Source: Candidatus Latescibacterota bacterium | GTDB taxonomy: Bacteria; Latescibacterota; UBA2968; GCA-2709665 | Assembly (NCBI GenBank): GCA_965208835.1 | Contig: OZ242358.1 | Span: 608,001-672,000 of the forward strand | Length of the DNA stretch: 64,000 nucleotides | Direction of reading: 5' to 3' | Shown here: piece by piece, positions 1-64,000 of the stretch | How the letters are laid out: every line of letters starts with the position of its first letter | Position numbering within the stretch: the first letter of the stretch is position 1 | Position numbers and translations under genes: made by a program | The notes under the pieces: generated by a model | The model's input: only the letters and a program-made list of their open reading frames with translations | The model's database searches: none | What the model was told of the DNA's origin: nothing

Positions 1-345
1 CTTTCCTCACTTCTCTTCACTCTCTCCTCGACTATTGCCTTTTCTCTCTTTTCTCACTTCTCTTCACTCTCTCCTCGACTACTGCCTTCTCTCTCTTCTC
101 ACTACTCTCCACTCTCTCCTCGACTATTGCCTTCTCTCTCTTCTCACTACTCTCCACTCTCTCCTCGACTTTCGCCTTCTCTCTTTTCTCACTTCTCTTC
201 ACTCTCTCCTCGACTTTCGCCTTCTCTCTTTTCTCACTGCTCTCCACTCTCTCCTCGACTTTCGCCTTCTCTCTCTTCTCACTACTCTCCACTCTCTCCT
301 CGACTACTGCCTTCTCTCTCTTCTCACTACTCTTCACTCTTTCCT
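1..345. repeat. Polypyrimidine/polypurine tandem repeat, 45-bp unit, about 7 copies; may continue left of the window
   Basis: The CTCCTCGACT core ends at 33, 80, 125, 170, 215, 260 and 305 (intervals 47, 45, 45, 45, 45, 45). The + strand is almost all C/T. Units differ by a few substitutions. Confidence 0.95.
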
Positions 346-1241
346 CTGCTTTTCTCCGGGTCGCCTGCGGGTCCGGCCGCATCCCAGATCAGACGCGGGC
401 CGCCGGCAAGCCCCCGAATATGCCCGTTCTCCCTTTCCCGCGGGTATCCCAGACAATGGGAAACATAGGTTACGCCTTCAATCTCGCGAAACCGGTTGCG
501 ATGCTGATGGCCGTAAATATGAATGGTCGATCCAAGTCGGCGAATCTGCGCATCCAGGCCCCGGCAACCCGCCACACGGCTGAAGTTGAACGCCGGATGG
601 GGATCTCCGGGCGATTTTCCCCACCGCAGCGGCGCGGGTATGCCGAATATCAGTTCCCTTCTCGGCAGGAAGTGGCTGAACGAGATCACCGGCGCTTCGT
701 ACGTCCCTGATACGTTCCTCTCATTCGCGCCGAGGAAAAACTCCGCGGGCGGCCGCGCGGTTTCGGGCCACCTGACGAAGTGGTCATCGCTCCACATTGA
801 CAGGGTCTCGTCTTCGCCCGCCTTGGGCGTGAACAAGCTGTCGGGACCCTCCTCGGGTTTCAGATACCACGAAAAGAGAGGGACAATCCATACGCTCTTC
901 CGGTTTCCGACCCTGCCGGGACGCGTCCTGACGTCGATTCGATCGCAAAGGGAAAGCACCTGGTCGAATTTGCCCAGAGAGCCGCGCGGCAGCCCCTCTC
1001 TCCGAACCCACAACTCATGGTTTCCCGGCACAAAAAACACGTCTGCGAACCTGGAGCGTACACTGGCCAGCGTCCTCTCCAGCCGGTCCATCCGGTCGCT
1101 CACGTCGCCGGCCAGAATCAACACGTCCCGCTGGAAGTCGGACTCCGACAGCGAATTCATCCAGGCCTGATTCAGCGCGGAGTCCACGTGGACATCCGAC
1201 AGCGCGAAGATGCGCGCCGTATCTTTTTCGTTTTTGCTCAT
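327..1241 (-). CDS. Calcineurin-like metallophosphoesterase
   Basis: Motifs SDVHVD, LAGDV, PGNHE, SHFLP and YGHQH in canonical order; 304 aa. Confidence 0.88.
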   Translation of the reverse strand: MSKNEKDTARIFALSDVHVDSALNQAWMNSLSESDFQRDVLILAGDVSDRMDRLERTLASVRSRFADVFFVPGNHELWVRREGLPRGSLGKFDQVLSLCDRIDVRTRPGRVGNRKSVWIVPLFSWYLKPEEGPDSLFTPKAGEDETLSMWSDDHFVRWPETARPPAEFFLGANERNVSGTYEAPVISFSHFLPRRELIFGIPAPLRWGKSPGDPHPAFNFSRVAGCRGLDAQIRRLGSTIHIYGHQHRNRFREIEGVTYVSHCLGYPRERENGHIRGLAGGPRLIWDAAGPAGDPEKSRGKSEE

Positions 1242-1319
1242 GTCCTGTCAATCGGTCCGCGCAAAGAAAACGGTCCCCGCCCACCGGCGCCGGCGGGTTC
1301 TACGGCGAAATTGGCGACC

Positions 1320-1952
1320 TTACTGCCTCGTCACCCGGCATACCGACCGGGACGCGGCGTCACAGTACCAGAACGCCCCGTTCCACATCGTCATCCCGTG
1401 CGGCTCGGGGTACTCCGTCGGAATATCGATTTTTTCCAGAATCGATCCATCCGCGGTATTCAAGCGGTAGATCGCGCGGTGATCGGTCTCGACGCACCAG
1501 AGGTCCCGGCCCTCCCAGGCGATACCGTGCGGACGGTCCCCTGGCGCGGGGATCGCATGTACCACGTTGAAGCCGTTCTCCAGTTTCACCTGGTATATCG
1601 TTGCCGAGGGTGGCACCGCCATCCAGAGGCATCCATCGCGCATCTCCAGTCCGTGGGCGCCCGTTGCCACGGCGCCGGGCGTGTCGAACCGTTCCAGGGT
1701 CACGCCCGTTTCACGATCCACGCGGAGAATTTTACTGTCATACGTGGAGGCCAGCCAGAGTTCTGAACCCACAGCCGTAATCCCGCTCCCCCGGTCCGAC
1801 GCCGTATCCAGCGTTTGCAGGGTTTCACCGGTGAATGAAACCAGAGCTGCCTGGTTCGATTTCTGGTCCAGAAACCAGATTCCGTCCGCCGTGGCCTGCA
1901 TGCCGTTCGGCTGCGGCCCCGGCGCGTTGAATTCGTGCGTGATTTCAATCAT
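1320..1952 (-). CDS. Small beta-propeller protein (Vgb/glutaminyl-cyclotransferase-like repeats)
   Basis: Five repeats of the form P-(G)-x-P-(H/N)-G-(M/I/L)-x-W-x-G-x-(L/F)W, e.g. PGDRPHGIAWEGRDLW and PEPHGMTMWNGAFW. Confidence 0.7.
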   Translation of the reverse strand: MIEITHEFNAPGPQPNGMQATADGIWFLDQKSNQAALVSFTGETLQTLDTASDRGSGITAVGSELWLASTYDSKILRVDRETGVTLERFDTPGAVATGAHGLEMRDGCLWMAVPPSATIYQVKLENGFNVVHAIPAPGDRPHGIAWEGRDLWCVETDHRAIYRLNTADGSILEKIDIPTEYPEPHGMTMWNGAFWYCDAASRSVCRVTRQ

Positions 1953-2006
1953 TCGAATGCTCCCGGTTACACGGATTCCCGCGAATTCGACCGGTTGCCG
2001 GCCGGA

Positions 2007-2828
2007 TTACGCCACCCTTGTTTGCGACATATTCATCAGTCCGATGATGCTGCCGGGGTGCTCGTCGCGGGTGCTGAATCCGGGTGAATCGCCGCGCTTG
2101 CGGTAACGTGCGGTGCGTATGTACGGCGGCATCATTTCAGGATATCGGAAAGACGAAGGTTCCCGCTTCAGCTTTTCGATCGCGTTCAATGCGCCTTCCC
2201 GTATGAGCGCGCGGGACCGCGCCGGCGCGAGATTGACCGCGCTCAGCTTGGCGCGGCTGTAGGCGTCCGCGTCCAGGTCTTCAAGCCCGTCGGGAAGCAG
2301 CCCGCGTTTCACGCCAACGGTGACCACGCCGGGTGTGAGCGCCTCGGCCTCGGCGGCGAAGGCTTCCTCTCCCGCCGCGAAAATCGCCGGCACCCCGAGT
2401 TCCATCGCGCACAGCACCAGTTGCCCGTATTCTCCAATGGAAATCCCGTTGATCGCATAGTCCACGCAAGCGAAACTCCCCGTGTGGGTCAGATGCGACC
2501 ACGGCGTTCCGGCCTTCGCGTGCTGCCCCACGTATGCCACCCCGTGGTAAGACCCGTCCAGGCTCCAGGGCCAGATCGGCGCCGCGTGGCCACGCATCAG
2601 TTGCGCGCGCTCGTCCAAGAGTTCCGGATCCATGGCGCCGTGCCCGTGCCCGTCGACCACCAGGATCTCTTCCGCGCCGCCTTCGCTGAACCCGTCCACC
2701 GCGGCGTTGACTTCCAGCGTCAGCAGCCTCTTCGCCTTATCGTAATACATCGCGCCCGGAACGCACCAGTCCTCGAAATTCAGAATGCCGGCCACGCCTT
2801 CCAGGTCCGTCATCATCATCAGCTTCAT
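2007..2828 (-). CDS. dppA: M55 family D-aminopeptidase (DppA-like)
   Basis: N-terminal DLEGVAG plus VDGHG, VGQHA, HLTHT and IGEYG motifs; 273 aa. Confidence 0.85.
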   Translation of the reverse strand: MKLMMMTDLEGVAGILNFEDWCVPGAMYYDKAKRLLTLEVNAAVDGFSEGGAEEILVVDGHGHGAMDPELLDERAQLMRGHAAPIWPWSLDGSYHGVAYVGQHAKAGTPWSHLTHTGSFACVDYAINGISIGEYGQLVLCAMELGVPAIFAAGEEAFAAEAEALTPGVVTVGVKRGLLPDGLEDLDADAYSRAKLSAVNLAPARSRALIREGALNAIEKLKREPSSFRYPEMMPPYIRTARYRKRGDSPGFSTRDEHPGSIIGLMNMSQTRVA

Positions 2829-2868
2829 CGTCCATCTCCCGTCATTAAACGATCTTCGGCTCGTGAGT

Positions 2869-4062
2869 CTATGACTCGCGCCCGACCCAGAGGTCGTTGA
2901 AGCCCGTCACGGGCCCGTCGTCGTTCGGGCCGCTGGCCAGGTCCAGTCCACCGAACAGGTACACCGAGTCATCCAGGGCTGCCATGCCCGGCACGCGCCG
3001 GACGCCCGGATGAGCCGCGGACTCCGAATAGTCCTTCGAGCCGTCGTGCGCCTGCAGGCAGGTCCAGTCGCCAGTGCCAAGATTCAGGCGCCAGAGATCG
3101 TTCATTTGCGGTCCGTTCACTTCCTCCGGCATGAAGGTTTCCCGGGGCCCGAACCCGCCGAAAACATACCATTGGTCCCCGATCCTTGCCGAACCCTGGC
3201 CGTACCTGGCTGAAGGCCGGTTCACCGCCCCGAAGTCATTTTCCGCGAGGCAGGTCCATCCGCGCGTGGCCGGATCGAAGCACCACAGGTCGTTATAGAA
3301 CTGCGGATCCCGATCCTGCGTGTCTCTCCCCGCCCAGACATATATCCGGTCCTCCCAGGCTGTCATCGACATGACGTACCGTTTCGGCGGGACAGCCGCG
3401 CCTTCCGCCGGTTCGATCCGGTCCCAGGTCCCGGTCCGGGTATCATAGATCCAGAGTTGTCTGCTCAGCACCGCGGTTTCGACGGTCGGGGGAAGCGGCG
3501 CCCGGTGGCCCCAACCGCCAAAGAGATAGATCCTGGCACCGATAACGGCCGTGCCGAACCCGCCCATCGTCGCCGGTCGACCGCACCCGGCAAAATCGGG
3601 ATGTTCCAGCAACACGCCGTCATCCGGCTCCAGCAGCGTCCAGCGCCCATCCACGGGTTCGTACATCCACAGATCGTTCAGAAGCGTGAACTTCCAGCCC
3701 TCGCTCAGGATCGACAACCCGCCAAACAGGTAGAACCGGTCGTCTATTTCAACCCACGCGGGCAGCATGCGAGCGCACGGTCTTTCTGCCGGGACGTCGA
3801 ACCCGGCAGCGCCGTCGTTCGCTTCCAGCAGGTTCCATGCCTCGAGCGACGGATCGTACACCCACAGGTCGTTCAATGCGCCCAGCGTGGACTTGTTTCC
3901 CTGTCCGGAGGAGGCGCCGTATCGGAGGGTACCGCCGCCGAACATATAGATGCGTCCTCGGTAGGGCAGCAGCGCTCCCGGCGCCTCTCTTGCACAGGGC
4001 ACGTCGGCGCCTGTCGAGTCGACTTCGGGATGGCAGAGGCGCCAGTTGAATCGGGGCGTCAT
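2869..4062 (-). CDS. Kelch-repeat beta-propeller protein
   Basis: Six YxFGG...NDLWxYD...W repeats; no obvious signal peptide. Confidence 0.88.
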   Translation of the reverse strand: MTPRFNWRLCHPEVDSTGADVPCAREAPGALLPYRGRIYMFGGGTLRYGASSGQGNKSTLGALNDLWVYDPSLEAWNLLEANDGAAGFDVPAERPCARMLPAWVEIDDRFYLFGGLSILSEGWKFTLLNDLWMYEPVDGRWTLLEPDDGVLLEHPDFAGCGRPATMGGFGTAVIGARIYLFGGWGHRAPLPPTVETAVLSRQLWIYDTRTGTWDRIEPAEGAAVPPKRYVMSMTAWEDRIYVWAGRDTQDRDPQFYNDLWCFDPATRGWTCLAENDFGAVNRPSARYGQGSARIGDQWYVFGGFGPRETFMPEEVNGPQMNDLWRLNLGTGDWTCLQAHDGSKDYSESAAHPGVRRVPGMAALDDSVYLFGGLDLASGPNDDGPVTGFNDLWVGRES

Positions 4063-4104
4063 TTGACTCTCACACAGCCTTTCGCCGCATATCCAGTCGC
4101 GCGT

Positions 4105-5805
4105 TCAGGGAAGAACAGGCAGGACCAGGCGCGAAGGATATTCCCTGGAATGATGTACCTCCTGTATCGCCGCCACGAGTTCCGTTTCCGCCAGGTCGTT
4201 CCCGCCCGTGTTGTGATTCCTGTCGTGGTTCGGAAAATCGCTGCTGGTGATTTCGAGGCGTATCCTGTGGCCCGCGAGAAACCTGCAGGCCGTCGGCGTC
4301 ATGCGGATGCGGTATTCGGTCACCGCTTCCGGCGTGATGAAGTCCTCCTCGTCCAGCGAATGGCGGTGGCGCGCGCGGACCATTCCGTATGCGACGTCCA
4401 TTGCCGGACCGCCGGGATCTTCATCCACGAGACGGACGAAAAAATCGGTATCCGCCGCCGAAGTCGCCGCGTAGAGAACGACTTCGGGATAGCCCACGGT
4501 CTCCACGTCGGTCTCCAGAATCGGCGTGCGGAAAATCAGGATATCCGGGCGATAATCGAGCCGCCTTCTGTCCGACGGTTCGGTGAAAAGGGCGGTTGAC
4601 CAGAGCGTGGGTACGGGGTCGTTCGGATCGTACACGTACGAATCAGGGCTCTCGCCGGCGGGTTGGGCGTCCAGCAGACGGCCGGACCCCGCGGGCAGGT
4701 GCGCATCGCCGTCGCTGTCCAGAAAGTAGACCGCCCGCTTCGTTCCTTCCGGCGGCCAGGTCGACGCGGACTTCCAGGCGCCGGACCCCATCACGAAGTA
4801 CCGCACGGCCGGATCCCGGTCCACCCCGTTGTCATCGCCCTTGAGCCAGCGGTCGAACCAGCGGATCATCGCATCCTGAAGGTTCAATTTGGCCGCCGGC
4901 CCGAAATCGACGGGCCCCTGTTTCCGGCCGCCCAGGTTGTTGTGGTTCCACGGTCCGATCACGAGCCGGGTCTGCGTCCTTGCGTTTTCCGTCCGTCCGT
5001 GTTTCTGCATCAGCCCGAGATGGGCCATCGTGCCCCCGCAATGGTCGTACCAGCCGCTGAAATCCAGGTTCGGAACCTCCACGTCGCGGTGGATTTCGTC
5101 GAATTTCCAGCACCGGCGGTTCGGGTGCCGCAACCAGTCCTCGACGTAACCGGCGAGTCCCTCGGGCAGGTAGCGCGGCAGATCCAGCCACGGCATGAAA
5201 TACAGCCATCGCATACGCTCAACGTCTTCCCATATTTCCACCGCGTCGTCCCTGTGGTGGGGACCCGGAGCGCCCTCCCTCCGCCGTATATCGGGCGCCA
5301 TGGTTCCCATCCACCACTTGACGCGACGCGCGGGTCGAAAGGACCCCCACCAGTCCACTTCCGTATTCTCGAGCGGAATCGACCAGGCGCACATCGCGAC
5401 CAGGTGCGGCGGCCGCAACCGGGCCAGCATCCACTGCATCCAGGCGTTGTAGGAACCGCCGAACGTGCCGACCTTCCCGTTGCAATACGGCTGCCGCGCC
5501 AGCCACTCGACGCTTTCGTATCCGTCCTGCGCATCGGGCGTTCCGCTCTCGACCGTATACGGGATATACGTTCCTTCAGAAGCATAGCGACCGCGTGAAT
5601 CCTGGGTGACCACGGCGTATCCGGACCGCACCACCCGCTGGAATCCGCCGTTCGGCTTTCCGTACGGGGTGCGCATCAACAGTCCGGGATACCGCCCGGT
5701 TCCCGCCGGCCGGAACACGTTCGCGCGCAACACCACGCCGTCGGACATCGGTACGGCGACGTCATTGTCCACGACGATCTCCGGTGCGTCCTCTTTCCCA
5801 CTCAT
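4105..5805 (-). CDS. CocE/NonD family serine hydrolase (S15)
   Basis: RTPYGK, QDSRGRYASEG, nucleophile elbow GGSYNA, GWYD and GPWNH, followed by a PepX_C-like domain (GHRIRLEITSSDFP). Confidence 0.92.
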   Translation of the reverse strand: MSGKEDAPEIVVDNDVAVPMSDGVVLRANVFRPAGTGRYPGLLMRTPYGKPNGGFQRVVRSGYAVVTQDSRGRYASEGTYIPYTVESGTPDAQDGYESVEWLARQPYCNGKVGTFGGSYNAWMQWMLARLRPPHLVAMCAWSIPLENTEVDWWGSFRPARRVKWWMGTMAPDIRRREGAPGPHHRDDAVEIWEDVERMRWLYFMPWLDLPRYLPEGLAGYVEDWLRHPNRRCWKFDEIHRDVEVPNLDFSGWYDHCGGTMAHLGLMQKHGRTENARTQTRLVIGPWNHNNLGGRKQGPVDFGPAAKLNLQDAMIRWFDRWLKGDDNGVDRDPAVRYFVMGSGAWKSASTWPPEGTKRAVYFLDSDGDAHLPAGSGRLLDAQPAGESPDSYVYDPNDPVPTLWSTALFTEPSDRRRLDYRPDILIFRTPILETDVETVGYPEVVLYAATSAADTDFFVRLVDEDPGGPAMDVAYGMVRARHRHSLDEEDFITPEAVTEYRIRMTPTACRFLAGHRIRLEITSSDFPNHDRNHNTGGNDLAETELVAAIQEVHHSREYPSRLVLPVLP

Positions 5806-5847
5806 GCCGTTCCTTCCGACAGCCCGGCTGTTGCCGAAACGCGGCTT

Positions 5848-7407
5848 TCAGATTCGCTTGATTATATTTCGAAATCCGTTCACGGCGTCCAGGAATCCCG
5901 TAGCGCCCGGCAGCGGCCACAGGCAGAAGACCCCGTCGAAACTTCGACACCTGAGATTGGAGAGAATCTCCACGAGTTCCGCGTTGCCTTCGCCGGAAAT
6001 CGCCGGCGCCCCGCTTTCCGCGACGACGTCCCTGAAGTCGACGTGCCTGACGGACCGCCGGATCGGGCCTTTATAGAGTCCCATATAGAACGGGCTTCCG
6101 CCCGATACCGCCACGGCGGCCGGATCGTATGCCATGTTTACTCTGTCCGACCGGATCTCTCTCAATCCTTCCGCGATATCCGACGGGTTCACTCCGGCGG
6201 GATTTCCCACGAGTACGTTGACTCCGTTGTCATCGGCGACCCGGGCGAGCCGTTCAAGCGAATCGTCCAGGTCCACCCGCTCGACGTCGTCTGCCAGATG
6301 GACGTGAAGGTACCCTGCATCGAGACCCGCTGCAATTGTACAAGCCTCCGCCAGAGCGCCGGAAGACGCGAACGGCGTGCGCAATACCACGACTTCGAGG
6401 TCCCGATCTTCCATGCGAACACGAAGGTCGTCGACATCGACCAGGTGATTCCTGTGCAGTTCGACCGATGAAACCCCCGCCTTTGCGACCAGGTCCAGCG
6501 CTTTTCCGGTATCTGCACCCACCGCCCACAGCGGCGTGCTCAGACTGAAATCCTCTTCCTCCAGCACGGACTTCAGGGGTTCCCCGGATGCGGCCGGCGC
6601 GCCGCGCCGGATCGCGGGAGGGCCGGCGGAGGATCTCGCGATTTTCTCCCTGTATCCCACGCAGTCCGCGCAATGCGGATTTTCGTCCAGCGCAAAGCCG
6701 GGGTCGTGCGACATCTCGCGCCGCATAATGGCCGCACCCCTGGGAGCGTCGATCAGGCGGCAAACCGCCGGCCCGATCGTATCCACCTCCATGGCGCCCT
6801 CCGCCCTGAACAGCCGATCGAACTTCAACACGCCCCCGCGATGCCCGCCCGGACAGCGGCGAATCGTCATCGCGCGGACCTCGCCGTTTTCGCCCACATA
6901 TTTCATATCCAATTCACGGAGATAGGGCAGGTCCAGTTCCGCCTCCACCGTGTGCAGCAGCGTCATCGTATCCAGGTCGCATCCGATGTGAAGCACCTTT
7001 CCGCCGAGGGTGATCAGGCGGCCATAGGGCGTCTCCGGCCCGTCCGGCACAGCGCTTTCTTCGTGATCGGAGAGGATCTCCTCCGCCCTCGCACCGTACC
7101 CGGCCACCGGATGATACGGATGCCGGCTGCGCAGCACGCCCGGCCGCAATCGGAACGTTTCGCTGATGACGCCCATGTCCGAAGGGATCGTGTCCGGATC
7201 GAACGTGCGTCCGTCGCGGGCCGGATGGGTGGGCATCATCAGGGTTCCCTCGGGACCCACGGCTTCGATGAGTGCGTCGATCACCGCGTTAGCGCCGCCC
7301 GATACGGGTCCCAGGCTGCTCAGTGACGAATGGACCACTACAATCGCGCCGGGCTGCAATCCCAGCGCCAACAACCCCTCTTCGATTTCGCGTTGAGTCA
7401 ACATCAC
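5848..7407 (-). CDS. AAC(3)-family N-acetyltransferase fused to a C-terminal xylose-isomerase-like TIM barrel
   Basis: N-terminal half has VHSSLSSLG, GTLMMPT, SRHPYHP and TLLHTVE. C-terminal half has YDPA, HVDFRD, GEGNAE and FDGVFCL, typical of the AP-endonuclease-2/sugar-phosphate isomerase fold. Confidence 0.8.
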   Translation of the reverse strand: MMLTQREIEEGLLALGLQPGAIVVVHSSLSSLGPVSGGANAVIDALIEAVGPEGTLMMPTHPARDGRTFDPDTIPSDMGVISETFRLRPGVLRSRHPYHPVAGYGARAEEILSDHEESAVPDGPETPYGRLITLGGKVLHIGCDLDTMTLLHTVEAELDLPYLRELDMKYVGENGEVRAMTIRRCPGGHRGGVLKFDRLFRAEGAMEVDTIGPAVCRLIDAPRGAAIMRREMSHDPGFALDENPHCADCVGYREKIARSSAGPPAIRRGAPAASGEPLKSVLEEEDFSLSTPLWAVGADTGKALDLVAKAGVSSVELHRNHLVDVDDLRVRMEDRDLEVVVLRTPFASSGALAEACTIAAGLDAGYLHVHLADDVERVDLDDSLERLARVADDNGVNVLVGNPAGVNPSDIAEGLREIRSDRVNMAYDPAAVAVSGGSPFYMGLYKGPIRRSVRHVDFRDVVAESGAPAISGEGNAELVEILSNLRCRSFDGVFCLWPLPGATGFLDAVNGFRNIIKRI

Positions 7408-7504
7408 AGCTGTCCAGGAAAATTTGGTAACGATGATTCCGGACAGGCAAGCCCTTTTGTGTTTTTGTGCCTTTTGTGGTAATTGCCTTTTGGCGGCCCT
7501 GTAC

Positions 7505-8200
7505 CTACCGCCATTCGATCAGCGCCTTCGCGTACGCGCGCCCTACCAGCCTGGATCCTTCTCGCAGATACGGAATATGGTGTCCGGACAGGATGCAATC
7601 CACGTGCAGCGTGGAAAGCCGTTTCAGGGTCCTTATGTACGTGGGTTTGTCGAACTCTTCGCCCCCCTGCCAGCCCAGTTCCGGCTGGTAGTAGGTATTT
7701 CCGCAGAACAACACGTCGCCAGCCAGCCAGATGGTCTTGCCGGCGTGTTCGAGTTTGTAGATGACACATCCGTTGGTGTGGCCCGGCGCGTGGATGACCT
7801 CGAACCGGAATCCGCAGGCGTCGATCGTGTCGCCGTCCTCAACCACTCGGTCCACCTTGCAGGCCGGCAGACGGAACCCCGCGGCGTACGGAATCGTACG
7901 CGCGTCCGAGTTCTCGATCCCTTCCGCGTCGCCGGGCCCGGCGATCACGAAGGCGCCGCGTTCCCGAATCGCCGCCGCGTTGCCGATATGATCGTAGTGG
8001 CTGTGGGTCAGAAACAGGTAATCCACCTTGTCCAGCGAGATCCCCCACAGGGCCAGCTGTGCTTCGGCCCGGTTCAGGTCGCCGGGTACCGACCCCGAGT
8101 CGACCATGATCGTTCCTCCCCGGCTGTGCAGCACGTAGAAATTAGGGTGTTGGGCGTAGGCAAACCCGTCCGCGAGATAGATATTCGGCAGAATCTGCAT
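7505..8200 (-). CDS. MBL-fold metallo-hydrolase
   Basis: THSHYDH, PGHT, AGDVLF and SGHH motifs. Confidence 0.9.
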   Translation of the reverse strand: MQILPNIYLADGFAYAQHPNFYVLHSRGGTIMVDSGSVPGDLNRAEAQLALWGISLDKVDYLFLTHSHYDHIGNAAAIRERGAFVIAGPGDAEGIENSDARTIPYAAGFRLPACKVDRVVEDGDTIDACGFRFEVIHAPGHTNGCVIYKLEHAGKTIWLAGDVLFCGNTYYQPELGWQGGEEFDKPTYIRTLKRLSTLHVDCILSGHHIPYLREGSRLVGRAYAKALIEWR

Positions 8201-8225
8201 TCTGGTCTCCGTAGGCGCTGTGACC

Positions 8226-9101
8226 CTAAACGTCGGAAGTGCCCGTATATCCTGGAGGAATAAGCCCCCGTTGATGGTCTCTGCAGTGCTCCAGGAAACT
8301 GCGGTCCCTCAACAGGAAACCGGGATCTTCCACGATGCACCGGGTGCCGGCGTCAATCAGTTTCCTTGCGTTCATAATCGTGATTTTCGCGTCGCCGATC
8401 CTGCCGTACGTCACAAGATCCAGCCTCTGCATTTCGGGCTCCATCAGACTGTAGTCCCTGGGCACGTTCGGCGTATGCACCTTCTGAACGTGGACATGGA
8501 TCCGGCCCCGCTCGTCCGCCACCTCCAGCCGGGAGGGCTCGTCCATAAGCGCATAGGGCGCGTGACCGTATTCCTCACACGCGTGCATCATCGTGCAGCT
8601 GGTCCATCCCGTTCCCAGAAACATGTAATGAGCGTCGATTTCGCCCAGCTTTCCCCAGGCCGTATCCCGTCCGCACGGCGTGAAACAGCGGACCGCGCCG
8701 TCCGCGAGGTATTCAGCATGGCGCCCGATCGCACACATCGGATTGCTGGAATCCAGGCATCTGACGGCATATGGATGGTGCCGGAAGACTTCCGTGATGC
8801 GACCCATCCTGGAGGGCGAGCGTCGCACGTCGAATGCCGGACTTCCGCTGTTGAGCGCATACTCGCAGTGCCACCCGTTGAAATGACACGTATGCACCGC
8901 AATCGTGCCCCGGGGCCCTACCGCCTCGAGAAACGCGTCGATCACGGTTTCCGCGCCGCCCTCCACGTAACCCATACTGCTCAGGGAATTGTGGAAAAAC
9001 ACCGCGTCGCCGGGATTCACCACCAGGTTCCGCAGGCCTTCGATGATGTCGTTTTTCCTGACGACGGTCTTTCCTTCCGGTGACCAGGGTTTCTTTGCCA
9101 T
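8226..9101 (-). CDS. AAC(3)-family N-acetyltransferase (second paralogue)
   Basis: HNSLSSMGYVEGG, MGRITEVFR and CTMMHACEE motifs. Confidence 0.85.
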   Translation of the reverse strand: MAKKPWSPEGKTVVRKNDIIEGLRNLVVNPGDAVFFHNSLSSMGYVEGGAETVIDAFLEAVGPRGTIAVHTCHFNGWHCEYALNSGSPAFDVRRSPSRMGRITEVFRHHPYAVRCLDSSNPMCAIGRHAEYLADGAVRCFTPCGRDTAWGKLGEIDAHYMFLGTGWTSCTMMHACEEYGHAPYALMDEPSRLEVADERGRIHVHVQKVHTPNVPRDYSLMEPEMQRLDLVTYGRIGDAKITIMNARKLIDAGTRCIVEDPGFLLRDRSFLEHCRDHQRGLIPPGYTGTSDV

Positions 9102-9175
9102 CCGGGGAGTCTCCCTTTAAATGAGCGATGCCTGTTCCAATAGTTGAGCCGGTCGCCGCCGCGTCCTTTTGCCAG

Positions 9176-9766
9176 TCAGCCGCGGTACCGGGCGAGAGAC
9201 GGATGGTCCAGGACGGACGCGAGCCACGTCCATCCCTCTTTACATCGACTGTAGGTCTCAAACGGGATGAAGTCGAAGTCCAGGTACAGGTTGATCGCGC
9301 GAGCGCTGGTGGTCTGGGTGGTCAGGTAGGCGCGATCGTGGAAGTCCGCGATCCGCCGAAGCGATGCCGCCAGAAGCGGCCTGGCGAGTCCCCGGCCCTG
9401 ATACTCCGGCCGGATGGCGATCCAGTGGATGCGGCCGTAGTCCTTTCCGTTGAACGCGTCGTTGTACCAGGCCGTGCTCGTGCCGATCACCCGACCGTCC
9501 GGGGTTTCGAGATAGAGGCACCGTTCCTCCATTCTGTCCCGGCCAGCACCGAACTCGCGTTCGAAGCCGGCGAGCGCCCCGTTCATCGAATCGAACGAAG
9601 CCACGGCGACCTCGATTTCCGCCCAGAGGTGGTCTTCTCCGGCCCGGTAGTAGCGGAGGCGGTACCCTGCGGGAAGCGGATATACGGGTAGGTCCGTGAG
9701 GTCTTCCCTGACCATCACCACCGGAATGTATTCCTGCTTCTTCTCCCAGATTGCTTCGATTCTCAC
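9176..9766 (-). CDS. GNAT family N-acetyltransferase
   Basis: Acetyl-CoA motif IRPEYQGRGLA and AINLYLDFDF. Confidence 0.88.
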   Translation of the reverse strand: MRIEAIWEKKQEYIPVVMVREDLTDLPVYPLPAGYRLRYYRAGEDHLWAEIEVAVASFDSMNGALAGFEREFGAGRDRMEERCLYLETPDGRVIGTSTAWYNDAFNGKDYGRIHWIAIRPEYQGRGLARPLLAASLRRIADFHDRAYLTTQTTSARAINLYLDFDFIPFETYSRCKEGWTWLASVLDHPSLARYRG

Positions 9767-9815
9767 AATCCCTGCCTCCGTGTCGCATTGTCGGGGGGCA
9801 ACCCTCGCGCTGCGC

Positions 9816-11924
9816 TCAGTCGCGCTTGATTATGGCCGTTCCGGCCTCGGTGAGCGTATATGCCGGGCCCTCGCCGAGCACCGTCCCCCATCTTTCGCGA
9901 CCCTGGTGCTCCAGTGCAAGCGTGATCCTGCCTCCGGGCGGGCCGCCCACGATGTAGATGCTGTCAGGACGCTGCGGAAGCAATGGTCCGTGGATCGGAC
10001 CGGGGGCTTCCTCCAAGGGAGGCGCCAGAACCAGCTGCGGCGCTCCGCCCGGGACTGCGTACCAGAAGGAGATCATCGAACCTTGCGCCCGTTGTCCCGC
10101 AACGCAGTCCGCGCCGAAAGGCAGAATCGCCCACAGGACGTCGAGCGACGTCTCGCCGGCCATCTCGAACCGGAAACGAAGGTCCACCTGATCCATCGCC
10201 TCCAGGTCTTCCGGCGGGATGTCGTAGCCGGACAGGTACTCTCTCCAATAGGGGTCGACCGGTTGCGGAACCCGTTCGAATGTCGCTGCCCGCGACGACG
10301 CCTGAAAGAGCCGGCAGGCCTGCTCTGGTGGCGTCTGCAGCCGGAGCGATCCGTCCGCGTGGATCCGGGTTTCGACTTCGTGTCCGACGTGGAAGTGGGC
10401 TTCCACCGGGCGGGTCTCAGGGCCGGAGAAGCGGACGCGATCCAGCACGAATACGACGTGGCGGTCCCTTGCGTGCAATACGGTCCGCTCGAAGGCGGAC
10501 AGGCCGGACACTTCCCGGTACGCGCGCTCCGCCCGGCAACGCGCGGCCGAATACACGTCGTTCTCGCCCCGATACACACCCGTAATCTCGCCACCGGTGT
10601 CGGGTTCGACCGACTGTCCCCGGCCGTCGAAGGTGAGCGTATTCTTGAGCGCGGTGTCGAACCTGAAATATCCTGACGGCCGGAAGAAATAGTGACCGTT
10701 TACAAAGTACGTAAACGCCGCGCGGTCTTTGTAATGGGCGTGCTTGTTCTGTGTAATGGTCTGTATGGGAAGCCCCGAATCCAGCCCCGCCTGCGCCAGA
10801 GGTCCGCCGGGAACGGTACACTCGAAGCTGAGTACGGATGCGCCCTCGTCAAACCCCGTGCGGGAGAAAAACTGGCCCATCGACGGGAAAGCGGCGGCGG
10901 CCGCCAATCCGTCCGGAGGTTCCGCTTCAACGCCGGGATCGTACCACAGGAAGCTCCAGCCGTAATCGTGATAATCCTTCAGGAACGAGCGGGCGGATTC
11001 CCGTTCCGCCTGCCACTGCGCCAGGCCGTCGTTGAACTCGGCCGCGAGTTTGTACAGTTGAAAAGCCACAACCCCGCCGGTCTCCCCGTGGTACCGGCCG
11101 CTGGGTGTCGAATCGTCAAGAAATACGTAGCTTCCGTCGGGAAGCAGGTGGTACGCGCGCCAGCACGCCAGCGCCCTCAGCCAGGGAATATCAAACGCAC
11201 TCTCCCCGAAGACCCGCTTCCTGCCCTCCAGGTAGAACAGCATCGGTCCCAGCGCGTAATTCAGAGGGGCCACGCCCTCGTTCCATGCCCCGTCTTCTCC
11301 CTGGATGGAGATGATTCGCTCAACCTCCCGTTCCACCGTGGATAACCAGGCCTCGGCTTCGGGCGCGTACGGTAACAGGGCCAGACAGCCGACGCCGGCG
11401 CCGAAGACCGGCACCCAGCAGTCGTGGTAATGGTATCGCCGGCTCCAGCCGGCCTTGCCGGTATCCATGTGCCGGACCATGCGTCCGGTCTCGACCCGCA
11501 ATACCTCGACCGCGCGCTGTACCAGCGGTTCCGGCAGGACCCGCCCGAACAGGTCCACGCCATAGGCAAGCGCCATGACGTGAAAGGCCACCAGGTAGGA
11601 CGCCCTGACCTGTTCGTCGCGTGCGCTTTCGACCTCGACCCATCGCGCCAGCCAGCGTTCGGCCAGTCCGCTCCACCTCCCGTCTCCGGTAACGTGCCAG
11701 GCGATGCCGCAGTTCACCACCAGAGAAAAACAGATCTCGAGGAGATCGCTGTACGCGGGCTCCTCCAGGTCCCAGAGCGTTTCCGGCGGATCGACAGGCA
11801 ACCGGCCGTTCAGGTCTTCGGCCATTGCCCTGAAGAACCGCTCGTGCGTCGAAGCGCTGCGATTGCGCAGTTCATCCAGTTCGCGGTCAGACAGAATCAA
11901 CCGCGGCGCCTCGGGATCGACCAT
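9816..11924 (-). CDS. Heparinase II/III-like polysaccharide lyase (alpha/alpha toroid plus beta-sandwich), no signal peptide
   Basis: PRLIL N-terminus, DGAWNEGVAPLNY, FFSRTGF, HAHYKD and NTLTFDGRGQ. Start placed at ATG 11924; the ORF-track extension to 12104 looks non-coding. Confidence 0.75.
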   Translation of the reverse strand: MVDPEAPRLILSDRELDELRNRSASTHERFFRAMAEDLNGRLPVDPPETLWDLEEPAYSDLLEICFSLVVNCGIAWHVTGDGRWSGLAERWLARWVEVESARDEQVRASYLVAFHVMALAYGVDLFGRVLPEPLVQRAVEVLRVETGRMVRHMDTGKAGWSRRYHYHDCWVPVFGAGVGCLALLPYAPEAEAWLSTVEREVERIISIQGEDGAWNEGVAPLNYALGPMLFYLEGRKRVFGESAFDIPWLRALACWRAYHLLPDGSYVFLDDSTPSGRYHGETGGVVAFQLYKLAAEFNDGLAQWQAERESARSFLKDYHDYGWSFLWYDPGVEAEPPDGLAAAAAFPSMGQFFSRTGFDEGASVLSFECTVPGGPLAQAGLDSGLPIQTITQNKHAHYKDRAAFTYFVNGHYFFRPSGYFRFDTALKNTLTFDGRGQSVEPDTGGEITGVYRGENDVYSAARCRAERAYREVSGLSAFERTVLHARDRHVVFVLDRVRFSGPETRPVEAHFHVGHEVETRIHADGSLRLQTPPEQACRLFQASSRAATFERVPQPVDPYWREYLSGYDIPPEDLEAMDQVDLRFRFEMAGETSLDVLWAILPFGADCVAGQRAQGSMISFWYAVPGGAPQLVLAPPLEEAPGPIHGPLLPQRPDSIYIVGGPPGGRITLALEHQGRERWGTVLGEGPAYTLTEAGTAIIKRD

Positions 11925-12166
11925 CGGAGGAATCCATTTCAGGATCAGGCATGAAATCGAACGGTCCGGCTTCGCAAAGCCCTTCAACCCAAGTCTAAAC
12001 CATACCGGGAGGGATTGCAAGCCCCTTTGACCGAGGAGCGGATGGCGGCGCCGTGGCGCCCGTCCGTGTCCGACGACCCCGCGGACGGGTTTCCACCGTT
12101 TCAACGCGCCGCGCGTTCCGAAACGCCCGTTGCACGTTCAGACGACAAGGACGCCGTTCGGAATTT

Positions 12167-12216
12167 CATCAAAAAATCATCGATCTCCATCAAAAAATCA
12201 GCATATATTCGAATTT
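12167..12216. promoter_or_regulatory. 13-bp direct repeat (21-bp spacing) and a palindromic site; putative regulator binding sites
   Basis: CATCAAAAAATCA at 12167-12179 and 12188-12200; ATATTCGAATTT at 12205-12216. Confidence 0.45.
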
Positions 12217-12293
12217 ATACTCGGCTTGGCGATGCTCCGGACTGTATATTTCTAGAATTTCAAAATTAAATCTGAAAAACTGTGATTTTCCAC

Positions 12294-12321
12294 TTGACAT
12301 TCGAATATCAGTAGTTAGATT
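12294..12321 (+). promoter_or_regulatory. Putative sigma70 promoter for the leader/Fn3 transcript
   Basis: Perfect TTGACA at 12294-12299, 16-nt spacer, TAGATT at 12316-12321, with AT-rich sequence upstream. Confidence 0.55.
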
Positions 12322-12427
12322 GGCCAATGGAAGGGACTTTTGTCGGATATTTTATCGTTGATTTCCTTAGCGCTTGATGTATGAGTTGTCCCTGACAATT
12401 CAGTTGATATGTCAATTTGGAGGTAGT

Positions 12428-12556
12428 ATGGCGGTCAAGTTGCATTCGACTCACCTGAACACCCGCCAATCTACCGGAGTCTATGCCGGCGAGAATCACT
12501 TTAAGTACAATAAAAACAATTTCTTAATTACCCCCCCCCCCCCCCCTGAAATTTAA
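12428..12556 (+). CDS. Putative 42-aa leader peptide (MAVKLH...LITPPPPPEI) containing a C16 tract
   Basis: GGAGGT at 12419-12424 before ATG 12428 (short spacing). Lies between the promoter and two terminators. Confidence 0.6.
   Translation: MAVKLHSTHLNTRQSTGVYAGENHFKYNKNNFLITPPPPPEI
12531..12546 (+). repeat. C16 homopolymer (simple sequence repeat)
   Basis: ...TTAATTA-C16-TGAAATT...; I saw no other homopolymer of comparable length in the window. Confidence 0.95.
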
Positions 12557-12602
12557 GGAAGACCGTAAGGGAACCAGCAAGAGAGATTACCATCGGACCG
12601 GT

Positions 12603-12634
12603 GAAGCCGTCAGTTTTCACGGCTTCTTTGTTTT
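12603..12634 (+). terminator. Intrinsic terminator-like hairpin T1 in the 5' leader
   Basis: GAAGCCGT/ACGGCTTC perfect 8-bp stem followed by TTTGTTTT. Confidence 0.7.
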
Positions 12635-12649
12635 GTACGATCGAGAATT

Positions 12650-12676
12650 GCCACTCGCCTCGCGGGTGGTTTTTTT
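12650..12676 (+). terminator. Intrinsic terminator-like hairpin T2 in the 5' leader
   Basis: GCCACTCGC-CTC-GCGGGTGGT stem with two G-U pairs, ending in a T7 run (12670-12676). Confidence 0.75.
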
Positions 12677-12729
12677 ATTGCGCGCGATGGTCGACGGAAA
12701 TATGAACCAACCATATCTGGAGGTCTGCG

Positions 12730-15700
12730 ATGCGGCTTAACCTGACTGTTTATACCGGCACCCTTTTAGCAATCTTCGGCCGGTTGCGTCGTATTCCGGC
12801 GGGCCCGGGCCATCGGCGCATTTTGCTGACCGTACTCTTGCTGGCGTCCGCCGTGGCGCCGGCTCACGGCTCAAATATACCCACAAACCTCGTCGCGACG
12901 CTCGGGGCGGGCGGGGTCTCGCTGAGCTGGAGTGCGCCAACCGGTAACGCGTCGACTGTTACGGGCTACCAGGTTCTTCGCCGGCACCTCGGAACCGACG
13001 CAGCCGGTGTTTTCAATGAAATTGGAACGACGGGCGCCCGCCAGACAACGTACACGGACGCAAGCGTCGTGGGTGGAGCGTCGTACGTGTATCGGGTGAA
13101 GGCCCGTCGCGGGGACAAGCTGAGCGGCTTTTCGAACTTTACACGGATCGAGGTGCCGCCGGAGCCGTCGAAGCCGTCAGGGCTGAGGGCGGCCGCCGGT
13201 CACCAGTCAGTGACGCTGTCGTGGAATAACCCGAACAACGGCACGATTACGGGTTACGAGTATCGCTACCGGACGGGCGGTGCCTGGTCGGAATGGACGG
13301 CCATCGATCCGAGCGACTCGAAGACGACCAGCCACCGTGTGACGGGTCTGGTCAATGGGCAGTCGTATACGTTTGAAGTGCGCGCGCAGAACCCGGCGGG
13401 ACCTGGCACCTCGGCCAGCGTCTCGATGAGGCCTATAGGGTTTGCGCCGACGAATCTCACAGTCGCGATCGTCGCCGGTTCGGTGACGCTATCGTGGGGG
13501 GTGCCGGCGGCCGATGCCGAATTCGTTACCGGCTATCAGGTGCTGCGCCGGCGGCCTGAAGTCGACGGGGCCGGGGTTTTTCATGCGATAGCCACAACGG
13601 GCGGCAGCGAGACGACGTACGTGGACGGCGGCGTGGAAGGAGGAGAGAAATACGCCTATCGGGTGAAGGCGTTGCGCGGTACGGATTTGAGTCTGTGGAC
13701 GAAGCCGGTGAATATCGTTGCGCCGTCGGTTCCTTCGGCGCCGGGCAACCTGAGCGCGGCGGTGGGTGACGGGTCGGTGACGCTGTCGTGGGACGATCCT
13801 GACGACGACGAAATTACGGGGTATCAGGTCCGCTATACGACAACCGGGACGCGCCTGCCGGAGTGGAACAATGTCCCGGGCAGCGATGCAAACACGACCA
13901 GCCATACGGTGAACCGGCTGACGAACTGTACGGAGTATACGTTCGAGGTGCGGGCGAGAGCGGGGGACATCACAGGCGCATCGTCGAGCGTGACTAGGAA
14001 GCCGGGTGCGGCTCCGTCTCAGGTGACGGGCGTGTCGGTGACGGGCCGGGGCGATGGGACGGTGTCGTTGAGCTGGAACGGCCTCAACGACGCGACGGTG
14101 ACGGGATACAGGATCACGTACAGCGGTGCGACGAGCGGTACGATAGACGTAGCGGGCCGTACGACGACGACGCACGACGTGACGGGTCTGACCAATTGCA
14201 GCGAGTATACGTTCGAAGTGAGCGCAACGAACAGTTGTGGCGTGGGTCCTTCGTCGAGCAGTGTGACGGGAACGCCGGGCGTGGCGCCGTCTCAGGTGAC
14301 GGGCGTGTCGGTGACGGACACGGGAGACGGGACGGTGTCGTTGAGCTGGGATGGTTCTGCCGACGCGACGGTGACGGGATACAAGATCACGTACAGCGGT
14401 GCGACGAGCGGCACGATAGACGTAGCAGGCGGAGCGACGACCAGCCACCGCGTGACGGATCTGACCAACTGCAGCGAATATACGTTCGAAGTACTTGCGG
14501 TCAACTGCGTCGGGGGTGGTTCTCCTTCGTCGAGCGTGACTGGGACGCCGAGCGCGGCGCCGTATCGGGCAAAGCGTGTGTCGGTGACGGGCACGGGCGA
14601 CGGGACGGTGTCGTTGAGGTGGGAACTTTCTGCCGACGCGACGGTGACGGGCTATAGGATCACGTACAGCGGTGCGACGAGCGGCACGATAGACTTAGCG
14701 GGCCGCACGACGAAGTGGCATGACGTGACGGGTCTGACCAACTGCAGCGAGTATACGTTCAAGGTGCTTACGGTCAACTGCAAGGGTTATGGTGAACCGT
14801 CTGTCGGCGTGACGGGAACGCCTGGTGTGGCGCCGGCTCAGGTGACGGGCGTGTCTGTGACGGGCACGGGCGACGGGACGGTGTCGTTGAGCTGGGATGG
14901 TTCTGCCGACGCGACGGTGACGGGATACAAGATCACGTACAGCGGTGCGACGAGCGGCACGATAGACGTAGCAGGCGGAGCGACGACCAGCCACCGCGTG
15001 ACGGATCTGACCAACTGCAGCGAATATACGTTCGAAGTACTTGCGGTCAACTGCGTCGGGGGTGGTTCTCCTTCGTCGAGCGTGACTGGGACGCCGAGCG
15101 CGGCGCCGTATCGGGCAAAGCGTGTGTCGGTGACGGGCACGGGCGACGGGACGGTGTCGTTGAGGTGGGAACTTTCTGCCGACGCGACGGTGACGGGCTA
15201 TAGGATCACGTACAGCGGTGCGACGAGCGGCACGATAGACTTAGCGGGCCGCACGACGAAGTGGCATGACGTGACGGGTCTGACCAACTGCAGCGAGTAT
15301 ACGTTCAAGGTGCTTACGGTCAACTGCAAGGGTTATGGTGAACCGTCTGTCGGCGTGACGGGAACGCCTGGTGTGGCGCCGGCTCAGGTGACGGGCGTGT
15401 CTGTGACGGGCACGGGCGACGGGACGGTGTCGTTGAGCTGGGACAGTTCTGACGACGCGATGGTGACGGGATATGAGATCACGTACAGCGGTGCGACGAG
15501 CGGCACGATAGACGTAGCGGGCCGCACGACGACGACGCAGGACGTGACGGGTCTGACCAATTGCAGCGAGTATACGTTCGAAGTGAGCGCGAGGAACAGC
15601 TGTGACGCGGGTCCTTCGTCGAGCAGTGTGACGGGAACGCCGGGCGTGGCGCCGTCTCAGGTGACGGGCGTGTCGGTGACGGGTACGGGCGACGGCACGG

Positions 15701-18700
15701 TGACGTTAAGCTGGGACAGTTCTGACGACGCGTCCGTCACGGGATATCAGATCTTGTATAGCGGCGCCACGAGCGACACGATAGACGTCGGTTCTGACGC
15801 GACGAGTCATGCGGTGGCAGGATTGACCAACTGTGAGGATTATACGTTCGAGGTGCTTGCGATCAACTGCAAGGCGGATGGCGCACCTTCGTCGAGCGTG
15901 ACGGGTACTCCGGGCGCGGCGCCGGCTCAGGTGACCGGCGTGACGGTGACGGGTACGGCCGACGGGACGGTGTCGTTGAGCTGGGACAGTTCTGACGACG
16001 CGACGGTGACGGGGTATAAGATCTCATACAGCGGTGCGGCGAGCGGCACGATCGTTGTAGCGGGCGGCGCGACGACGACGCAGGACGTGACGGGCCTGAC
16101 CAACTGTGAGGAATATACGTTCGAGGTGCTTGCGGTCAACTGCATGGGTGATGGCGCTGCTTCGTCGAGCGTGACGGCGCGTTTGGGCAATGCGCCGGGT
16201 GCGGTGACGGGTTTGAGCGGGTCAGAAGGGGACGACGGGGAGGTGACGTTGTCGTGGACGAATCCGAGTGGTGCGACGAAGAATGAGATCCGCTATGCGC
16301 CCAAGGGCACGACCCTGCCGACGACGTGGACGGAAATCGACGCTGCGACGAGCTACGAGGTAACGGGTCTGACGAACTGCACGGAGTATACGTTCGAGGT
16401 GCGCGCGAAGAACGGATGCGGTAACGGCGGTGCGGCCAGCGATGACGCGAGGCCGGGAAGCGCGCCGGGTGCGGTGACGGGTCTGAGCGGTTCGGAAGGG
16501 GACGACGGGCAGGTGACATTGTCGTGGACGAATCCGAGTGGTGCGACGAAGAATGAGATCCGCTATGCGCCCAAGGGCACGACCCTGCCGACGACGTGGA
16601 CGGAAATCGACGCTGCGACGAGCTACGAGGTAACGGGTCTGACGAACTGCACGGAGTATACGTTCGAGGTGCGCGCGAAGAACGGATGCGGTAACGGCGG
16701 TGCGGCCAGCGATGACGCGAGGCCGGGAAGCGCGCCGGGTGCGGTGACGGGTCTGAGCGGTTCGGAAGGGGACGACGGGCAGGTGACATTGTCGTGGACG
16801 AATCCGAGCGGAACGATCACGAACAACCAGATCCGTTATGCGAAAGCGGGTACTTCGTTGCCGTCGACGTGGACGAGTATAGGCGTCAAGACGAGCCACA
16901 CGGTGGAGGATCTGGACAACTGTGATGAATATACATTCGAGGTGCGTGCGGTCAACTGTGACGGGAATGGCGGCGCGGACAGCGGTGACGCCACGCCGTC
17001 AAGCGGATCAGCGCCGGGTTCTGTGACGGGCCTGGAAGCGACGAAGGGCAACGGGCAGGTGACATTATCGTGGACGAATCCGAGCGGAACGATCACGAAC
17101 AACCAGATCCGTTATGCGAAAGCGGGTACTTCGTTGCCGTCGACGTGGACGAGTATAGGCGTCAAGACGAGCCACACGGTGGAGGATCTGGACAACTGTG
17201 ATGAATATACATTCGAGGTGCGCGCGGTCAACTGTGACGGGAATGGCGGCGCGGACAGCGGTGACGCCACGCCGTCAAGCGGATCAGCGCCGGGTTCTGT
17301 GACGGATCTGGAAGCGACGAAGGGCAACGGGCAGGTGACATTGTCGTGGGCGAATCCGAGCGGTACGATCACGAACAACCAGATCCGTTATGCGAAAGCG
17401 GGTACTTCGTTGCCGTCGACGTGGACGAGTATAGGCGTCAAGACGAGCCACACGGTGGAGGATCTGGACAACTGTGATGAATATACATTCGAGGTGCGCG
17501 CGGTCAACTGTGACGGGAATGGCGGCGCGGACAGCGGTGACGCCACGCCGTCAAGCGGATCAGCGCCGGGTGCGGTGACGGGTCTGAGCGGTTCGGAAGG
17601 GGACGACGGGCAGGTGACATTGTCGTGGACGAATCCGAGCGGAACGATCACGAACAATCAGATCCGTTTTGCGAAAGCGGGTACTTCGTTGCCGTCGACG
17701 TGGACGAGTATAGGCGTCAAGACGAGCCACACGGTGGAGGATCTGGACAACTGTGATGAATATACATTCGAGGTGCGTGCGGTCAACTGTGACGGGAATG
17801 GCGGCGCGGACAGCGACAAGGCGACGCCGTCGAGCGGGTCGCCGCCGGGTGCGGTAACGAACCTGACCGCAACGGCTGGTAACACTCAGGTGGAGTTGTC
17901 GTGGACGAATCCGAGCGGCACGATAACGCACGTCCATTTCCGATATGCACCCAAGGGAACGACCCGTTGGTCGTCTTGGGCTAGAACCGACGCCGCGACG
18001 AGACACACTGTAACGGGTTTGACCAATTGCACTGAGTATACGTTCGAGGTGTGTGCGGTCAACTGCGACGGGCCCGGCGCCGCGGACAGCGATGACGCGA
18101 GGCCGGGTAGTGCCCCAGGCGCGGTGACGGGACTGAGCGCGACGAAGGGCAACGGTCAGGTGGCCTTGTCGTGGACGAATCCAAGCGGTGCGACGAAGAA
18201 CGTGATCCGTTATGCACCCAAGGGGACGGACGATTGGTCGTCGACGGAATTTGACGCAGCGACGAATCGTACGGTTGGGGAGTTGGCGAACTGTACGGAG
18301 TATACGTTCGAGGTGCGCGCGAAGAACGGTTGCGGTACCGGCGGAGCGGACAGTGAGAACGCGACCCCTGTAGGTGTGCCTGGAGAGGTGGACGACCTGA
18401 AAGCGGCGAAGGGTGACGAGCAGGTGACGCTGTCGTGGAGTGCGCCGTCGGGGTCGTGCGGGATAACCGGATACGAGATTAGCGTTGGTGACAGGACGCT
18501 TACCACGACGGGTACGAGTATTACGGTGGATGAGCTGACGAACTGCACCGAGTATACGTTTTCGGTGCTTGCAAAGACGATGATTTCAAGCGGCGCATCG
18601 AAAAGCGTGACGCAGACGCCTGTACCCGTGCCAGGACAGGTAACGAATCTTAGCAAGGCAGAGAATGACGGCAAAGTAACACTTTCGTGGGGCGCGCCGT

Positions 18701-20181
18701 CTGGGTCGTGCGGGATAACAGGCTATGAGATTAGCAACGGGGATAACACGTATACCACGACTGGGACGAGTTTCTTTGTATCGGGATTGACCAACTGCAC
18801 CGAATATACGTTTTCGGTGCTTGCAAAGACGATGATTTCAAGGGGCGCATCCAAAAGCGTCACGGCTACACCCGGCGTAAGGCCCTCTAAGGTTACCGGC
18901 GCGTCGGTGACGTCTGTAGGTGACGGGTCGGTGACGCTGGGCTGGGACCAACATAGCGACGCCACCGTCAGAAGCTATAGGATCTCCTACCTTGTGGGCC
19001 TCATGGTCGACTCGAGTATCGCAAACGGTCGTACCACGACGAGTTACAGAGTGACAGGGTTGAGCAATTGCGTTCAGCACAATTTTCAGGTACATGCGAG
19101 AAACTGCAAAGGCTTGGGTGGCGGGTCGGATGCGTTATCGGGCACACCGGGCGTGAAGCCCGCCGCACCCACCGGACTACAGGTCACATCGGAGGGTGAT
19201 GGGTCGGTATCGTTGAGTTGGACCCAACATAGCGACACCACCGTCCGCGGGTATAGGATCATTTACGGCACCAGCGGCGCGTCGAGTGATACTGTAACCG
19301 TAACCGGCCGCGGCACGACCAGCCGCTCAGTGTCGGGATTGACCAACTGCAGCCTGTATACGTTCAAGGCGCTTGCGTACAACTGCAAAGGGGATGGAAC
19401 GTCGTCGGGCGGCGTGACGGCTACGCCACATGCGCCGATTTCCGTATCGTCCATTTCGAATAGGGTGGGGACGAAAGGCAAGGCTGTTTCAGGGTTCAGG
19501 GTAGGGGTGAGCGGCGGGTGTCCCCCGTACACCTATTCTCTTTCGTCCGACCCTTCGTCAGGGTCCAATCTCTCTATTTCGAGCGGCAGAATTTCCGGCA
19601 CACCAACCGCAACGGGGAGTTTCACGATTGACGTGGAAGTAGAGGACGGATTGGACAATTCCGGATCATCGTCGTTCACGTTTACTGTGGCGGATCCAGT
19701 CGTTATTGCCAGCATTTCGGATAAAACAGAAAGTGTGTCCGTGCCGTTCTCGGAACAGGTTTCGGTGTCCGGTGGACGTACGGCTTACAGTTATTCCGTT
19801 TCAGTTACGCCAACACTGCCGCAAGGATCGACGCTTACGATATCAAACAGCGGGCTGATTGAAGGGGAGATTACCGGCGCCGATACCTATTCCGTTACCG
19901 TCACCGTGAGCGACGCCGACAGCCGGACCGATACCGAAGAGTTCGACGTAACCGTCGGACTACCTGGCGATTTCAACGGCAATGGCAGGCGCGATGCAGC
20001 CGACGCAGAAATGCTCAACAAGAAATCCGGCCTGAGATCGTCGGATGCGGGGTATGACCGGAGGATGGACCTGAACGGAGACGGGGTCATCAATTTCGCG
20101 GATCTCGTCATTCTAAGTGGATATATACAAAAGGACGCGTCGTCGCAGAGCGATAGTGAGTCGAATGATGAATCCGAATGA
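12730..20181 (+). CDS. Giant secreted surface protein: signal peptide, 24 fibronectin type III domains, two Ig/cadherin-like (He_PIG-type) domains, C-terminal dockerin-like module
   Basis: SD GGAGGT 5 nt upstream. Hydrophobic leader ending ...APAHG. Repeats of V(T/S)LSW...GY...LTN(C/G)xEYTFEVxAxN. C-terminal GDFNGNGRRDAAD...DLNGDGVINFADL. Confidence 0.95.
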   Translation: MRLNLTVYTGTLLAIFGRLRRIPAGPGHRRILLTVLLLASAVAPAHGSNIPTNLVATLGAGGVSLSWSAPTGNASTVTGYQVLRRHLGTDAAGVFNEIGTTGARQTTYTDASVVGGASYVYRVKARRGDKLSGFSNFTRIEVPPEPSKPSGLRAAAGHQSVTLSWNNPNNGTITGYEYRYRTGGAWSEWTAIDPSDSKTTSHRVTGLVNGQSYTFEVRAQNPAGPGTSASVSMRPIGFAPTNLTVAIVAGSVTLSWGVPAADAEFVTGYQVLRRRPEVDGAGVFHAIATTGGSETTYVDGGVEGGEKYAYRVKALRGTDLSLWTKPVNIVAPSVPSAPGNLSAAVGDGSVTLSWDDPDDDEITGYQVRYTTTGTRLPEWNNVPGSDANTTSHTVNRLTNCTEYTFEVRARAGDITGASSSVTRKPGAAPSQVTGVSVTGRGDGTVSLSWNGLNDATVTGYRITYSGATSGTIDVAGRTTTTHDVTGLTNCSEYTFEVSATNSCGVGPSSSSVTGTPGVAPSQVTGVSVTDTGDGTVSLSWDGSADATVTGYKITYSGATSGTIDVAGGATTSHRVTDLTNCSEYTFEVLAVNCVGGGSPSSSVTGTPSAAPYRAKRVSVTGTGDGTVSLRWELSADATVTGYRITYSGATSGTIDLAGRTTKWHDVTGLTNCSEYTFKVLTVNCKGYGEPSVGVTGTPGVAPAQVTGVSVTGTGDGTVSLSWDGSADATVTGYKITYSGATSGTIDVAGGATTSHRVTDLTNCSEYTFEVLAVNCVGGGSPSSSVTGTPSAAPYRAKRVSVTGTGDGTVSLRWELSADATVTGYRITYSGATSGTIDLAGRTTKWHDVTGLTNCSEYTFKVLTVNCKGYGEPSVGVTGTPGVAPAQVTGVSVTGTGDGTVSLSWDSSDDAMVTGYEITYSGATSGTIDVAGRTTTTQDVTGLTNCSEYTFEVSARNSCDAGPSSSSVTGTPGVAPSQVTGVSVTGTGDGTVTLSWDSSDDASVTGYQILYSGATSDTIDVGSDATSHAVAGLTNCEDYTFEVLAINCKADGAPSSSVTGTPGAAPAQVTGVTVTGTADGTVSLSWDSSDDATVTGYKISYSGAASGTIVVAGGATTTQDVTGLTNCEEYTFEVLAVNCMGDGAASSSVTARLGNAPGAVTGLSGSEGDDGEVTLSWTNPSGATKNEIRYAPKGTTLPTTWTEIDAATSYEVTGLTNCTEYTFEVRAKNGCGNGGAASDDARPGSAPGAVTGLSGSEGDDGQVTLSWTNPSGATKNEIRYAPKGTTLPTTWTEIDAATSYEVTGLTNCTEYTFEVRAKNGCGNGGAASDDARPGSAPGAVTGLSGSEGDDGQVTLSWTNPSGTITNNQIRYAKAGTSLPSTWTSIGVKTSHTVEDLDNCDEYTFEVRAVNCDGNGGADSGDATPSSGSAPGSVTGLEATKGNGQVTLSWTNPSGTITNNQIRYAKAGTSLPSTWTSIGVKTSHTVEDLDNCDEYTFEVRAVNCDGNGGADSGDATPSSGSAPGSVTDLEATKGNGQVTLSWANPSGTITNNQIRYAKAGTSLPSTWTSIGVKTSHTVEDLDNCDEYTFEVRAVNCDGNGGADSGDATPSSGSAPGAVTGLSGSEGDDGQVTLSWTNPSGTITNNQIRFAKAGTSLPSTWTSIGVKTSHTVEDLDNCDEYTFEVRAVNCDGNGGADSDKATPSSGSPPGAVTNLTATAGNTQVELSWTNPSGTITHVHFRYAPKGTTRWSSWARTDAATRHTVTGLTNCTEYTFEVCAVNCDGPGAADSDDARPGSAPGAVTGLSATKGNGQVALSWTNPSGATKNVIRYAPKGTDDWSSTEFDAATNRTVGELANCTEYTFEVRAKNGCGTGGADSENATPVGVPGEVDDLKAAKGDEQVTLSWSAPSGSCGITGYEISVGDRTLTTTGTSITVDELTNCTEYTFSVLAKTMISSGASKSVTQTPVPVPGQVTNLSKAENDGKVTLSWGAPSGSCGITGYEISNGDNTYTTTGTSFFVSGLTNCTEYTFSVLAKTMISRGASKSVTATPGVRPSKVTGASVTSVGDGSVTLGWDQHSDATVRSYRISYLVGLMVDSSIANGRTTTSYRVTGLSNCVQHNFQVHARNCKGLGGGSDALSGTPGVKPAAPTGLQVTSEGDGSVSLSWTQHSDTTVRGYRIIYGTSGASSDTVTVTGRGTTSRSVSGLTNCSLYTFKALAYNCKGDGTSSGGVTATPHAPISVSSISNRVGTKGKAVSGFRVGVSGGCPPYTYSLSSDPSSGSNLSISSGRISGTPTATGSFTIDVEVEDGLDNSGSSSFTFTVADPVVIASISDKTESVSVPFSEQVSVSGGRTAYSYSVSVTPTLPQGSTLTISNSGLIEGEITGADTYSVTVTVSDADSRTDTEEFDVTVGLPGDFNGNGRRDAADAEMLNKKSGLRSSDAGYDRRMDLNGDGVINFADLVILSGYIQKDASSQSDSESNDESE
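14280..15440 (+). repeat. Near-exact 546-bp tandem duplication (two Fn3 domains) within the adhesin gene
   Basis: Identical 182-aa block repeated. Identical antisense ORFs at 14292-14594 and 14838-15140 are offset by 546 bp. Boundaries approximate. Confidence 0.9.
16190..17830 (+). repeat. Near-exact 270/276/279-bp single-domain tandem repeats within the adhesin gene
   Basis: GCGCCGGGTGCGGTGACGG recurs at 16192, 16462 and 16732. TITNNQIR-type domains recur four times at 276-279-bp spacing. Confidence 0.9.
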
Positions 20182-20356
20182 TCGACTGGGCCGACGGGTT
20201 CGATCATGGTGACAGTTTCACCATGATTCGACTCGCTCGTGGTAGACATAATTCATCGCCAAGGCCATTTGGATTCTCTGTTACTTTGGCATGGATTCAA
20301 CTGATCGCAGCATTCACGACGTCACCGCAGCGGTGACACCAGACGGGGAGGTATCT

Positions 20357-21166
20357 ATGAGTAACCGCATTATTTCAATAGCTTGTTCGGCGTCTGTTTT
20401 TATGGGTACGGCCTTCGCGGGAGAGATGACCACGGGCCTCGACGTCGGCGGAGGACTCAACGCTTCTGCAAAACTGACGCTGGAACGTGTGGACGATCGG
20501 GCCGCCGAGAAGGGAACTCTAAGAGTGCGCGTCTCTTTGTCTCAGGTCACGAACGTCAAGGGTTACGGCTTTTTGCTGCTATATGACCCGGCGAAGTGTG
20601 AGTTTGTAGAAGCCACGAAACTTGCGGACAATTTGCTGAAATCGGATGCCGGCGGGAAGCCGGTGTTCATGGCCTCAATCCCCACACCGGGCAAATTGGA
20701 AATCGGCGCGCTAAACGTCGACGATAAGGGCGTAAGCGGCAAGGGCGGCCTGGTGGATCTCGTCTTCAGGTTGAGCGAAACAACGTCGTCATCGGATTTT
20801 CATGTCTCTGAGAGCGTGCTGGTGGGTCTGGACGGTGCGGTCGAACCGTTAACGCACGTCGAGATCGGCGACCTCAGGCCGCTCCCCGATGCCTACGGTC
20901 TGGATCGGAACGCGCCGAATCCGTTCAATCCGTCCACGGTCATAGGTTTTCAGCTTCCCGAGGCCGGCAGGGTACGGCTGGTGATCTACAATCTGCTCGG
21001 CCAGCAAGTTCGTGAACTTGTAAACGAAAAAATGGAGGCAGGTTACTTCACGGCGACGTGGGATGGGACGGATGCACTGGGCCGGCGGGTTGCGAGTGGG
21101 GTCTATCTCTATCGGATACAGGCAGGGAACTTTTCGGCGGTACAGCGCATGTTGTTGCTGAAATAG
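20357..21166 (+). CDS. Secreted cohesin-like domain protein with FlgD-Ig/T9SS type-A C-terminal sorting domain
   Basis: SD GGAGGT before ATG 20357 and signal peptide ending AFA. Cohesin-like VKGYGFLLLYDPAKCEF...GKGGLVDLVF. CTD NAPNPFNPST...IYNLLGQQV...SGVYLYRI...RMLLLK. Confidence 0.85.
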   Translation: MSNRIISIACSASVFMGTAFAGEMTTGLDVGGGLNASAKLTLERVDDRAAEKGTLRVRVSLSQVTNVKGYGFLLLYDPAKCEFVEATKLADNLLKSDAGGKPVFMASIPTPGKLEIGALNVDDKGVSGKGGLVDLVFRLSETTSSSDFHVSESVLVGLDGAVEPLTHVEIGDLRPLPDAYGLDRNAPNPFNPSTVIGFQLPEAGRVRLVIYNLLGQQVRELVNEKMEAGYFTATWDGTDALGRRVASGVYLYRIQAGNFSAVQRMLLLK

Positions 21167-21420
21167 CCCGGTAGCAGCCATAACCTTCTGACAGGTGCGC
21201 CGGAGCGCATTCTTCGTCGCTCGGCAGGCGTTTTGACGATCCACAAACGTGTTGGAACATCGCCACAAAGGTGAGGTTTTCATTGATATACGAGAATGTT
21301 TGGATGAACCGGCACGGAAACGAGGCTGGAGGGCACATCGATGAGATGGAGGCGAGCCGCCTCTAAACAGAGAAAGAACAGCGTATTAGCGGTAGAGTCT
21401 AGACCTCCAATTGAGAACCA

Positions 21421-21455
21421 CGAAAGACCCCTCCCTGAACCGGAGGGGTCTTTCG
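21421..21455. terminator. Strong hairpin after the adhesin/cohesin unit
   Basis: Perfect 14-bp stem CGAAAGACCCCTCC/GGAGGGGTCTTTCG with a 7-nt loop. Confidence 0.65.
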
Positions 21456-21513
21456 CATGGCCGTCGGGAAACCTGACATCCGGAAAACTGAAATAAAACA
21501 CCTCTTTTTTCGC

Positions 21514-21543
21514 TTGACAAGATCCGATAGTTGGTGTTATCAT
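21514..21543 (+). promoter_or_regulatory. Putative sigma70 promoter with extended -10
   Basis: TTGACA at 21514-21519, 18-nt spacer ending TG-T, TATCAT at 21538-21543, A/T tracts upstream. Confidence 0.7.
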
Positions 21544-21832
21544 TGCTAATAGTATGCTGTAGATCGGTACCTGCTGCACAGGAGGTTATCAAAACGGCGT
21601 CTCAAGGGCTTTCTCTGTGGGAGGGGCACCGTCTTGCCGTATCTGTAATTATCGGCCCCCTGGGATTCGCGGACGCCCGTTCCAGTTGCCGCCGGACGGG
21701 CAATCGAAGTAACGTCGGGAACTTGCCGGGGAGTCGGTGACAGGTTGGCCAAAGTACTGCAAACGGACCGGGTTTTGCGAGAATGCCGGCGGCACGCTTA
21801 CGGCCTGATCCATCACTCAAGGAGGGCAGTCT

Positions 21833-22579
21833 ATGGGCACATGGAGGTATACGGCTGTTGCCGGGCTTCTGGTGGCGCTTCTCGCCCCGGATTCCGGCGC
21901 GCGGGAGTTCGACCGGATCGGCGGGCGGTTGCTGTTGGGCTACAACCTGCCCGTTTTGGGGCTTCGGAACAACTGGTACACCCAGGCAGTGCGTTGGGGC
22001 GGCAGCGTGGTTTACAACCGGAATGCCAACAACGCGCTCGAGTTCGAATATCACCGTTTACAATACAAAGACGGCAAGATTGAGAATCAGACGTTCACCT
22101 GGAACGAAGACTCGAAGGATTATGCAAGCCCACGCTCGGATGCCAGTATGCGGATCAACAGCGTGCTGTGCAACATGATTTTCCGACTCGGTGACAAGTC
22201 GCGGCTTTTCACTAACCAGGCGACTTCGCCCTACGTGGTAGCCGGCGGCGGATTTCACAGCTACAGCAATCGCGTGAGCGGCCTGATCTATCCCGGGCAG
22301 AAGGGCATCCCTGTCGCGGGCTCCGACCAGAACAGGCTGGATCCAGGCGTGGTTCTCGAACCGGTGGTGGAGAGCCGGTGGGCGCTGGGGGCCCATTTCG
22401 GGTTCGGCGTCGAGAGGTTCATGACCAACAACATTTCACTGGATTTCCGGGCTCAGCACAATTTCCTGGTAGGGACGCTCGGTCCGCGGGAGGCCTGGGG
22501 AATCAAGGGTGTGATGCCACTCCTGCAGATGCTGGACCTCGAGGTGGCCGTCAAATTCTACGAATCCGGAAGGAAGTAG
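21833..22579 (+). CDS. Outer-membrane beta-barrel protein (OmpA-like membrane domain)
   Basis: SD GGAGG, signal peptide, amphipathic strands, SPYVVAGGG, GAHFGFGVE and terminal VAVKFY. Confidence 0.75.
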   Translation: MGTWRYTAVAGLLVALLAPDSGAREFDRIGGRLLLGYNLPVLGLRNNWYTQAVRWGGSVVYNRNANNALEFEYHRLQYKDGKIENQTFTWNEDSKDYASPRSDASMRINSVLCNMIFRLGDKSRLFTNQATSPYVVAGGGFHSYSNRVSGLIYPGQKGIPVAGSDQNRLDPGVVLEPVVESRWALGAHFGFGVERFMTNNISLDFRAQHNFLVGTLGPREAWGIKGVMPLLQMLDLEVAVKFYESGRK

Positions 22580-22668
22580 AGCGCCTTGAACGCCCGGGAA
22601 AGGAGGAGTCGTATTCCGAATCGGGAGCGAAAGGCGATTTGTTAAACCATACAAACGGAGGTTCTGCA

Positions 22669-25600
22669 ATGAAGAAGTGCGTTTTGTTTTTCGGGATTCT
22701 TTCCCTCTGCACGGCGCTGGCGTTCAGCGGTAGCGCCTTTGCCGGAACGACGGGAAAGATCGTTGGAAGGGTCCTGGACAATCAGGGTGAACCGCTGCCC
22801 GGCGCCAACGTGGTCGTCGAGGGCCTGAACATCGGATCGACAGCCGATGCGGAGGGATTCTACGTGATTCTCCGCGCCGATCCGGGGCTGTATACGCTCA
22901 AGGCGTCTCTGATCGGTTACCAGGCCGAGTCGCAGACGGACGTGCGCGTGCAGGCGGACGTGACCACGGAGGTCGATTTCAGGCTCCAGGAGGCCGTACT
23001 CGAACTCGGTGAATTGGTTGTCAAGGCGGAACGTCCCCTGCTGGAAGTCGATAAGACTTCCAGTAAGTACATCGTGGGCGCCGATGAGATCGAGCAGCTT
23101 CCCATCGTGCGCACCACCAGCGAATTGATCACGCTGCAGCCGGGTGTGCACCTCGACGGCTCCGACCGCATGCGGGGCAGCAACCGGCCCGGAGAATGGC
23201 GGAGCCGCACGGGCGGGGACGTGGCCTATTACGTGGACGGCGTGAAAATCGTGAACAGCGACGGCGCCGGGTCTCACAACTGGAAGGCCATCAACCGGTC
23301 GATTGTCCAGGAAATATCCGTGGTTACGGGCGGGATGAACGCCGAATACGGCAACGCCCAGGCAGGCGTCATCAGCATCATCACGAAGGACGGGAGCCAG
23401 AACTTCCACGGATGGGCGGAGTATCGCAGGACGCCCCCGGGGCAGAAGCACTGGGGCGCGAACGTCTACGAAAGCCCGTCGCACCTCGACAAGATGAGAT
23501 GGGGCGAGGGCGAATGGGAGAACGAGCGGGACCCGGAAACGGGACGTCTCACCCACCAGCGCTCGGCCTACGATGAGATCACCGGCCACGAGGTGGAGGG
23601 GAATGTCTCGGGTCCGCTTTCCAGGAGCGCTTCGTTCATCGTTTCGGGCAAGACGGCACGGAATGCGCCCATCTATCCCTCGGGGACGGAGAGGGGCTAT
23701 TATGACGACATAGGACGGTTTGTCCCTTCTCTGAATAACTACCAGGGATCATACAGCGTCACCGTCCGCGCGTCCGAAAACGTAAAGATGAAGGTCGGCG
23801 GTCTGTTCGAGTACAATAAGAAGTTTATCGGAACCGAACGTGACTCATGGCGGAACGAGCGGAACGCGGGTACCTCCAGCGGCGTCATCCGCGGCTCAGG
23901 CAAGAACATATTCCTGCCGGTTGACTGGAGCGCGGCGGGCAAGATGAGCACGACCCACAATATGCAATACGTGGCCATCACCCATTCTCTCTCACCCAGG
24001 ACGTTCTACGACCTGCGGATATCGCGCTATTCAACCGTCGACGACACCAGCGAAATCGCGGCGAGAACGTCGGACGTGCGTACGGATGCGGACGGATGGT
24101 TCGCCGTGGACCGGGAGGTCCGGCATTACCAGGTTGCGGACCGGAAGCGGTACCAGGTCAAGCTGGATCTGGCCAGCCAGATCACGAAGGGGCATTTCGT
24201 GAAGGCCGGATTCGAATTCATCAAGTACAGCATGTTTCTTACACGCTATACCGGAGAGAGCGCACAGGCCAGGCGGCTGGAGTTCGCGGGCGCGCAGGGC
24301 GTGATCGGAGACCCTGTCAAGCCCCAGCACCTTGCCATTTACGCGCAGGACAAGATGGAGTTCGAAGGCATGGTAATCAATGCCGGCCTGCGCCTGGACC
24401 TGTTCGATCCGGTATCCAAGTTCCCTGCATCGGGCGCTTACGCGTTCTCGCCCATGTACAACTCGCCGCTGAGGTTTCAGAATGCGCCCCACCGCGAACC
24501 GGTGGTGTTCAAGAACCTGAGCCCGCGGGTGGGGGTATCGCATCCGATCACGGCGCGGTCGGCCATGCACTATTTCGCGGGTCTGTTCCTGGCCTATCCC
24601 GACATCTATTACCTGTTTAACGGGGACTGGCGGACGTCCGGTCCGGACCAGGACTGGAACGGGAACGGCGTGATCGACCCTGGTGAACAGTATAACGCGA
24701 TGCGGCCGTCATACCCGATCCGCAGCGGGCAGGGCACCACCGAAATCCGACCCGAGAAGACCGTTTCGATGGAGGTGGGCGTCGACTGGAACTTCGTGCA
24801 GGACTACACGGGCGCGATCGCGCTGTACTATAAGAGCGCGAAGGACCAGTACCATTACCATTCCGACGTCCGCTTCTTCGCCCCGCACAGACCGGGCTTC
24901 GTGCATCCCTACGCCCGGGTCCTGCACAACAACGGTTTCGAAGAGCAGCGGGGTCTGGAATTTTCCCTTCGGAAGCCGCTCAGCCACAACTTCGCCATCA
25001 ACCTTGCGTACAACATGACCTGGGCCCAGGCCGGATGGGGCAACTTCGACGCCTGGTTCAACTTCCTGTATCCGGACTCCCTCTACATCGCCAGCGGGAG
25101 ATACTGGTACGAGTACAGGGTGGAGAACGGCGTTGAGGTGCCGGTACCCCTCACCGTAGAGCAGATCCGGGAGATCGGGGCCACCGCCAACAGATATATC
25201 CGGAACAACGACCGGCGGGACGGCAATCCCGGAGGCAGGGGATACGAGCAGACCCGTATGACGGCCCGGGAGTACGGGCTCATCGGTCTGGACGACTTCG
25301 AACTGGACCACATCCACGTCTGGGCCAGGGGTTATCAGACCGGCCTGAACGCCGACGGCGGCAACATCCGCAACCAGGGCAGTGTGCAGTTCCTCTACCT
25401 CACGCCGGGGGACTACGGACCCGATTTCAAGGTGTTCGGAAGCAAGTTCCTTGCCAACTGGCGGGTCAACCTGCTCTGGCGCATGCAGAACACGGGTTCG
25501 TTCTGGTACACGCCGCCGAATTCCGGCCGCGAACGGAGGCTGCGTCCCATCCGCACCTGGACCGACGTCGCCATCGAGAAGCGCTTTCCGTTCGGTCATG

Positions 25601-25809
25601 GCCGCGGCGACGTCAGCCTCTTCCTGGAGGTGCGGAACCTGTTCAACCAGAAGGACGACAGTTCATTCAATACCACTGACTGGACCAACTGGGGCCTGCT
25701 GACGGCCCGTCCGGACAACTCTCACTTCCTCCTGTACGGGGATACGGCCGACCGGAGCTTCTACAGCCATCCCCGGCGCACGGAAATGGGTCTGAGAATA
25801 CAGTTCTGA
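22669..25809 (+). CDS. TonB-dependent receptor with N-terminal carboxypeptidase-regulatory-like domain
   Basis: SD GGAGG before ATG 22669. AGTTGKIVGRV...PLPGANV, plug YYVDGV...GGMNAEYGNAQAGVI, NAGLRLD, SPRVG, PEKT, RNLFN, terminal GLRIQF. Confidence 0.93.
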   Translation: MKKCVLFFGILSLCTALAFSGSAFAGTTGKIVGRVLDNQGEPLPGANVVVEGLNIGSTADAEGFYVILRADPGLYTLKASLIGYQAESQTDVRVQADVTTEVDFRLQEAVLELGELVVKAERPLLEVDKTSSKYIVGADEIEQLPIVRTTSELITLQPGVHLDGSDRMRGSNRPGEWRSRTGGDVAYYVDGVKIVNSDGAGSHNWKAINRSIVQEISVVTGGMNAEYGNAQAGVISIITKDGSQNFHGWAEYRRTPPGQKHWGANVYESPSHLDKMRWGEGEWENERDPETGRLTHQRSAYDEITGHEVEGNVSGPLSRSASFIVSGKTARNAPIYPSGTERGYYDDIGRFVPSLNNYQGSYSVTVRASENVKMKVGGLFEYNKKFIGTERDSWRNERNAGTSSGVIRGSGKNIFLPVDWSAAGKMSTTHNMQYVAITHSLSPRTFYDLRISRYSTVDDTSEIAARTSDVRTDADGWFAVDREVRHYQVADRKRYQVKLDLASQITKGHFVKAGFEFIKYSMFLTRYTGESAQARRLEFAGAQGVIGDPVKPQHLAIYAQDKMEFEGMVINAGLRLDLFDPVSKFPASGAYAFSPMYNSPLRFQNAPHREPVVFKNLSPRVGVSHPITARSAMHYFAGLFLAYPDIYYLFNGDWRTSGPDQDWNGNGVIDPGEQYNAMRPSYPIRSGQGTTEIRPEKTVSMEVGVDWNFVQDYTGAIALYYKSAKDQYHYHSDVRFFAPHRPGFVHPYARVLHNNGFEEQRGLEFSLRKPLSHNFAINLAYNMTWAQAGWGNFDAWFNFLYPDSLYIASGRYWYEYRVENGVEVPVPLTVEQIREIGATANRYIRNNDRRDGNPGGRGYEQTRMTAREYGLIGLDDFELDHIHVWARGYQTGLNADGGNIRNQGSVQFLYLTPGDYGPDFKVFGSKFLANWRVNLLWRMQNTGSFWYTPPNSGRERRLRPIRTWTDVAIEKRFPFGHGRGDVSLFLEVRNLFNQKDDSSFNTTDWTNWGLLTARPDNSHFLLYGDTADRSFYSHPRRTEMGLRIQF

Positions 25810-25836
25810 TCCATTCCGGAATTGAGTCTTCGAATG

Positions 25837-25875
25837 GGCGGGGGGGACCCAGAGGGTTACCCGGGTCCCCCCGCC
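25837..25875. other. GC-rich intergenic hairpin (mRNA stabiliser or partial terminator)
   Basis: GGCGGGGGGGACCC...GGGTCCCCCCGCC with a one-base bulge, between the receptor and cargo genes. Confidence 0.6.
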
Positions 25876-25917
25876 ACGCGATTCTTTCATTGACGATCTA
25901 TAAACGCTAAGGAGGAT

Positions 25918-28353
25918 ATGATGCGTTCGAACCGTATAAACACCGTCCTGAAAGGGTGCGGTGGATGGGCGTTCGCAGCAGTCCTGGCGATATGCTGGTC
26001 CGGGCAGGTCTGGGGCCAGGCGAATCACCCGGGATCCGCCGGCAGAGCCGCCCTGGAACGCGGGATGCTGTACACCTCCGTGACCACTCTGGGCACGCAG
26101 GGAGGCTCCATCGGCGCGGCGCTCTCGCGGGCCTCCAGCATGGTGTACCCGGCCACGGTGGGCGGGGACATCATCACGGGCCAGGGCTGGGCGAGCCAGT
26201 TGCCCTTCTTCCGCGTCGACTGCAACAGCGAAGGGCGGATCGAGAGCACGTCGCACGGGGAGGGCATTGGCTTGGCCTTGCGCCTTCCATCCAGTTTCCA
26301 GGGCTCGAGAGCCTACGACAATTTCTCCAAGAACGGGTACTACGTGGTATTGACCGGCCCGCGGTCGGACATGCTGGACGAGATCGTGCCCATGGTGGGC
26401 GACCCTGCCATGGATGAGGAACTGCGGTACCTGGGCGGGGAGATCAGGACGCAGCCCTCCTCCGCCGAGAATCCGGGCCTGGACTGGCGTAAAGGCGCGC
26501 CGTGGTACTATGCGCCCACGTGGAGCGAGAACCTCGCGCAGATTCTGGAGAATGCGCCGCTGAACAGGTCCCCCGTGAGGATCAGCAACTGGTCGTGGGG
26601 GGAATACGCGACTCCGGGGCCTCCGGCCGCGCCGTCATCCCGTTCCGACGAGTGGCCCGAAGAGATTATCGTGACAAAGTGGACCACGCTTGCCGGCGTT
26701 ACCTTTACGCGGCGCACGATGGCCTGGAGCTATCCGGCGTGGGACGACTTCATCATCACCGAGATCGAATTCGAAAACACGGGCGACAGCGACGGAGACG
26801 GCGAGAGGGACCTGCCCGCGGAAAGCCTGGATGGCGTATTCGTTCCCATCATCGGCGCCTGGATGATCTCTGACTCGGGGCTGTCCCACTACAACCGGTC
26901 GGACAGTTGGCACTGGTACAACGTGGGCGGCCTCGACGACTGGATCGTCTATACCGAAAACGCCGGTTATTCCGGCCCGGCCAAGGGGCTGAAGATGATC
27001 GTTGACTGGGACGGCGACAGTCCGGAGTTCCCGTGGGACGATACCGGCGATCCCGTCAACAAGCTGATTATTTCGCCCTCCTGCGATACGGGCCGCAAGG
27101 ACGGCGAATTCACCTCCTACCAGTATATGGGCTTCGGTCCGCTGGCGTATGAGGACGGCGGGGACTGGGGATTCAATACCAGGGACGCGGGGAAGTATAT
27201 CCAGCCCCAGGGCGACCAGCCCCACGCCGTGCGCTTCTGGCGGATCGAAAGTACCACGGTGTCCGAAGACCCGCGGCCCGGCGCGCACGACCGGCAGACC
27301 ATGTTCAATATGATCGCGGATGCCGGGTATCAGGCGAATCCCGGCGAGATCGGCGTGTTCTACAGCGCCCAGACCTTCGGGCCGTATTCGCTTGGCCCCG
27401 GCGAAAAGGCCAAGCTGGTGGTGGCCTGGGTGGGTGGCTCGGGCGCCGGCGAGAGCGACCTCTACACCTGGACGCGGTCGCACCTGTACGACTTCGAGGG
27501 CCTGAAGAAGGGCGAGGAATGGATGGTGGAGTTCTTCAATCGCGCGAAGTGGGCCTATGATAACGAATACGACGTCCCCGATTCGCCGCCGGACGTGTAC
27601 GTGGACGTATCAAACAGCCCCGACGCGCAGAACCTGCTCACGTGGAACTCGGCGGACGGCGCGATGAATCCGGATTACATCGGCGCGGAGGCGCAAGACG
27701 TGGCCGGTTACCGCATCTACCGCTCCGAGTGGAACCCGGACGGGCCCTGGACGAGGATTGGCGAGGTTCCGGCCGGGACGCATACATATACGGACGTAGA
27801 GTCGGTAGCCGGATTCAACTACTGGTATTCGGTAAGGCCGTTCGCCAACGGCCACGAGGACTGGGTAGGCCGCGTGGGCACCATGGCCACGCTTCCCGCC
27901 CTGGTGCAGGCGCAGGTGAAGGCCGGCCTGGAAGGCGGCCAGTGGGCCAGGTCCCAGCGTAAACCGCCGTTCTTCAGCCCGAAGCAGCCCGCGGTTGGCG
28001 AAACCGAGGCGTTGGGCCGGGAGGTGTTCGTGGTGCCCAATCCGTTCCGGGTTGGCGACGCGAATCTGCAATACCCGGGCAAACCGCAGATCCGGTTCGT
28101 GAACGTGCCGAGCAAGGCCTGGATCTACGTGTTCAACAGCGCGGGCGACATGGTCGGAAAGATCCTTCACGACGACCGCACGGATGCGCCCAACGATCCG
28201 AACGTCTGGCTGGGCGAAGCGCAGTGGGACCAGCTGGCGATGTCGCTGGGCACCGGGTCGATCTCTGCAGGCGTCTACTTCTTCGTGGTGGAATCTCTCG
28301 TTTCCGAAAGTATGGGGAAGAAGCGGATAGGAAAGTTCATGGTCATCCGATAG
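25918..28353 (+). CDS. Secreted protein with an Fn3-like domain and a T9SS-like C-terminal domain (receptor-associated cargo)
   Basis: SD AAGGAGG, signal peptide, GPYSLGPGE, Fn3-like VAGYRIYRS...YTDVESVAGFNYWYSV, C-terminal VVPNPF...IRFVNVP...AGVYFFVVE...GKFMVIR. Confidence 0.8.
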   Translation: MMRSNRINTVLKGCGGWAFAAVLAICWSGQVWGQANHPGSAGRAALERGMLYTSVTTLGTQGGSIGAALSRASSMVYPATVGGDIITGQGWASQLPFFRVDCNSEGRIESTSHGEGIGLALRLPSSFQGSRAYDNFSKNGYYVVLTGPRSDMLDEIVPMVGDPAMDEELRYLGGEIRTQPSSAENPGLDWRKGAPWYYAPTWSENLAQILENAPLNRSPVRISNWSWGEYATPGPPAAPSSRSDEWPEEIIVTKWTTLAGVTFTRRTMAWSYPAWDDFIITEIEFENTGDSDGDGERDLPAESLDGVFVPIIGAWMISDSGLSHYNRSDSWHWYNVGGLDDWIVYTENAGYSGPAKGLKMIVDWDGDSPEFPWDDTGDPVNKLIISPSCDTGRKDGEFTSYQYMGFGPLAYEDGGDWGFNTRDAGKYIQPQGDQPHAVRFWRIESTTVSEDPRPGAHDRQTMFNMIADAGYQANPGEIGVFYSAQTFGPYSLGPGEKAKLVVAWVGGSGAGESDLYTWTRSHLYDFEGLKKGEEWMVEFFNRAKWAYDNEYDVPDSPPDVYVDVSNSPDAQNLLTWNSADGAMNPDYIGAEAQDVAGYRIYRSEWNPDGPWTRIGEVPAGTHTYTDVESVAGFNYWYSVRPFANGHEDWVGRVGTMATLPALVQAQVKAGLEGGQWARSQRKPPFFSPKQPAVGETEALGREVFVVPNPFRVGDANLQYPGKPQIRFVNVPSKAWIYVFNSAGDMVGKILHDDRTDAPNDPNVWLGEAQWDQLAMSLGTGSISAGVYFFVVESLVSESMGKKRIGKFMVIR

Positions 28354-28390
28354 CCGGCGTGAGGCAATCCCGGGAAGGAGCGATAAGCTT

Positions 28391-29371
28391 ATGAAGCGGA
28401 TATTATGCGTGACACTGATGACCGTTCTCGCGGCCGGCGCAATGGGGAACTCGCCGGCGGAAGCGCGGGACGTGCCCGAAATCCTCAAGTCCGAGGATTT
28501 CCGGAAGCTGGGACTGGCGTCGTTTCCATGGATGAAGGTGACCCAGTCCCCGCGCGCGGCCGCCATGGGAGATGCGTTTACGGCCGTGTCGAACGACATC
28601 AACGCGATCTTTTCGAACCCGGCCGGCCTGGTCCACCTGGAGCGGTTCGGGTACCAGTTGACCCACACCAGGTGGCTGGTCGACACAGGGTTCTACAGCG
28701 GTGCCTTTGCCTACAGGACGGGCTGGGGTGTTCTGGGCGCCAGCGTTTTGAACTACGACGTGGGCGATATGCCGGTACGGACCATTTTCAACCCGGAGGG
28801 CACGGGAGAGATGATCAAGGGCGGCGGGACCTCCGTCGGCCTGGCCTATGCGTTTCACGCGACCGACAAGCTGGGTCTGGGCGTCCGGGTGGTGTATATT
28901 TCGGAGACCCTGCACGTGGACAACATGACCTCCCTGGTTCTGGACGCCGGAACCCACTTCTACACGGGTTTCCGGAGTTCCCGAATCGCCCTGGCCATGC
29001 GGAATTTCGGGCCGGATACCAAGGTGCTGGCGGAGGACCAGAAGTTCCTGATGCCGATGAATTTCGATATCGGCGTGGCCATGGAGCTCTTCGGTCAGAT
29101 GGACGAGCCGAATTACCTGACCGTCTCTTTCGCCAGTTCCTATCAGGTCGACTACGAACAGCGGTGGCAGATCGGCAGTGAGCTCTGGCTTTCCAGTGCG
29201 GTGGCCCTGCGCGCCGGTTACAAGTTCAACCACGACCTTGAAACTTACAGCTTCGGCGCGGGCTTCAAGGGCGACTGGGGCGACCGGACGGTGCTGGTGG
29301 ATGTCGCCTATACCAACGTCGGCGAGTTGCTGGATGCACCGATTCGGTTCAGCATTGGGGGCGCATTTTAG
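28391..29371 (+). CDS. PorV/PorQ-family (FadL-like) outer-membrane barrel
   Basis: SPRAAAMGDAFTAVSNDINAIFSNPAGL, ALRAGY and terminal FSIGGAF; 326 aa with signal peptide. Confidence 0.88.
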   Translation: MKRILCVTLMTVLAAGAMGNSPAEARDVPEILKSEDFRKLGLASFPWMKVTQSPRAAAMGDAFTAVSNDINAIFSNPAGLVHLERFGYQLTHTRWLVDTGFYSGAFAYRTGWGVLGASVLNYDVGDMPVRTIFNPEGTGEMIKGGGTSVGLAYAFHATDKLGLGVRVVYISETLHVDNMTSLVLDAGTHFYTGFRSSRIALAMRNFGPDTKVLAEDQKFLMPMNFDIGVAMELFGQMDEPNYLTVSFASSYQVDYEQRWQIGSELWLSSAVALRAGYKFNHDLETYSFGAGFKGDWGDRTVLVDVAYTNVGELLDAPIRFSIGGAF

Positions 29372-29422
29372 GTTCGTTTGCCGGGCGGTTCTTGTTGCGG
29401 GCCGCTCGACGTAAAAAGCGCT

Positions 29423-29484
29423 AACGGCGGCGCAATGTGTCTCCGGCCGGGTCGGCGGGAAGGGGCATTGGCCGCCGTTTTGTT
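29423..29484 (+). terminator. Terminator-like stem after the PorV gene
   Basis: AACGGCGGC (29423-29431) pairs with GCCGCCGTT (29471-29479), with further internal pairing, followed by TTGTT. Confidence 0.45.
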
Positions 29485-29566
29485 ATCGGTGCACGGATCG
29501 CTAAGTGAAAGGATCCGGCATCAGCAGTCAAGAGCCGGGGGAGACGTCCCCGGTGCGAGGTGGTCC

Positions 29567-30454
29567 ATGCGTGCCATCGGACGTTGCTGTGTTTGTCTGA
29601 TCTGCTGGGGCGTTCTGGCTTGCGGCGGAGCGGACGAACCGCTCACCAGTCCCGTAGAGGAGTTCGATCCGAACCAGGATCGACCCCTTCCGGTGGGTCT
29701 GGTGCGGCTCTTCCGGGGTGTGGAAATGGTTCGGGTGCCCGCCGGCCATTTCACCATGGGCATGGAAAGAGGACCGGCGGACCAGCAGCCCGCGCGGCAG
29801 GTATACCTGAGCGCCTTCTACATTGACAGGTATGAAGTGACCAATGCGCAGTATTTCCAGTTCTGGGCCGCGCCGGACGGCGGCAACCGCGAAAGGTATA
29901 CCCCGGCCAGCCATGGATCCACTAACGGTATCGGTGACTGGCCCGCCCGGGTGGAGACCAGGCCGGATTTCCCGGCCGTGGGGATCAACTGGTTCGACGC
30001 GGCCGCCTACTGCGCCTGGCGCGGGGCCAGGCTGCCCACCGAAGCGGAATGGGAGAAGACGGCGCGCGGCGACGAAGCGAGGGAACCCTACCCCTGGAAC
30101 AAGGGGCTGAACGGTTCCCGGGCGAATTACAGGGACGGCGACGACGGATACGACAATACCCTGGCGCCGGTGGGGAACTACCCGGAGGGCGTCAGTTTTT
30201 ACGGGGCAATGGACCTGGTGGGAAACGTGTGGGAGTGGTGCGCGGACTACTACGACGCCGAGCATTACAAAGTGGCGGTAACCATCGGCCCCACGGGACC
30301 GGAGCAGGGTAAATTCCGCGTACTTCGGGGCGGCTCCTGGCGGACCGCCGCAGGACAGGATCCGAACAAGCTCAGCATCACCTATCGCAGCTGGTCGGAT
30401 CCCGCGGGAGCAACGGACGGATGGGGCGTCCGCTGCGCGAGGGACGTAAACTGA
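29567..30454 (+). CDS. FGE-sulfatase (SUMF1)-fold lipoprotein
   Basis: Lipobox-like VLAC, then FTMG, IDRYEVTNAQY, RLPTEAEWEK, DLVGNVWEW, RGGSW and GVRC. Start at ATG 29567 with SD GAGGTG. Confidence 0.88.
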   Translation: MRAIGRCCVCLICWGVLACGGADEPLTSPVEEFDPNQDRPLPVGLVRLFRGVEMVRVPAGHFTMGMERGPADQQPARQVYLSAFYIDRYEVTNAQYFQFWAAPDGGNRERYTPASHGSTNGIGDWPARVETRPDFPAVGINWFDAAAYCAWRGARLPTEAEWEKTARGDEAREPYPWNKGLNGSRANYRDGDDGYDNTLAPVGNYPEGVSFYGAMDLVGNVWEWCADYYDAEHYKVAVTIGPTGPEQGKFRVLRGGSWRTAAGQDPNKLSITYRSWSDPAGATDGWGVRCARDVN

Positions 30455-30456
30455 GC

Positions 30457-31314
30457 ATGCGCCGGTGCAAGCGGTGGCTGGTTGCCTGGTATGGACTCCT
30501 GGTGAGCGCCGGGTGCAGCGGAGAGTCCCTCCTCGATGAACTGCCCGAGGGGGTCTTCCTGGACCGCACGCCGGCCGGTACCGTGGACACGATGCTGGTC
30601 GTAGACGCCGGCGATTTTCTGATGGGTACGAATCAGGGTTTCGACCCTGAAGGCCCTGCACACGTCGTCTATCTCAGCGCGTTTTATATTGACAAATACG
30701 AGGTGACCAACGCTCAGTTCCGTGCGTACGCGCGCGCGACGGGGGCTTCATTGCCGGCCGAAGCGGGGAATCCGCTATTTTCGAGAGACCGCCAGCCGGT
30801 CGTGGGGGCGACGTGGACGGAAGCGGACGCCTACTGCGGGTGGCGGGGCGGACGCCTGCCCACGGAGGCGCAGTGGGAAAAGGCCGCTCGGGGAACGGAC
30901 GGACGGACCTATCCGTGGGGTGAAGCAGCGCCCGGCGCGGACTACGCAGTCATGGATCTGGGCGGGACGTGCGGCCGCACAAACTGGGCGAATCCTTCCG
31001 CCGGTCCCGTGCCGGGGGAGTTCTGTCATACCCTGCCGGTGGGTTCCAGGCCCAGGGGCGCGAGCCCTTACGGGTTGCTGGACATGGCAGGCAACGCGTG
31101 GGAGTGGTGCAACGACTGGTACGACGACACGTACTACGGTCGCAGTCCACGGGAAGATCCATCCGGCCCTGCGACCGGGACGTTTCGCGTTGTAAGAGGC
31201 AGTTCATGGCACCACCTTCCCCATTACCTTAAAACCTCCGCCCGGTTCAGATTCTATCCCGACCAGAAGGGCAATTTCATCGGATTTCGCTGTGTGCGGG
31301 ACGTACTGCAATAG
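30457..31314 (+). CDS. FGE-sulfatase (SUMF1)-fold lipoprotein, second copy
   Basis: Lipobox-like SAGC, then IDKYEVTNAQF, RLPTEAQWEKAARG, DMAGNAWEW and GFRC. Confidence 0.88.
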   Translation: MRRCKRWLVAWYGLLVSAGCSGESLLDELPEGVFLDRTPAGTVDTMLVVDAGDFLMGTNQGFDPEGPAHVVYLSAFYIDKYEVTNAQFRAYARATGASLPAEAGNPLFSRDRQPVVGATWTEADAYCGWRGGRLPTEAQWEKAARGTDGRTYPWGEAAPGADYAVMDLGGTCGRTNWANPSAGPVPGEFCHTLPVGSRPRGASPYGLLDMAGNAWEWCNDWYDDTYYGRSPREDPSGPATGTFRVVRGSSWHHLPHYLKTSARFRFYPDQKGNFIGFRCVRDVLQ

Positions 31315-32461
31315 CCTGTGCGCCGGCACGCTGCGCCGCGCACTGCGGCAGGGGTTGCTGGCGGTCTGCGTTTCGTCAGCGCAACCTCTGGCGGCGAGCG
31401 TAGCCGGGTTCGCGCTCGAGGATAGCGTGGCTGCCCGTCTGCGCGACGTAACCGGTCTGGCCGCGCGGGAGTCGACGGGATTCGGGGCTGGAGGGACGAC
31501 CCGCGCATATCCAACGTTCGCCGAAGCCGCCAGATCCGTGGCCCGGAGACGAACCGGGAATGCACAGAGTTGGAGTCTCACCCAGGCGGAGATCGGTCTC
31601 GCGGTTGTACGCCTGCGCGAAGCCCTGGCCGCCGCTCCGGATTTCGCGGCGGCGCACTACCTGCTGGGCCTGGTGGAAGCGCGCCGGCGAAGGTACGGGG
31701 ACGCGCTGGCAGCCTATCGCCGGGCCGCACCTGCAGGGCTACCCTTTTCGGGCGATCCGATGAAGGCGCTGTTTTTAGGTGCGGTCGCCCGCTGCCAGGC
31801 CGCCGCGCAGCAGGTCGCGACGGGCACCCAGTTTCTGGACAGGGGAAAGGTCGACGAGGCGGGAGCGGCATATGCAGAGGCCGTCGCGCTGATGCCGGAC
31901 TACGCCGAGGCGCACGCGAATCTGGGCCTTGTCCATATGCTCCGCGGAGACCTGGACGGGGCCGTTTCCCGGCAGGTGGAGGCCATCCGGCTGGATCCGG
32001 ACCTCGCAGAGGCGCATTACAATCTGGGCAATGTATATTCCCGGCAGGGACGGTACGGGGAGGCGGTGACATCGTACAGGGAGGCCATCCGGCTGAAACC
32101 GGATAGCGCGCCGCCTGATTCGATCGTGTCGGTTGTCGATGCGAATCAGGGAGCGTACACCCGGTCGGTGGCCGGATACCAGCACGCGATGCGTTACGCG
32201 GGCCTGGCCAACGCGTATTTCAATCTCGGCGACCACACGGCGGCGATCGAGTCCTATACGCGCGCCATCGGCCTCGCGCCGGATTTTGCCGACGGACATT
32301 ACAATCTGGGCGTTATTCACGAACGGACGGGCGACGTGGAGCGCGCCATCCACCACTGGCGGGCGTATCTGAGGCTTGCCCGGCGGGATTCCGCGCAGCA
32401 GGCCTGGGTCGCGGACGCCAGGACCAGGCTCGCCCGGTTGGAAGCGTCTCGAAAAGAGTGA
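31292..32461 (+). CDS. Tetratricopeptide-repeat protein (start uncertain)
   Basis: Multiple TPRs, e.g. AEAHYNLGNVYSRQGRYGEAVTSYREAIRLKP. Confidence 0.85.
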   Translation: MCGTYCNSLCAGTLRRALRQGLLAVCVSSAQPLAASVAGFALEDSVAARLRDVTGLAARESTGFGAGGTTRAYPTFAEAARSVARRRTGNAQSWSLTQAEIGLAVVRLREALAAAPDFAAAHYLLGLVEARRRRYGDALAAYRRAAPAGLPFSGDPMKALFLGAVARCQAAAQQVATGTQFLDRGKVDEAGAAYAEAVALMPDYAEAHANLGLVHMLRGDLDGAVSRQVEAIRLDPDLAEAHYNLGNVYSRQGRYGEAVTSYREAIRLKPDSAPPDSIVSVVDANQGAYTRSVAGYQHAMRYAGLANAYFNLGDHTAAIESYTRAIGLAPDFADGHYNLGVIHERTGDVERAIHHWRAYLRLARRDSAQQAWVADARTRLARLEASRKE

Positions 32462-34188
32462 AACGCACAAGGACCATATTCGCGGTTCTCGCGTTCTCAA
32501 TGTGCATGGAGGGAAACGGCCTCGCGCAAGGGGTGATTTTCAAGGATGTGACCCGTTCCTCCGGGATCGTGTTCAGGCACGACAACGGGGGTTCCGGCAG
32601 CGAGTTGATGCCGGAATCGATGGGATCCGGATGCGCGTTCTGGGACTTTGACGGCGATGGGGATTCGGATATTCTCCTGATCAGCTGCGCCACGTTGCGC
32701 GAGCGCGGGTCCGAGCCGCCATCCACGATGGCGCTCTACCGGAATGACGGAAGCGGTCGTTTCTCCGACGTGACCGCGCAGGCGGGGCTCAAGCATCCCA
32801 TGTTCGGGATGGGCTGCGCGACCGGAGACTACGACAACGACGGGGACAGCGACCTGTACGTGGCCGGCCTGGGCGCGAACCGGCTCTTTCGGAATCGGGG
32901 CGACGGACGGTTTGAGGACGTCACGGCGCAGGCGGGGGTGGGTGACTCCACGTGGAGCGTGTGCGCGGTCTGGCTGGACTACGACCGGGATGGGGACCTG
33001 GACCTGTTTGTGGGCAATTACCTGCGATGGTCGGCGGAACGGGATTCCTGGCTGTCAGCGCGTTCGGGGGCGCGTTCGTATGCGCCTCAGTTGTACGATC
33101 CGATTTACTCACGGCTGTACAGGAATGACGGAGTCCGGTTTTCGGACGTTACGAAAGCGTCGGGCATCGGCGGAAAGCCGGGCAAGGGCATGTCCGCCGT
33201 CTCCCTCGATTACAATGGCGACGGATGGCCCGACATCCTGATGTCCAACGATACGATGCCGGATTATCTGTTCCGCAACAACGGGGACGGCACGTTTACC
33301 GAGGATGGCCTTTTGGCGGGCGTGGCGTACAGCGCCGCCGGAGAGGCGAAGTCGGGGATGGGGGTCGGCGCCGGAGACGTCCGCAACGCCGGCAGGGAGG
33401 ACGTGGCCATCGGGAACTTCACCTACGAGATGATTTCCCTGTTTGAGAACCGGGACGGGGCATTCTTCACGGACCGGACCCTGCCTTCCGGCGTGGGGCA
33501 GCCGAGTGCGCCGTTCGTCACCTTCGGAGTTTTCTTTTTCGATTTCGATCTGGACGGGCGCCTGGACCTCTTCGCGGCAAACGGACACGTGGACAACCGG
33601 ATACGCCGGGTCAAATCCCACCTCAGCTACGCTCAGCGCCCGTTATTATACAGGAACAGGGGCGATGGCAGCTTCGAGGAGATGGGTGCGGCAAGCGGAC
33701 TCGTCGATCGCCTGGTCGGGCGCGGGGCGGCGTACGCGGACTATGACGGCGACGGCGACCTGGACGTGCTGGTTTCCGCCAACAACGGTCGTCCCGCGCT
33801 CTATCGCAACGAAGGCGGGAACCGGAACCGCTGTCTGAGGGTGAAACTGATTGGTGGCATCGCGACCGCCGGCGAGGACGTCCGCCAGCCGGACGGTGAG
33901 CCGCGCTGGTCCAACCGGGACGGAATTGGCGCGACCGTGCGCGTGCGGTCAGCGGACGTGGTGCAAACGCGCTTCGTGAGGTCGGGATCGAGCTATTGTT
34001 CGCAGAGTGAGCAAGTATTGACATTCGGTCTGGCAGGGGCCGGGGCGGCCGATTCGGTTGAGGTGGCCTGGCCATCGGGCCGGATTGAACGGATCAGCGA
34101 CGTTGCTGCCGGGCAGACCGTGACCGTTCGGGAGGGACGGGGAATTGTTGCCGGAACGCCGCTGAGAAACAATCCGGCGGCGGATTGA
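32458..34188 (+). CDS. CRTAC1 / ASPIC-UnbV family protein with FG-GAP/VCBS repeats
   Basis: FKDVT..SGI.F.H, repeated DxDxDGDxD motifs, and C-terminal SNRDGIGA...GSSYCSQS...FGL...WPSG. Overlaps the TPR gene by GTGA. Confidence 0.92.
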   Translation: MKRTRTIFAVLAFSMCMEGNGLAQGVIFKDVTRSSGIVFRHDNGGSGSELMPESMGSGCAFWDFDGDGDSDILLISCATLRERGSEPPSTMALYRNDGSGRFSDVTAQAGLKHPMFGMGCATGDYDNDGDSDLYVAGLGANRLFRNRGDGRFEDVTAQAGVGDSTWSVCAVWLDYDRDGDLDLFVGNYLRWSAERDSWLSARSGARSYAPQLYDPIYSRLYRNDGVRFSDVTKASGIGGKPGKGMSAVSLDYNGDGWPDILMSNDTMPDYLFRNNGDGTFTEDGLLAGVAYSAAGEAKSGMGVGAGDVRNAGREDVAIGNFTYEMISLFENRDGAFFTDRTLPSGVGQPSAPFVTFGVFFFDFDLDGRLDLFAANGHVDNRIRRVKSHLSYAQRPLLYRNRGDGSFEEMGAASGLVDRLVGRGAAYADYDGDGDLDVLVSANNGRPALYRNEGGNRNRCLRVKLIGGIATAGEDVRQPDGEPRWSNRDGIGATVRVRSADVVQTRFVRSGSSYCSQSEQVLTFGLAGAGAADSVEVAWPSGRIERISDVAAGQTVTVREGRGIVAGTPLRNNPAAD

Positions 34189-34204
34189 GACAAGGGGGCA
34201 CACC

Positions 34205-36676
34205 ATGGACACCGGACGTCGATTTCAGCCTGTCCACCTTCAGCGATACTGTATTGTCGTTCTGATGCTGGGACTGAGCGTATCGTCGACAGCGGGGACG
34301 TCTTCGACACGGGATTCCATTCAAGCCGTCGGCGAACGGCAGCTGGACAGCCGCCAACTCGACGCGGCCCTGGACACATTTTCAGGACTTGCCGAAGCGT
34401 TTCCGGACGACGCGCATATACTGACCCGTCTGGGCCGCGTACAGTTGAAGGCTGAAGACTTCAAGGCGGCAAAGAAGTCCTACGAGGCGGCGCTGAAACT
34501 GGATGAAGATTATGCGGCGGCGCACGCCGGCCTGGCACTTGTGTACGCTGAGATGCCGGCAAAGGGGATAAGCGCCTTTCACAACCTCCGCCGGGCGGTT
34601 GGCGCGGCAAAGAAGGCCATCGAACTGGATCCCGAACAGGCCGACGCCTACCGGGCCCTCGGAGAGGCGCACGAACGATTCAAGGAGGACCACGAGAAGG
34701 CGCTTGGATATTTCGACACGTACCTGTCGATGGAGCCTGACGACCCCGACGGCCTCTATTACTTCGGACTGGCATGCATACAGGCGGAATCCTACGACAG
34801 AATCACTCGACATATCGTCCCGTTTGTGGAAGCCCTCGACGAAGACACCCGCTTGCTTGCTATCGCTGCCCAGGGCCTCATCCACGAGGAAAAATACAAT
34901 GAGGCGCTGGACTATTTTCAGCGTTTCCTGGGAACCATCGAACCGCATGAACGCGAGTTTTACGAAGACGTCGCGAACGTGGCTTCTACGGAAGAACTCC
35001 GGGAGATCCAGGCGCTGACGGACTCGACGGCGCGTCAGATCTACCTGGAGCGGTTCTGGCTGCGGCGAGACCCCGATATGATGACCCGCGTCAATGAGCG
35101 CATCATCGAGCATTACCGGCGGGTCTGGTACGCCCGCGCCTTTTTTGCCGATAAGGTATCGCCCTGGGACAAGAGGGGGGAAGTCTATATCCGATACGGC
35201 AAGCCGGACTACCGTTCGCGGTCCTATCAGCGCGATCTATCCGTTACCCCCGACGTCGACGCCGTCCGCATGCGCATGGCGGCGAGTCTCTACGGCGCCG
35301 AAGCTTCCTTTATGACGTTTACCGGACCGGTGTTTCCGATAAGGGCGTTTCGCCATCCCATTACCCAGCGTACCCAGGACGCACTCCACGGATTCGGTTC
35401 GGCCGATCAGCGCGACGCCAGTTTTCTGGAAGACGGTTTTACTTCCAATACCGATGCAGCGGATGAAGAGGAGTTCCAGGAACGCGACCTGGAAGGAACC
35501 CCACTGCCAACGCCGCTTACGCGAAGCGACTACGACGACCAGGACGGCGCCAGGTTCGAAGAATTCGGAAATCAGCTCGCCCGGATGAAATTCGGGGACT
35601 ACATACCCGTAACGATCCACACCGATATGGCCACCGTTCCCTGGGAGACCTGGATCTACACGCAGATCCATGGGGGTATCGAGATCGTGTTTACCGATGA
35701 AAACAAGAGCGGTCAGTTCAATTTCGCCCCAATTCCCCCAGTGACTGGTCTCAATAACCAGCTTGTGAACATTACCCGCCTGGTCAGATACGCCCCCGAG
35801 ATCATCTACCAGAACGCCGCGCACGAGACCCCCGACTACTACCGGCCGGGAATCCAGGGACCGGCGCTCAATTTCTATTATGACCTGGCCAACTTCCAGG
35901 GATCCGACGGCCGGACCAACGTTGAAGTATACTATGGCATTCCACCCGAACAGGTCCGGATTGCCGAGCAGGCGGATTCGGCGCAGGTCAGCGTGCAGTG
36001 CGCCATGGCCCTGGCCGACGCGGCGCACACGACGATCTATCGCGATACCCGGGAGTTCCACTACGAGGGACGGGCGGACTTCGACAGGGTCAGAGGGGCG
36101 TTTCTTCCGGAAATGCTCAAGACCCCGGTGCCGCCGGGCAAATACGAACTCCAGGTCCAGATCAAGGATCTGGCTTCCGGACATACCGGACTCTACAAGC
36201 AGGCGGTCGAAGTGCCCGATTACGGTGTTGAAAAGCTCAAGATCAGCGACATCCTTCTGGCTTCGGAAATCTCCGACGCGAATTCGGCGGGAAAATTCAG
36301 AAAGGGCGAAATCCGGGTGGTGCCGATGCCCACCAGAAATTACAGAGAGGCGCAGAAGGTATATGCCTATTACGAGATATACAACCTGAAGAAGAACCGG
36401 TTCGGACAGACCGACTACGAGGTGGAATACCTGGTCCGTACGGTCGTGGGGCGGTCGGAAGGCGTGGTGGGCGCCATCACTTCCCTTTTCAAGCGCAGGA
36501 AGACACAGGTGTCGGTATCGTACGAACACTCCGGAACGGCGACTACAGAACAACAGTACTTTGAAATCGACCTGGAGAAATCGAAACCGGGCGTACAGGT
36601 TCTGGAGGTGAAGATCAAGGACCGGGTCAGCGGCAAGAGCGACACCCGCGAGATTCAGTTCCGCTACGGAATCTGA
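34205..36676 (+). CDS. TPR plus GWxTD-domain protein
   Basis: Signal peptide, N-terminal TPRs, FWLRRDP...NERIIEHYRRVWYA...WDKRGEVYIRYGKPD, WETWIY and C-terminal beta-sandwiches. Confidence 0.85.
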   Translation: MDTGRRFQPVHLQRYCIVVLMLGLSVSSTAGTSSTRDSIQAVGERQLDSRQLDAALDTFSGLAEAFPDDAHILTRLGRVQLKAEDFKAAKKSYEAALKLDEDYAAAHAGLALVYAEMPAKGISAFHNLRRAVGAAKKAIELDPEQADAYRALGEAHERFKEDHEKALGYFDTYLSMEPDDPDGLYYFGLACIQAESYDRITRHIVPFVEALDEDTRLLAIAAQGLIHEEKYNEALDYFQRFLGTIEPHEREFYEDVANVASTEELREIQALTDSTARQIYLERFWLRRDPDMMTRVNERIIEHYRRVWYARAFFADKVSPWDKRGEVYIRYGKPDYRSRSYQRDLSVTPDVDAVRMRMAASLYGAEASFMTFTGPVFPIRAFRHPITQRTQDALHGFGSADQRDASFLEDGFTSNTDAADEEEFQERDLEGTPLPTPLTRSDYDDQDGARFEEFGNQLARMKFGDYIPVTIHTDMATVPWETWIYTQIHGGIEIVFTDENKSGQFNFAPIPPVTGLNNQLVNITRLVRYAPEIIYQNAAHETPDYYRPGIQGPALNFYYDLANFQGSDGRTNVEVYYGIPPEQVRIAEQADSAQVSVQCAMALADAAHTTIYRDTREFHYEGRADFDRVRGAFLPEMLKTPVPPGKYELQVQIKDLASGHTGLYKQAVEVPDYGVEKLKISDILLASEISDANSAGKFRKGEIRVVPMPTRNYREAQKVYAYYEIYNLKKNRFGQTDYEVEYLVRTVVGRSEGVVGAITSLFKRRKTQVSVSYEHSGTATTEQQYFEIDLEKSKPGVQVLEVKIKDRVSGKSDTREIQFRYGI

Positions 36677-36713
36677 CTTGCACGCCGCTGCCAACGCCCA
36701 TCGCGGCATGGAC

Positions 36714-36747
36714 GCAAGCAGGGCGCAGTACGCTGCGCCCTGCTTGC
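36714..36747. repeat. Perfect 15-bp inverted repeat (REP-like or terminator hairpin)
   Basis: GCAAGCAGGGCGCAG-TACG-CTGCGCCCTGCTTGC. Confidence 0.75.
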
Positions 36748-36793
36748 TTCTGTGGACCATTTGGAATCGACTCTGGCGGGAGGCGAACGGGAA

Positions 36794-37774
36794 ATGTCTG
36801 AACTTCGTGCGGGACTGATCGGATGCGGAGCGATCGGCGGCGTGCATAGCGAAGCAGTGGCGGGGCTGGACGGCATACGCATGGCGGCGTTCTGCGACGT
36901 GGTTGAGCAGAAGGCGCGCGACTTGTGTACTCGCTACGGAGGCGATTATGCCACCGACGACGCCGGCCGCGTCCTCGCGGATCACTCGCTGGACACGGTC
37001 TACATCTGCACACACCACGACACCCATGCTGATTACTGTATCCGGGCGGCGGAAGCGGGAAAGAACGTATTGGTGGAAAAGCCGCTCGCGCTCACCGTCG
37101 AAGACTGCCGGAAGATCGGCGACGCGGTCGAGCGTGAGGGGATTCAACTCTTTACGGCCTTCAAGATGCGTTACTATCCGATGGTACAAAAGGCCCGGGA
37201 ACTGATTCCCGAGCCGCTGATGGTGGTGATGCAGATGATGGACAACCGATGGGGGGATACCTGGGCCAACGATCCCGTACTGGGGGGCGGCAACGTCTAT
37301 AGCCAGGGGTGCCATTCGTGCGACCTCCTCAGATATGTGGCCGGCTCGGACCCGAAGGAAGTCTACGCGGCGGGCGGGAACTACTATCAGCCAAACGGCA
37401 GGCTTGACAATCTGACCGCTACGTTCAGGTTTGAAAACGGCACGGCCGGCTGCTGGATTCAGGGAGACGCCAATCAGCCGGCGATGACGAGCAAGCTCTT
37501 CATGGAGATTTTTTCCGAAAACCGGTCCGTACTTCTGACCGACCGGTTCTGCACGCTGACGTATACGGAGACCGGGAAGGAACCGGTGGTCTATCGCGGC
37601 GAAGAGGGAGGATTCGTGGAGGAGAACCGGCTGTTTATCGAGGCATTGAGAACCGGCGCGCCCATGGCCGCGGACCACGTGGACGGGCTGATGGCCACAC
37701 TCATGATGATCCAGGCAGCGCGGAGCATCGAAAGCGGCAGGCCGGAGCCCGTCGCATCGCTCGCAAGGGTTTGA
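36794..37774 (+). CDS. Gfo/Idh/MocA family oxidoreductase
   Basis: GLIGCGAIG, VLVEKPLA and GCHSCDL. Confidence 0.92.
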   Translation: MSELRAGLIGCGAIGGVHSEAVAGLDGIRMAAFCDVVEQKARDLCTRYGGDYATDDAGRVLADHSLDTVYICTHHDTHADYCIRAAEAGKNVLVEKPLALTVEDCRKIGDAVEREGIQLFTAFKMRYYPMVQKARELIPEPLMVVMQMMDNRWGDTWANDPVLGGGNVYSQGCHSCDLLRYVAGSDPKEVYAAGGNYYQPNGRLDNLTATFRFENGTAGCWIQGDANQPAMTSKLFMEIFSENRSVLLTDRFCTLTYTETGKEPVVYRGEEGGFVEENRLFIEALRTGAPMAADHVDGLMATLMMIQAARSIESGRPEPVASLARV

Positions 37775-37831
37775 AGCGTCCGGGAGTTTTCCTGGCAGCA
37801 TCACTGTAATCAATCTTCACGAGGTATAGAC

Positions 37832-40174
37832 ATGAAGGAACACAGACATCCGCATCCGCACAAAGACCCGAGACAGCCCAGGGACGGGGCCGGTCCGCAA
37901 ACCAACCCCCCTGTCTTCGCCTGGCTTCCGGTGGATTCCGCCTCGTGCTATCGCCTGCAGGTGGCGCGTGACCCGGGTTTTGAGAACATCTGCCTGGACA
38001 AGGGCGATCTGCAGGAACCGGTGTACCTGCCTGAACGGGCGTTTGAGCCCGGGGAGTATTTCTGGCGGTGGTCCGCGGATCATGGCGCGACGTCGGAGGA
38101 TTTTTCGTTTGAGATCCGGCCTGAGGCCACAGTTGTGGAAGTGCCCCCGGCTGGCGAATGGCTGAAGGGATTCCCGTCGGAACATCCGCGGATCTACGTC
38201 CGACCGGAGGAGGTGCCGGCGCTTCGGTCCGCCTCCGCCGGCGATGCATCACGGGCGTGGGAGGGCTTGCGAGACAGCGCCGAGGCCGTGTTGGCCCAAC
38301 CGCACGAGATCGAAGAGCCGCCCTTTCTCCCTGACCGCAGCGAAAACTATCAGAAGTATCATGAGACGTGGGCGCCGATCATGTGGGAATCCCGGCGCTT
38401 CGTCAAGGGCGCGGAGACCCTGGCGCTGGCCTACATGGTGGGCGGGGAGGATCGATTCGCACGCGCCGCCTGCCAACGGATGGCGTCCATATCCCGCTGG
38501 GACCCGGAGGGATCGAGTCACCTTGCCCACAACGACGAAGCCCACATGTCGGTAATCTGGAACGGCTCGAACGCGTGCGACTGGGTATGGGACCGTTTTA
38601 CGGACGAAGAACGCGATGCCGTCGTGGCGCAGTTCCGGGAGCGGGGACAGATAACGTTCGACTATATGCACAACAGGGGGTCGTACGGGGTGACGCGGTT
38701 CGACTCGCATGCCGGCCGCGAGATCGTGTTCCTTGCGCACATCGCGCTGGTGTTTCACGATCACATTCCCGAAGCGCAGTCGTGGCTGGAGTGGCTGAGG
38801 CCGGTGCTGTGCGGTATCTGGCCGATCTGGTCGGGTGACGATGGGGCATGGGCGGAAGGACCCTCTTATGGGCTGGCCTACGTTACAATCATGACCATGT
38901 TCGCCTCGGCGCTGAAGCGGGGTATCGGCGTGGATCTGTACCGGAGACCCTTCTGGAAGAACCACGCCCGGTGGCGCCAGTACTGTCTGCCGCCATACGC
39001 GGAGTGGATGGGATTCGGCGACCATACGGAGCGGTGGGCAGGCACCTGGAGGTCCAATGCGGACCTGGTGGATCTGATCGGGCGCGAGACGGATACCGAC
39101 GACTTCGCGGAATACGTGGAAGCCTTCCGCGCCGAGGCAGAGCAGATGCAGACACCGCAGGAGCGGCGAAGCTCGGGCGTGATGTCGCAACTCTTCCTGG
39201 CGCAACCCGAAAGAGCGCGTCCGGAGACCGGCGCGGCGGAGTCGATATTTCGCGTGTTCCCGGCCGCCGGATGGGCCGCGGTACGGACGAACCTGAACGA
39301 TGCCGCACGGGACGTGGCGCTGATCTTTCGCTCTTCTCCGCTCGGCGCCATCAGCCATTCTCACGCGAACAACAACGATTTCATTCTGCACGCAGGCGGC
39401 AAGGTGATGGCGATGCCCAGCGGCTACTACATCGGATACGGTTCGGACCACCACACGCACTGGGTATGGCACACCAAGTCGCACAACTGCGTGACGCTTT
39501 CGGATGCCTCCCAGATCATGCGGTCGCACGACTCCCTCGGGAGAATCGAAAATGCATTCGAGGACGAGCGGATCGTCTATTTCGCAGGCAACGCGGACGC
39601 CAGCTACAGCGACCGCGCGGAACGGTGCCGGCGGCACGTTTTCTTCCTGAAGGCGCAGAGCTGTTTCGTGATGATCGACGAGTTCGTCGCTGTTCCGGGC
39701 ATCGATTCGGCGCTGCAGTGGAATATCCACTCCTGGAACCGTTTTTCGGTGGACGAGGTGAGAAGGACCTTCCTGCTGGAACGTGAAGGGAGTTCCCTCG
39801 AAGGGCATTTCATGTACCACAACAACGCGTTCTTCACCCTGAGCGAGGGATGGGACCCCCCGCCGATGCGGGCCGGCAGGGACGAAACGCAATGGGGCCA
39901 GCAGTACCACCTGCGGTTTACGACCTCCGGCCTGGTAAGCCGGCGCAACCTGGGCGTTGTATTGTGCCCGGGACACGCGTCGCTGGATCGGTCAGGCGTC
40001 CGGACCGAGCGATCGGGCGAAACGGAGGTGGCGCGGATCGGCGACGACCTTGCGATGGTGGGCGGTCGGGACGGTGTGGCGTATGAAAGCCATCGCTCTG
40101 ACGGACTGGCGCTGCTTGTGGTCGAGGGTCTCACGTACGAACTTCGGGATGAGGGCGTGTCCTCACGACGCTGA
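37832..40174 (+). CDS. DUF4962/heparinase II/III lyase (oligo-alginate-lyase-like), no signal peptide
   Basis: N-terminal Ig-like NPPVFAW, HPRIY, DGAWAEGPSY, FGD, SHSHANNNDF and SHNCV. Confidence 0.85.
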   Translation: MKEHRHPHPHKDPRQPRDGAGPQTNPPVFAWLPVDSASCYRLQVARDPGFENICLDKGDLQEPVYLPERAFEPGEYFWRWSADHGATSEDFSFEIRPEATVVEVPPAGEWLKGFPSEHPRIYVRPEEVPALRSASAGDASRAWEGLRDSAEAVLAQPHEIEEPPFLPDRSENYQKYHETWAPIMWESRRFVKGAETLALAYMVGGEDRFARAACQRMASISRWDPEGSSHLAHNDEAHMSVIWNGSNACDWVWDRFTDEERDAVVAQFRERGQITFDYMHNRGSYGVTRFDSHAGREIVFLAHIALVFHDHIPEAQSWLEWLRPVLCGIWPIWSGDDGAWAEGPSYGLAYVTIMTMFASALKRGIGVDLYRRPFWKNHARWRQYCLPPYAEWMGFGDHTERWAGTWRSNADLVDLIGRETDTDDFAEYVEAFRAEAEQMQTPQERRSSGVMSQLFLAQPERARPETGAAESIFRVFPAAGWAAVRTNLNDAARDVALIFRSSPLGAISHSHANNNDFILHAGGKVMAMPSGYYIGYGSDHHTHWVWHTKSHNCVTLSDASQIMRSHDSLGRIENAFEDERIVYFAGNADASYSDRAERCRRHVFFLKAQSCFVMIDEFVAVPGIDSALQWNIHSWNRFSVDEVRRTFLLEREGSSLEGHFMYHNNAFFTLSEGWDPPPMRAGRDETQWGQQYHLRFTTSGLVSRRNLGVVLCPGHASLDRSGVRTERSGETEVARIGDDLAMVGGRDGVAYESHRSDGLALLVVEGLTYELRDEGVSSRR

Positions 40175-40248
40175 ATCCAGGCTGTCCTGGAGCAAGGCTT
40201 GACTCGTATTGTCGTTTGTCCCACTCTCCCCGGCGCCCCATAAGCAGG

Positions 40249-40445
40249 GAGACGTGAGACGGTAGAGGGCAGAGGATCCCACCTCCACCACCTGGTGAGA
40301 CGTAAGCCGGGAGAGGGTAGAGATCGCATGCCGTGTAAGGATTCTTCTCATGCCGCAGGCGAGTCTGTGGGACATATTGGCAAGGGCTTCTTCTACCGTC
40401 TTACGTCTTGCGTCTACCCGATTCTCTCACCTCTACCCTCTACCC
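40249..40445. repeat. Intergenic element with direct and inverted heptamer-like repeats
   Basis: GAGACGTGAGACGGTAGAGGGCAGAG (40249-40274) and GAGACGTAAGCCGGGAGAGGGTAGAG (40297-40322), complementary to TTCTACCGTCTTACGTCTT (40391-40409) and CTCTACCCTCTACCC (40431-40445). Confidence 0.7.
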
Positions 40446-40508
40446 GCATTCAGGCTCTTTTCGTCCAATTTAACTGTTGTTCTTTTTCAAATTGAGGCTC
40501 ACGAGGAG

Positions 40509-43500
40509 ATGGCCGTGAAGAACGAACCGGTAGGCCTGAAGGTGGACGCGCTGAAAGACATGTGTCTGGAAACGCCACTGGTCGTCAACGGCGAGCCACA
40601 GGCGAAGGTCGTCATCGGCGGCGAGGTGGCGCACGCCAGGCAGGCAGACAGAATCGTGGAGCGTGTCGAGGCGGCGACGGGGGCGCGGTTGGAGGTGGTC
40701 CGGGCAGCAGACGCGGCGGCCGGGGCGCTGCTGGAGGGGCACGTGGTGGCGCTTGGGAATATGGCCGACAACGCCTTCATCCGGTGGCTCTATTACCAGT
40801 GGTGGGCGGTGGAAGACCGCTGCTATCCCGGAAGGGGCGGGTACGCGCTGCGGACGCTGCACAACCCTCTGGGGAACCGGTGCAACGTGGTGCTGCTGGG
40901 GGCCAGCGACGACTCGGGGCTGGAGCGGGTGACCTCGCGGTTTGCGGCGTCTGTGCCGGATGGAAAGACATTCAGCGTGGGGTGGACGATGGAAATCCGG
41001 CTCGGCCCCGGGTTCGACGCTTTTTCCCGTCCGCCGGAGGGGTGGCTGCAGGAGCGGAGAGAGGACTTCATCGCGCGGGCGACCGCGCCTCACGCTTCCG
41101 AGGCGGGAGCCGGGTTCCAGTTGATCTCGGAGGCTGGCGCGTACGGGTTGATGTATCACCGGACCGGACACGAGGCGTATGCAACCGCCGTTCTGGAAAT
41201 CGCAAAAGCCCATCTGATGATGGGCGAGTTCGGCGTGATGGCGCACTTCCACGTCTGGTGGCTGGCAGCGGTATGGGACCTGATCGAGGAGAGTCCCGCG
41301 TTCTCGGACGAGGACCGGCTGAAGATCACGCAATACCTGCTGTGGATCATGGATTCCGAGGAGGGCGCGTATACCCGATTCTTCCGCGAGGGCGTCGGGC
41401 ACCGGATGGTCCGCCAGAACCACCAGACGCTGGTGGCGCTGGCGGCGTGGTTTGGGGGAAGATACTTCTCGACCCACTACGGTTTTGAGGAGGGTAAGGA
41501 ATGGATGGCCGCGTCTGCCGACGTGTTCAAGGGTCAGGCGGAGTCGTTCAAACCGGTCGAGGATGCCAATGCCTACCAGTGGATGACGCTGGACCACATA
41601 TTGACCTATACGCTGGCGAGTGGGGATACGACCTATATCGAGAACGGAAACTGCAAACGGTCTCTGGACCAGGCGGTGCTGTATTGCAACAACCGGGGAG
41701 CGCTGCCCGCGTTCGGAGATACGGGCGCGCCGATGGATGGATACCCCACGAATTTCCTGGCCAAGGCGGGTCATGTACTTCAGGACGGGCGTGCGGTGTT
41801 TCTGTTGGGCAAACGGTTCGACAGGCCCTCGGACTACTTTCGGCCCCAGCCGCCGGGCGAGCGGTACGAGGCGGTGAGAGATCCCTTGCTCGTGATGAGT
41901 TTCGAGAAGTACTTCGACGACGGGCTGCCTCCCGAGGTCCCGGAAGCGATGGCCGGGGTGCCGGTGCTCGAGGTCGCCGGCGGTTTCTACGATCTCGCCG
42001 AAGATCCCGGGGCGAGGCCGCGCGAAGTGAAGCCGTTGAACCTGCCGAAAGAAGAGGCGTTCGATACGGTCTGTTTCCGGGAGGGCTTCGGCCGGGACGA
42101 CCAGTACCTGATGCTGCACGGGATCTATTACGGCAACCACAGCCACGAAGACGGGAATACCATACCGGAATTCTCGGCCAACGACCGGATTTTCCTGGTG
42201 GACGCGTCGTATACGGAGGGTCCGACGCTGAAGCACCACAACGGCGTGACGGCGGTGCGGGACGGGGAGGCGTGGGACGTACCCGCCCTTTGCCGGCTGG
42301 ATGGCGTGGCGGACCTGGGCCGCGTGGGCATGAGCCGGACGTCCGCGGATGGCGATTGGGGCGCTCTGTGGGTCCGGAATATCGTTTGGCAAAGGGGCCG
42401 ATATTTCGTGGTGGTGGACGAGGTCGAAGCGACGAAGCCGGGCGCGTTCGCGCTGCAGTGTCACTGGCGGACGTTGGGGACACCCGCATTGAAGGACGGA
42501 ATGCTCGAGGTGATTCAGCAGGACCCCGAGACAGGGCGCGAAGACCGGTTTGTTCTGCAGAGTGTGGGCGGAGGCCGGATGTCGCTGGAGCGGGACTGGG
42601 AGAATTTCGGCCACTGGTGGGACGCATATCCCTATGCGGATGACTATGTGAATATTCTGCGAGAGTCAGCCAGCAGGGAGATGGAGGCGGGAGACCGGCA
42701 CACGTTTATCAACCTGTTCTATGCCTCCAATACGCGGAAGCCCGTGGACGACCGGATGCGCCGCGTGGGGGAATCGGCAGTGGCGGTCGAAGGATCGCAA
42801 GGCCGTATGCTGGTGGGGACCGGGGGCGGGACAGGCGCGTTCGAAGTCGGATCGATTTCCGGCCGGGCCGAAATCTATGCGGCCGGCGACGGGTGGTTTG
42901 CGCTGTGCAACGGCACATCGCTGTGTTCGGAAGGCGCGGTTTTCGAAAGCGAACACCCCGTTTCAATCGAGTTCGATCTGGAACGTGGCGAAGGCGTGGT
43001 TATAACACCGCGCCCCGCTGAGATCACGCTGAACAGGGAGCGGCTACACGTTGCGGCCGGGCGGCAGGAAGTGAAAACGCATAAGCCCGGAGCAGGCGTG
43101 TTTTCGATGGTCGGGACTGCAGACCTGCCGGCGTACGGGGCAGATTTTCGAGCGCCCGCACCGGCGGCGTCCGTGCCCGGCCTGTCCCGGATCTGGACGT
43201 ATGACGCCGGTTCGGGCGTGCGCTGCACCGCCGCGAACGCGGATGGGGTGGTCCTGGGGACGGAAGACGGGCGGGTCCTGGCGCTGGACGAATACGGAAA
43301 GCCGGCCTGGTCATTCCAGGCGGAAGGGAGCGTGCTTTCTGCGGGTCCGATAGAATTGGACGGCCAGCGTTGTGTGATTGCGGGCGCCGACGACCGGCGT
43401 CTCTATCTGCTGGAGGAAGGCGGAGAGGTACGGTGGTCTCGCGCGTTTGAGATATTCAGGGGCACGTGGGACCGGTACGCGCGAAACTCCGCGGTGGAGT

Positions 43501-44252
43501 TCGTGACGGCGGCGGACCTGCGCGGTTGCGGCAGGCCGGACATCCTGGCGGCGGTCTCGGACCGGCAGCTCCACTGTATTGACGCGACCGGCGACGAGCG
43601 TTGGAGTTTTATGATCTACGGCATTTTCGCGCCGCTACGCGTCGCGGATATTAACGGGGACGGGAGGCAGGAGGTGATCGGCGGTCCGGGCCGGATTACA
43701 TGCGGGGGGACCTGTTATGTGCTGGATGCCGACGGCGCGGAGGTCGCGAGCAACGGGCTGGACGGTTGGGCGTCGATGATGCCCGCGTGCGACGTCTGGG
43801 TAAAGGGGGACGAGCACCTCATCGCGTGCGGGACGAACCGGTCGCATGTTTTCGGGTTGAAACTGGACGGCAATCGACTGGAGACGCTCTGGAAGCAGCG
43901 GGTGGGAGAGGAAGTCAACTCGGTCTGTGCCGCGGACGTGGACGGAGACAGCAGACCGGAGGTCCTGGTCGGGTCGGACTGTTTCTATATTTACCTGTTG
44001 GACGAACATGGTAAGGAAAGATGGCGGCGTAACCTTGGTGCACCCGTACAACAGGTGATGGTGGCCGGACTGGACGGGGGCGCGAAGATCGCCGCGGGGT
44101 GTGAGGACGGATCCGTGTGGGTGCTGGACACGGATGGACGGACCCTCGGCCTTCACCGTGCAGAGTCTGAGATACACACCCTGACGACGCATGAAGAAAG
44201 CCGTCTGCTGATCGGATGTTCGGACGGGACGCTGTCACTGCTGGGCGTTTGA
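40509..44252 (+). CDS. Large heparinase II/III-like protein with a C-terminal PQQ/FG-GAP-like beta-propeller
   Basis: QNHQ, EDANAYQW, AFGD, NHSHEDGN and KHHNGV, then propeller repeats (WSFQAEG, ADINGDGRQE, ADVDGDSRPE). Start is ATG 40509 or GTG 40515 after GAGGAG. Confidence 0.78.
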   Translation: MAVKNEPVGLKVDALKDMCLETPLVVNGEPQAKVVIGGEVAHARQADRIVERVEAATGARLEVVRAADAAAGALLEGHVVALGNMADNAFIRWLYYQWWAVEDRCYPGRGGYALRTLHNPLGNRCNVVLLGASDDSGLERVTSRFAASVPDGKTFSVGWTMEIRLGPGFDAFSRPPEGWLQERREDFIARATAPHASEAGAGFQLISEAGAYGLMYHRTGHEAYATAVLEIAKAHLMMGEFGVMAHFHVWWLAAVWDLIEESPAFSDEDRLKITQYLLWIMDSEEGAYTRFFREGVGHRMVRQNHQTLVALAAWFGGRYFSTHYGFEEGKEWMAASADVFKGQAESFKPVEDANAYQWMTLDHILTYTLASGDTTYIENGNCKRSLDQAVLYCNNRGALPAFGDTGAPMDGYPTNFLAKAGHVLQDGRAVFLLGKRFDRPSDYFRPQPPGERYEAVRDPLLVMSFEKYFDDGLPPEVPEAMAGVPVLEVAGGFYDLAEDPGARPREVKPLNLPKEEAFDTVCFREGFGRDDQYLMLHGIYYGNHSHEDGNTIPEFSANDRIFLVDASYTEGPTLKHHNGVTAVRDGEAWDVPALCRLDGVADLGRVGMSRTSADGDWGALWVRNIVWQRGRYFVVVDEVEATKPGAFALQCHWRTLGTPALKDGMLEVIQQDPETGREDRFVLQSVGGGRMSLERDWENFGHWWDAYPYADDYVNILRESASREMEAGDRHTFINLFYASNTRKPVDDRMRRVGESAVAVEGSQGRMLVGTGGGTGAFEVGSISGRAEIYAAGDGWFALCNGTSLCSEGAVFESEHPVSIEFDLERGEGVVITPRPAEITLNRERLHVAAGRQEVKTHKPGAGVFSMVGTADLPAYGADFRAPAPAASVPGLSRIWTYDAGSGVRCTAANADGVVLGTEDGRVLALDEYGKPAWSFQAEGSVLSAGPIELDGQRCVIAGADDRRLYLLEEGGEVRWSRAFEIFRGTWDRYARNSAVEFVTAADLRGCGRPDILAAVSDRQLHCIDATGDERWSFMIYGIFAPLRVADINGDGRQEVIGGPGRITCGGTCYVLDADGAEVASNGLDGWASMMPACDVWVKGDEHLIACGTNRSHVFGLKLDGNRLETLWKQRVGEEVNSVCAADVDGDSRPEVLVGSDCFYIYLLDEHGKERWRRNLGAPVQQVMVAGLDGGAKIAAGCEDGSVWVLDTDGRTLGLHRAESEIHTLTTHEESRLLIGCSDGTLSLLGV

Positions 44253-44356
44253 GGACGGCTCGATCGTCGCGGCCCTTACTTCGTGACAGCGATGGACGAC
44301 CGGAGAATGGGGACGGTCGGCTCTGGATTTGAGGGGGTGTACAGGGAGCCGGAGAC

Positions 44357-47095
44357 ATGCTGCGATATTTCTCTTTGGTCCTGTTCCTGGCTTTTGGGAT
44401 GGAAACCCCTGCCACTGCCGTTCCTGACGATCCTTCCAGGAGCGATCTAATTAGGGAAGACGTGCTCTTTTCGGCGGCGGGTGAAGCGCTCAACCAGGTC
44501 GCTTCCGGGAGGTTCGATCTGGTCCCACGCGAGCCGGGAACAGTGGTTCGCACTCTGGGAACGGATTTCGCGCTGACGCTTGATCGGGACCTGATGCCGG
44601 GAATCTACCGGCTGAGCGTTCTCTGTCTGGCCCCGACGACGTCAACCGATTCATTCTGGCTGGAGGTGAACGGAGAGCGGCAACCGCAACCGATCGTGTT
44701 GCCCAAGGGCGAGTACACGGAGGTGCATCGGGGCTTTCGACTGGACGTTTCGGGAAGAACATCCATTCGACTCGTGCTGCGGGAACGGCCCGGTGTGAGC
44801 GTTGCCCGCATGAAACTGACGCATCTGACGGTTCATTTTGATGACGCTTCGGTCATCCGGCCAGCGCTGACCGGAGAGCGCCCGCGGCTTTTTCTCACGC
44901 GGTGGGACATCGAGCGGTTGCGCGACGCACAGCGCAGTAACGCCGGCCAGCGGCTCTATCGGCGGCAGGGGATGTTGCGGGGCACGCCGCCTCCCCGCAC
45001 GGGTCCGCCGAAGCGCGCGGGGTGGACGTGGCGTATGGAGAACCAGGCGATCCCTTGCCTGCTCGCCAATTCCCCCGATGCGACCGAGCGTTTCGAGGCC
45101 ATCCGGCGCCACATTCTCACAATCTGCACATACGACAAGTGGCTCCCTGACGGCTGGTCGCATGCTACACCGGATCTGGATCTTGACGCGGCCTATATGA
45201 TCCATGGGACCGCCGTCGCGTACGATTGGCTCTACAACTGGTTTACGGAGGAGGAAAGACGGATCATCCGGGAGAAGCTGACGTACCAGGCGCGGCTCAT
45301 GTTCGAGGCGTCCTTTATGGAGCGAATGTATTGGGCGCGTACCGTCCAGCAGAACCACTACTGGTTCGACAATTACGCCATCGGCGTGGCCGGCGCGGCG
45401 CTTTACGGCGAGGTGCCCGAGGCCGAGGCGTGGATGGCCTGGAGCTGGGACCGCCTACAGGGGACGCTGAAGACCTTCGCCCAGGACGGGGGGTTCCACG
45501 AGGGGCCTGCGTACTGGAACTTCTCCATGGGGTCGCTGTTTCGATGGATCGACCTCTATGAACATACAACGGGACAGACGATCGCTTACGCAGACACATG
45601 GCTGAGGAAGACCGGCTATTTCCCGATTCATTACGTGTATCCCGATCTGCGTTCGGGCGCGGCAATCGAAGATACGTTTCGACCGGGGGTTGTACCTGCG
45701 CTGGAAACGCTGCTCTGGCTGGCAGGGCGCAATGGCGACGCCCGGCTCTTTCGTATTGCCGAGTTGATTCACGCAGACAGGCAGAATACCCACTGGTGGA
45801 CGTTGAAGGCGCTGGCCGGGGATACGAGGGCGTCGGCCGGAACGCTGGACGAGCTGATGCCCAAGCTGGCTTATTACCGGGACGTGGAAGCATACTTTGC
45901 ACGGACATCGTGGCGGACGGACGCAACGATGTTCGCACTTGGGGCGCGTCCGCTCGGGGGTCACACACTGGCAAGACTGATCGAGGCGTATCCCTGGATC
46001 GGCGGCGTAGGGCACAACCACCCCGCGCAGAACAGCTTTGTGCTGTACGGCAGCGGGAAGGAGCTGTTGATCGATCCAGGCTATACGTTGAAAAAGCTGA
46101 CGGCGAACCACAACACGGTCCTGGTGGACGGGCAGGGGCAGTACGGCGACGGAGAGCGGTGGCCGCGCTGGTATCCCGGGTGGTCGTACATCGGGTACGC
46201 CTCCACCGAGTTCCCGTATGTGCGTGGGGAGGCCGCATCGGCGTACCCTCCCGAACTGGGTCTGAAGCGGTTCACACGTCAGATGTTGATGCTGGACGAC
46301 AAACGTGTAATGTTTGCGGACCATCTGGAGGCAGACCGACCGCGGCGTTTCACGTGGCTGCTACATTTCGACGAAGACGCGGACGTGCTGTCGTCGGGAC
46401 AGGGCCGGTTTGCGGCGACTTACGAAGGCGCGTCGCTGCGAATCGATATTCTGACGCCGGACGGCATGGCCTCGCAATTTGAACGTTACGAACCGACGTG
46501 GAACAATATTGCGCGTCCCGGCTATCACCCCAGAGTCGGCCGGCTGCAGTTGACCGCCGGTCCGGTAACGGCCACGCCGATTGTGGCCGTGCTGGGCCTC
46601 GACCCCTCGGGGACGCGTCCGGCGCTGGAAATCACACCTCGCGTCCTGCTCGTTACGTTTTCCGACAGTACCCGGGTAGGGTTCAATCGAACGGCGGAGG
46701 TGGTGGCCGTGGATGGGCTCGAGACCGACGGGCGCGCCGTGGTGATTACCCCTGTTGGAACCGGGGGACGCAGGGCCAGGGTCCTGGACGTGCTCCGGTA
46801 CCGCGACGGGTCCGGTCGGCTCCGCGACTTCCCGGACGGAGAGGGCGAATTCGTCCTGTTGAACGGTGCCTGGCTGCCGACGTTCCCGGAGGCGCCTGTC
46901 ACGTTGAGCGCTGACTTCGACGGGAACGGTACGGTGGGTTTCAGCGACTTCCTGGCGTTCGCACACGTGTTTGGGTCCCACGCCGGAACCGCGGGCTGGG
47001 ACGCCCGGTTCGACCTGAACGGCGACGGCGAAGTCGGGTTTCGGGATTTCCTGATTCTCGCGGCCCAATTCGGCAGGCGCAAACCCGGGAATTAA
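44357..47095 (+). CDS. Secreted DUF4962/heparinase II/III lyase with C-terminal dockerin-like module
   Basis: Signal peptide, RPRLFL, QNHYW, DGGFHEGPAYW, GHNHPAQNSF and NHNTVLVDG. C-terminal DFDGNGTVGFSDF...DLNGDGEVGFRDF. Confidence 0.88.
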   Translation: MLRYFSLVLFLAFGMETPATAVPDDPSRSDLIREDVLFSAAGEALNQVASGRFDLVPREPGTVVRTLGTDFALTLDRDLMPGIYRLSVLCLAPTTSTDSFWLEVNGERQPQPIVLPKGEYTEVHRGFRLDVSGRTSIRLVLRERPGVSVARMKLTHLTVHFDDASVIRPALTGERPRLFLTRWDIERLRDAQRSNAGQRLYRRQGMLRGTPPPRTGPPKRAGWTWRMENQAIPCLLANSPDATERFEAIRRHILTICTYDKWLPDGWSHATPDLDLDAAYMIHGTAVAYDWLYNWFTEEERRIIREKLTYQARLMFEASFMERMYWARTVQQNHYWFDNYAIGVAGAALYGEVPEAEAWMAWSWDRLQGTLKTFAQDGGFHEGPAYWNFSMGSLFRWIDLYEHTTGQTIAYADTWLRKTGYFPIHYVYPDLRSGAAIEDTFRPGVVPALETLLWLAGRNGDARLFRIAELIHADRQNTHWWTLKALAGDTRASAGTLDELMPKLAYYRDVEAYFARTSWRTDATMFALGARPLGGHTLARLIEAYPWIGGVGHNHPAQNSFVLYGSGKELLIDPGYTLKKLTANHNTVLVDGQGQYGDGERWPRWYPGWSYIGYASTEFPYVRGEAASAYPPELGLKRFTRQMLMLDDKRVMFADHLEADRPRRFTWLLHFDEDADVLSSGQGRFAATYEGASLRIDILTPDGMASQFERYEPTWNNIARPGYHPRVGRLQLTAGPVTATPIVAVLGLDPSGTRPALEITPRVLLVTFSDSTRVGFNRTAEVVAVDGLETDGRAVVITPVGTGGRRARVLDVLRYRDGSGRLRDFPDGEGEFVLLNGAWLPTFPEAPVTLSADFDGNGTVGFSDFLAFAHVFGSHAGTAGWDARFDLNGDGEVGFRDFLILAAQFGRRKPGN

Positions 47096-47402
47096 CCTTG
47101 ATTCGTACGTCTTACGGGACGTTAATTCGAATATGTGCTTGTATATAAAGGCGATTAGACGGCGGATTTCCAGGATACACCAGGTCACTGGACGTGACGG
47201 GAAAAAACGTCCTTCTATACGTCGATAACGCCCCGTCTTGGAGAGTTTTATCGCGTCGCCGCGTTGCTGTTTTTTTCGGATTGAGGTTAACTGTCGTGCT
47301 CCGCGGTACAACGACCCGTGTGGTACGGTGCGGGAGTTTCGGCGAACTGTTTCTGGTGCATACACTCATGACTTTATTCTCAGGTGCAGGAGGTGAACAG
47401 AC

Positions 47403-48437
47403 TTGGTTGAACTGGTAATTTTCGTATGTGCCGTTATCTTCGTTTCCGCGACCTGTTCTCTCGCGGAGGCTGTTCTCTACGCCGTTCCGGTGAGCTACGT
47501 CGAAAGCCTTGCGCAGAAGGGTACTGTATCGGGCCGTATCCTGAAAGACCTGCGGATGCGCAACGTCGACCGTCCCATCTCGGCCATCCTCTCGCTGAAT
47601 ACAATCGCGAACACGGGCGGCGCGTTCCTGGCAGGCGCGGCGTTCATAAAAGTCTACGGCGCGGAGTGGGAACACTATTTTACGATATTTATTACACTCT
47701 CGGTCCTGCTCCTGTCGGAGGTTATTCCCAAGACCGTCGGCGTGGTCTACAGCCGGTACCTGGCCAGCCTGATCGCGATACCGCTTCGAATTCTGGTCCT
47801 GGCAATGTACCCGTTTGTCGAGACATGCCGTCTTGTGACCCGGGCATTCTCGAAGGGTCGATCGTCCCAGGAGGTTTCCGAAGACGAAATCGCCTCACTG
47901 GCGCGGATGGGGAGGGAAGCCGGCGCGATCGAGCCACACGAAGCCCGCGTGATGCAGAACATCCTATCGCTCAAACGCAAGACCGCAAGGGATGTCATGA
48001 CCCCGCGGACGGTCGTGTTCGCGTTGAGCGCCGATCTGAACGTGGAGCAGGCGCAAAAGGAGGCCGGGACCTGGCAGCACAGCCGGGTCCCCGTCTACGA
48101 GAATGAATTCGAGGACGTGATCGGCGTCGTGATGCGGCGCGATGCGTTCAACGCCCTCACGGACGGTCGTGGGCAGACCCCAATTTCGGAACTGATGGGT
48201 CCCGTTCACTTCGTCGCAGAGACGGTCTCGCTGGACCGGGTTCTGGAGATGTTTCTGGAGCGGCGGCAGCACCTCTTTGCGGTCATCGACGAATACGGCG
48301 GGCTGGCCGGGATCCTGACGCTGGAAGATGTGCTCGAAGAGATTCTGGGCAGGGAGATTGTGGATGAGTCCGATACGGTTACGGACATGCGTGAACTGGC
48401 GCGGCGCCGGCGCCGTCAGGTCTCGGAAGGGGAATAG
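47403..48437 (+). CDS. CNNM/DUF21 plus CBS-pair membrane protein (HlyC/CorC-like)
   Basis: SD GGAGGTG before TTG. SLAEAVL, ILSLNTIAN, SEVIPK, DVMTPR, HSRVPVY and IDEYGGLAGILTLEDVLEEILG. Confidence 0.92.
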   Translation: MVELVIFVCAVIFVSATCSLAEAVLYAVPVSYVESLAQKGTVSGRILKDLRMRNVDRPISAILSLNTIANTGGAFLAGAAFIKVYGAEWEHYFTIFITLSVLLLSEVIPKTVGVVYSRYLASLIAIPLRILVLAMYPFVETCRLVTRAFSKGRSSQEVSEDEIASLARMGREAGAIEPHEARVMQNILSLKRKTARDVMTPRTVVFALSADLNVEQAQKEAGTWQHSRVPVYENEFEDVIGVVMRRDAFNALTDGRGQTPISELMGPVHFVAETVSLDRVLEMFLERRQHLFAVIDEYGGLAGILTLEDVLEEILGREIVDESDTVTDMRELARRRRRQVSEGE

Positions 48438-48582
48438 CAAGTCCGTCGATCGTGCCGCAAACTGTCAGTTTGCGGTACCGAATCAAGCACCCTCAGGTAG
48501 CCACGCCGTAGCGCGAATTGTCAATTCGCGGCAAATGATGATGCGTAACCGCTGCGCACTGGGACGATTCCCGAGGAATTGA

Positions 48583-49854
48583 GTGACGGCACTGCAGACA
48601 GAGCTGTTCGACCACACCGATACGTCGACGCGACCCTTATCGTATGAAGAATTGCTCTGCGACATCGTGCGTTTCGACGATTTTCACAGTGAAACGGCGG
48701 TCCTGGAATTTCCTGATCCGGACTTCGACATTCCGGTCTATGTGAATGAGTTCTGGACATCCAGACAGAGGGCGGCCCACTCGCTCCACGAGGTATCGTA
48801 CCGCGCGTGTTTCAAGCCCCAGTTGCCGCGGTTCTTCATAGAGAGACTGACCAGTCCGGGCGAAGCGGTCTACGATCCCTTCCTGGGGCGGGGCACGACC
48901 GTCATCGAAGCCGCATTGCTGGGGCGCACGCCCGTCGGGACGGACGTCAATCCATTAAGCGAAATACTCGTGTCCCCGAGGCTCGATCCACCTCCCCTTG
49001 CGGCAGTTTCCAAACGCCTGAGCGAACTGCCTCTCGACGGCGACTACGAAACGCGGGACGACCTGCTTGCGTTTTATCATCCGAACACGCTGCGCCAGAT
49101 TACCAACCTTCGGAACTTCCTGATCGGAAAACAGGAAGACGGCGGTCTGGATGCGGTTGACCGGTGGATCAGGATGGTGGCGACCAACCGGCTGACGGGG
49201 CATTCACCCGGTTTCTTTTCGGTTTACACGTTGCCCCCAAACCAAGCTGTCACGGTAAGCCGGCAGCGTGACATCAACCAGCGTCGCAAGCAAACCCCTC
49301 CTGAACGGGAGGTTCGGGAATCGATTCTGAAGAAGTCGCGGTCGCTCCTTGGCAAACTTCAAGAAGATGACATTGGCAAACTGCGCGCGTCCTCGAAGAA
49401 AGCCTTGCTCATCACTGGATCTTCGGACGCCACGCCCGAAATCCAGAGCGATTCGGTCAGCCTCGTCGTCACCTCGCCGCCGTTTCTGGACGTGGTGGAT
49501 TACCAGACAGACAACTGGCTGCGGTGCTGGTTCAACGGCATCGACCCGCGGACCGTAGACATATGGCACTTTAAGAAGCCGTTGGAATGGCAGGCGGCCA
49601 TGACGAGCGTATTCGTTGAACTCAGGCGAGTGCTTGAACATGGGGGATATGTCGCGTTTGAGGTCGGGGAAGTCCGCAGTGGGAAGATCCTCCTGGAATC
49701 GCTTGTTGTCCCGGCTGCGGCGCAGGCAGGGCTCGAACCGCTCATGGTCCTGGTAAACGACCAGATCTTCACCAAGACTTCAAACTGCTGGGGCGTGGAT
49801 AACCTGAAAAAGGGAACCAATACCAACAGGATCGTACTGTTGAGAAAACCCTGA
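48583..49854 (+). CDS. Orphan amino-DNA methyltransferase (probably N4-cytosine)
   Basis: SAM motif VYDPFLGRGTT precedes the catalytic VTSPPF. No nuclease gene is adjacent. Confidence 0.85.
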   Translation: MTALQTELFDHTDTSTRPLSYEELLCDIVRFDDFHSETAVLEFPDPDFDIPVYVNEFWTSRQRAAHSLHEVSYRACFKPQLPRFFIERLTSPGEAVYDPFLGRGTTVIEAALLGRTPVGTDVNPLSEILVSPRLDPPPLAAVSKRLSELPLDGDYETRDDLLAFYHPNTLRQITNLRNFLIGKQEDGGLDAVDRWIRMVATNRLTGHSPGFFSVYTLPPNQAVTVSRQRDINQRRKQTPPEREVRESILKKSRSLLGKLQEDDIGKLRASSKKALLITGSSDATPEIQSDSVSLVVTSPPFLDVVDYQTDNWLRCWFNGIDPRTVDIWHFKKPLEWQAAMTSVFVELRRVLEHGGYVAFEVGEVRSGKILLESLVVPAAAQAGLEPLMVLVNDQIFTKTSNCWGVDNLKKGTNTNRIVLLRKP

Positions 49855-50036
49855 GGTCTGGCATCTGTCGCGAAAAGCAGGAGAGGAGATATAATGACCC
49901 ACTGACACCATTTTCCGCACCAATTCAAGGCACGCCCTTTCGAGCTGCGAACGGATTGGAATATCGCCATTGTGTATACGACACGACTTCATTCAGCCGT
50001 ATTGACACTAACCTGCCGGGGTAAGGATCGCACACT

Positions 50037-52007
50037 ATGATATCAGCAAAGAACATTGCATTTGTCGCCACTTTCGCGTTGCTGGTTTTCGTTACATTCG
50101 TCGCCGCGGGTTCAGACGTGCATGCCGGTCGAACGACGCCGCAGGGGAACACAGCCAATTCCGATGGCCAGGACTCTGCGTTTCTGCCGGACTTCGACGG
50201 TAACGGGACGGTCGACTTCAGCGATTTTACGCAGTTTGCGTCAAAATTCGGACGAAGTGAAGGCGATGACGGGTACGATGCCCGGTTCGATCTGAATGGC
50301 GACGGGGAAATCGGGTTCTCGGACTTTGTGGTCTTTTCGCAACACTACGGGAAGGACCTTTCCTTCGGGATGCTCCTGCCCTGGGATCTTTCCAGAATCG
50401 TGCCGATCGACTCGGTCCGATCCACACCTGTAGGCACACGTGTCTTCATGCGGACCGAATTCGCCAACGGCAAACTCGCCGACCTGGAAATGAAGTTTAT
50501 CCAGGTCGTGGACGACTTCCTGCCACCCATGCCGGTCTATATGGTGGAAGCCTCCGATTCCGTGCTGGTCGCCCTGGGAGGCATCGCCAAGGGCATGAGC
50601 GGTTCCCCGATTTTTTCGCCGCAGGGCGCCTGGGGCGCGATCGCCTACGGCTTCATCGCGCAGGACAACCCGCCCTACTACTTTTTCGCCACGCCCATCG
50701 AATGGGTTATCGGCGAACGGGGAACCGTACCATTGGCCAAACGCGCGGCCACGTGGGGCGATAACAGCATCGTGCCCCTGGATATCCCACTCTTGAGTAC
50801 CGGCCTCAACCGTGTCCAGTTGGCGCCGGAAGGGCGTTCGTCTCCTCTCAGCAACGCCGTCCCCGCCGGTCTGACCACGCAGCGCCAGACCAGCTTCGCG
50901 CCGGGCCGGCCGCTGGCGGTTGGTGTACTGCTTGGCGAACTGACACTCGGCGCTATCGGGACCATCTCCTTCGTCGATGGCGACCGGATCTATGGTTTCG
51001 GACATTCCATGGATGACGCCGGCCCGGTTTCGCTGCCTATCATCGAGGCCGTGGTGTTGGGAGAAATTTCCAATCTGTCGGCGCCGTACAAGTTCGCAAC
51101 GCTGAACCCGACGGTACGCGGCACGCTCACCGAGGACCGTATTCCCGCGGTCCGGGGCATACTGGGCGCAGAACCGGAGCTGGTTCCGATCAGAAGCGTG
51201 TATACGTTTCCTTCGGGCGCAGAGGTAGAGCTCCTGCATACGATGCCCACGGTTGGCGTGAGCCCGGATATGTCAGTCGATCTCGTGGCTGGAGCGTTCT
51301 TCAGACCCCTTGCCAATCGTGTCGAGCTGGACCCGGACCACAGTATCCGCGTTACGGCGGATGTTTCCTTTGACGTTACTGACTCCACGCTCTCACGTAC
51401 GCGACTCTACGCCTCGCCCGAAGGCAGGCTCGGCTCGTTGATCCGGTACGCGTTATCCAATATTTCCTCCGCGCTCTTCGATCTGATGACGAGGGACGAC
51501 TACGCATTGCAGGTGACCGATGCCGGGGTACATGTGGAAGTGATTGCGGAACCCCGTTTCGCCACCGTCTTTGATGTGTCCGCGGACACGGTGGCCAGCC
51601 CCGGGGACACGCTGGACGTTACCGCATTGTTACGGGTGGGACGCCGGATTGATCGGGAGGTCGAATTGTCGCTCGGCGTTCCTGAATCGTTTCCGCCGGG
51701 CGTGTACAGTCTCGTCCTGGGTTCGGCCGCAGAGCTGGCGGCGGGTGGCGGACCCGGCTTCGGCCGTTTCCCGCGTGACGAGACGCTCGAGGAAGCTTTT
51801 GAGAGGGTAAACGGCGAGGACAAAAACGTCGTTTTGGAAGCCTTTCTGACGTTCGATATGCCCTTCGGACCGCCGGATGGTCAGGGACGCCCGCCCGGCC
51901 AGGGAGGCGGCCCGCGGCCGTCAACCTCGGTCCGGAAGGAAGTCGATCTGGTCATCGAGGGCTTGAAGGGCCTGTCCTTAAAGGTCGTTGCGCCGGCGGA
52001 GGAGTGA
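50037..52007 (+). CDS. Secreted SpoIVB/S55-family peptidase-like protein with N-terminal dockerin-like module
   Basis: Signal peptide, DFDGNGTVDFSDF...DLNGDGEIGFSDF, GIAKGMSGSP, GAIAYG, TPIE and GT(I)SFVDGDRIYGFGH. Confidence 0.82.
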   Translation: MISAKNIAFVATFALLVFVTFVAAGSDVHAGRTTPQGNTANSDGQDSAFLPDFDGNGTVDFSDFTQFASKFGRSEGDDGYDARFDLNGDGEIGFSDFVVFSQHYGKDLSFGMLLPWDLSRIVPIDSVRSTPVGTRVFMRTEFANGKLADLEMKFIQVVDDFLPPMPVYMVEASDSVLVALGGIAKGMSGSPIFSPQGAWGAIAYGFIAQDNPPYYFFATPIEWVIGERGTVPLAKRAATWGDNSIVPLDIPLLSTGLNRVQLAPEGRSSPLSNAVPAGLTTQRQTSFAPGRPLAVGVLLGELTLGAIGTISFVDGDRIYGFGHSMDDAGPVSLPIIEAVVLGEISNLSAPYKFATLNPTVRGTLTEDRIPAVRGILGAEPELVPIRSVYTFPSGAEVELLHTMPTVGVSPDMSVDLVAGAFFRPLANRVELDPDHSIRVTADVSFDVTDSTLSRTRLYASPEGRLGSLIRYALSNISSALFDLMTRDDYALQVTDAGVHVEVIAEPRFATVFDVSADTVASPGDTLDVTALLRVGRRIDREVELSLGVPESFPPGVYSLVLGSAAELAAGGGPGFGRFPRDETLEEAFERVNGEDKNVVLEAFLTFDMPFGPPDGQGRPPGQGGGPRPSTSVRKEVDLVIEGLKGLSLKVVAPAEE

Positions 52008-52008
52008 C

Positions 52009-53055
52009 ATGCAGGACGTTGCCATGCCAGACCACGACGTCGGGATCGGGATCATCGGAGGCGGGAAAGCAGGGCGGAATTTCGCCCTGGCTATTCGATC
52101 CTGCGCGGGCGCCGAGGTGCGGATGTTCTGCACGCGGAGCGAGGACTCGGCCCGGACGGCTGCGGAATTCTGCGGGGTTGCGGGATGGACTGCCGACTAT
52201 CCCGCGATGTTACAGGATCCGGATATCCATGCTGTAATCGTGGCCACCCCCGACGAATTCCACTGCGAGCACACCGTTCTGGCCGCCCGTGCGAAAAAAC
52301 ACGTGCTGTGTGAGAAGCCGATGTGCCGGTCTCCCGAAGAGGCGGACCTGATGATCCGGGAAGCAAGGGAGAACGGCGTGATACTCATGGTCGGGTTCAC
52401 GGAGCGGTACAGCCACCCGTGTATGGAGGCCAGGAGACGGATCGATGCCGGAGAGATCGGCACGCCCAGGATGATGCTCGCGAGGAGATGCCATCCGCTT
52501 TCCGTGCTGAGAGGCAGGGCATGGGTGAACGACGTTGAGACCGGCGGGGTCCTGAACTACGCCGGACCGCACAATATCGATCTGGTCTGCTGGCTGATGG
52601 GCGGGCCTCCCGAGCGCGTGTACGCCGAGATGGGGCAGCTCATCCTGAAAGACCAGGACTTCACCGATTGTGCCGTAATGACGTTCAGGTTCCCCAACGG
52701 GTCCATCGCGACGCTCTACGAGACCTTCGCGTACCCGGGCGCGTATCCCCATGGTGTGGACCGGAATATCGAGATTCTGGGAGAGCGGGGCGTCCTGCAC
52801 GTGGACTTCATGTCCCAGCCCCTGAAGGTATATACCGATGCCGGTTACGAGGTGGCCGATTCGGTGACGTGGCCGATGGGGGAACGCGGAATCCAGGGAA
52901 CACTTCTGGCCGAGGTCGAGCATTTTATCGCGTGCGTGCGTGAGGGAAGAACGCCGCTGACAACGGGTGAAGACGGCAAACTGGCCATGAGAATCGCGCT
53001 TTCGGCGAGAGAAGCGGCCAAGACCGGCAAGGCAATACCCATTCATGACACGTAA
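52009..53055 (+). CDS. Gfo/Idh/MocA family oxidoreductase
   Basis: GIIGGGKAG, ATPDEFH, VLCEKPM and GPHNIDL. Confidence 0.92.
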   Translation: MQDVAMPDHDVGIGIIGGGKAGRNFALAIRSCAGAEVRMFCTRSEDSARTAAEFCGVAGWTADYPAMLQDPDIHAVIVATPDEFHCEHTVLAARAKKHVLCEKPMCRSPEEADLMIREARENGVILMVGFTERYSHPCMEARRRIDAGEIGTPRMMLARRCHPLSVLRGRAWVNDVETGGVLNYAGPHNIDLVCWLMGGPPERVYAEMGQLILKDQDFTDCAVMTFRFPNGSIATLYETFAYPGAYPHGVDRNIEILGERGVLHVDFMSQPLKVYTDAGYEVADSVTWPMGERGIQGTLLAEVEHFIACVREGRTPLTTGEDGKLAMRIALSAREAAKTGKAIPIHDT

Positions 53056-53099
53056 GTGACCCTTGGGACATCGCCGAAATACGCTCGGAGGTGACACCT

Positions 53100-56000
53100 A
53101 TGTTGTCTATCGATCCGAAGGCGCCGGTCCCGCGACCGGGAAGATCCATCTGGTACACGGTGGATGCGATTCGGCGTGCGCGGGAGAACATCCGTACCCG
53201 GGCGTGGGCCGCGAAGGAGTGGGCGCAAATCAGCGCGGTGGCGGAGAACTGGGTCCTGGTGTCCGACGAGGAGATACACGCGCTGGTTCCGGACCGGGGG
53301 TCGATCTTCTGCAGCGGGCGCAACGGAAGTCCCTGCTGCAAGGCGGCCTGGCGGTGCGACGTGTCACAGCCCGGGCGGGCTTTTTGTGGGGAGTGCGGGC
53401 GCGAATATCCGGAGAACGAGAAGGGGTCTCCGTTTCGCGACGAAGGACATGGTTTCTATTACGAGGGGAAGTGGTTCGCGCCGGTGCCCGTGTGGAACAG
53501 CTTTATCGTTAGTATGCTCAGCACCTATTCGTACGGGTCGGGCGGCCCCACGGACAACGCGCTACTGAATCTGGCCCTCGCCTACGCGATTACCGGCGAG
53601 ACCCGGTTCGGTGAAAAGGCGCTGTTGATTTACGATGCGCTGGCCACATTGGCCCCCACAACAATGGGACCATTGGACATTCCCGAAGGTCAGGAGCGGG
53701 AGATGGGCCGCATGCACGCGGAGACATGCCACGTCAACCGGCAACGATTTGTGGACATGCAGGCATACGACCTGATTTCCGGGCTTCCGGCGATGGACGA
53801 GATTTCGCCCACGCGCGGGGGTGCGCGCGTCAACATCAGAGAAAATATCGCCCACGGCATGCTGGAAGACTACGTGATGACGGAGGGCGGCGGGTACAAT
53901 CTGCGCGGCGGCAATCTCACGCATTTTCAGAATCACGAACTGGACGGATTCCGGGCGATGCTTTCCATCGGCCTGGCGACGGACAGATCCGATTTCATCA
54001 CGTGGGCGGGCAGCGCGTCCCGGGCTTTTCTGGACAATGTGGTCGGCCGGGACGGGGGGTACTACGAGAACTCCGAGATGTACGCGTATTTTTCCGGTAC
54101 GCTGATGCAGGACGTGGCGGAATTGCTGTACCACTACGACCCGCGGAAGTACTCCCCGGCAGAAGATTACCCTGAGGCGGAAACGCTGGTTGGTCTGAGC
54201 AACGCCTTCGATCATCCCCGCCTCGTCCGGTTGTGCCTGGAATACCCGGAGCTGACGCGGGCGTGCGGGCGCATCCCCTCCTATGGGAATACGAACGCGC
54301 TCCCGGGTTACCGGCCGCCTTCGGAACGGCAGGTGATGGGTTCGCAATGGTCTCTGCTGGAGCGGCTCTACATTCGGAGTGACGACGCGGGAACGAGGCG
54401 TCGGGCGAAAGAACTGATGCTGGACCTGTCGGACGGCGCGGCGGAAAACGTCCGCAACGGCACGTGGGCGCTGTTCAATTCGGAAACTGGGCCTGCCGGA
54501 GAAGACCGGGCGGGTCCACAGACCGCCTCTTCGTTCGCCGGCCACAAGGGCGTGGTGGTCCTGCGAAGCGGGACGGGCGACCGGTCGCGGGCGCTGATTG
54601 TGCGCGGGGGCGCAAATCTGCTTTCGCAGGACGACCAGTTGGCCGTTTTTCTGTACGATAAGGGCAGGACAGTCATCGAAGACGTGGGTTACGCGCTGGC
54701 CGGTTCACACGTGCATAAGGGATGGGGGATGCGGGCGATCTCCCACGCCATGGTGACTGTGGACGAAGACATCCCCACGTCTCAGGGCTACGAATTCGTG
54801 CCGAGCGCGGACCTGGTCGCCTTCGAGGACCTGGGCGACGTGAAGGTCGCGGAATACTCGGCGCCGCTGTCGCGGATTCACCAGGGCGCGACCGAGTACC
54901 GTCGAGTTCTGGTCTTCTGCGACGTCGACGAGGACACGTCGTACACCCTGGATCTGTTCCTGGTGGCAGGTGGTCGGATCCACGACTACGCGATGAACGG
55001 GCCCAGGTTTTTCGACGAGGACTCGGGGTCTTATTCGCTGGAAGGCGTGTCGCCCGAGGAACGTGCGGGGGTCTGGACACTGGCGGCACTGGGGACGGCG
55101 GACGGTTCCGAAGAGGCAAACGCGCCAGGAAAGAGCTGGGGGGAACGGATCGGGCCGAATGACCGCATTCAGGGTGTGGCCGCGCCGGACGGAAGCCCGC
55201 TGCCATACGGATGGCTGCCGCCTCCCGGAAACGGGTACGCGTTCATTCACGACGTAAGAACCGCCACGCTGGACCGGGACGCATACGCTCACTGGCGGTT
55301 CGGAGATGTGCGGGACACCCAATACGGTGTGTGGTTTCCCGCCGACCCCTCGGCGACCCTGGTCGCTGCGAAGGGTCCCGATCTGCGAGGTGACCAGCAG
55401 ATCCGTCGTCTGATCGTCCGTAGGGTAGGCGAGGATCTGAAGAGTATGTTCGTCAGTGTGTTTGAAGCCTTTTCGGGTTCGCGCAACGTGACAGGCGTAA
55501 GGGTGCTTGCGCGCGAGGAGGAAACCGGAAGCGCCGCGGTGCGCGTGGAGCTGGCGGACGGCCGGGTGGACACGCATTTGTTTTCGAGGCGCGGCCGGAT
55601 GGAAGTCCGGGGTGGGGATGGGGTGCCGATCGCGCTCGACGGTCGGTTCGGCGTCGTTCGTGAACGAAATGGGGTGGCGGCGCTTCACCTTGTGGAAGGG
55701 ACGCGCCTGCGGCATGGTGGCACCGAAGCGAGGCTCTCTCGGTCAGGTTTCGACGCACGGATCGTGGAACTGGACGCCGACGCGGAATCCGTGACGATCG
55801 ACCGGTGTCTCCCTGACACAATGTCGCTGGAGGGACGCCTCTGCCGGGTGAAATCGGGCGAAACCGAATCGCCGTACTCTCACAGCTCCGCATACCGGGT
55901 TGTCGCCGCGGAGGACGGGAAAAACGCCTGCCTCCTCCTGCAGCACGGCGATCCCCGGCTTGCGAGAGGGACGATTGCCTCCGTCGAGCCCCCGGACATT

Positions 56001-56261
56001 CTGTTCTGCGACGTACCGCTCGCTTTTGCCTGGGGTTTCAACAACAGCGGTGACAAGGGCGAATACAGGGGAAAGTTGCTGCGTACGGAGGACGGCTCCT
56101 TCGCGTCCCGGATCGTCGAACTGTTAGCGTTCAAGAAGGTCCGGCTGGAGTCTGTGGCAGGGCTTCGGGCGGGCAGCCGGTTCGAAATCCTGGACTTTAA
56201 ACCGGGCGATCGGATTTCGATTCCGAATTCCGGCGGCGAATGCCCGGCGCGGCGAGGTTGA
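53100..56261 (+). CDS. Large heparinase II/III-like protein with an N-terminal Cys cluster
   Basis: SD GGAGGTG. PCCKA...CGECGREYP, QNHE, DGGYYENSEMY, SHAMVTVDE, YRRVLV, DLFLVAGGRIHDY. No signal peptide. Confidence 0.75.
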   Translation: MLSIDPKAPVPRPGRSIWYTVDAIRRARENIRTRAWAAKEWAQISAVAENWVLVSDEEIHALVPDRGSIFCSGRNGSPCCKAAWRCDVSQPGRAFCGECGREYPENEKGSPFRDEGHGFYYEGKWFAPVPVWNSFIVSMLSTYSYGSGGPTDNALLNLALAYAITGETRFGEKALLIYDALATLAPTTMGPLDIPEGQEREMGRMHAETCHVNRQRFVDMQAYDLISGLPAMDEISPTRGGARVNIRENIAHGMLEDYVMTEGGGYNLRGGNLTHFQNHELDGFRAMLSIGLATDRSDFITWAGSASRAFLDNVVGRDGGYYENSEMYAYFSGTLMQDVAELLYHYDPRKYSPAEDYPEAETLVGLSNAFDHPRLVRLCLEYPELTRACGRIPSYGNTNALPGYRPPSERQVMGSQWSLLERLYIRSDDAGTRRRAKELMLDLSDGAAENVRNGTWALFNSETGPAGEDRAGPQTASSFAGHKGVVVLRSGTGDRSRALIVRGGANLLSQDDQLAVFLYDKGRTVIEDVGYALAGSHVHKGWGMRAISHAMVTVDEDIPTSQGYEFVPSADLVAFEDLGDVKVAEYSAPLSRIHQGATEYRRVLVFCDVDEDTSYTLDLFLVAGGRIHDYAMNGPRFFDEDSGSYSLEGVSPEERAGVWTLAALGTADGSEEANAPGKSWGERIGPNDRIQGVAAPDGSPLPYGWLPPPGNGYAFIHDVRTATLDRDAYAHWRFGDVRDTQYGVWFPADPSATLVAAKGPDLRGDQQIRRLIVRRVGEDLKSMFVSVFEAFSGSRNVTGVRVLAREEETGSAAVRVELADGRVDTHLFSRRGRMEVRGGDGVPIALDGRFGVVRERNGVAALHLVEGTRLRHGGTEARLSRSGFDARIVELDADAESVTIDRCLPDTMSLEGRLCRVKSGETESPYSHSSAYRVVAAEDGKNACLLLQHGDPRLARGTIASVEPPDILFCDVPLAFAWGFNNSGDKGEYRGKLLRTEDGSFASRIVELLAFKKVRLESVAGLRAGSRFEILDFKPGDRISIPNSGGECPARRG

Positions 56262-56344
56262 AGACCGTTCGAGAACCCGGTGCAAAGTGCCGCCGCGGGG
56301 TTGGGTTACGCGGCCCGGAGTTCCGACAAGTAGACCCTTTTCCC

Positions 56345-56372
56345 TTGAACTTTCACGATAATTCCATATTAT
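56345..56372 (+). promoter_or_regulatory. Putative sigma70 promoter
   Basis: TTGAAC-N16-TATTAT in an AT-rich patch upstream of the membrane-protein cluster. Confidence 0.5.
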
Positions 56373-56482
56373 GCGCGTGATGATTTTACGCCCGCGGACA
56401 GCGGCGGGTCGGCAGCCCGCAGGGTCGATAGGTCAGGGTGAAGGCCACCGCCGTTTCGGCCCGAATCAACAGGGAGAACGTC

Positions 56483-58447
56483 ATGCAACTGGCTCAGCCG
56501 GATTCATATACTGAAGCGGCGTCAGGCCCGGAACGACGCGGCGTAACCGTGCGGGCGGTCGCAATCGGGCTTGGCGTAGCCCTGTTCATTCAAGGCTGGG
56601 GTATTTTTTCCAGCAGGGTGATCCGGTCGTCCGGCGTGACGGCCGGATTTCTTTCACCGGCACTCTTTATCGGGATCCTCCTCGTCCTGTTCATTCTGAA
56701 TCCCTTCCTGAAGCGGGTCGTCCGGTCCGCGGGGTTGAGCCTCGCGGAAGTGCTGACGATATTCGCGATGGGGCTGATGGGCGGCGCGCCCATCGCGTTA
56801 TTGTATGCCTTTATCACCATTCCGTACTACCTGGCCACTCCGGAAAACCAGTGGGGCGCCCTTCTTCACCCGCACCTGCCGTCGTGGGTCGCGCCTCTCG
56901 ACGTAGACGGTGCCGTTACGCTTCTGTTCAACGGCCTGCCTGGAGGTCAGGGCGCGATTCCATGGGGGGCGTGGGTTATTCCCATGTTCTGGTGGGTGCT
57001 TCTGTTCGGCGTTCTGGCCTTCGCCGCGGCTTCGCTCTCGGTGATACTCCGGAAACAATGGGTGGAACACGAGCGGTTGCGATACCCGGTCCTGGAGCCC
57101 ATCGTGGAGATGGCTTCCGGCTCCGAAACCGGCGGCTTGTGGCCGCAATTCGCCCGCGGAAAGCTGTTCTGGTTCGGCGCGGGGTTCGCGTTCGTCTTCA
57201 TTTTCTGGAACGCGCTGCCCTGGATCTCACCCGCCTTTCCCGAGATGCCGGTCCGGGGGCGGGTGTACGCCTTCTTCGGGCGGGATATGCCGCCGATGTT
57301 CAGCTATATCGATCCGTTTACGTTCGCGTTTTCATATTTCGCGAATCTGGACGTTCTGTTCAGCGTATGGTTCTTCTTCGCGGTGTTTGTGCTGGAATTC
57401 GGCATCTTCAACAGGCTGGGCTACAGTATCGGCGGACGCGGCGACAGGTACGGTTCCTATGACGCAGCATCGAGCTGGCAGGGCCTTGGCGCGTTCTGCG
57501 TCTTCGTGTTGTTCGGTCTGTGGATGGCCAGGCGCCACCTGAAAGACGTGGTGATGAAGGCCTGGCGGTCGGACGCTTCCGTGGACGATTCGCGTGAGAT
57601 GTTGTCGTATCGCACGGCGGTCGTCGGCATTCTGGTGGGGTTCGTGTTCACGGTCGTTTGGCTGAATCGGGCGGGCATGGACCTGCAGATGGCCATTCCG
57701 CTGGTGGCGATGCTGTTTATCCTCTACATCGGCGTTGCGCGGATTATTGCCGAATCGGGCCTCCTGTATGTGCAGGGGCCGATGACGGCACAGAGCTTTT
57801 CGGTCTATCTGCTGGGGGCCAAAGCCGTGTCGCCGTCCAGCCTCACCACGCTCCTGTTTTCGTATCCGATCCACGCGAATTCGACCTCCCAGATGTCGCA
57901 CGTGGCCAAGGTGGGAGAACAGGTCCGGGATCGCGGAAGGCGCCTGTTCTGGGCCGTGGGCCTGTCGTTCCTGGCGACGACCCTGGTTGTGATCATCGGG
58001 ACGCTCTTTCTCGGCTACACGCGCGGCGCCGAGAATTTCGGACATGGCTTCATCTGCGGGGGGGTTCACAATTTTCCGGATACCGTGAGCAAGATCAAGG
58101 AGCCGTTCGACGTCGACTGGAACCGGATCATGTTCTTTGGTATCGGCGCCGCTGTTATGGTCGTGCTCACGTTCCTCCGCTACCGGTTTCCCTGGTGGCC
58201 GATCCACCCGGTGGGGTTCGCCATCATGGGTACGGACCTGGTACGGAATTTTGCGCTGACGTTGTTCCTGGCATGGTCGTGCAAGACGGTTATCCTGCGG
58301 GTTGGCGGAAATTCGCTGTTTCGGCAGGCGCAGCCGTTCTTCCTCGGGCTGCTTGTGGGGCACGTTCTGGGGATAACGGGGGCATTCCTCGTGGATATGT
58401 TCATGTTCCCTGGAGCCGGGCACAGCATCCACCCGTGGATCGAATAG
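56483..58447 (+). CDS. Polytopic membrane protein, DUF6785/DUF6784-like (putative peptide-transporter-like)
   Basis: More than 15 hydrophobic segments. PYYLATPENQW, IPWGAW, RKQWVEHERLRYP, RIIAESG and WWPIHPVGF. SD GGAG before ATG 56483. Confidence 0.78.
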   Translation: MQLAQPDSYTEAASGPERRGVTVRAVAIGLGVALFIQGWGIFSSRVIRSSGVTAGFLSPALFIGILLVLFILNPFLKRVVRSAGLSLAEVLTIFAMGLMGGAPIALLYAFITIPYYLATPENQWGALLHPHLPSWVAPLDVDGAVTLLFNGLPGGQGAIPWGAWVIPMFWWVLLFGVLAFAAASLSVILRKQWVEHERLRYPVLEPIVEMASGSETGGLWPQFARGKLFWFGAGFAFVFIFWNALPWISPAFPEMPVRGRVYAFFGRDMPPMFSYIDPFTFAFSYFANLDVLFSVWFFFAVFVLEFGIFNRLGYSIGGRGDRYGSYDAASSWQGLGAFCVFVLFGLWMARRHLKDVVMKAWRSDASVDDSREMLSYRTAVVGILVGFVFTVVWLNRAGMDLQMAIPLVAMLFILYIGVARIIAESGLLYVQGPMTAQSFSVYLLGAKAVSPSSLTTLLFSYPIHANSTSQMSHVAKVGEQVRDRGRRLFWAVGLSFLATTLVVIIGTLFLGYTRGAENFGHGFICGGVHNFPDTVSKIKEPFDVDWNRIMFFGIGAAVMVVLTFLRYRFPWWPIHPVGFAIMGTDLVRNFALTLFLAWSCKTVILRVGGNSLFRQAQPFFLGLLVGHVLGITGAFLVDMFMFPGAGHSIHPWIE

Positions 58448-58468
58448 TCCCACGCGTAAGGACCAACG

Positions 58469-61400
58469 ATGATTGACGGTATCAAGCGAGCGCTTCTCGT
58501 TCTGTTGACGCTTGGCGTCCTCGCACTCGTGGTGGTATTTGACCCCGAGAATGTGTCCGACGTGATGAGGGATGCGCTTGATATCCGGCAGTCGCCGCCG
58601 CCTGAGCAGGTTCGGGGGGACCTTTCAGCAGCGGATCGGGCGGTACGGCGAATTGTGGATGAGATTGCGGAAGACGACGTTCGTTCTCACGTGTCTGCAT
58701 TGACCCGGATGCCGTCCCGCGTGGTGGGATACGACGGCGAACGGCATGCGCGGGACTACATCAGATCGCAATTCGAGGCGCTGGGTCTGGAGCGGGTAGG
58801 CACGGAGGCTTTCGACGTGACCGTGCCGGTGGACCGGGGCGGCGTTCTGAAGGTGACGGCCACCGGCGAGGAGATTCCCATTTACGGCCTCTGGCCGAAT
58901 GACGTCCGGACGCCGACGCTCCGGGCCGGAGGCGTCGAGGGGCCTCTGATCTACGGACGGCGCGGGGAATTTTCGGATTTCAACGGGTCGGTCGTGGACG
59001 GAAGCGTCGTTTTGATGGACTTCGGTTGCGGACAGAATTACCTGAATGCAATGACTCTCGGCGCGAAGGCGATTCTGTTCTTCGACGACGGGAACGTGAC
59101 CCGCGGGGAGGCAGAGGACAAGTTTCTGGAGGTGCCCGTAAATGTGCCCCGGTTCTGGGTGAGCCGGGACGATGCGCATCGCCTTCTGGAGGAAGTTGAG
59201 CGTGGAGACGTCATGGTCCGTCTCACGTCCAGGATGGACTGGAAGACGGTGAAGTCGGCCAATGTCTTGGGATATCTGCCTGGTTCGGAGGAGCGCATTC
59301 CGGGAGGCACGGGCGCCAGGTGGAAGGACAGGCTGATTGTGGTAGGCGCCTACTATGACGCCATGTCCGTGGTGCCCGCGCTGGCCCCGGGAGCCGAGAG
59401 CGCCTCGGGAGCAGCCGCTCTGCTCGAAGTTATCCGTTCGCTGAAGCGGCACGGTTCCAGGTACTCCTTCCTCTTTCTGGCGACGTCGGCGCACTTCGAG
59501 GGGCTGACGGGAATCAACGACTTCCTCTTCCGCCATTCCCGCCGAAGCGATTATTTCCGGGACCGGATTCCCGACGGCGACCGGATCGATTTCAGCCTGT
59601 TCGTCGGGCTGGATCTGTCCAGCCGCAGCAGGCAGGTGGGCGGATTTGCGATGGGGACCTTCTACAACGCCCGCAAGGGGACGGACGAATACCTGAAAAA
59701 CCTGCTGACGCCGTATTCGCACCGGTTCCGCGAGTACGCCAGAGCGCTTTTTCCCGATGAAGAGCGCTACGTGGACGTGATTGCCCCGGCCAAGCGGCCC
59801 TGGACGTCATATATGCCGGTCCCGCTGGCCCTGGAGAGCGAGGCCGCGGTATTCGTCGGTCAGGAGGCGATGACCCTGGTGACCCTGTACGACGGTCGCG
59901 TCCGTACCGACACGCCACTCGATCTTCCCGAGGCCATGGCCTTCGGCCGCCTGACCGACCAGGTGCGGTCGGTGGCCGCGATGATGATCAGGGCGGGTAA
60001 CGATCCGGGCTTCTTCCGCGAGACCCAGCTTCGGCTCATGGACCGCGGGCACCGCCTGTCCGGGCGGATTCTCTGGTTCGACCGGGACGTGGACTTCGCG
60101 ATTCCCAGGGTGCCGGTTCCGGGAGCGCTGGTGACTTACAAGCAGCCGGGCCCGGGTAGCCTGGCCGGCGTAAGGACGCTGATGGTCACACAGACAACCC
60201 AGGGCCCGATTTACGAAGGGCCGGCGTCAAGAGGTGCGTTGTACGGTTCCAGGGAAAGGGTCGCACAGACCGGCCGGTTTGAATTCGACATCGTCAGAAA
60301 CCGCTTTTCGAATCAGGTTCTGGCTTACGAGCTCGACGCCGAGGGACGGATTGTCTCGGCGCCGGACATGGGCATCGATGGCGCCGGTTCTGATGGAAAA
60401 AACGGGAAGTATCCCCTGGTTCAGGGATACGGGTGGTGGGACAACGAAATGATGGGCGTGCTGTTCAGGTGCCGGTCGCTGAGCCTTTTCGAGATCGTGG
60501 ATTCGAGCTATCTGTCCGTGCTGGACCATATGAAGGTACTCGGACGGGATAACAGCGAGCCGATAGAATACGGATTTCGGTACGTGGCCAACCAGGGCCG
60601 GAAGGAGGGAAAGGTCACCCAGGCGTCGGTCGCATTCGCGCCGCCCGGTGAACGGATCAAGATCCTGATGAGCAGCGGGCTCTTCGGAATCAAGTACCTG
60701 CTCATCAACGCGCCTGAAGACCTGTTGACCGATCCCGTTGCGCCGGAACAGGTGAACGCTCAGACGGTGAAACGGTCCATGGGAGCCGGGTACGTCCCTG
60801 ACGGGAATACGATTACCATGCCTTCATACCGCGCGGCACGGGATATGTGGATCGTGGATGACGTCCGGATGAAGCAACTGGCCCGGTACGGCGTGGAAAA
60901 CCAGAGGCTTTCCCGGCTTCACGACCGCGCGCGCGCGTCTTTGCTTGAGGCGAACAGCCACCTGGAAAACCGCCGGTACGACCGGTTCATTGCGTCGGCG
61001 AGGGAGGGCTGGGGGCTCGAGGCGCGCGGGTACCCCGAGGTGAAGGAGACGGCCAACGACACGGTCCGCGGGGTTATCTTCTATTTTGTCCTGCTGCTGC
61101 CGTTCTCGTTCTTCTGCGAGCGGCTGTTCTTCGGGTTTCCCGACGTCCACCGACGGATCATCGGATTCGCCGCGATTCTCATCGCCATGTTCCTGGCCCT
61201 GCGGTGGGTGCATCCAGCGTTTCAGCTGTCCAGTTCTCCGTACATCATCTTTCTCGCATTTGTAATCCTGTGTCTGGGCGGCGTGGCAATGGTGATCGTG
61301 GTGTCCAGGTTCGCCGACCAGGTCAGACGTCTGAAACAGTCCGCAACGGGTGTGTACGAAGAGGACGTGGGACGGATCTCGGCGATGGTCGTGGCGTTTA

Positions 61401-63181
61401 CGCTGGGGGTTTCGAATCTGCGAAAGCGACCGCTGCGGAGCGGGCTCACGGCGGTTACGCTGACCCTGCTGACCTTCACGGTGCTTTCGTTTACGTCGGT
61501 TCAGACGTACTTGCGTTTCTACAAGCTGCCGAGGGACAACCGGCCGCCCTACCAGGGAGCGCTGGTAAGAGACCGGAACTGGAGGGGAATGCAGCCCTCT
61601 GCGCTGACGTATATCCAGAGTCATTTCGGCGGTTTCGCCCGGGTAGCGCCCCGGGCGTTTTACATTTCCGAAAAGAGAGGCGAGCGGGCGTATATTGACT
61701 TTGAGGAACCCGAGAGCGGCCGGCGGAGCTTCGCGAACGGGTTGCTGGGCGTGACGGCGGTGGAACCCGAGGTGCTGGGTATGGACCGGCTGCTGACGGC
61801 AGGCCGCTGGTTCCGGGAGGGGGAACGGCACGCGGTCATCCTTCCGGGCGAATTGGCGGACCTCGTCGGGATCACCGGTGCGGACGTGGAAGCCGGCCGG
61901 GCGCGGGTGCGTATGTTGGGGGTGGAGCTGGCCGTCGTCGGCATTCTGGATTCCCGGGCCGTGGACAGGCTCGCGGATATGGATGACGAACGCCCGACGC
62001 CCATCGACACGACGATGGAGACCGCGGGAACGAGCGACTGGCGCAACCTGAGCCAGGACCCCAGGTTGATGGGAGCGGAGCCAATCGAGGCGTTCATTCA
62101 CCTGGACACCAGCAATACGGCGCTGCTGCCGTACGAATTCGTCATCGAAACTGGAGGCACCCTCAGGTCGATCGCGATCACCGGTTTCAAAGACGCTCAG
62201 GGTAACCCCAGCCAAAACGTCCGCGGGCAGATCGAAGACTTCATGTCGCGGGTTGCGCTGACGATGTTTGTCGGGATCGACGACGAAGTGACGGTATACA
62301 GCTCCATCGGCACCACTTCGCTTTCCGGCATCGCGAATCTCTTCATCCCGCTGGTGATCGCCTCGCTCATCGTCCTGAATACGATGATGGGCGCCGTGTA
62401 CGAAAGATACCGCGAAATCGGTGTTTACTCGGCGGTGGGGCTGGCGCCCAGCCACATTTCCGCGCTCTTTCTGGCCGAAGCGGCCGTGTTCGCCACGCTG
62501 GGAGCGGCGTTCGGCTACCTGATCGGCCAGGCGGTGGCGATGTTCCTGTACGAGCAGGGGGCGCTGGGCGGGCTGTCATTGAACTACTCGTCCCTTTCGG
62601 CGGTTTCTTCCACGCTGCTGGTAATGCTTGCCGTGTTCCTGTCCACCCTTTATCCGGCCAGGAAGGCCGAACAGATGTCGGTGCCGGACGTGACGCGGCG
62701 ATGGCAGTTTCCGAATCCGGAGGGGGACGACTGGACGTTCGACTTTCCGTTTACCCTGGCGGGATCGGAAGCCCTGGGGATGTACACCTATCTCTTTCGG
62801 TGTTTCGAGTCTTTCGGCGAGGGTTCCCTGGGACGGTTCGTTTCGCGAGACGTGCGTTTCGGGTCCGATCCACTGCCGGCCGGCACGGGGTACGGGATCG
62901 CGCTGCGGATGTGGCTGGCGCCATACGATCTGGGCATCAGCCAGGACGTCCTGATGAATGCGGTTCCCACTGGAGAACACGATATCTACCGCATTGAGGT
63001 CCGTATCCGTCGTCTGAGCGGAGACGTGAACTCGTGGCAACGGGTGAACAGGGGCTTTCTGAACGACCTTCGCAAGCTCTTCCTGGTTTGGAAGACAATG
63101 CCTCCGGAAACGAAGACGGACTATGCGCGGCAGGGCGAGGCGGAACTGAAGACGTCGCCTGTCCGGGAAGTCGCGTCCTGA
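58469..63181 (+). CDS. Large membrane protein: PA/M28-peptidase-like ectodomain fused to a MacB/FtsX-type permease region
   Basis: SRVVGYDG, SANVLGYLPG and GAYYD...PGAESASG; TM block; NLRKRPLRSGLT; NTMMGAVYERYREIGVYSAVGLAP...FLAEA. Confidence 0.82.
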   Translation: MIDGIKRALLVLLTLGVLALVVVFDPENVSDVMRDALDIRQSPPPEQVRGDLSAADRAVRRIVDEIAEDDVRSHVSALTRMPSRVVGYDGERHARDYIRSQFEALGLERVGTEAFDVTVPVDRGGVLKVTATGEEIPIYGLWPNDVRTPTLRAGGVEGPLIYGRRGEFSDFNGSVVDGSVVLMDFGCGQNYLNAMTLGAKAILFFDDGNVTRGEAEDKFLEVPVNVPRFWVSRDDAHRLLEEVERGDVMVRLTSRMDWKTVKSANVLGYLPGSEERIPGGTGARWKDRLIVVGAYYDAMSVVPALAPGAESASGAAALLEVIRSLKRHGSRYSFLFLATSAHFEGLTGINDFLFRHSRRSDYFRDRIPDGDRIDFSLFVGLDLSSRSRQVGGFAMGTFYNARKGTDEYLKNLLTPYSHRFREYARALFPDEERYVDVIAPAKRPWTSYMPVPLALESEAAVFVGQEAMTLVTLYDGRVRTDTPLDLPEAMAFGRLTDQVRSVAAMMIRAGNDPGFFRETQLRLMDRGHRLSGRILWFDRDVDFAIPRVPVPGALVTYKQPGPGSLAGVRTLMVTQTTQGPIYEGPASRGALYGSRERVAQTGRFEFDIVRNRFSNQVLAYELDAEGRIVSAPDMGIDGAGSDGKNGKYPLVQGYGWWDNEMMGVLFRCRSLSLFEIVDSSYLSVLDHMKVLGRDNSEPIEYGFRYVANQGRKEGKVTQASVAFAPPGERIKILMSSGLFGIKYLLINAPEDLLTDPVAPEQVNAQTVKRSMGAGYVPDGNTITMPSYRAARDMWIVDDVRMKQLARYGVENQRLSRLHDRARASLLEANSHLENRRYDRFIASAREGWGLEARGYPEVKETANDTVRGVIFYFVLLLPFSFFCERLFFGFPDVHRRIIGFAAILIAMFLALRWVHPAFQLSSSPYIIFLAFVILCLGGVAMVIVVSRFADQVRRLKQSATGVYEEDVGRISAMVVAFTLGVSNLRKRPLRSGLTAVTLTLLTFTVLSFTSVQTYLRFYKLPRDNRPPYQGALVRDRNWRGMQPSALTYIQSHFGGFARVAPRAFYISEKRGERAYIDFEEPESGRRSFANGLLGVTAVEPEVLGMDRLLTAGRWFREGERHAVILPGELADLVGITGADVEAGRARVRMLGVELAVVGILDSRAVDRLADMDDERPTPIDTTMETAGTSDWRNLSQDPRLMGAEPIEAFIHLDTSNTALLPYEFVIETGGTLRSIAITGFKDAQGNPSQNVRGQIEDFMSRVALTMFVGIDDEVTVYSSIGTTSLSGIANLFIPLVIASLIVLNTMMGAVYERYREIGVYSAVGLAPSHISALFLAEAAVFATLGAAFGYLIGQAVAMFLYEQGALGGLSLNYSSLSAVSSTLLVMLAVFLSTLYPARKAEQMSVPDVTRRWQFPNPEGDDWTFDFPFTLAGSEALGMYTYLFRCFESFGEGSLGRFVSRDVRFGSDPLPAGTGYGIALRMWLAPYDLGISQDVLMNAVPTGEHDIYRIEVRIRRLSGDVNSWQRVNRGFLNDLRKLFLVWKTMPPETKTDYARQGEAELKTSPVREVAS

Positions 63182-63212
63182 ACGGGCCAACTGAGAATGA
63201 GGAAGATGCGGT

Positions 63213-64000
63213 ATGGCGAGTCCTGCCGGGCAACGCGAAGCCAAGCTAGCCGGCGCGAAATTGGCGATACGCGGGGTTTCGGCGCGCGCCCTGAGCGCAG
63301 GCCTGGGAATTGCCGCACTGCACAATTTCTGGAGCCTGCACTCGCTCTATATCATCCGGGGATCATGGCTGAACCGGACCCATTTCCCCATGGGCGTGTT
63401 CGTCACATTCCTGATCCTCGTCCTGGCGACTCCGGTCCTTCGTCGCTTCGTTCCCAGATTGGCGCTGTCCGGCCCTGAACTCCTGGTGGCGCTGTGTGCG
63501 GGCCTGGCGGGGGGTATGGTGCCGACATTCGGTCTGTCCACGACCTGGATCGGCATGCTGGCCATCCCGCATTATCTCGCCACGCCGGAGAATCAGTGGG
63601 GAGAGTACCTCCTGCCCCACGTGCCCGGATGGATGGTGCCGTCCAACGCGCAGGGAGCCATGAGATGGCTCTTCGAGGGTCTTCCCCCCGGTGAAGGGAT
63701 TCCCTGGGGCGAATGGGCCGTTCCCCTCTTCTGGTGGACGGCGCTGTTGGGCGGGATGGCGCTGGTTTCGTTCTGTACGGTTGCGGTGCTACACCGGCAG
63801 TGGTCCGGGCACGAACGGCTGGCTTATCCCATTCCCTCGGTGGCCGCGGACATGGCGGAGGGCGCGGCAGGCAGAGGCGAATGGGCGGGGCTGTTGCGGA
63901 ACCGGATGTTCATCGCGGGATTGTCGGTCGCGCTGGCGATCAAGGTCTGGAACCTGGTGCCCGCGTTCGTACACGGATTCCCGATGATCCGTTTGTTTCA
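63213..64000 (+). CDS. Second DUF6785-like membrane protein (truncated by the window edge)
   Basis: Frame open from ATG 63213 to the end: MASPAGQ...GVSARAL...IPHYLATPENQWGEYLLPHVPGW...IPWGEW...RQWSGHERLAYP. Paralogous to 56483-58447. Absent from the ORF track because there is no stop codon. Confidence 0.85.
   Translation, partial: MASPAGQREAKLAGAKLAIRGVSARALSAGLGIAALHNFWSLHSLYIIRGSWLNRTHFPMGVFVTFLILVLATPVLRRFVPRLALSGPELLVALCAGLAGGMVPTFGLSTTWIGMLAIPHYLATPENQWGEYLLPHVPGWMVPSNAQGAMRWLFEGLPPGEGIPWGEWAVPLFWWTALLGGMALVSFCTVAVLHRQWSGHERLAYPIPSVAADMAEGAAGRGEWAGLLRNRMFIAGLSVALAIKVWNLVPAFVHGFPMIRLF

What the first reader, a model, noticed from the sequence alone, without database searches (positions are those of the whole stretch)
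12419..12740. Poly-C leader-peptide switch: slippage frame reads through two terminators into the adhesin start
Seen in sequence: promoter (TTGACA 12294), SD and ATG 12428, C16 tract (12531-12546), two terminator hairpins (12603-12634 and 12650-12676), then the giant Fn3 gene at 12730. With C16 the leader stops at TAA 12554-12556, before both terminators. With C17 it stops at once (CCC TGA). With C15 or C18 it enters a frame I translated as 64 stop-free codons (CTG AAA TTT AAG...TGC GAT GCG GCT). That frame crosses both hairpins and stops at TAA 12738-12740, just inside the adhesin ORF. Established knowledge: repeat-length change in a leader peptide controlling a downstream terminator is known for the Streptococcus gallolyticus pil1 pilus operon, and polyproline runs stall ribosomes in an EF-P-dependent way. 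Inference: one tract length in three is ON, because ribosomes melt both terminators and couple translationally to the adhesin. The assembled allele would be OFF. RNA-polymerase or ribosomal slippage on the tract could give leaky expression.
Basis: partly seen in the sequence, partly recalled or inferred. Interest (0 to 1): 0.92.

Follow-up and report, generated by a model that had tools for sequence, protein, structure and literature searches.

The report
Poly-C leader switch for surface genes
A run of 16 C's sits inside a short upstream reading frame before a giant surface-protein gene, and the same cassette recurs dozens of times per genome in related uncultured bacteria, so it looks like a random on/off switch that works by changing the reading frame of that short frame.

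Summary

On its own the 64-codon open frame is not significant. A frame stayed open that far in 230 of 1000 shuffles.

Comparison with other genomes changes the picture. The tract belongs to a cassette that recurs in Candidatus Latescibacterota.
- It has a ~35-45-codon leader ORF ending in [R/H]K[S/L]L-K-N-x-x-L followed by poly-C (polyproline).
- In three genomes censused in full, 58 of 67 poly-C tracts of 12 or more carry the motif.
- Two post-tract frames stop within about 30 nt.
- In 37 of the 58, the third frame runs 160-490 nt and ends within 28 nt of the SD+ATG of a large gene, often as an ATGA overlap. In 5 of 58 it is fused to that gene.

Contigs from four runs of one sample give C16, C17 and C18. 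One run shows a graph bubble spanning C13 to C18.

My reading is a phase-variable leader ORF. Only lengths C15, C18 and C21 let ribosomes cross both terminators and end on the main gene's start. The assembled C16 allele is OFF.

The nearest known case is the S. gallolyticus pil1 leader, so this is a new variant of a known kind. Nothing has been tested experimentally, and no RNA data exist.

The parts
12294..12321 (+). Sigma-70-like promoter candidate, TTGACA-16-TAGATT
   Evidence: 10 of 12 matches, but 1 site found against 0.7 expected, so it rests on consensus alone. G015b has TTGACA-17-TATAAT in a comparable position upstream of its leader (read by eye).
12419..12423 (+). Shine-Dalgarno GGAGG of the leader ORF, 4 nt before the ATG
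   Evidence: read directly from the sequence.
12428..12556 (+). Leader ORF in the assembled C16 allele: 42 codons, ending ...KYNKNNFLIT-PPPPP-EI-stop
   Evidence: The homologous leader frame is open in 57 of 68 related loci. There is no Pfam or NCBIfam match.
12503..12530 (+). Conserved pre-tract codons, the K-N-x-x-L motif (here K-Y-N-K-N-N-F-L-I-T)
   Evidence: Related loci show conservation with a three-base period, with third positions free. No hairpin covariation was found.
12531..12546 (+). C16 homopolymer, the hypermutable frame selector, read as polyproline
   Evidence: It is unique in the genome. Contigs from four runs of one sample show C16, C17, C18 and a C13-C18 bubble. Homologous tracts range from C11 to C27.
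12547..12556 (+). Stops of the two short (OFF) frames: TGA 12547-12549 and TAA 12554-12556
   Evidence: The same pattern of two stops within about 30 nt holds in nearly all relatives.
12546..12740 (+). Long (ON) frame entered at C15, C18 or C21: 64 codons across both terminators, ending at TAA 12738-12740
   Evidence: It is not significant alone (230 of 1000 shuffles). The pattern recurs across the family.
12555..12575 (+). G-rich block conserved with the G015 and G010 leaders
   Evidence: alignment read by eye. Its role is unknown.
12603..12636 (+). Terminator 1: 8-bp stem, 8-nt loop, T-run
   Evidence: It is not conserved in G015 (by eye).
12650..12680 (+). Terminator 2: 9-bp stem, 3-nt loop, T7 run
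   Evidence: It is conserved in G015a, G015b and G010.
12719..12723 (+). Shine-Dalgarno GGAGG of the main gene
   Evidence: The region 12677-12765 is less structured than shuffles.
12730..20181 (+). Regulated gene: 2483-aa protein with 23 Fn3 domains, He_PIG domains and a C-terminal dockerin

Best explanation
The C16 tract is the frame selector of a phase-variable leader ORF that gates expression of the downstream giant Fn3/dockerin surface protein.

Shown:
- A 42-codon ORF with a strong SD runs into the tract.
- Slippage by one base changes where that ORF ends: 3 nt, 10 nt or 194 nt after the tract.
- Only the 194-nt frame (C15, C18, C21) crosses both intrinsic terminators. It ends 11 nt inside the main gene.
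- The same leader ORF, the same nine-codon pre-tract motif and the same frame logic recur at dozens of loci per genome in Latescibacterota, upstream of secreted repeat proteins.
- Tract length differs between contigs from one sample.

Inferred:
- In the two short frames the ribosome is released 47-54 nt before terminator 1. Both hairpins then form, Rho may also load on the exposed poly-C, and transcription stops before the gene (OFF).
- In the long frame the translating ribosome follows the polymerase, prevents both hairpins from forming, and terminates on the main start codon, where it may reinitiate (ON).
- The tract encodes 5 or more prolines directly upstream of terminators. ON output is therefore probably also sensitive to EF-P and proline supply.
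- The assembled allele (C16) is OFF.
For: C16 is unique among G/C runs in 5.18 Mb.

Homologous elements:
- G015 has two copies, C18 and C23, at 71-73% identity across the tract and terminator 2.
- The motif occurs in 9 of 53 genomes of the order. The reversed-pattern control found 0.
Of the 80 loci listed, 60 carry the title Candidatus Latescibacterota.

Leader ORF:
- The motif frame is open for at least 29 codons in 57 of 68 loci, against 2 and 10 of 68 for the other frames.
- An ATG lies 15-50 codons upstream in 49 of 68, against 3 and 3.
- Third-codon positions are the variable ones in the nine pre-tract codons.

Frame logic over the 68 loci:
- 5 are truncated.
- 10 are fused to the main ORF.
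- In 34 the long frame ends within 25 nt of the start of an ORF of at least 150 aa. Of these, 13 have a 4-nt overlap, 8 have a 13-nt overlap, and the window has 11 nt.
- Between tract and start, the other two frames carry a mean of 3.44 stops each.

Motif-blind census of all 67 poly-C tracts of 12 or more in three genomes:
- 58 carry the motif.
- 54 of the 58 have a long leader frame.
- 37 are coupled and 5 fused.
- 12 are ON and 30 OFF.

Near-identical loci differ in tract length. G040 has C11 (OFF) and G051a has C12 (ON).

Read-level evidence: X1 gives C16, X3 gives C17, X2 gives C18. X4 shows unitigs for C13 to C18 at depths 18, 17, 14.2, 13, 10 and 4.

Main genes in relatives are mostly secreted or repeat proteins: LRR, YWTD propeller, He_PIG, Fn3 and cadherin domains.

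The genome encodes both rho and efp.

Published precedents:
- Leader-peptide length controls a terminator in S. gallolyticus pil1 (PMC3894217; I read the abstract and section 13).
- EF-P keeps polyproline translation coupled to transcription through terminators and rut sites (PMC5021804; abstract only).
Against: - The window's open frame alone is at chance level: 230 of 1000 shuffles. Representatives of the other four sequence clusters give 66 to 364 of 1000.
- Paralogues are not independent, so the statistical weight is moderate.
- The closest relatives fit imperfectly. In G015a and G015b the open frame is a different register from the window's. The frame aligned to the window's long frame has an early TAG. 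Their open frame ends 124-197 nt before the next large ORF, although it does cross their terminator.
- In G010 the longest frame ends 17 nt before the terminator stem, and no large ORF follows.
- 15 of 53 loci and 16 of 58 show no coupling by my criteria.
- A few loci have no leader start at all, for example L052.
- Strong terminators lie inside the long frame in only 12 of 53 loci.
- The main gene's RBS region is unstructured, so coupling is not required for its translation.
- The promoter is only a consensus match at chance level.
- ON/OFF states rest on homopolymer lengths in assemblies. The read-level spread could be technical stutter.
- All four runs come from one sample and one study, and may be the source of this genome.
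- No RNA run holds the locus.
Confidence: 0.7

Rival explanations
1. The same leader-frame switch operates, but the working OFF mechanism is Rho-dependent polarity and/or loss of translational coupling. The two intrinsic hairpins would then be a local reinforcement and not the core of the switch. After early release of the ribosome, the exposed poly-C and untranslated spacer would recruit Rho.
For: 41 of 53 related non-fused loci have no terminator-like hairpin of at least 7 bp inside the long frame, yet they keep the same frame logic. The genome has a rho gene. That poly-C is a strong Rho substrate is recalled textbook knowledge. uORF-controlled Rho termination is reviewed in PMC12360218 (I read passages).
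Against: This window has two strong hairpins with T-runs (z = -2.52). Terminator 2 is conserved in all four loci of the window's own subtype: G000, G010, G015a and G015b. No rut prediction or Rho data are available.
Confidence: 0.15
2. The leader with its terminators is a self-contained small gene, coding for a peptide or a small RNA. Its product varies with tract length, and the adhesin gene is transcribed from its own, unrecognised promoter.
For: Two tandem terminators end a transcript of about 300-350 nt before the gene. The main RBS is open and could work independently. G010 has a leader plus terminator with no large gene behind it. G004 has a homologous gene start with no leader.
Against: No promoter-like site was found between 12680 and 12730. 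There is no Rfam family; the best hits are terminator-like matches far below gathering score. The leader RNA is no more structured than shuffles (z = 0.06). Peptide sequence is unconstrained apart from nine codons. Family-wide, the long frame ends on the main start codon, which a stand-alone gene would not need.
Confidence: 0.08
3. Tract length acts at the nucleic-acid level, through promoter spacing as in Bordetella fim or Neisseria opc, or through a 5'-UTR structure, and not through the reading frame.
For: SSRs in 5' UTRs that act through RNA structure are known, for example H. influenzae hmw1A (PMC12721329; abstract only). A second poly-C class in the same order lies in the 5' UTR directly before an SD. 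A G-rich block follows the tract.
Against: No promoter hexamers flank the tract. The sequence before the tract shows codon-periodic conservation and no covariation for the apparent hairpin. The pattern of two immediate stops and one long frame has no role in a model based purely on length. Tract lengths from C11 to C27 are too broad for a promoter spacer.
Confidence: 0.05
4. The tract is an assembly or sequencing artefact, or a neutral slippage-prone remnant with no function.
For: Long homopolymers are error-prone, and the lengths seen in contigs disagree with each other.
Against: The tract is present in contigs from all four runs. It is the only long G/C run in the genome. It sits in a conserved cassette found in many genomes.
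Confidence: 0.02

Closest known systems
Streptococcus gallolyticus pil1 leader-peptide phase variation (Danne et al. 2014, PMC3894217; I read the abstract and section 13)
   Same: A hypermutable repeat lies inside a leader ORF. Short leaders stop upstream of an intrinsic terminator (OFF or low). Frameshifted long leaders stop within or beyond it, so the ribosome prevents the hairpin (ON). The regulated product is a surface adhesin or pilus.
   Different: The repeat here is a C homopolymer read as polyproline, not GCAGA pentamers. There are two terminators. The long frame ends on the main start codon. There is no sequence homology. The cassette is used at dozens of loci per genome across a phylum, not at one operon. 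Nothing here has been tested experimentally.
Classical in-ORF homopolymer contingency loci (Campylobacter, Neisseria, Haemophilus; the C. jejuni example comes from passages of PMC11955535)
   Same: A G/C homopolymer shifts the frame, surface or envelope genes are the targets, and about one third of alleles are in frame.
   Different: In the window and in most relatives the tract is not in the regulated gene. It lies in an upstream ORF 160-490 nt away. Only 10 of 68 or 5 of 58 relatives are of the fused, classical type.
uORF-controlled attenuation and Rho termination (tnaC, mgtL and others; review PMC12360218, passages)
   Same: The position of the ribosome on a leader ORF decides whether transcription continues.
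   Different: Those systems sense a metabolite. Here the input is a heritable, stochastic change in DNA length.
EF-P-dependent coupling at polyproline stretches (Elgamal et al. 2016, PMC5021804, abstract; context effects in Starosta et al. 2014, PMC4176338, abstract)
   Same: A polyproline stretch directly upstream of terminators or rut sites is the arrangement shown to make read-through depend on EF-P. A conserved peptide context precedes the prolines.
   Different: Those were engineered or scattered E. coli cases. No natural, dedicated and repeated cassette has been described. EF-P dependence here is an inference.
SSR in a transcribed 5' UTR acting through RNA structure (H. influenzae hmw1A, PMC12721329, abstract)
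   Same: A repeat upstream of a large adhesin gene is transcribed as part of the leader.
   Different: That system works through a long hairpin and RNase III and shows a graded response. Here no structure signal was found, and the logic has a period of three.

Membership tests
Phase-variable leader-peptide attenuator (pil1 type) | Hypermutable repeat inside a translated leader ORF upstream of the regulated gene | tested here: met
   The C16 tract lies inside an SD-preceded 42-codon ORF. The leader frame is conserved in 57 of 68 relatives. Translation itself has not been shown.
Phase-variable leader-peptide attenuator (pil1 type) | Repeat length varies within a population | tested here: inconclusive
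   Contigs from four runs of one sample show C16, C17, C18 and a C13-C18 bubble. Homopolymer stutter cannot be excluded. G040 and G051a differ (C11 against C12) at a near-identical locus.
Phase-variable leader-peptide attenuator (pil1 type) | Intrinsic terminator between the leader stop and the gene. Short frames stop upstream of it and the long frame stops within or beyond it. | tested here: met
   Hairpins lie at 12603-12626 and 12650-12670. The stops fall at +3, +10 and +194.
Phase-variable leader-peptide attenuator (pil1 type) | The ON state requires translation of the leader and deletion of the terminator locks it ON | not testable with these tools
   This needs reporter genetics. No RNA run was listed.
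Phase-variable leader-peptide attenuator (pil1 type) | Sequence homology to the pil1 leader (GCAGA repeats) | tested here: not met
   The repeat unit and leader differ: a C homopolymer with the K-N-x-x-L motif. This is an analogue, not a homologue.
Classical in-ORF contingency locus | The tract lies within the coding sequence of the regulated protein | tested here: not met
   The tract ends 183 nt before the main ATG, and the leader stops before or just inside the gene in another frame. The feature is met in 10 of 68 related loci.
Promoter-spacer SSR (fim or opc type) | The tract lies between the -35 and -10 elements of the regulated promoter | tested here: not met
   No promoter-like hexamers flank the tract. 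The only site found lies 210 nt upstream. Tract lengths from C11 to C27 do not fit a spacer.
Latescibacterota K-N-x-x-L/poly-C leader cassette (defined in this report) | The codons ...K-N-x-x-L lie immediately (or 2 codons) before a poly-C tract of at least 11 | tested here: met
   The window reads K-N-N-F-L-I-T followed by C16. It shares the extra two codons with G015 and L081.
Latescibacterota K-N-x-x-L/poly-C leader cassette (defined in this report) | The leader frame is open with an ATG 15-50 codons upstream | tested here: met
   The ATG lies 28 codons before the K and has a GGAGG SD.
Latescibacterota K-N-x-x-L/poly-C leader cassette (defined in this report) | Two post-tract frames stop within about 30 nt, and the third ends within about 25 nt of an SD+ATG of a large ORF | tested here: met
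   The stops are at +3, +10 and +194. The main ATG is at +183, an overlap of 11 nt.
Latescibacterota K-N-x-x-L/poly-C leader cassette (defined in this report) | The regulated gene encodes a secreted or surface repeat protein | tested here: met
   The protein has 23 Fn3 domains, He_PIG domains and a dockerin. Relatives carry LRR, YWTD, He_PIG, Fn3 and cadherin domains.
EF-P-sensitive polyproline attenuator | At least 3 consecutive proline codons in a translated ORF directly upstream of a terminator or rut site, with efp present | tested here: met
   Five prolines in the assembled allele lie 57 nt before terminator 1. The genome has efp. The functional dependence has not been tested.

The most novel reading that the evidence does not exclude
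Latescibacterota carry a portable, phylum-specific switch cassette that has been placed in front of dozens of surface-protein genes per genome. It combines three layers. The first is stochastic DNA slippage in poly-C, which selects the frame. The second is a conserved nascent-peptide context ([R/H]K[S/L]LKNxxL) that tunes an EF-P-dependent polyproline stall, so ON alleles also sense translation capacity or proline supply. The third is dual use of the same poly-C RNA as a Rho-loading site whenever the ribosome is released early. Together this would be a combinatorial generator of surface phenotypes, unlike any described contingency system in its architecture and scale.
Probability: 0.3. Interest if true: 0.9.

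Novelty: new variant of a known kind. Interest (0 to 1): 0.78.

Why it matters
Phase variation through a leader peptide and attenuation has so far been documented, as far as my searches show, essentially for one operon in one streptococcus. Searches pairing Latescibacteria with phase variation or homopolymers found nothing relevant.

Here the same logic appears as a standard, reused part in an uncultured phylum.
- Three complete or near-complete genomes carry 31, 14 and 22 long poly-C tracts, and 58 of those 67 are of this type.
- The cassettes sit in front of large secreted repeat proteins.

This has several consequences.
- These organisms may diversify their cell surface stochastically on a scale like that of host-adapted pathogens, although they live in environmental samples.
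- Annotators get a rule for reading these loci: the ON/OFF state depends on an unannotated upstream ORF.
- It offers a compact natural device (ATG, nine codons, C-run, spacer) that could be tested as a tunable stochastic switch.
- It warns that homopolymer errors in long-read metagenome assemblies fall exactly where the biology is.

Tried and rejected
- **Known RNA family.** Rfam at a permissive threshold gave only sub-threshold matches over the terminators. The best was InvR at 21.7 bits against a gathering score of 60.
- **Structured leader RNA or riboswitch.** The MFE of 12328-12760 equals that of shuffles (z = 0.06).
- **Hairpin just before the tract.** The palindromic look of the pre-tract motif shows no covariation. 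The four variable pairs pair at shuffle level, and the other five hardly vary. The conservation is codon-periodic.
- **Other copies of the leader in the window's own genome.** There are none.
- **Orthologous locus in the same genus.** G004 has a similar gene start but no leader or tract. The G010 element is orphan.
- **Known peptide family for the leader.** Pfam and NCBIfam gave nothing.
- **Constraint on the rest of the peptide.** There is no codon periodicity within two paralogue families in the rest of the leader or in the long frame. Openness is kept, not sequence.
- **Sequestered main RBS, which would force coupling.** This was not found.
- **JGI metagenome contigs.** Two pattern scans found 0 matches.
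- **RNA evidence.** No RNA holder was listed.
- **Earlier findings of this scan.** Three look-ups returned nothing.
- **Pattern hits outside Latescibacterota.** 20 of the 80 listed loci come from other taxa. They are mostly C11, have unrelated flanks, and were left out of all counts.
- **Supplementary files.** These were not consulted.
Full report
**1. The observation**

- GGAGG lies at 12419-12423 and ATG at 12428.
- A run of exactly 16 C occupies 12531-12546.
- The leader frame ends at TAA 12554-12556, giving 42 codons whose last residues are ...KYNKNNFLITPPPPPEI.
- A 2483-aa ORF starts at 12730.

A script that walks the three frames from the tract end gives stops at +3 (TGA), +10 (TAA, the assembled frame) and +194 (TAA 12738-12740). 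The last frame is the one entered at C15 or C18. It runs 64 codons after the prolines and ends 11 nt inside the main ORF.

The consensus scan gives the following.
- One promoter-like site, TTGACA-16-TAGATT at 12294-12321. Shuffles give 0.7 sites, so this is only a candidate.
- Two separate terminator-like hairpins with T-runs, at 12603-12626 and 12650-12670.

The segment holding both hairpins folds much better than shuffles: -32.3 against -24.8 +/- 3.0 kcal/mol, z = -2.52.

The upstream gene (9816-12104) is on the other strand, so these terminators do not end a preceding gene.

The main protein has 23 Fn3 domains, He_PIG domains and a C-terminal dockerin.

**2. Is it more than chance?**

Two answers apply.
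- The tract itself is an extreme outlier. In the 5.18 Mb, 59.5% GC genome the C-run counts fall from 498 (C6) to 66 (C7), 10 (C8) and 1 (C10). Then comes this single C16. The longest G runs are G9 and G10.
- The 64-codon open frame is not remarkable on its own. In 230 of 1000 dinucleotide shuffles of the 183-nt spacer, some frame stays open to the main start.

The case therefore has to rest on comparison with other genomes.

**3. The tract belongs to a recurrent cassette**

A DNA search of 41 related genomes found two places in G015 (same family, another genus). They are 71-73% identical over window 12502-12680. That span covers the sequence before the tract, the tract, a G-rich block and terminator 2. 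The G015 tracts are C18 and C23.

G022 (another family) has the same pre-tract words before C14 and C17, here in the 5' coding part of two SGNH-like genes.

A pattern made from the shared words found 12 distinct loci in 9 of 53 genomes of the order. The reversed control pattern found 0.

- Of the 80 loci returned, 60 are from records titled Candidatus Latescibacterota. Some of those genomes have 10-20 hits.
- The other 20 come from scattered taxa, are mostly C11, and have unrelated flanks. I left them out of all counts.
- Two of the named records match G015 and G022 in contig length and sequence, so the window's organism belongs to this phylum.

**4. The leader ORF is real**

I analysed 68 loci: 60 plus 8 that were not already among them.

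The frame that reads the shared words as K-N-x-x-L-Pro(n) behaves differently from the other two.

| Feature | Motif frame | Other two frames |
|---|---|---|
| Open at least 29 codons upstream | 57 of 68 | 2 and 10 of 68 |
| ATG 15-50 codons upstream | 49 of 68 | 3 and 3 of 68 |

The nine codons before the tract read [R/H]-K-[S/L]-L-K-N-[N/K/S]-x-L. Where my search pattern did not force the base, first and second codon positions carry 1.0-1.9 bits. Third positions carry 0.3-0.55 bits (1.2 and 1.6 at the first two of the nine codons). Synonymous alternatives seen include AAG/AAA, TCG/TCC/TCA, TTA/TTG and AAC/AAT. This is the signature of constraint on the peptide.

The same DNA looks palindromic. 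However, the four variable pairs of the putative hairpin pair no more often than in shuffles, and the other five pairs hardly vary. I therefore reject a hairpin.

Outside these nine codons I see no codon periodicity within two paralogue families. In one family all alignment gaps in the leader are multiples of three.

The leader matches no Pfam or NCBIfam model.

**5. The frame logic recurs**

Classification of the 68 loci:

| Class | Loci |
|---|---|
| Cut by the end of the fetched DNA | 5 |
| Fused: long frame is itself the large ORF, the classical in-ORF arrangement | 10 |
| Long frame ends within 25 nt of an ATG/GTG (one TTG) opening an ORF of at least 150 aa, usually SD-preceded | 34 |
| Long frame ends 32-38 nt from such a start | 4 |
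| No such relation | 15 |

Within the group of 34:
- The stop overlaps the start by 4 nt (ATGA) in 13 loci and by 13 nt in 8. The window's overlap is 11 nt.
- The long frames span 160-490 nt.
- The other two frames stop within about 3-31 nt of the tract in most loci.
- Those two frames carry a mean of 3.44 stops each between tract and start.

Shuffle tests on one representative of each of the five sequence clusters gave 109, 103, 66, 364 and 230 of 1000. Each single locus is therefore only weakly significant. The argument is the recurrence across diverged paralogues whose spacers differ by many indels that are not multiples of three, while each keeps one open frame. I did not run a phylogenetically corrected test.

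**6. A census blind to the motif**

I wanted to avoid judging the family by the pattern I had searched with. I therefore listed every poly-C tract of at least 12 in three Latescibacterota genomes. G053 has 31, G054 has 14 and G055 has 22, a total of 67. I fetched all of them. These genomes also contributed loci to the set of 68, so the two sets overlap.

Results:
- 58 of 67 carry the pre-tract motif.
- Of those 58, 54 have the leader frame open for at least 29 codons, and 47 have an ATG 15-50 codons upstream.
- 37 are coupled, meaning the long frame ends within 28 nt of an SD+ATG/GTG of a large ORF. 5 are fused and 16 are neither.
- Among the 42 coupled or fused loci, the assembled tract puts the leader in the long frame in 12 and in a short frame in 30.

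In the earlier set, 20 of 63 were ON. Tract lengths modulo 3 were spread evenly at 21, 20 and 27. About one third ON is what random lengths would give. Homopolymer lengths in assemblies are unreliable, so I would not lean on individual states.

**7. What the cassette controls**

Ten coupled and five fused main genes were scanned against Pfam. The matches were:
- LRR plus LDL-receptor-B (YWTD) repeats.
- Giant He_PIG proteins.
- LRR plus Fn3, and cadherin plus Fn3 plus LRR.
- WD40/PD40 and PQQ propellers.
- HlyD.
- A dynamin-like protein.
- Glucose/sorbosone dehydrogenase plus cytochrome c.
- An arylsulfotransferase-like protein.
- A nucleotidyl transferase.
- One protein with no match.

Most start with a signal peptide (read by eye). 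The window's Fn3/dockerin giant fits this set.

**8. Does the tract vary?**

Four runs hold the locus. All come from one sample and one study, and they may be the source of this genome. No run on record as RNA was listed. The runs are kept as contigs.

- X1 has C16, X3 has C17 and X2 has C18.
- In X4 the contig breaks at the tract into short unitigs. These correspond to C13, C14, C15, C16, C17 and C18, at word depths 18, 17, 14.2, 13, 10 and 4. Thirteen further pieces were not shown.

C15 and C18 are ON lengths. A 16-base homopolymer also stutters in library preparation and sequencing, however. I had no second call to lay reads on the genome's C10 control tracts.

There is independent support of a different kind. 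G040 and G051a, from two species, have identical flanks over the 280 nt printed, but carry C11 and C12. This turns a protein of more than 500 aa with a signal peptide from OFF to ON.

**9. How it most likely works in this window**

Shown: the anatomy, the frames, the family pattern and the length differences.

Inferred, from established knowledge of attenuation:
- The closest precedent is S. gallolyticus pil1. There, short leader peptides stop 39 bp before a terminator and frameshifted long ones stop within or beyond it, so the ribosome blocks the hairpin (PMC3894217; abstract and section 13).
- With C16 or C17 the ribosome is released 47-54 nt before terminator 1. Both hairpins form and transcription ends before the gene.
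- With C15 or C18 the ribosome translates across both hairpins and terminates 8 nt after the main ATG.

The main ribosome-binding region is less structured than shuffles (z = +1.66). Coupling is therefore not needed to open it. In this window I put the weight on antitermination, with reinitiation as a possible bonus.

The ORF encodes five or more prolines 57 nt before a terminator, and the genome has efp and rho. Work in E. coli shows that EF-P keeps polyproline translation coupled to transcription through intrinsic terminators and rut sites (PMC5021804, abstract). That work suggests ON output would also depend on EF-P. The conserved residues before the prolines could tune the stall, since such context effects are known (PMC4176338, abstract). 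These two points are speculation.

**10. What does not fit**

- The window's nearest relatives are imperfect. In G015a and G015b the frame aligned with the window's long frame has an early TAG. A different register is the open one. It crosses their terminator but ends 124-197 nt before the next large ORF.
- In G010 the longest frame stops 17 nt before the terminator stem, and no large ORF follows.
- Terminator 1 is not conserved in G015, although terminator 2 is.
- Only 12 of 53 non-fused relatives have a terminator-like hairpin of at least 7 bp inside the long frame. For the family as a whole, Rho-dependent polarity or plain translational coupling may be the general mechanism, with intrinsic terminators as a local addition.
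- Some loci lack a leader start, for example L052, L101 and L085.
- In two large paralogue families the leader ATG has no obvious SD. I judged this by eye and did not quantify it.
- A related gene start in G004 has no leader at all, so the cassette is modular and not tied to this gene.

**11. Comparison with what is known, and novelty**

The principle is known: a repeat in a leader peptide controls a terminator, as in pil1. These features differ:
- The repeat is a homopolymer read as polyproline.
- A conserved nine-residue context precedes it.
- The long frame ends on the main start codon.
- The scale differs, because this is a reused part at dozens of loci per genome across a phylum.

I searched the held literature for the following, and found only the pil1 paper as a true analogue and nothing on this phylum:
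- Phase variation with leader peptides, uORFs, homopolymers and coupling.
- Latescibacteria with phase variation or homopolymers.

Subscription journals and supplementary files were not covered. I file this as a new variant of a known kind.

**12. Verdict**

- Confidence in the leader-frame switch is about 0.7.
- Interest is 0.78. The window is one instance of what appears to be an undescribed, phylum-wide phase-variation device.

Noticed in passing
Loci L153-L188 (G022 and G034, same order as the window); not in the window: There is a second, unrelated class of poly-C tracts. A conserved word ending ...GTACA[A/G]TGTA is followed by C15-C31. A G-rich SD and an ATG come 14-17 nt later, opening signal-peptide proteins with acidic D-x-D repeats. 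28 of the 37 fetched tracts of at least 12 in these two genomes are of this type. Here the tract lies in the 5' UTR or promoter, not in an ORF.
   Followed up: partly
window 12166-12200: Two direct copies of a 13-nt A-rich word (CATCAAAAAATCA) lie in the divergent intergenic region. Short matches to it occur elsewhere in the genome and in four related genomes. It could be a regulator site or part of the promoter of the minus-strand gene.
   Followed up: no
window 12730-21166: The giant Fn3 protein ends in a dockerin domain. The next gene (20291-21166) encodes a cohesin domain with a FlgD-Ig / T9SS-like C-terminal domain. This looks like a cellulosome-style anchor pair for displaying the phase-variable protein.
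   Followed up: no
L044, about 170-320 nt upstream of its tract: About four tandem copies of a ~37-nt GC-rich unit lie just upstream of the leader ORF in one paralogue family (by eye). One search shows internal repeats there.
   Followed up: no
G000 genome positions 221698-221707 and 5119358-5119367 (outside the window): The only G10 and C10 tracts of the genome sit in reverse-complementary copies of the same sequence, over at least 40 nt on each side. This is an inverted duplicate far apart on the chromosome.
   Followed up: no
L042, L064, L109 (Pseudomonadales and Rhizobiaceae MAGs): Pattern hits outside the phylum fall in what reads like a conserved coding region (...ETYIGGKPRK...) interrupted by C11-C17. 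It may be a transposase-like gene with its own poly-C tract (by eye). It was not scanned against Pfam.
   Followed up: no
L054, L033, L108: Some cassettes carry interrupted tracts, for example C15-T-C9 and C14-T-C4-T-C3. These may be decayed or stabilised switches.
   Followed up: no

Follow-up and report, generated by a model that had tools for sequence, protein, structure and literature searches.

How are the cysteines of a long fibronectin type III (Fn3) array paired when they recur in domain after domain and the series begins and ends with a lone cysteine? This question is raised by P0001, a 2483-aa surface protein predicted by translation and Pfam at positions 12730..20181 (forward strand) of the window analyzed here, which is a 64,000-nucleotide stretch of a Candidatus Latescibacterota contig. 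The initial annotation of this locus proposed that the cysteine in the E-F loop of each Fn3 domain bonds to a cysteine at the N-terminal pole of the following domain, which would staple the array into a locked stalk with a flexible, cysteine-free tip.

Domain layout and probable anchoring of P0001

P0001 comprises a signal-like N terminus, 24 Fn3 domains, two He_PIG domains, a dockerin, and an acidic, Ser-rich tail, all encoded on the forward strand. Pfam assigned 24 stretches to fn3 (PF00041; 821 bits against a cut-off of 25; E value, 9.4e-254) and two stretches to He_PIG (PF05345; 38.3 bits against a cut-off of 24), and a custom HMM gave two He_PIG domains at aa 2235-2410. Segmentation and alignment placed Fn3 domains 1 to 3 (d1 to d3) at aa 46-332 (12865..13725), d4 at aa 333-427 (13726..14010), d5 to d20 at aa 428-1881 (14011..18372), d21 and d22, which represent a short subtype, at aa 1882-2050 (18373..18879), and d23 and d24 at aa 2051-2234 (18880..19431). 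These are followed by He_PIG 1 (aa 2235-2322; 19432..19695), He_PIG 2 (aa 2323-2410; 19696..19959), and a type I dockerin (Dockerin_1, PF00404; aa 2412-2466; 19963..20127; 28.5 bits against a cut-off of 22.9). Pfam gave no match to Por_Secre_tail, the T9SS C-terminal sorting domain, in P0001 itself.

A gene for a 291-aa cohesin protein (20291..21166, forward strand; profile match of 29.7 bits, cut-off 24.1) starts 110 bp downstream of the P0001 open reading frame (ORF), and this order of dockerin-protein and cohesin genes is kept in the orthologous locus L001. Judging from sequence, the cohesin protein is likely the cell-surface anchor for the P0001 dockerin, and the C terminus of P0001 would probably be held there; if so, d1 to d3 represent the distal end. 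The C-terminal Dockerin_1 and the cohesin gene directly downstream resemble cellulosome-type display; however, P0001 carries no glycoside hydrolase module, and the cohesin protein ends in a FlgD_ig/weak Por_Secre_tail (T9SS-type) domain rather than in an SLH or sortase tail. Literature searches on Latescibacteria dockerin and Latescibacterota cohesin returned nothing relevant.

Many of the Fn3 domains arose by recent duplication (at the DNA level, tandem arrays with units of 273 and 276 bp are present, and d6 and d8, as well as d7 and d9, are identical as protein), so the array interior does not constitute independent evidence. The informative parts of the array are both of its ends and the switch at d20 to d23.

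Cysteine map and proposed shifted pairing scheme

The 24 Fn3 domains were segmented and then aligned to map the 43 cysteines of the translated protein. There are no cysteines in d1 to d3, and the sole cysteine of d4 is C400, in the E-F loop (LTNC; codon 13927-13929). Each of d5 to d20, d23, and d24 carries an E-F cysteine and an F-G cysteine (NC, NSC, or NGC), and d21 and d22 carry the E-F cysteine together with a B-C loop cysteine (C1910 and C1994; PSGSCGITGY) and are devoid of the F-G cysteine. He_PIG 1 contains a lone cysteine, C2264, in its B-C loop (SGGCPPY; codon 19519-19521), and He_PIG 2 is cysteine free. Translation, alignment, and DSSP loop assignment thus reproduced the layout given in the initial annotation, the coordinates of which (13730 to 19530) correspond to the segment from d4 to C2264. 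All of the positions that it listed were confirmed, but the inventory was incomplete, because it missed C1775, an extra cysteine located by alignment in strand F of d19 (FEVCAVNC; codon 18052-18054, forward strand). C1775 is partnerless under any scheme, is absent from the L001 orthologue (78% identity), and accounts for the odd cysteine total (42 + 1).

In the shifted scheme, the E-F cysteine of domain n (donor) would pair with the F-G or B-C cysteine of domain n+1 (acceptor), d4 being the first donor of the chain. The proposed pairs are as follows: (i) from d4 to d8, C400-C503, C490-C593, C581-C684, and C672-C775; (ii) from d8 to d12, C763-C866, C854-C958, C945-C1047, and C1035-C1138; (iii) from d12 to d16, C1126-C1230, C1217-C1320, C1307-C1410, and C1398-C1502; (iv) from d16 to d20, C1490-C1594, C1582-C1687, C1675-C1779, and C1767-C1868; (v) with the B-C acceptors of d21 and d22, C1855-C1910 and C1939-C1994; (vi) with the F-G acceptors of d23 and d24, C2023-C2126 and C2114-C2219; and (vii) between d24 and He_PIG 1, C2207-C2264. 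The GGC cysteine of He_PIG 1 would thus close a series of 21 pairs. Among all orders of the 24 domains, a fraction of 2.4e-5 leaves zero unpaired cysteines under the shifted rule; this null model is unrealistically random, and the comparison with homologs therefore carries the weight.

Loop positions in structure models

Loops were read by DSSP from two AlphaFold2 models (mean pLDDT, 93.8 for d3 to d6 and 89.8 for the second model). The d3-to-d6 model has seven strands per domain, and its best Foldseek matches were multidomain fibronectin and LAR Fn3 fragments (E values, 1e-21 to 1e-23). The E-F cysteines sit 2 to 3 residues ahead of strand F, the F-G cysteines lie just past strand F, and C1910 and C1994 are located between strands B and C. 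Because the 9-residue strand F separates both cysteines of a domain, the models exclude a bond within the domain; the arrangement that the initial annotation would have counted against its own proposal, with both cysteines bondable inside one domain, is thus not what they predict. Strand counting in the models, together with the general layout of the Fn3 fold, puts the E-F loop where the chain leaves the domain (exit pole) and the B-C and F-G loops where it enters (entry pole); a literature search on Fn3 loop geometry returned nothing usable for this assignment. When d4 and d5 were submitted as two chains, complex prediction gave no answer (score, 0.03; mark, 0.34), which speaks neither for nor against contact.

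Cysteine register in related proteins

We compared 122 related proteins containing 2758 Fn3 domains. The covariation that the initial annotation had suggested looking for is evident: for domains with an E-F cysteine and an adjacent next Fn3 domain, that neighbor carries a B-C or F-G cysteine in 85 of 86 cases. Co-occurrence within the same domain is looser, with 85 domains carrying both cysteines, 10 carrying only the E-F cysteine, and 11 carrying only the acceptor. Single cases depart from the shifted rule (P0106 d2, P0098 d9, and P0012 d15).

Both ends of the series bear lone cysteines beyond P0001, as the original proposal implied. The first cysteine-bearing domain has the E-F cysteine only in all five proteins with such a chain (P0001, P0002, P0003, P0004, and P0024); these starts are drawn from three different domain subtypes, and those of P0003 and P0024 are almost identical to the domain that follows them, except that the F-G cysteine is missing. 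At the other end, in P0001 to P0004 and L001, the He_PIG domain after the last Fn3 domain has one GGC cysteine in its B-C loop, which is conserved at 42-78% identity, and the second He_PIG domain has none. Cysteine counts are even in P0002 (46 = 1+44+1) and P0003 (40 = 1+38+1), and P0004 has 28 cysteines plus one in its signal peptide. P0024, with 11 cysteines in all, keeps the start rule; its C-terminal cysteines lack a clean pairing. Since P0001 to P0004 are related, several of these chain ends may be inherited rather than independent. The short subtype has an F-G acceptor in L043 (P0003) but a B-C acceptor in the P0001 domains d21 and d22, consistent with the idea that the B-C cysteine compensates for the F-G cysteine.

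Shorter and unrelated chains follow the same register. In L052, a poly-Pro linker is followed by a linker cysteine, a domain with E-F and F-G cysteines, and an F-G-only domain, and all four cysteines of this mini-chain pair only under the shifted scheme. In an unrelated family (P0031, P0103, and P0083), the Fn3 arrays of which are otherwise cysteine free, an E-F cysteine in domain n is accompanied by a B-C or F-G cysteine in domain n+1, and, in one instance, an A-B loop cysteine (profile column 15) is followed by an F-G cysteine; the chance of two lone cysteines landing in the shifted register is ~5e-4 per protein. In He_PIG arrays of sister genomes, an E-F-type cysteine is followed by a B-C GGC cysteine in the next domain in 30 of 30 cases. 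The candidate partners of 83 GGC acceptors were 35 linker cysteines, 30 upstream E-F cysteines, and 10 upstream C-terminal cysteines; of the 8 acceptors with none, 5 belong to He_PIG domains that follow an Fn3 domain with an E-F cysteine.

A wider search with d5-d6 against 1.84 billion representative proteins gave 26190 matches, of which the best 150 yielded 122 further proteins (3036 Fn3 domains). In these 122 proteins from the best 150 matches, no cysteine was found at the E-F position (profile column 65) and four were found at column 66. Judging from these sequences, the pattern in its Fn3 form seems restricted to this lineage and the P0031/P0083/P0103 family. The initial annotation had called Fn3 domains typically disulfide free, which is roughly true, except that other Fn3 arrays contain within-domain cysteine pairs at different profile columns (44/57 and 75/80). 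The comparison of homologs and the exclusion of within-domain bonds thus strongly support the partnering of each E-F cysteine with the N-terminal pole of the next domain; that the partners are bonded is an indirect conclusion.

Genes for oxidative folding

The host genome (G000) is a single contig with an estimated completeness of 97.8%. Neither DsbB (PF02600) nor VKOR (PF07884) had a match in this genome, and the positive controls gave matches (6 and 3 of 14 genomes). None of the 15 genomes of the genus had a DsbB or VKOR match over the cut-off, and the 41 genomes at the order level yielded three VKORs and one DsbB. With neither oxidase found in the genome or the genus, the disulfide bond itself is something that we infer. 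The host has two DsbA-family matches, one without a signal peptide and the other a 540-aa ORF with a CPYG motif (i.e., one cysteine) and no clear export signal, and no Thioredoxin_4 match was found in the genome. A search for Erv1/Alr gave no match, but the controls were likewise unmatched, making this search uninformative. The genome encodes a COX1 haem-copper oxidase (445 bits). Among proteins with at least two cysteines, even counts showed no clear bias, with 58.8% of the exported-like versus 54.4% of the cytoplasmic-like proteins, in a noisy gene set of 782 exported-like and 4545 cytoplasmic-like ORFs defined by home-made ORF and signal-peptide heuristics.

Probable interdomain disulfides and alternative explanations

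We consider it probable, though by no means certain, that P0001 is a cell-surface stalk with 21 serial interdomain disulfides formed outside the cell. Every junction from d4 to He_PIG 1 combines an exit-pole cysteine upstream with an entry-pole cysteine downstream, so that 21 cysteine pairs would face each other across the junctions and most likely form disulfides once P0001 is outside the cell. Within a domain, strand F runs from one of these cysteines to the other, so that staples and F strands would alternate in one continuous covalent line (S-S, strand F, S-S, strand F). Tension would run along the already extended strand F, and the stapled domains would be unable to hinge or to yield slack by unfolding. 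A structural precedent is GhpA of the Aureispira grappling hook, for which a preprint describes intramolecular disulfides between nearby Ig-like domains, observed by cryoEM, and credits them, among other interactions, with the straight, rigid stem (bioRxiv 10.1101/2024.01.29.577165).

A bolder version of this reading, which we offer as speculation and judge rather unlikely, holds that P0001 is an inextensible "disulfide and F-strand cable," in which load bypasses the remainder of each domain. The bonds would be formed, without DsbB or VKOR, by an unrecognized extracytoplasmic oxidase or spontaneously by oxygen; in the latter case, the stiffness of the stalk would represent a redox switch (i.e., slack under anoxic and locked under oxic conditions). 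The donor/acceptor grammar spanning Fn3 and He_PIG domains would then apply as a design rule to surface fibers throughout the lineage.

The shifted pattern demands proximity only and no particular bond chemistry, and the cysteine pairs could thus face each other across the junctions and stay reduced or bridge a soft metal ion, making stiffness metal or redox dependent. The lack of DsbB and VKOR matches in the genome and genus, the lack of a recognized periplasmic DsbA, and the acidic residues flanking the cysteines of d15 to d18 (DLDNCDEY and NCDGNGGAD) are in line with such sites. However, two thiolates alone would form a weak and unusual structural site, apposed surface thiols would oxidize in a cell that meets oxygen, as indicated by its haem-copper oxidase COX1, and the solved precedent, GhpA, shows disulfides; we regard this explanation as unlikely. 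A parallel, in-register bundle, in which the E-F cysteine of domain n bonds to the F-G or B-C cysteine of domain n+1 in a neighboring chain, would yield a cross-linked cable and should satisfy the shifted rule equally well, since the partners in the neighboring chain stand at equal axial height; the stems of GhpA are described as seven-stranded bundles. The preprint nevertheless presents the GhpA disulfides as intramolecular. In L052, moreover, a linker cysteine directly before the domain replaces the upstream E-F cysteine, and 35 of the 83 He_PIG acceptors have a linker cysteine to pair with, which is most simply explained by contact within a chain. None of our results indicates oligomerization, and bonds between chains appear quite unlikely.

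The remaining explanations dispense with contact across the junctions. The cysteines may be partnerless and without a structural role, as a by-product of duplicating a two-cysteine repeat, with the ends differing by chance. Long stretches of the array are indeed recent tandem duplicates, and C1775 and a few singleton cysteines elsewhere show that lone cysteines are tolerated. Chance is opposed, however, by the E-F-only starts in five of five proteins and three domain subtypes, the retention of the lone He_PIG cysteine at 42-78% identity, the exchange of acceptor loops, the mini-chain in L052, the pairs isolated in another family, and the He_PIG rule (30 of 30 cases), and we consider such a by-product very unlikely. 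Closure of each Fn3 domain by its own E-F to F-G disulfide (C-x11/12-C) would explain why both cysteines co-occur in 85 domains, but the 9-residue strand F, modeled with a pLDDT above 90, would hold them ~30-40 Å apart (as estimated from strand length), and d4, both B-C cysteines, and the He_PIG cysteine would be left unpaired. This last explanation is already contradicted and hardly credible.

Comparison with known systems

GhpA and P0001 are both giant bacterial surface proteins consisting of tandem Ig-like repeats. GhpA is reported to be a glycosylated heptamer with a T9SS C-terminal sorting domain, and the preprint does not describe the repeats as Fn3. P0001, in contrast, belongs to a different phylum and would be anchored by its dockerin, and the domains that would be stapled match Pfam fn3 and He_PIG, with cysteines on either side of strand F and a strict register from domain n to domain n+1; its bonds are proposed rather than solved. 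GhpA chains were absent from the PDB sequence matches of d4 to d6 (best 60 of 77; E value up to 0.001) and of He_PIG 1-2 (one match; E value up to 1). If the cysteines do form disulfides, they would constitute a simple, readable code, in which the donor sits in the E-F loop or in a linker and the following domain supplies the acceptor from its B-C or F-G loop. A flexible string of Fn3 or He_PIG beads would thereby become a rod with covalent continuity. This would carry the sole structural precedent over to a further phylum and to the repeat fold that is most common in bacteria, provide a rule for predicting the stiff segments of giant surface proteins, and offer a design idea for engineered Fn3 tandems. 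In a genus in which DsbB and VKOR were not found, it also poses the testable question of how, or whether, such bonds form.

To our knowledge, the junctions of eukaryotic tandem Fn3 rods (e.g., fibronectin, LAR, and titin) have no covalent staples. The d3-to-d6 model matched these rods best in both sequence and fold, and fibronectin FN7-10, LAR, and the titin A-band (PDB 1fnf, 3t1w, 6tpw, and 8g4l) share the fold and head-to-tail arrangement of P0001. The two best-matching titin chains differ from it in having no cysteines at the E-F and F-G cysteine positions in the alignments listed. A literature search on interdomain disulfides in fibronectin type III (FN3) domains returned engineered Fc only.

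The 51-repeat adhesin of Mobiluncus mulieris has a long Ig-like array hardened by covalent cross-links (PMC10619420), as proposed for P0001. We take the cross-links of Gram-positive adhesins to be within single domains, whereas the P0001 pairs would span junctions. The extenders of the RTX adhesins MpAFP and MhLap are likewise repeat stalks of high mechanical stability; according to the article title, they are stabilized by calcium clamps (PMC5380327), whereas the device in P0001 would be a covalent S-S bond.

Cysteine distribution in the stalk protein

The stalk protein P0001 is encoded by a single open frame of 2483 codons (12730..20181, + strand) in a genome (G000) comprising one 5.18-Mb contig with a G+C content of 59.5%. 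Pfam searches identified 24 fn3 stretches (821 bits; d1 to d24), two Ig-like He_PIG domains (aa ~2235-2410; He_PIG-1 and He_PIG-2), and a type I dockerin (aa 2412-2466), and the N-terminal end includes a hydrophobic, signal-like stretch. Segmenting and aligning the Fn3 domains and mapping them onto a profile built from them confirmed the Cys distribution described in the initial annotation: d1-d3 contain no Cys; d4 has a single Cys in the E-F loop; d5-d20, d23, and d24 carry an F-G Cys in addition to the E-F Cys; d21 and d22 combine the E-F Cys with one in the B-C loop; and He_PIG-1 has one Cys, in a GGC motif. He_PIG-2 and the dockerin are Cys-free. All loop assignments were upheld by DSSP of two AlphaFold2 models (d3-d6, pLDDT 93.8; d20-He_PIG-2, pLDDT 89.8). 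The earlier list overlooked one of the 43 Cys, C1775 (codon 18052..18054, + strand), which lies within strand F of d19 at a position occupied by Arg, Leu, or Ser in sister repeats. This residue is missing from the 78%-identical orthologue (L001); it may be a free thiol, have arisen by recent substitution, or stem from a sequencing error. Much of the Fn3 array arose by recent tandem duplication, so its interior repeats the same information, and the informative parts are the ends and the d20-d23 switch. In d15-d18 (16921..17800), acidic, Asn/Gly-rich motifs resembling calcium-binding loops (DLDNCDEY and NCDGNGGAD) flank both Cys loops; judging from these motifs, the junctions in this region may also bind cations.

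Proposed register of cysteine pairing in Fn3 arrays

The E-F Cys of one domain had been proposed to bond with a Cys at the N-terminal pole of the next. The rival arrangement, an E-F to F-G disulfide inside one Fn3 domain, is excluded because the two Cys of a domain lie on either side of the 9-residue beta strand F in both models (e.g., residues 256/269 around strand 259-267 and 347/359 around strand 350-358 in d3-d6). We estimate the strand ends to be some 30-40 Å apart, far beyond disulfide reach. Counting the seven strands in order in the models assigns the A-B, C-C', and E-F loops to the pole of chain exit and the B-C, C'-E, and F-G loops to the pole of chain entry; by the same count, the GGC of He_PIG-1 lies in the B-C loop, on the entry side.

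Covariation of Cys among homologues strongly supported this shifted rule, in which an E-F (or linker) donor is matched by a B-C or F-G acceptor in the next domain. A domain-profile scan of the best 120 of 744 homologues plus two locus ORFs (122 proteins; 2758 Fn3 domains) revealed that 85 of the 86 E-F-Cys domains with an adjacent Fn3 are followed by a B-C or F-G Cys. The same-domain association was looser (both Cys in 85 domains, E-F only in 10, and acceptor only in 11). Six acceptor-bearing domains are preceded by a domain without an E-F Cys, including L001 d2, a truncation artefact at a contig start; P0083 d21, with an A-B loop Cys in the upstream domain instead; and P0012 d15 and P0023 d6, flagged by the script for a Cys near the domain start that is possibly the acceptor itself. 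The exceptions with a lone Cys are P0106 d2, P0098 d9, P0012 d15, and P0005 d34 (at the protein end), and P0103 d19 has an E-F Cys where the record ends.

The chain ends follow the same register. The first Cys-bearing domain has the E-F Cys alone in all five proteins with the pattern; three subtypes are represented among these first domains, and those of P0003 and P0024 are near copies of their neighbours, minus only the F-G Cys. At the other end, a lone GGC Cys occurs in the He_PIG domain after the last Fn3 in P0001-P0004 and L001, whose Cys totals are even under the shifted scheme. The acceptor of the short Fn3 subtype is an F-G loop Cys in P0003 but a B-C loop Cys in d21 and d22 of P0001. 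In locus L052 (genome G008), a poly-Pro linker and linker Cys precede one domain carrying both E-F and F-G Cys, which is followed by an F-G-only domain, and these four Cys can be paired solely under the shifted scheme. Three proteins of another family (P0031, P0103, and P0083) have isolated pairs of matching geometry in otherwise Cys-free Fn3 arrays, with a chance expectation of ~5e-4 per protein.

The Fn3 pattern was otherwise absent among the best 150 matches of the representative-protein library. Other giant Fn3 proteins, with about 85-90 Cys, differ in the profile columns used: 44/57 by P0021, P0022, and P0026 (from Actinoplanes and Dactylosporangium) and 75/80 by P0202. Their Cys look like pairs inside single domains. 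Disulfide-bearing Fn3 arrays are therefore not rare, whereas the register of P0001 is.

The same grammar in He_PIG arrays

Paralogues in sister genomes have Cys-free Fn3 arrays and He_PIG arrays with regular Cys. A He_PIG profile built here gave 202 domain hits, from which duplicates were dropped before counting. Every He_PIG domain bearing a Cys immediately ahead of strand F is followed by a domain with a B-C GGC Cys (30/30), and these chains open with a linker Cys and close with a GGC-only domain (e.g., linker, [B,E] x7, [B], [none] in L047). For the 83 GGC acceptors, the donor is a linker Cys in 35, an upstream E-F-type Cys in 30, and a Cys at the upstream C-terminus in 10; the remaining 8 have no donor within He_PIG, 5 of them being He_PIG-1 behind an E-F-Cys Fn3. 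The logic of the shifted chains in L044 (G014), L047 (G003), and L050/L051 (G013) is the same as that of the P0001 Fn3 array. Together, the Fn3 and He_PIG counts place donors in the linker or E-F loop and acceptors in the B-C or F-G loop in both domain families. A 2510-aa paralogue in the same genome (G000:C1:4477605-4485134, - strand) has 11 Cys-free Fn3 and then 15 He_PIG domains whose Cys obey the linker/B-C/F-G grammar, and its putatively stapled portion is again dockerin-proximal.

Proposed stapling and its chemistry

The proposed stapled rod has partial support: the Cys of P0001 very likely pair across domain junctions, that the pairs are disulfides is likely but unproven, and the mechanical consequences are our inference. 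P0001 would contain 21 serial inter-domain disulfides. As the acceptor and donor of each domain sit at opposite ends of strand F, bonds and F strands would form one covalent line, which should leave the stalk unable to hinge or stretch. Within d21, d22, and He_PIG, this line would pass through ~30 residues (strands C to E) rather than 12, making these the sole extensible modules.

No DsbB, VKOR, or Thioredoxin_4 match was found in G000, and its two DsbA-family matches comprise one without a signal peptide and one with only a single-Cys CPYG motif. DsbB and VKOR were above the cut-off in none of 15 genomes of the genus; 3 VKOR and 1 DsbB were detected among 41 genomes searched across the order. 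G000 encodes a haem-copper oxidase, implying that the organism meets oxygen. In a crude parity check on heuristically called ORFs with at least two Cys, even Cys counts were not clearly favoured in exported-like sequences (58.8%) relative to cytoplasmic-like ones (54.4%).

Bacterial Ig-like stalks with covalent inter-domain stapling are already known: cryoEM of the Aureispira grappling-hook protein GhpA (bioRxiv 10.1101/2024.01.29.577165) resolved intramolecular disulfides linking nearby Ig-like domains. Our literature search found nothing on an Fn3 form, a strict register at both strand-F ends, a grammar common to He_PIG, dockerin-anchored stapled stalks, or occurrence in a DsbB/VKOR-less genus.

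Genomic context

Directly downstream of the stalk gene lies a gene (20291..21166, + strand) for a 291-aa cohesin-domain protein that ends in a FlgD_ig/weak T9SS-type (Por_Secre_tail) C-terminal tail, followed by a SusC-like TonB-dependent receptor with a CarboxypepD_reg N-domain (22378..25809, + strand) and a weak PorV-like match (28391..29371, + strand; 26.7 bits, just below the cut-off of 27). The order of giant dockerin gene, cohesin gene, and SusC-like receptor is kept in the sister-genome locus L001 (cohesin gene at 2874..3707). Given the cohesin neighbour and this conserved order, P0001 is most likely a surface fibre held at its C-terminus. These genes resemble a surface display unit of the cohesin-dockerin kind that is linked to an outer-membrane transporter, and the receptor and PorV-like protein suggest a nutrient-capture locus and a T9SS-type envelope. 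The window also contains two ORFs matching aminoglycoside 3-N-acetyltransferase (Antibiotic_NAT; 5848..7407 and 8226..9101, both - strand; 178 and 160 bits), one of them as a fusion with a xylose-isomerase-like TIM barrel.
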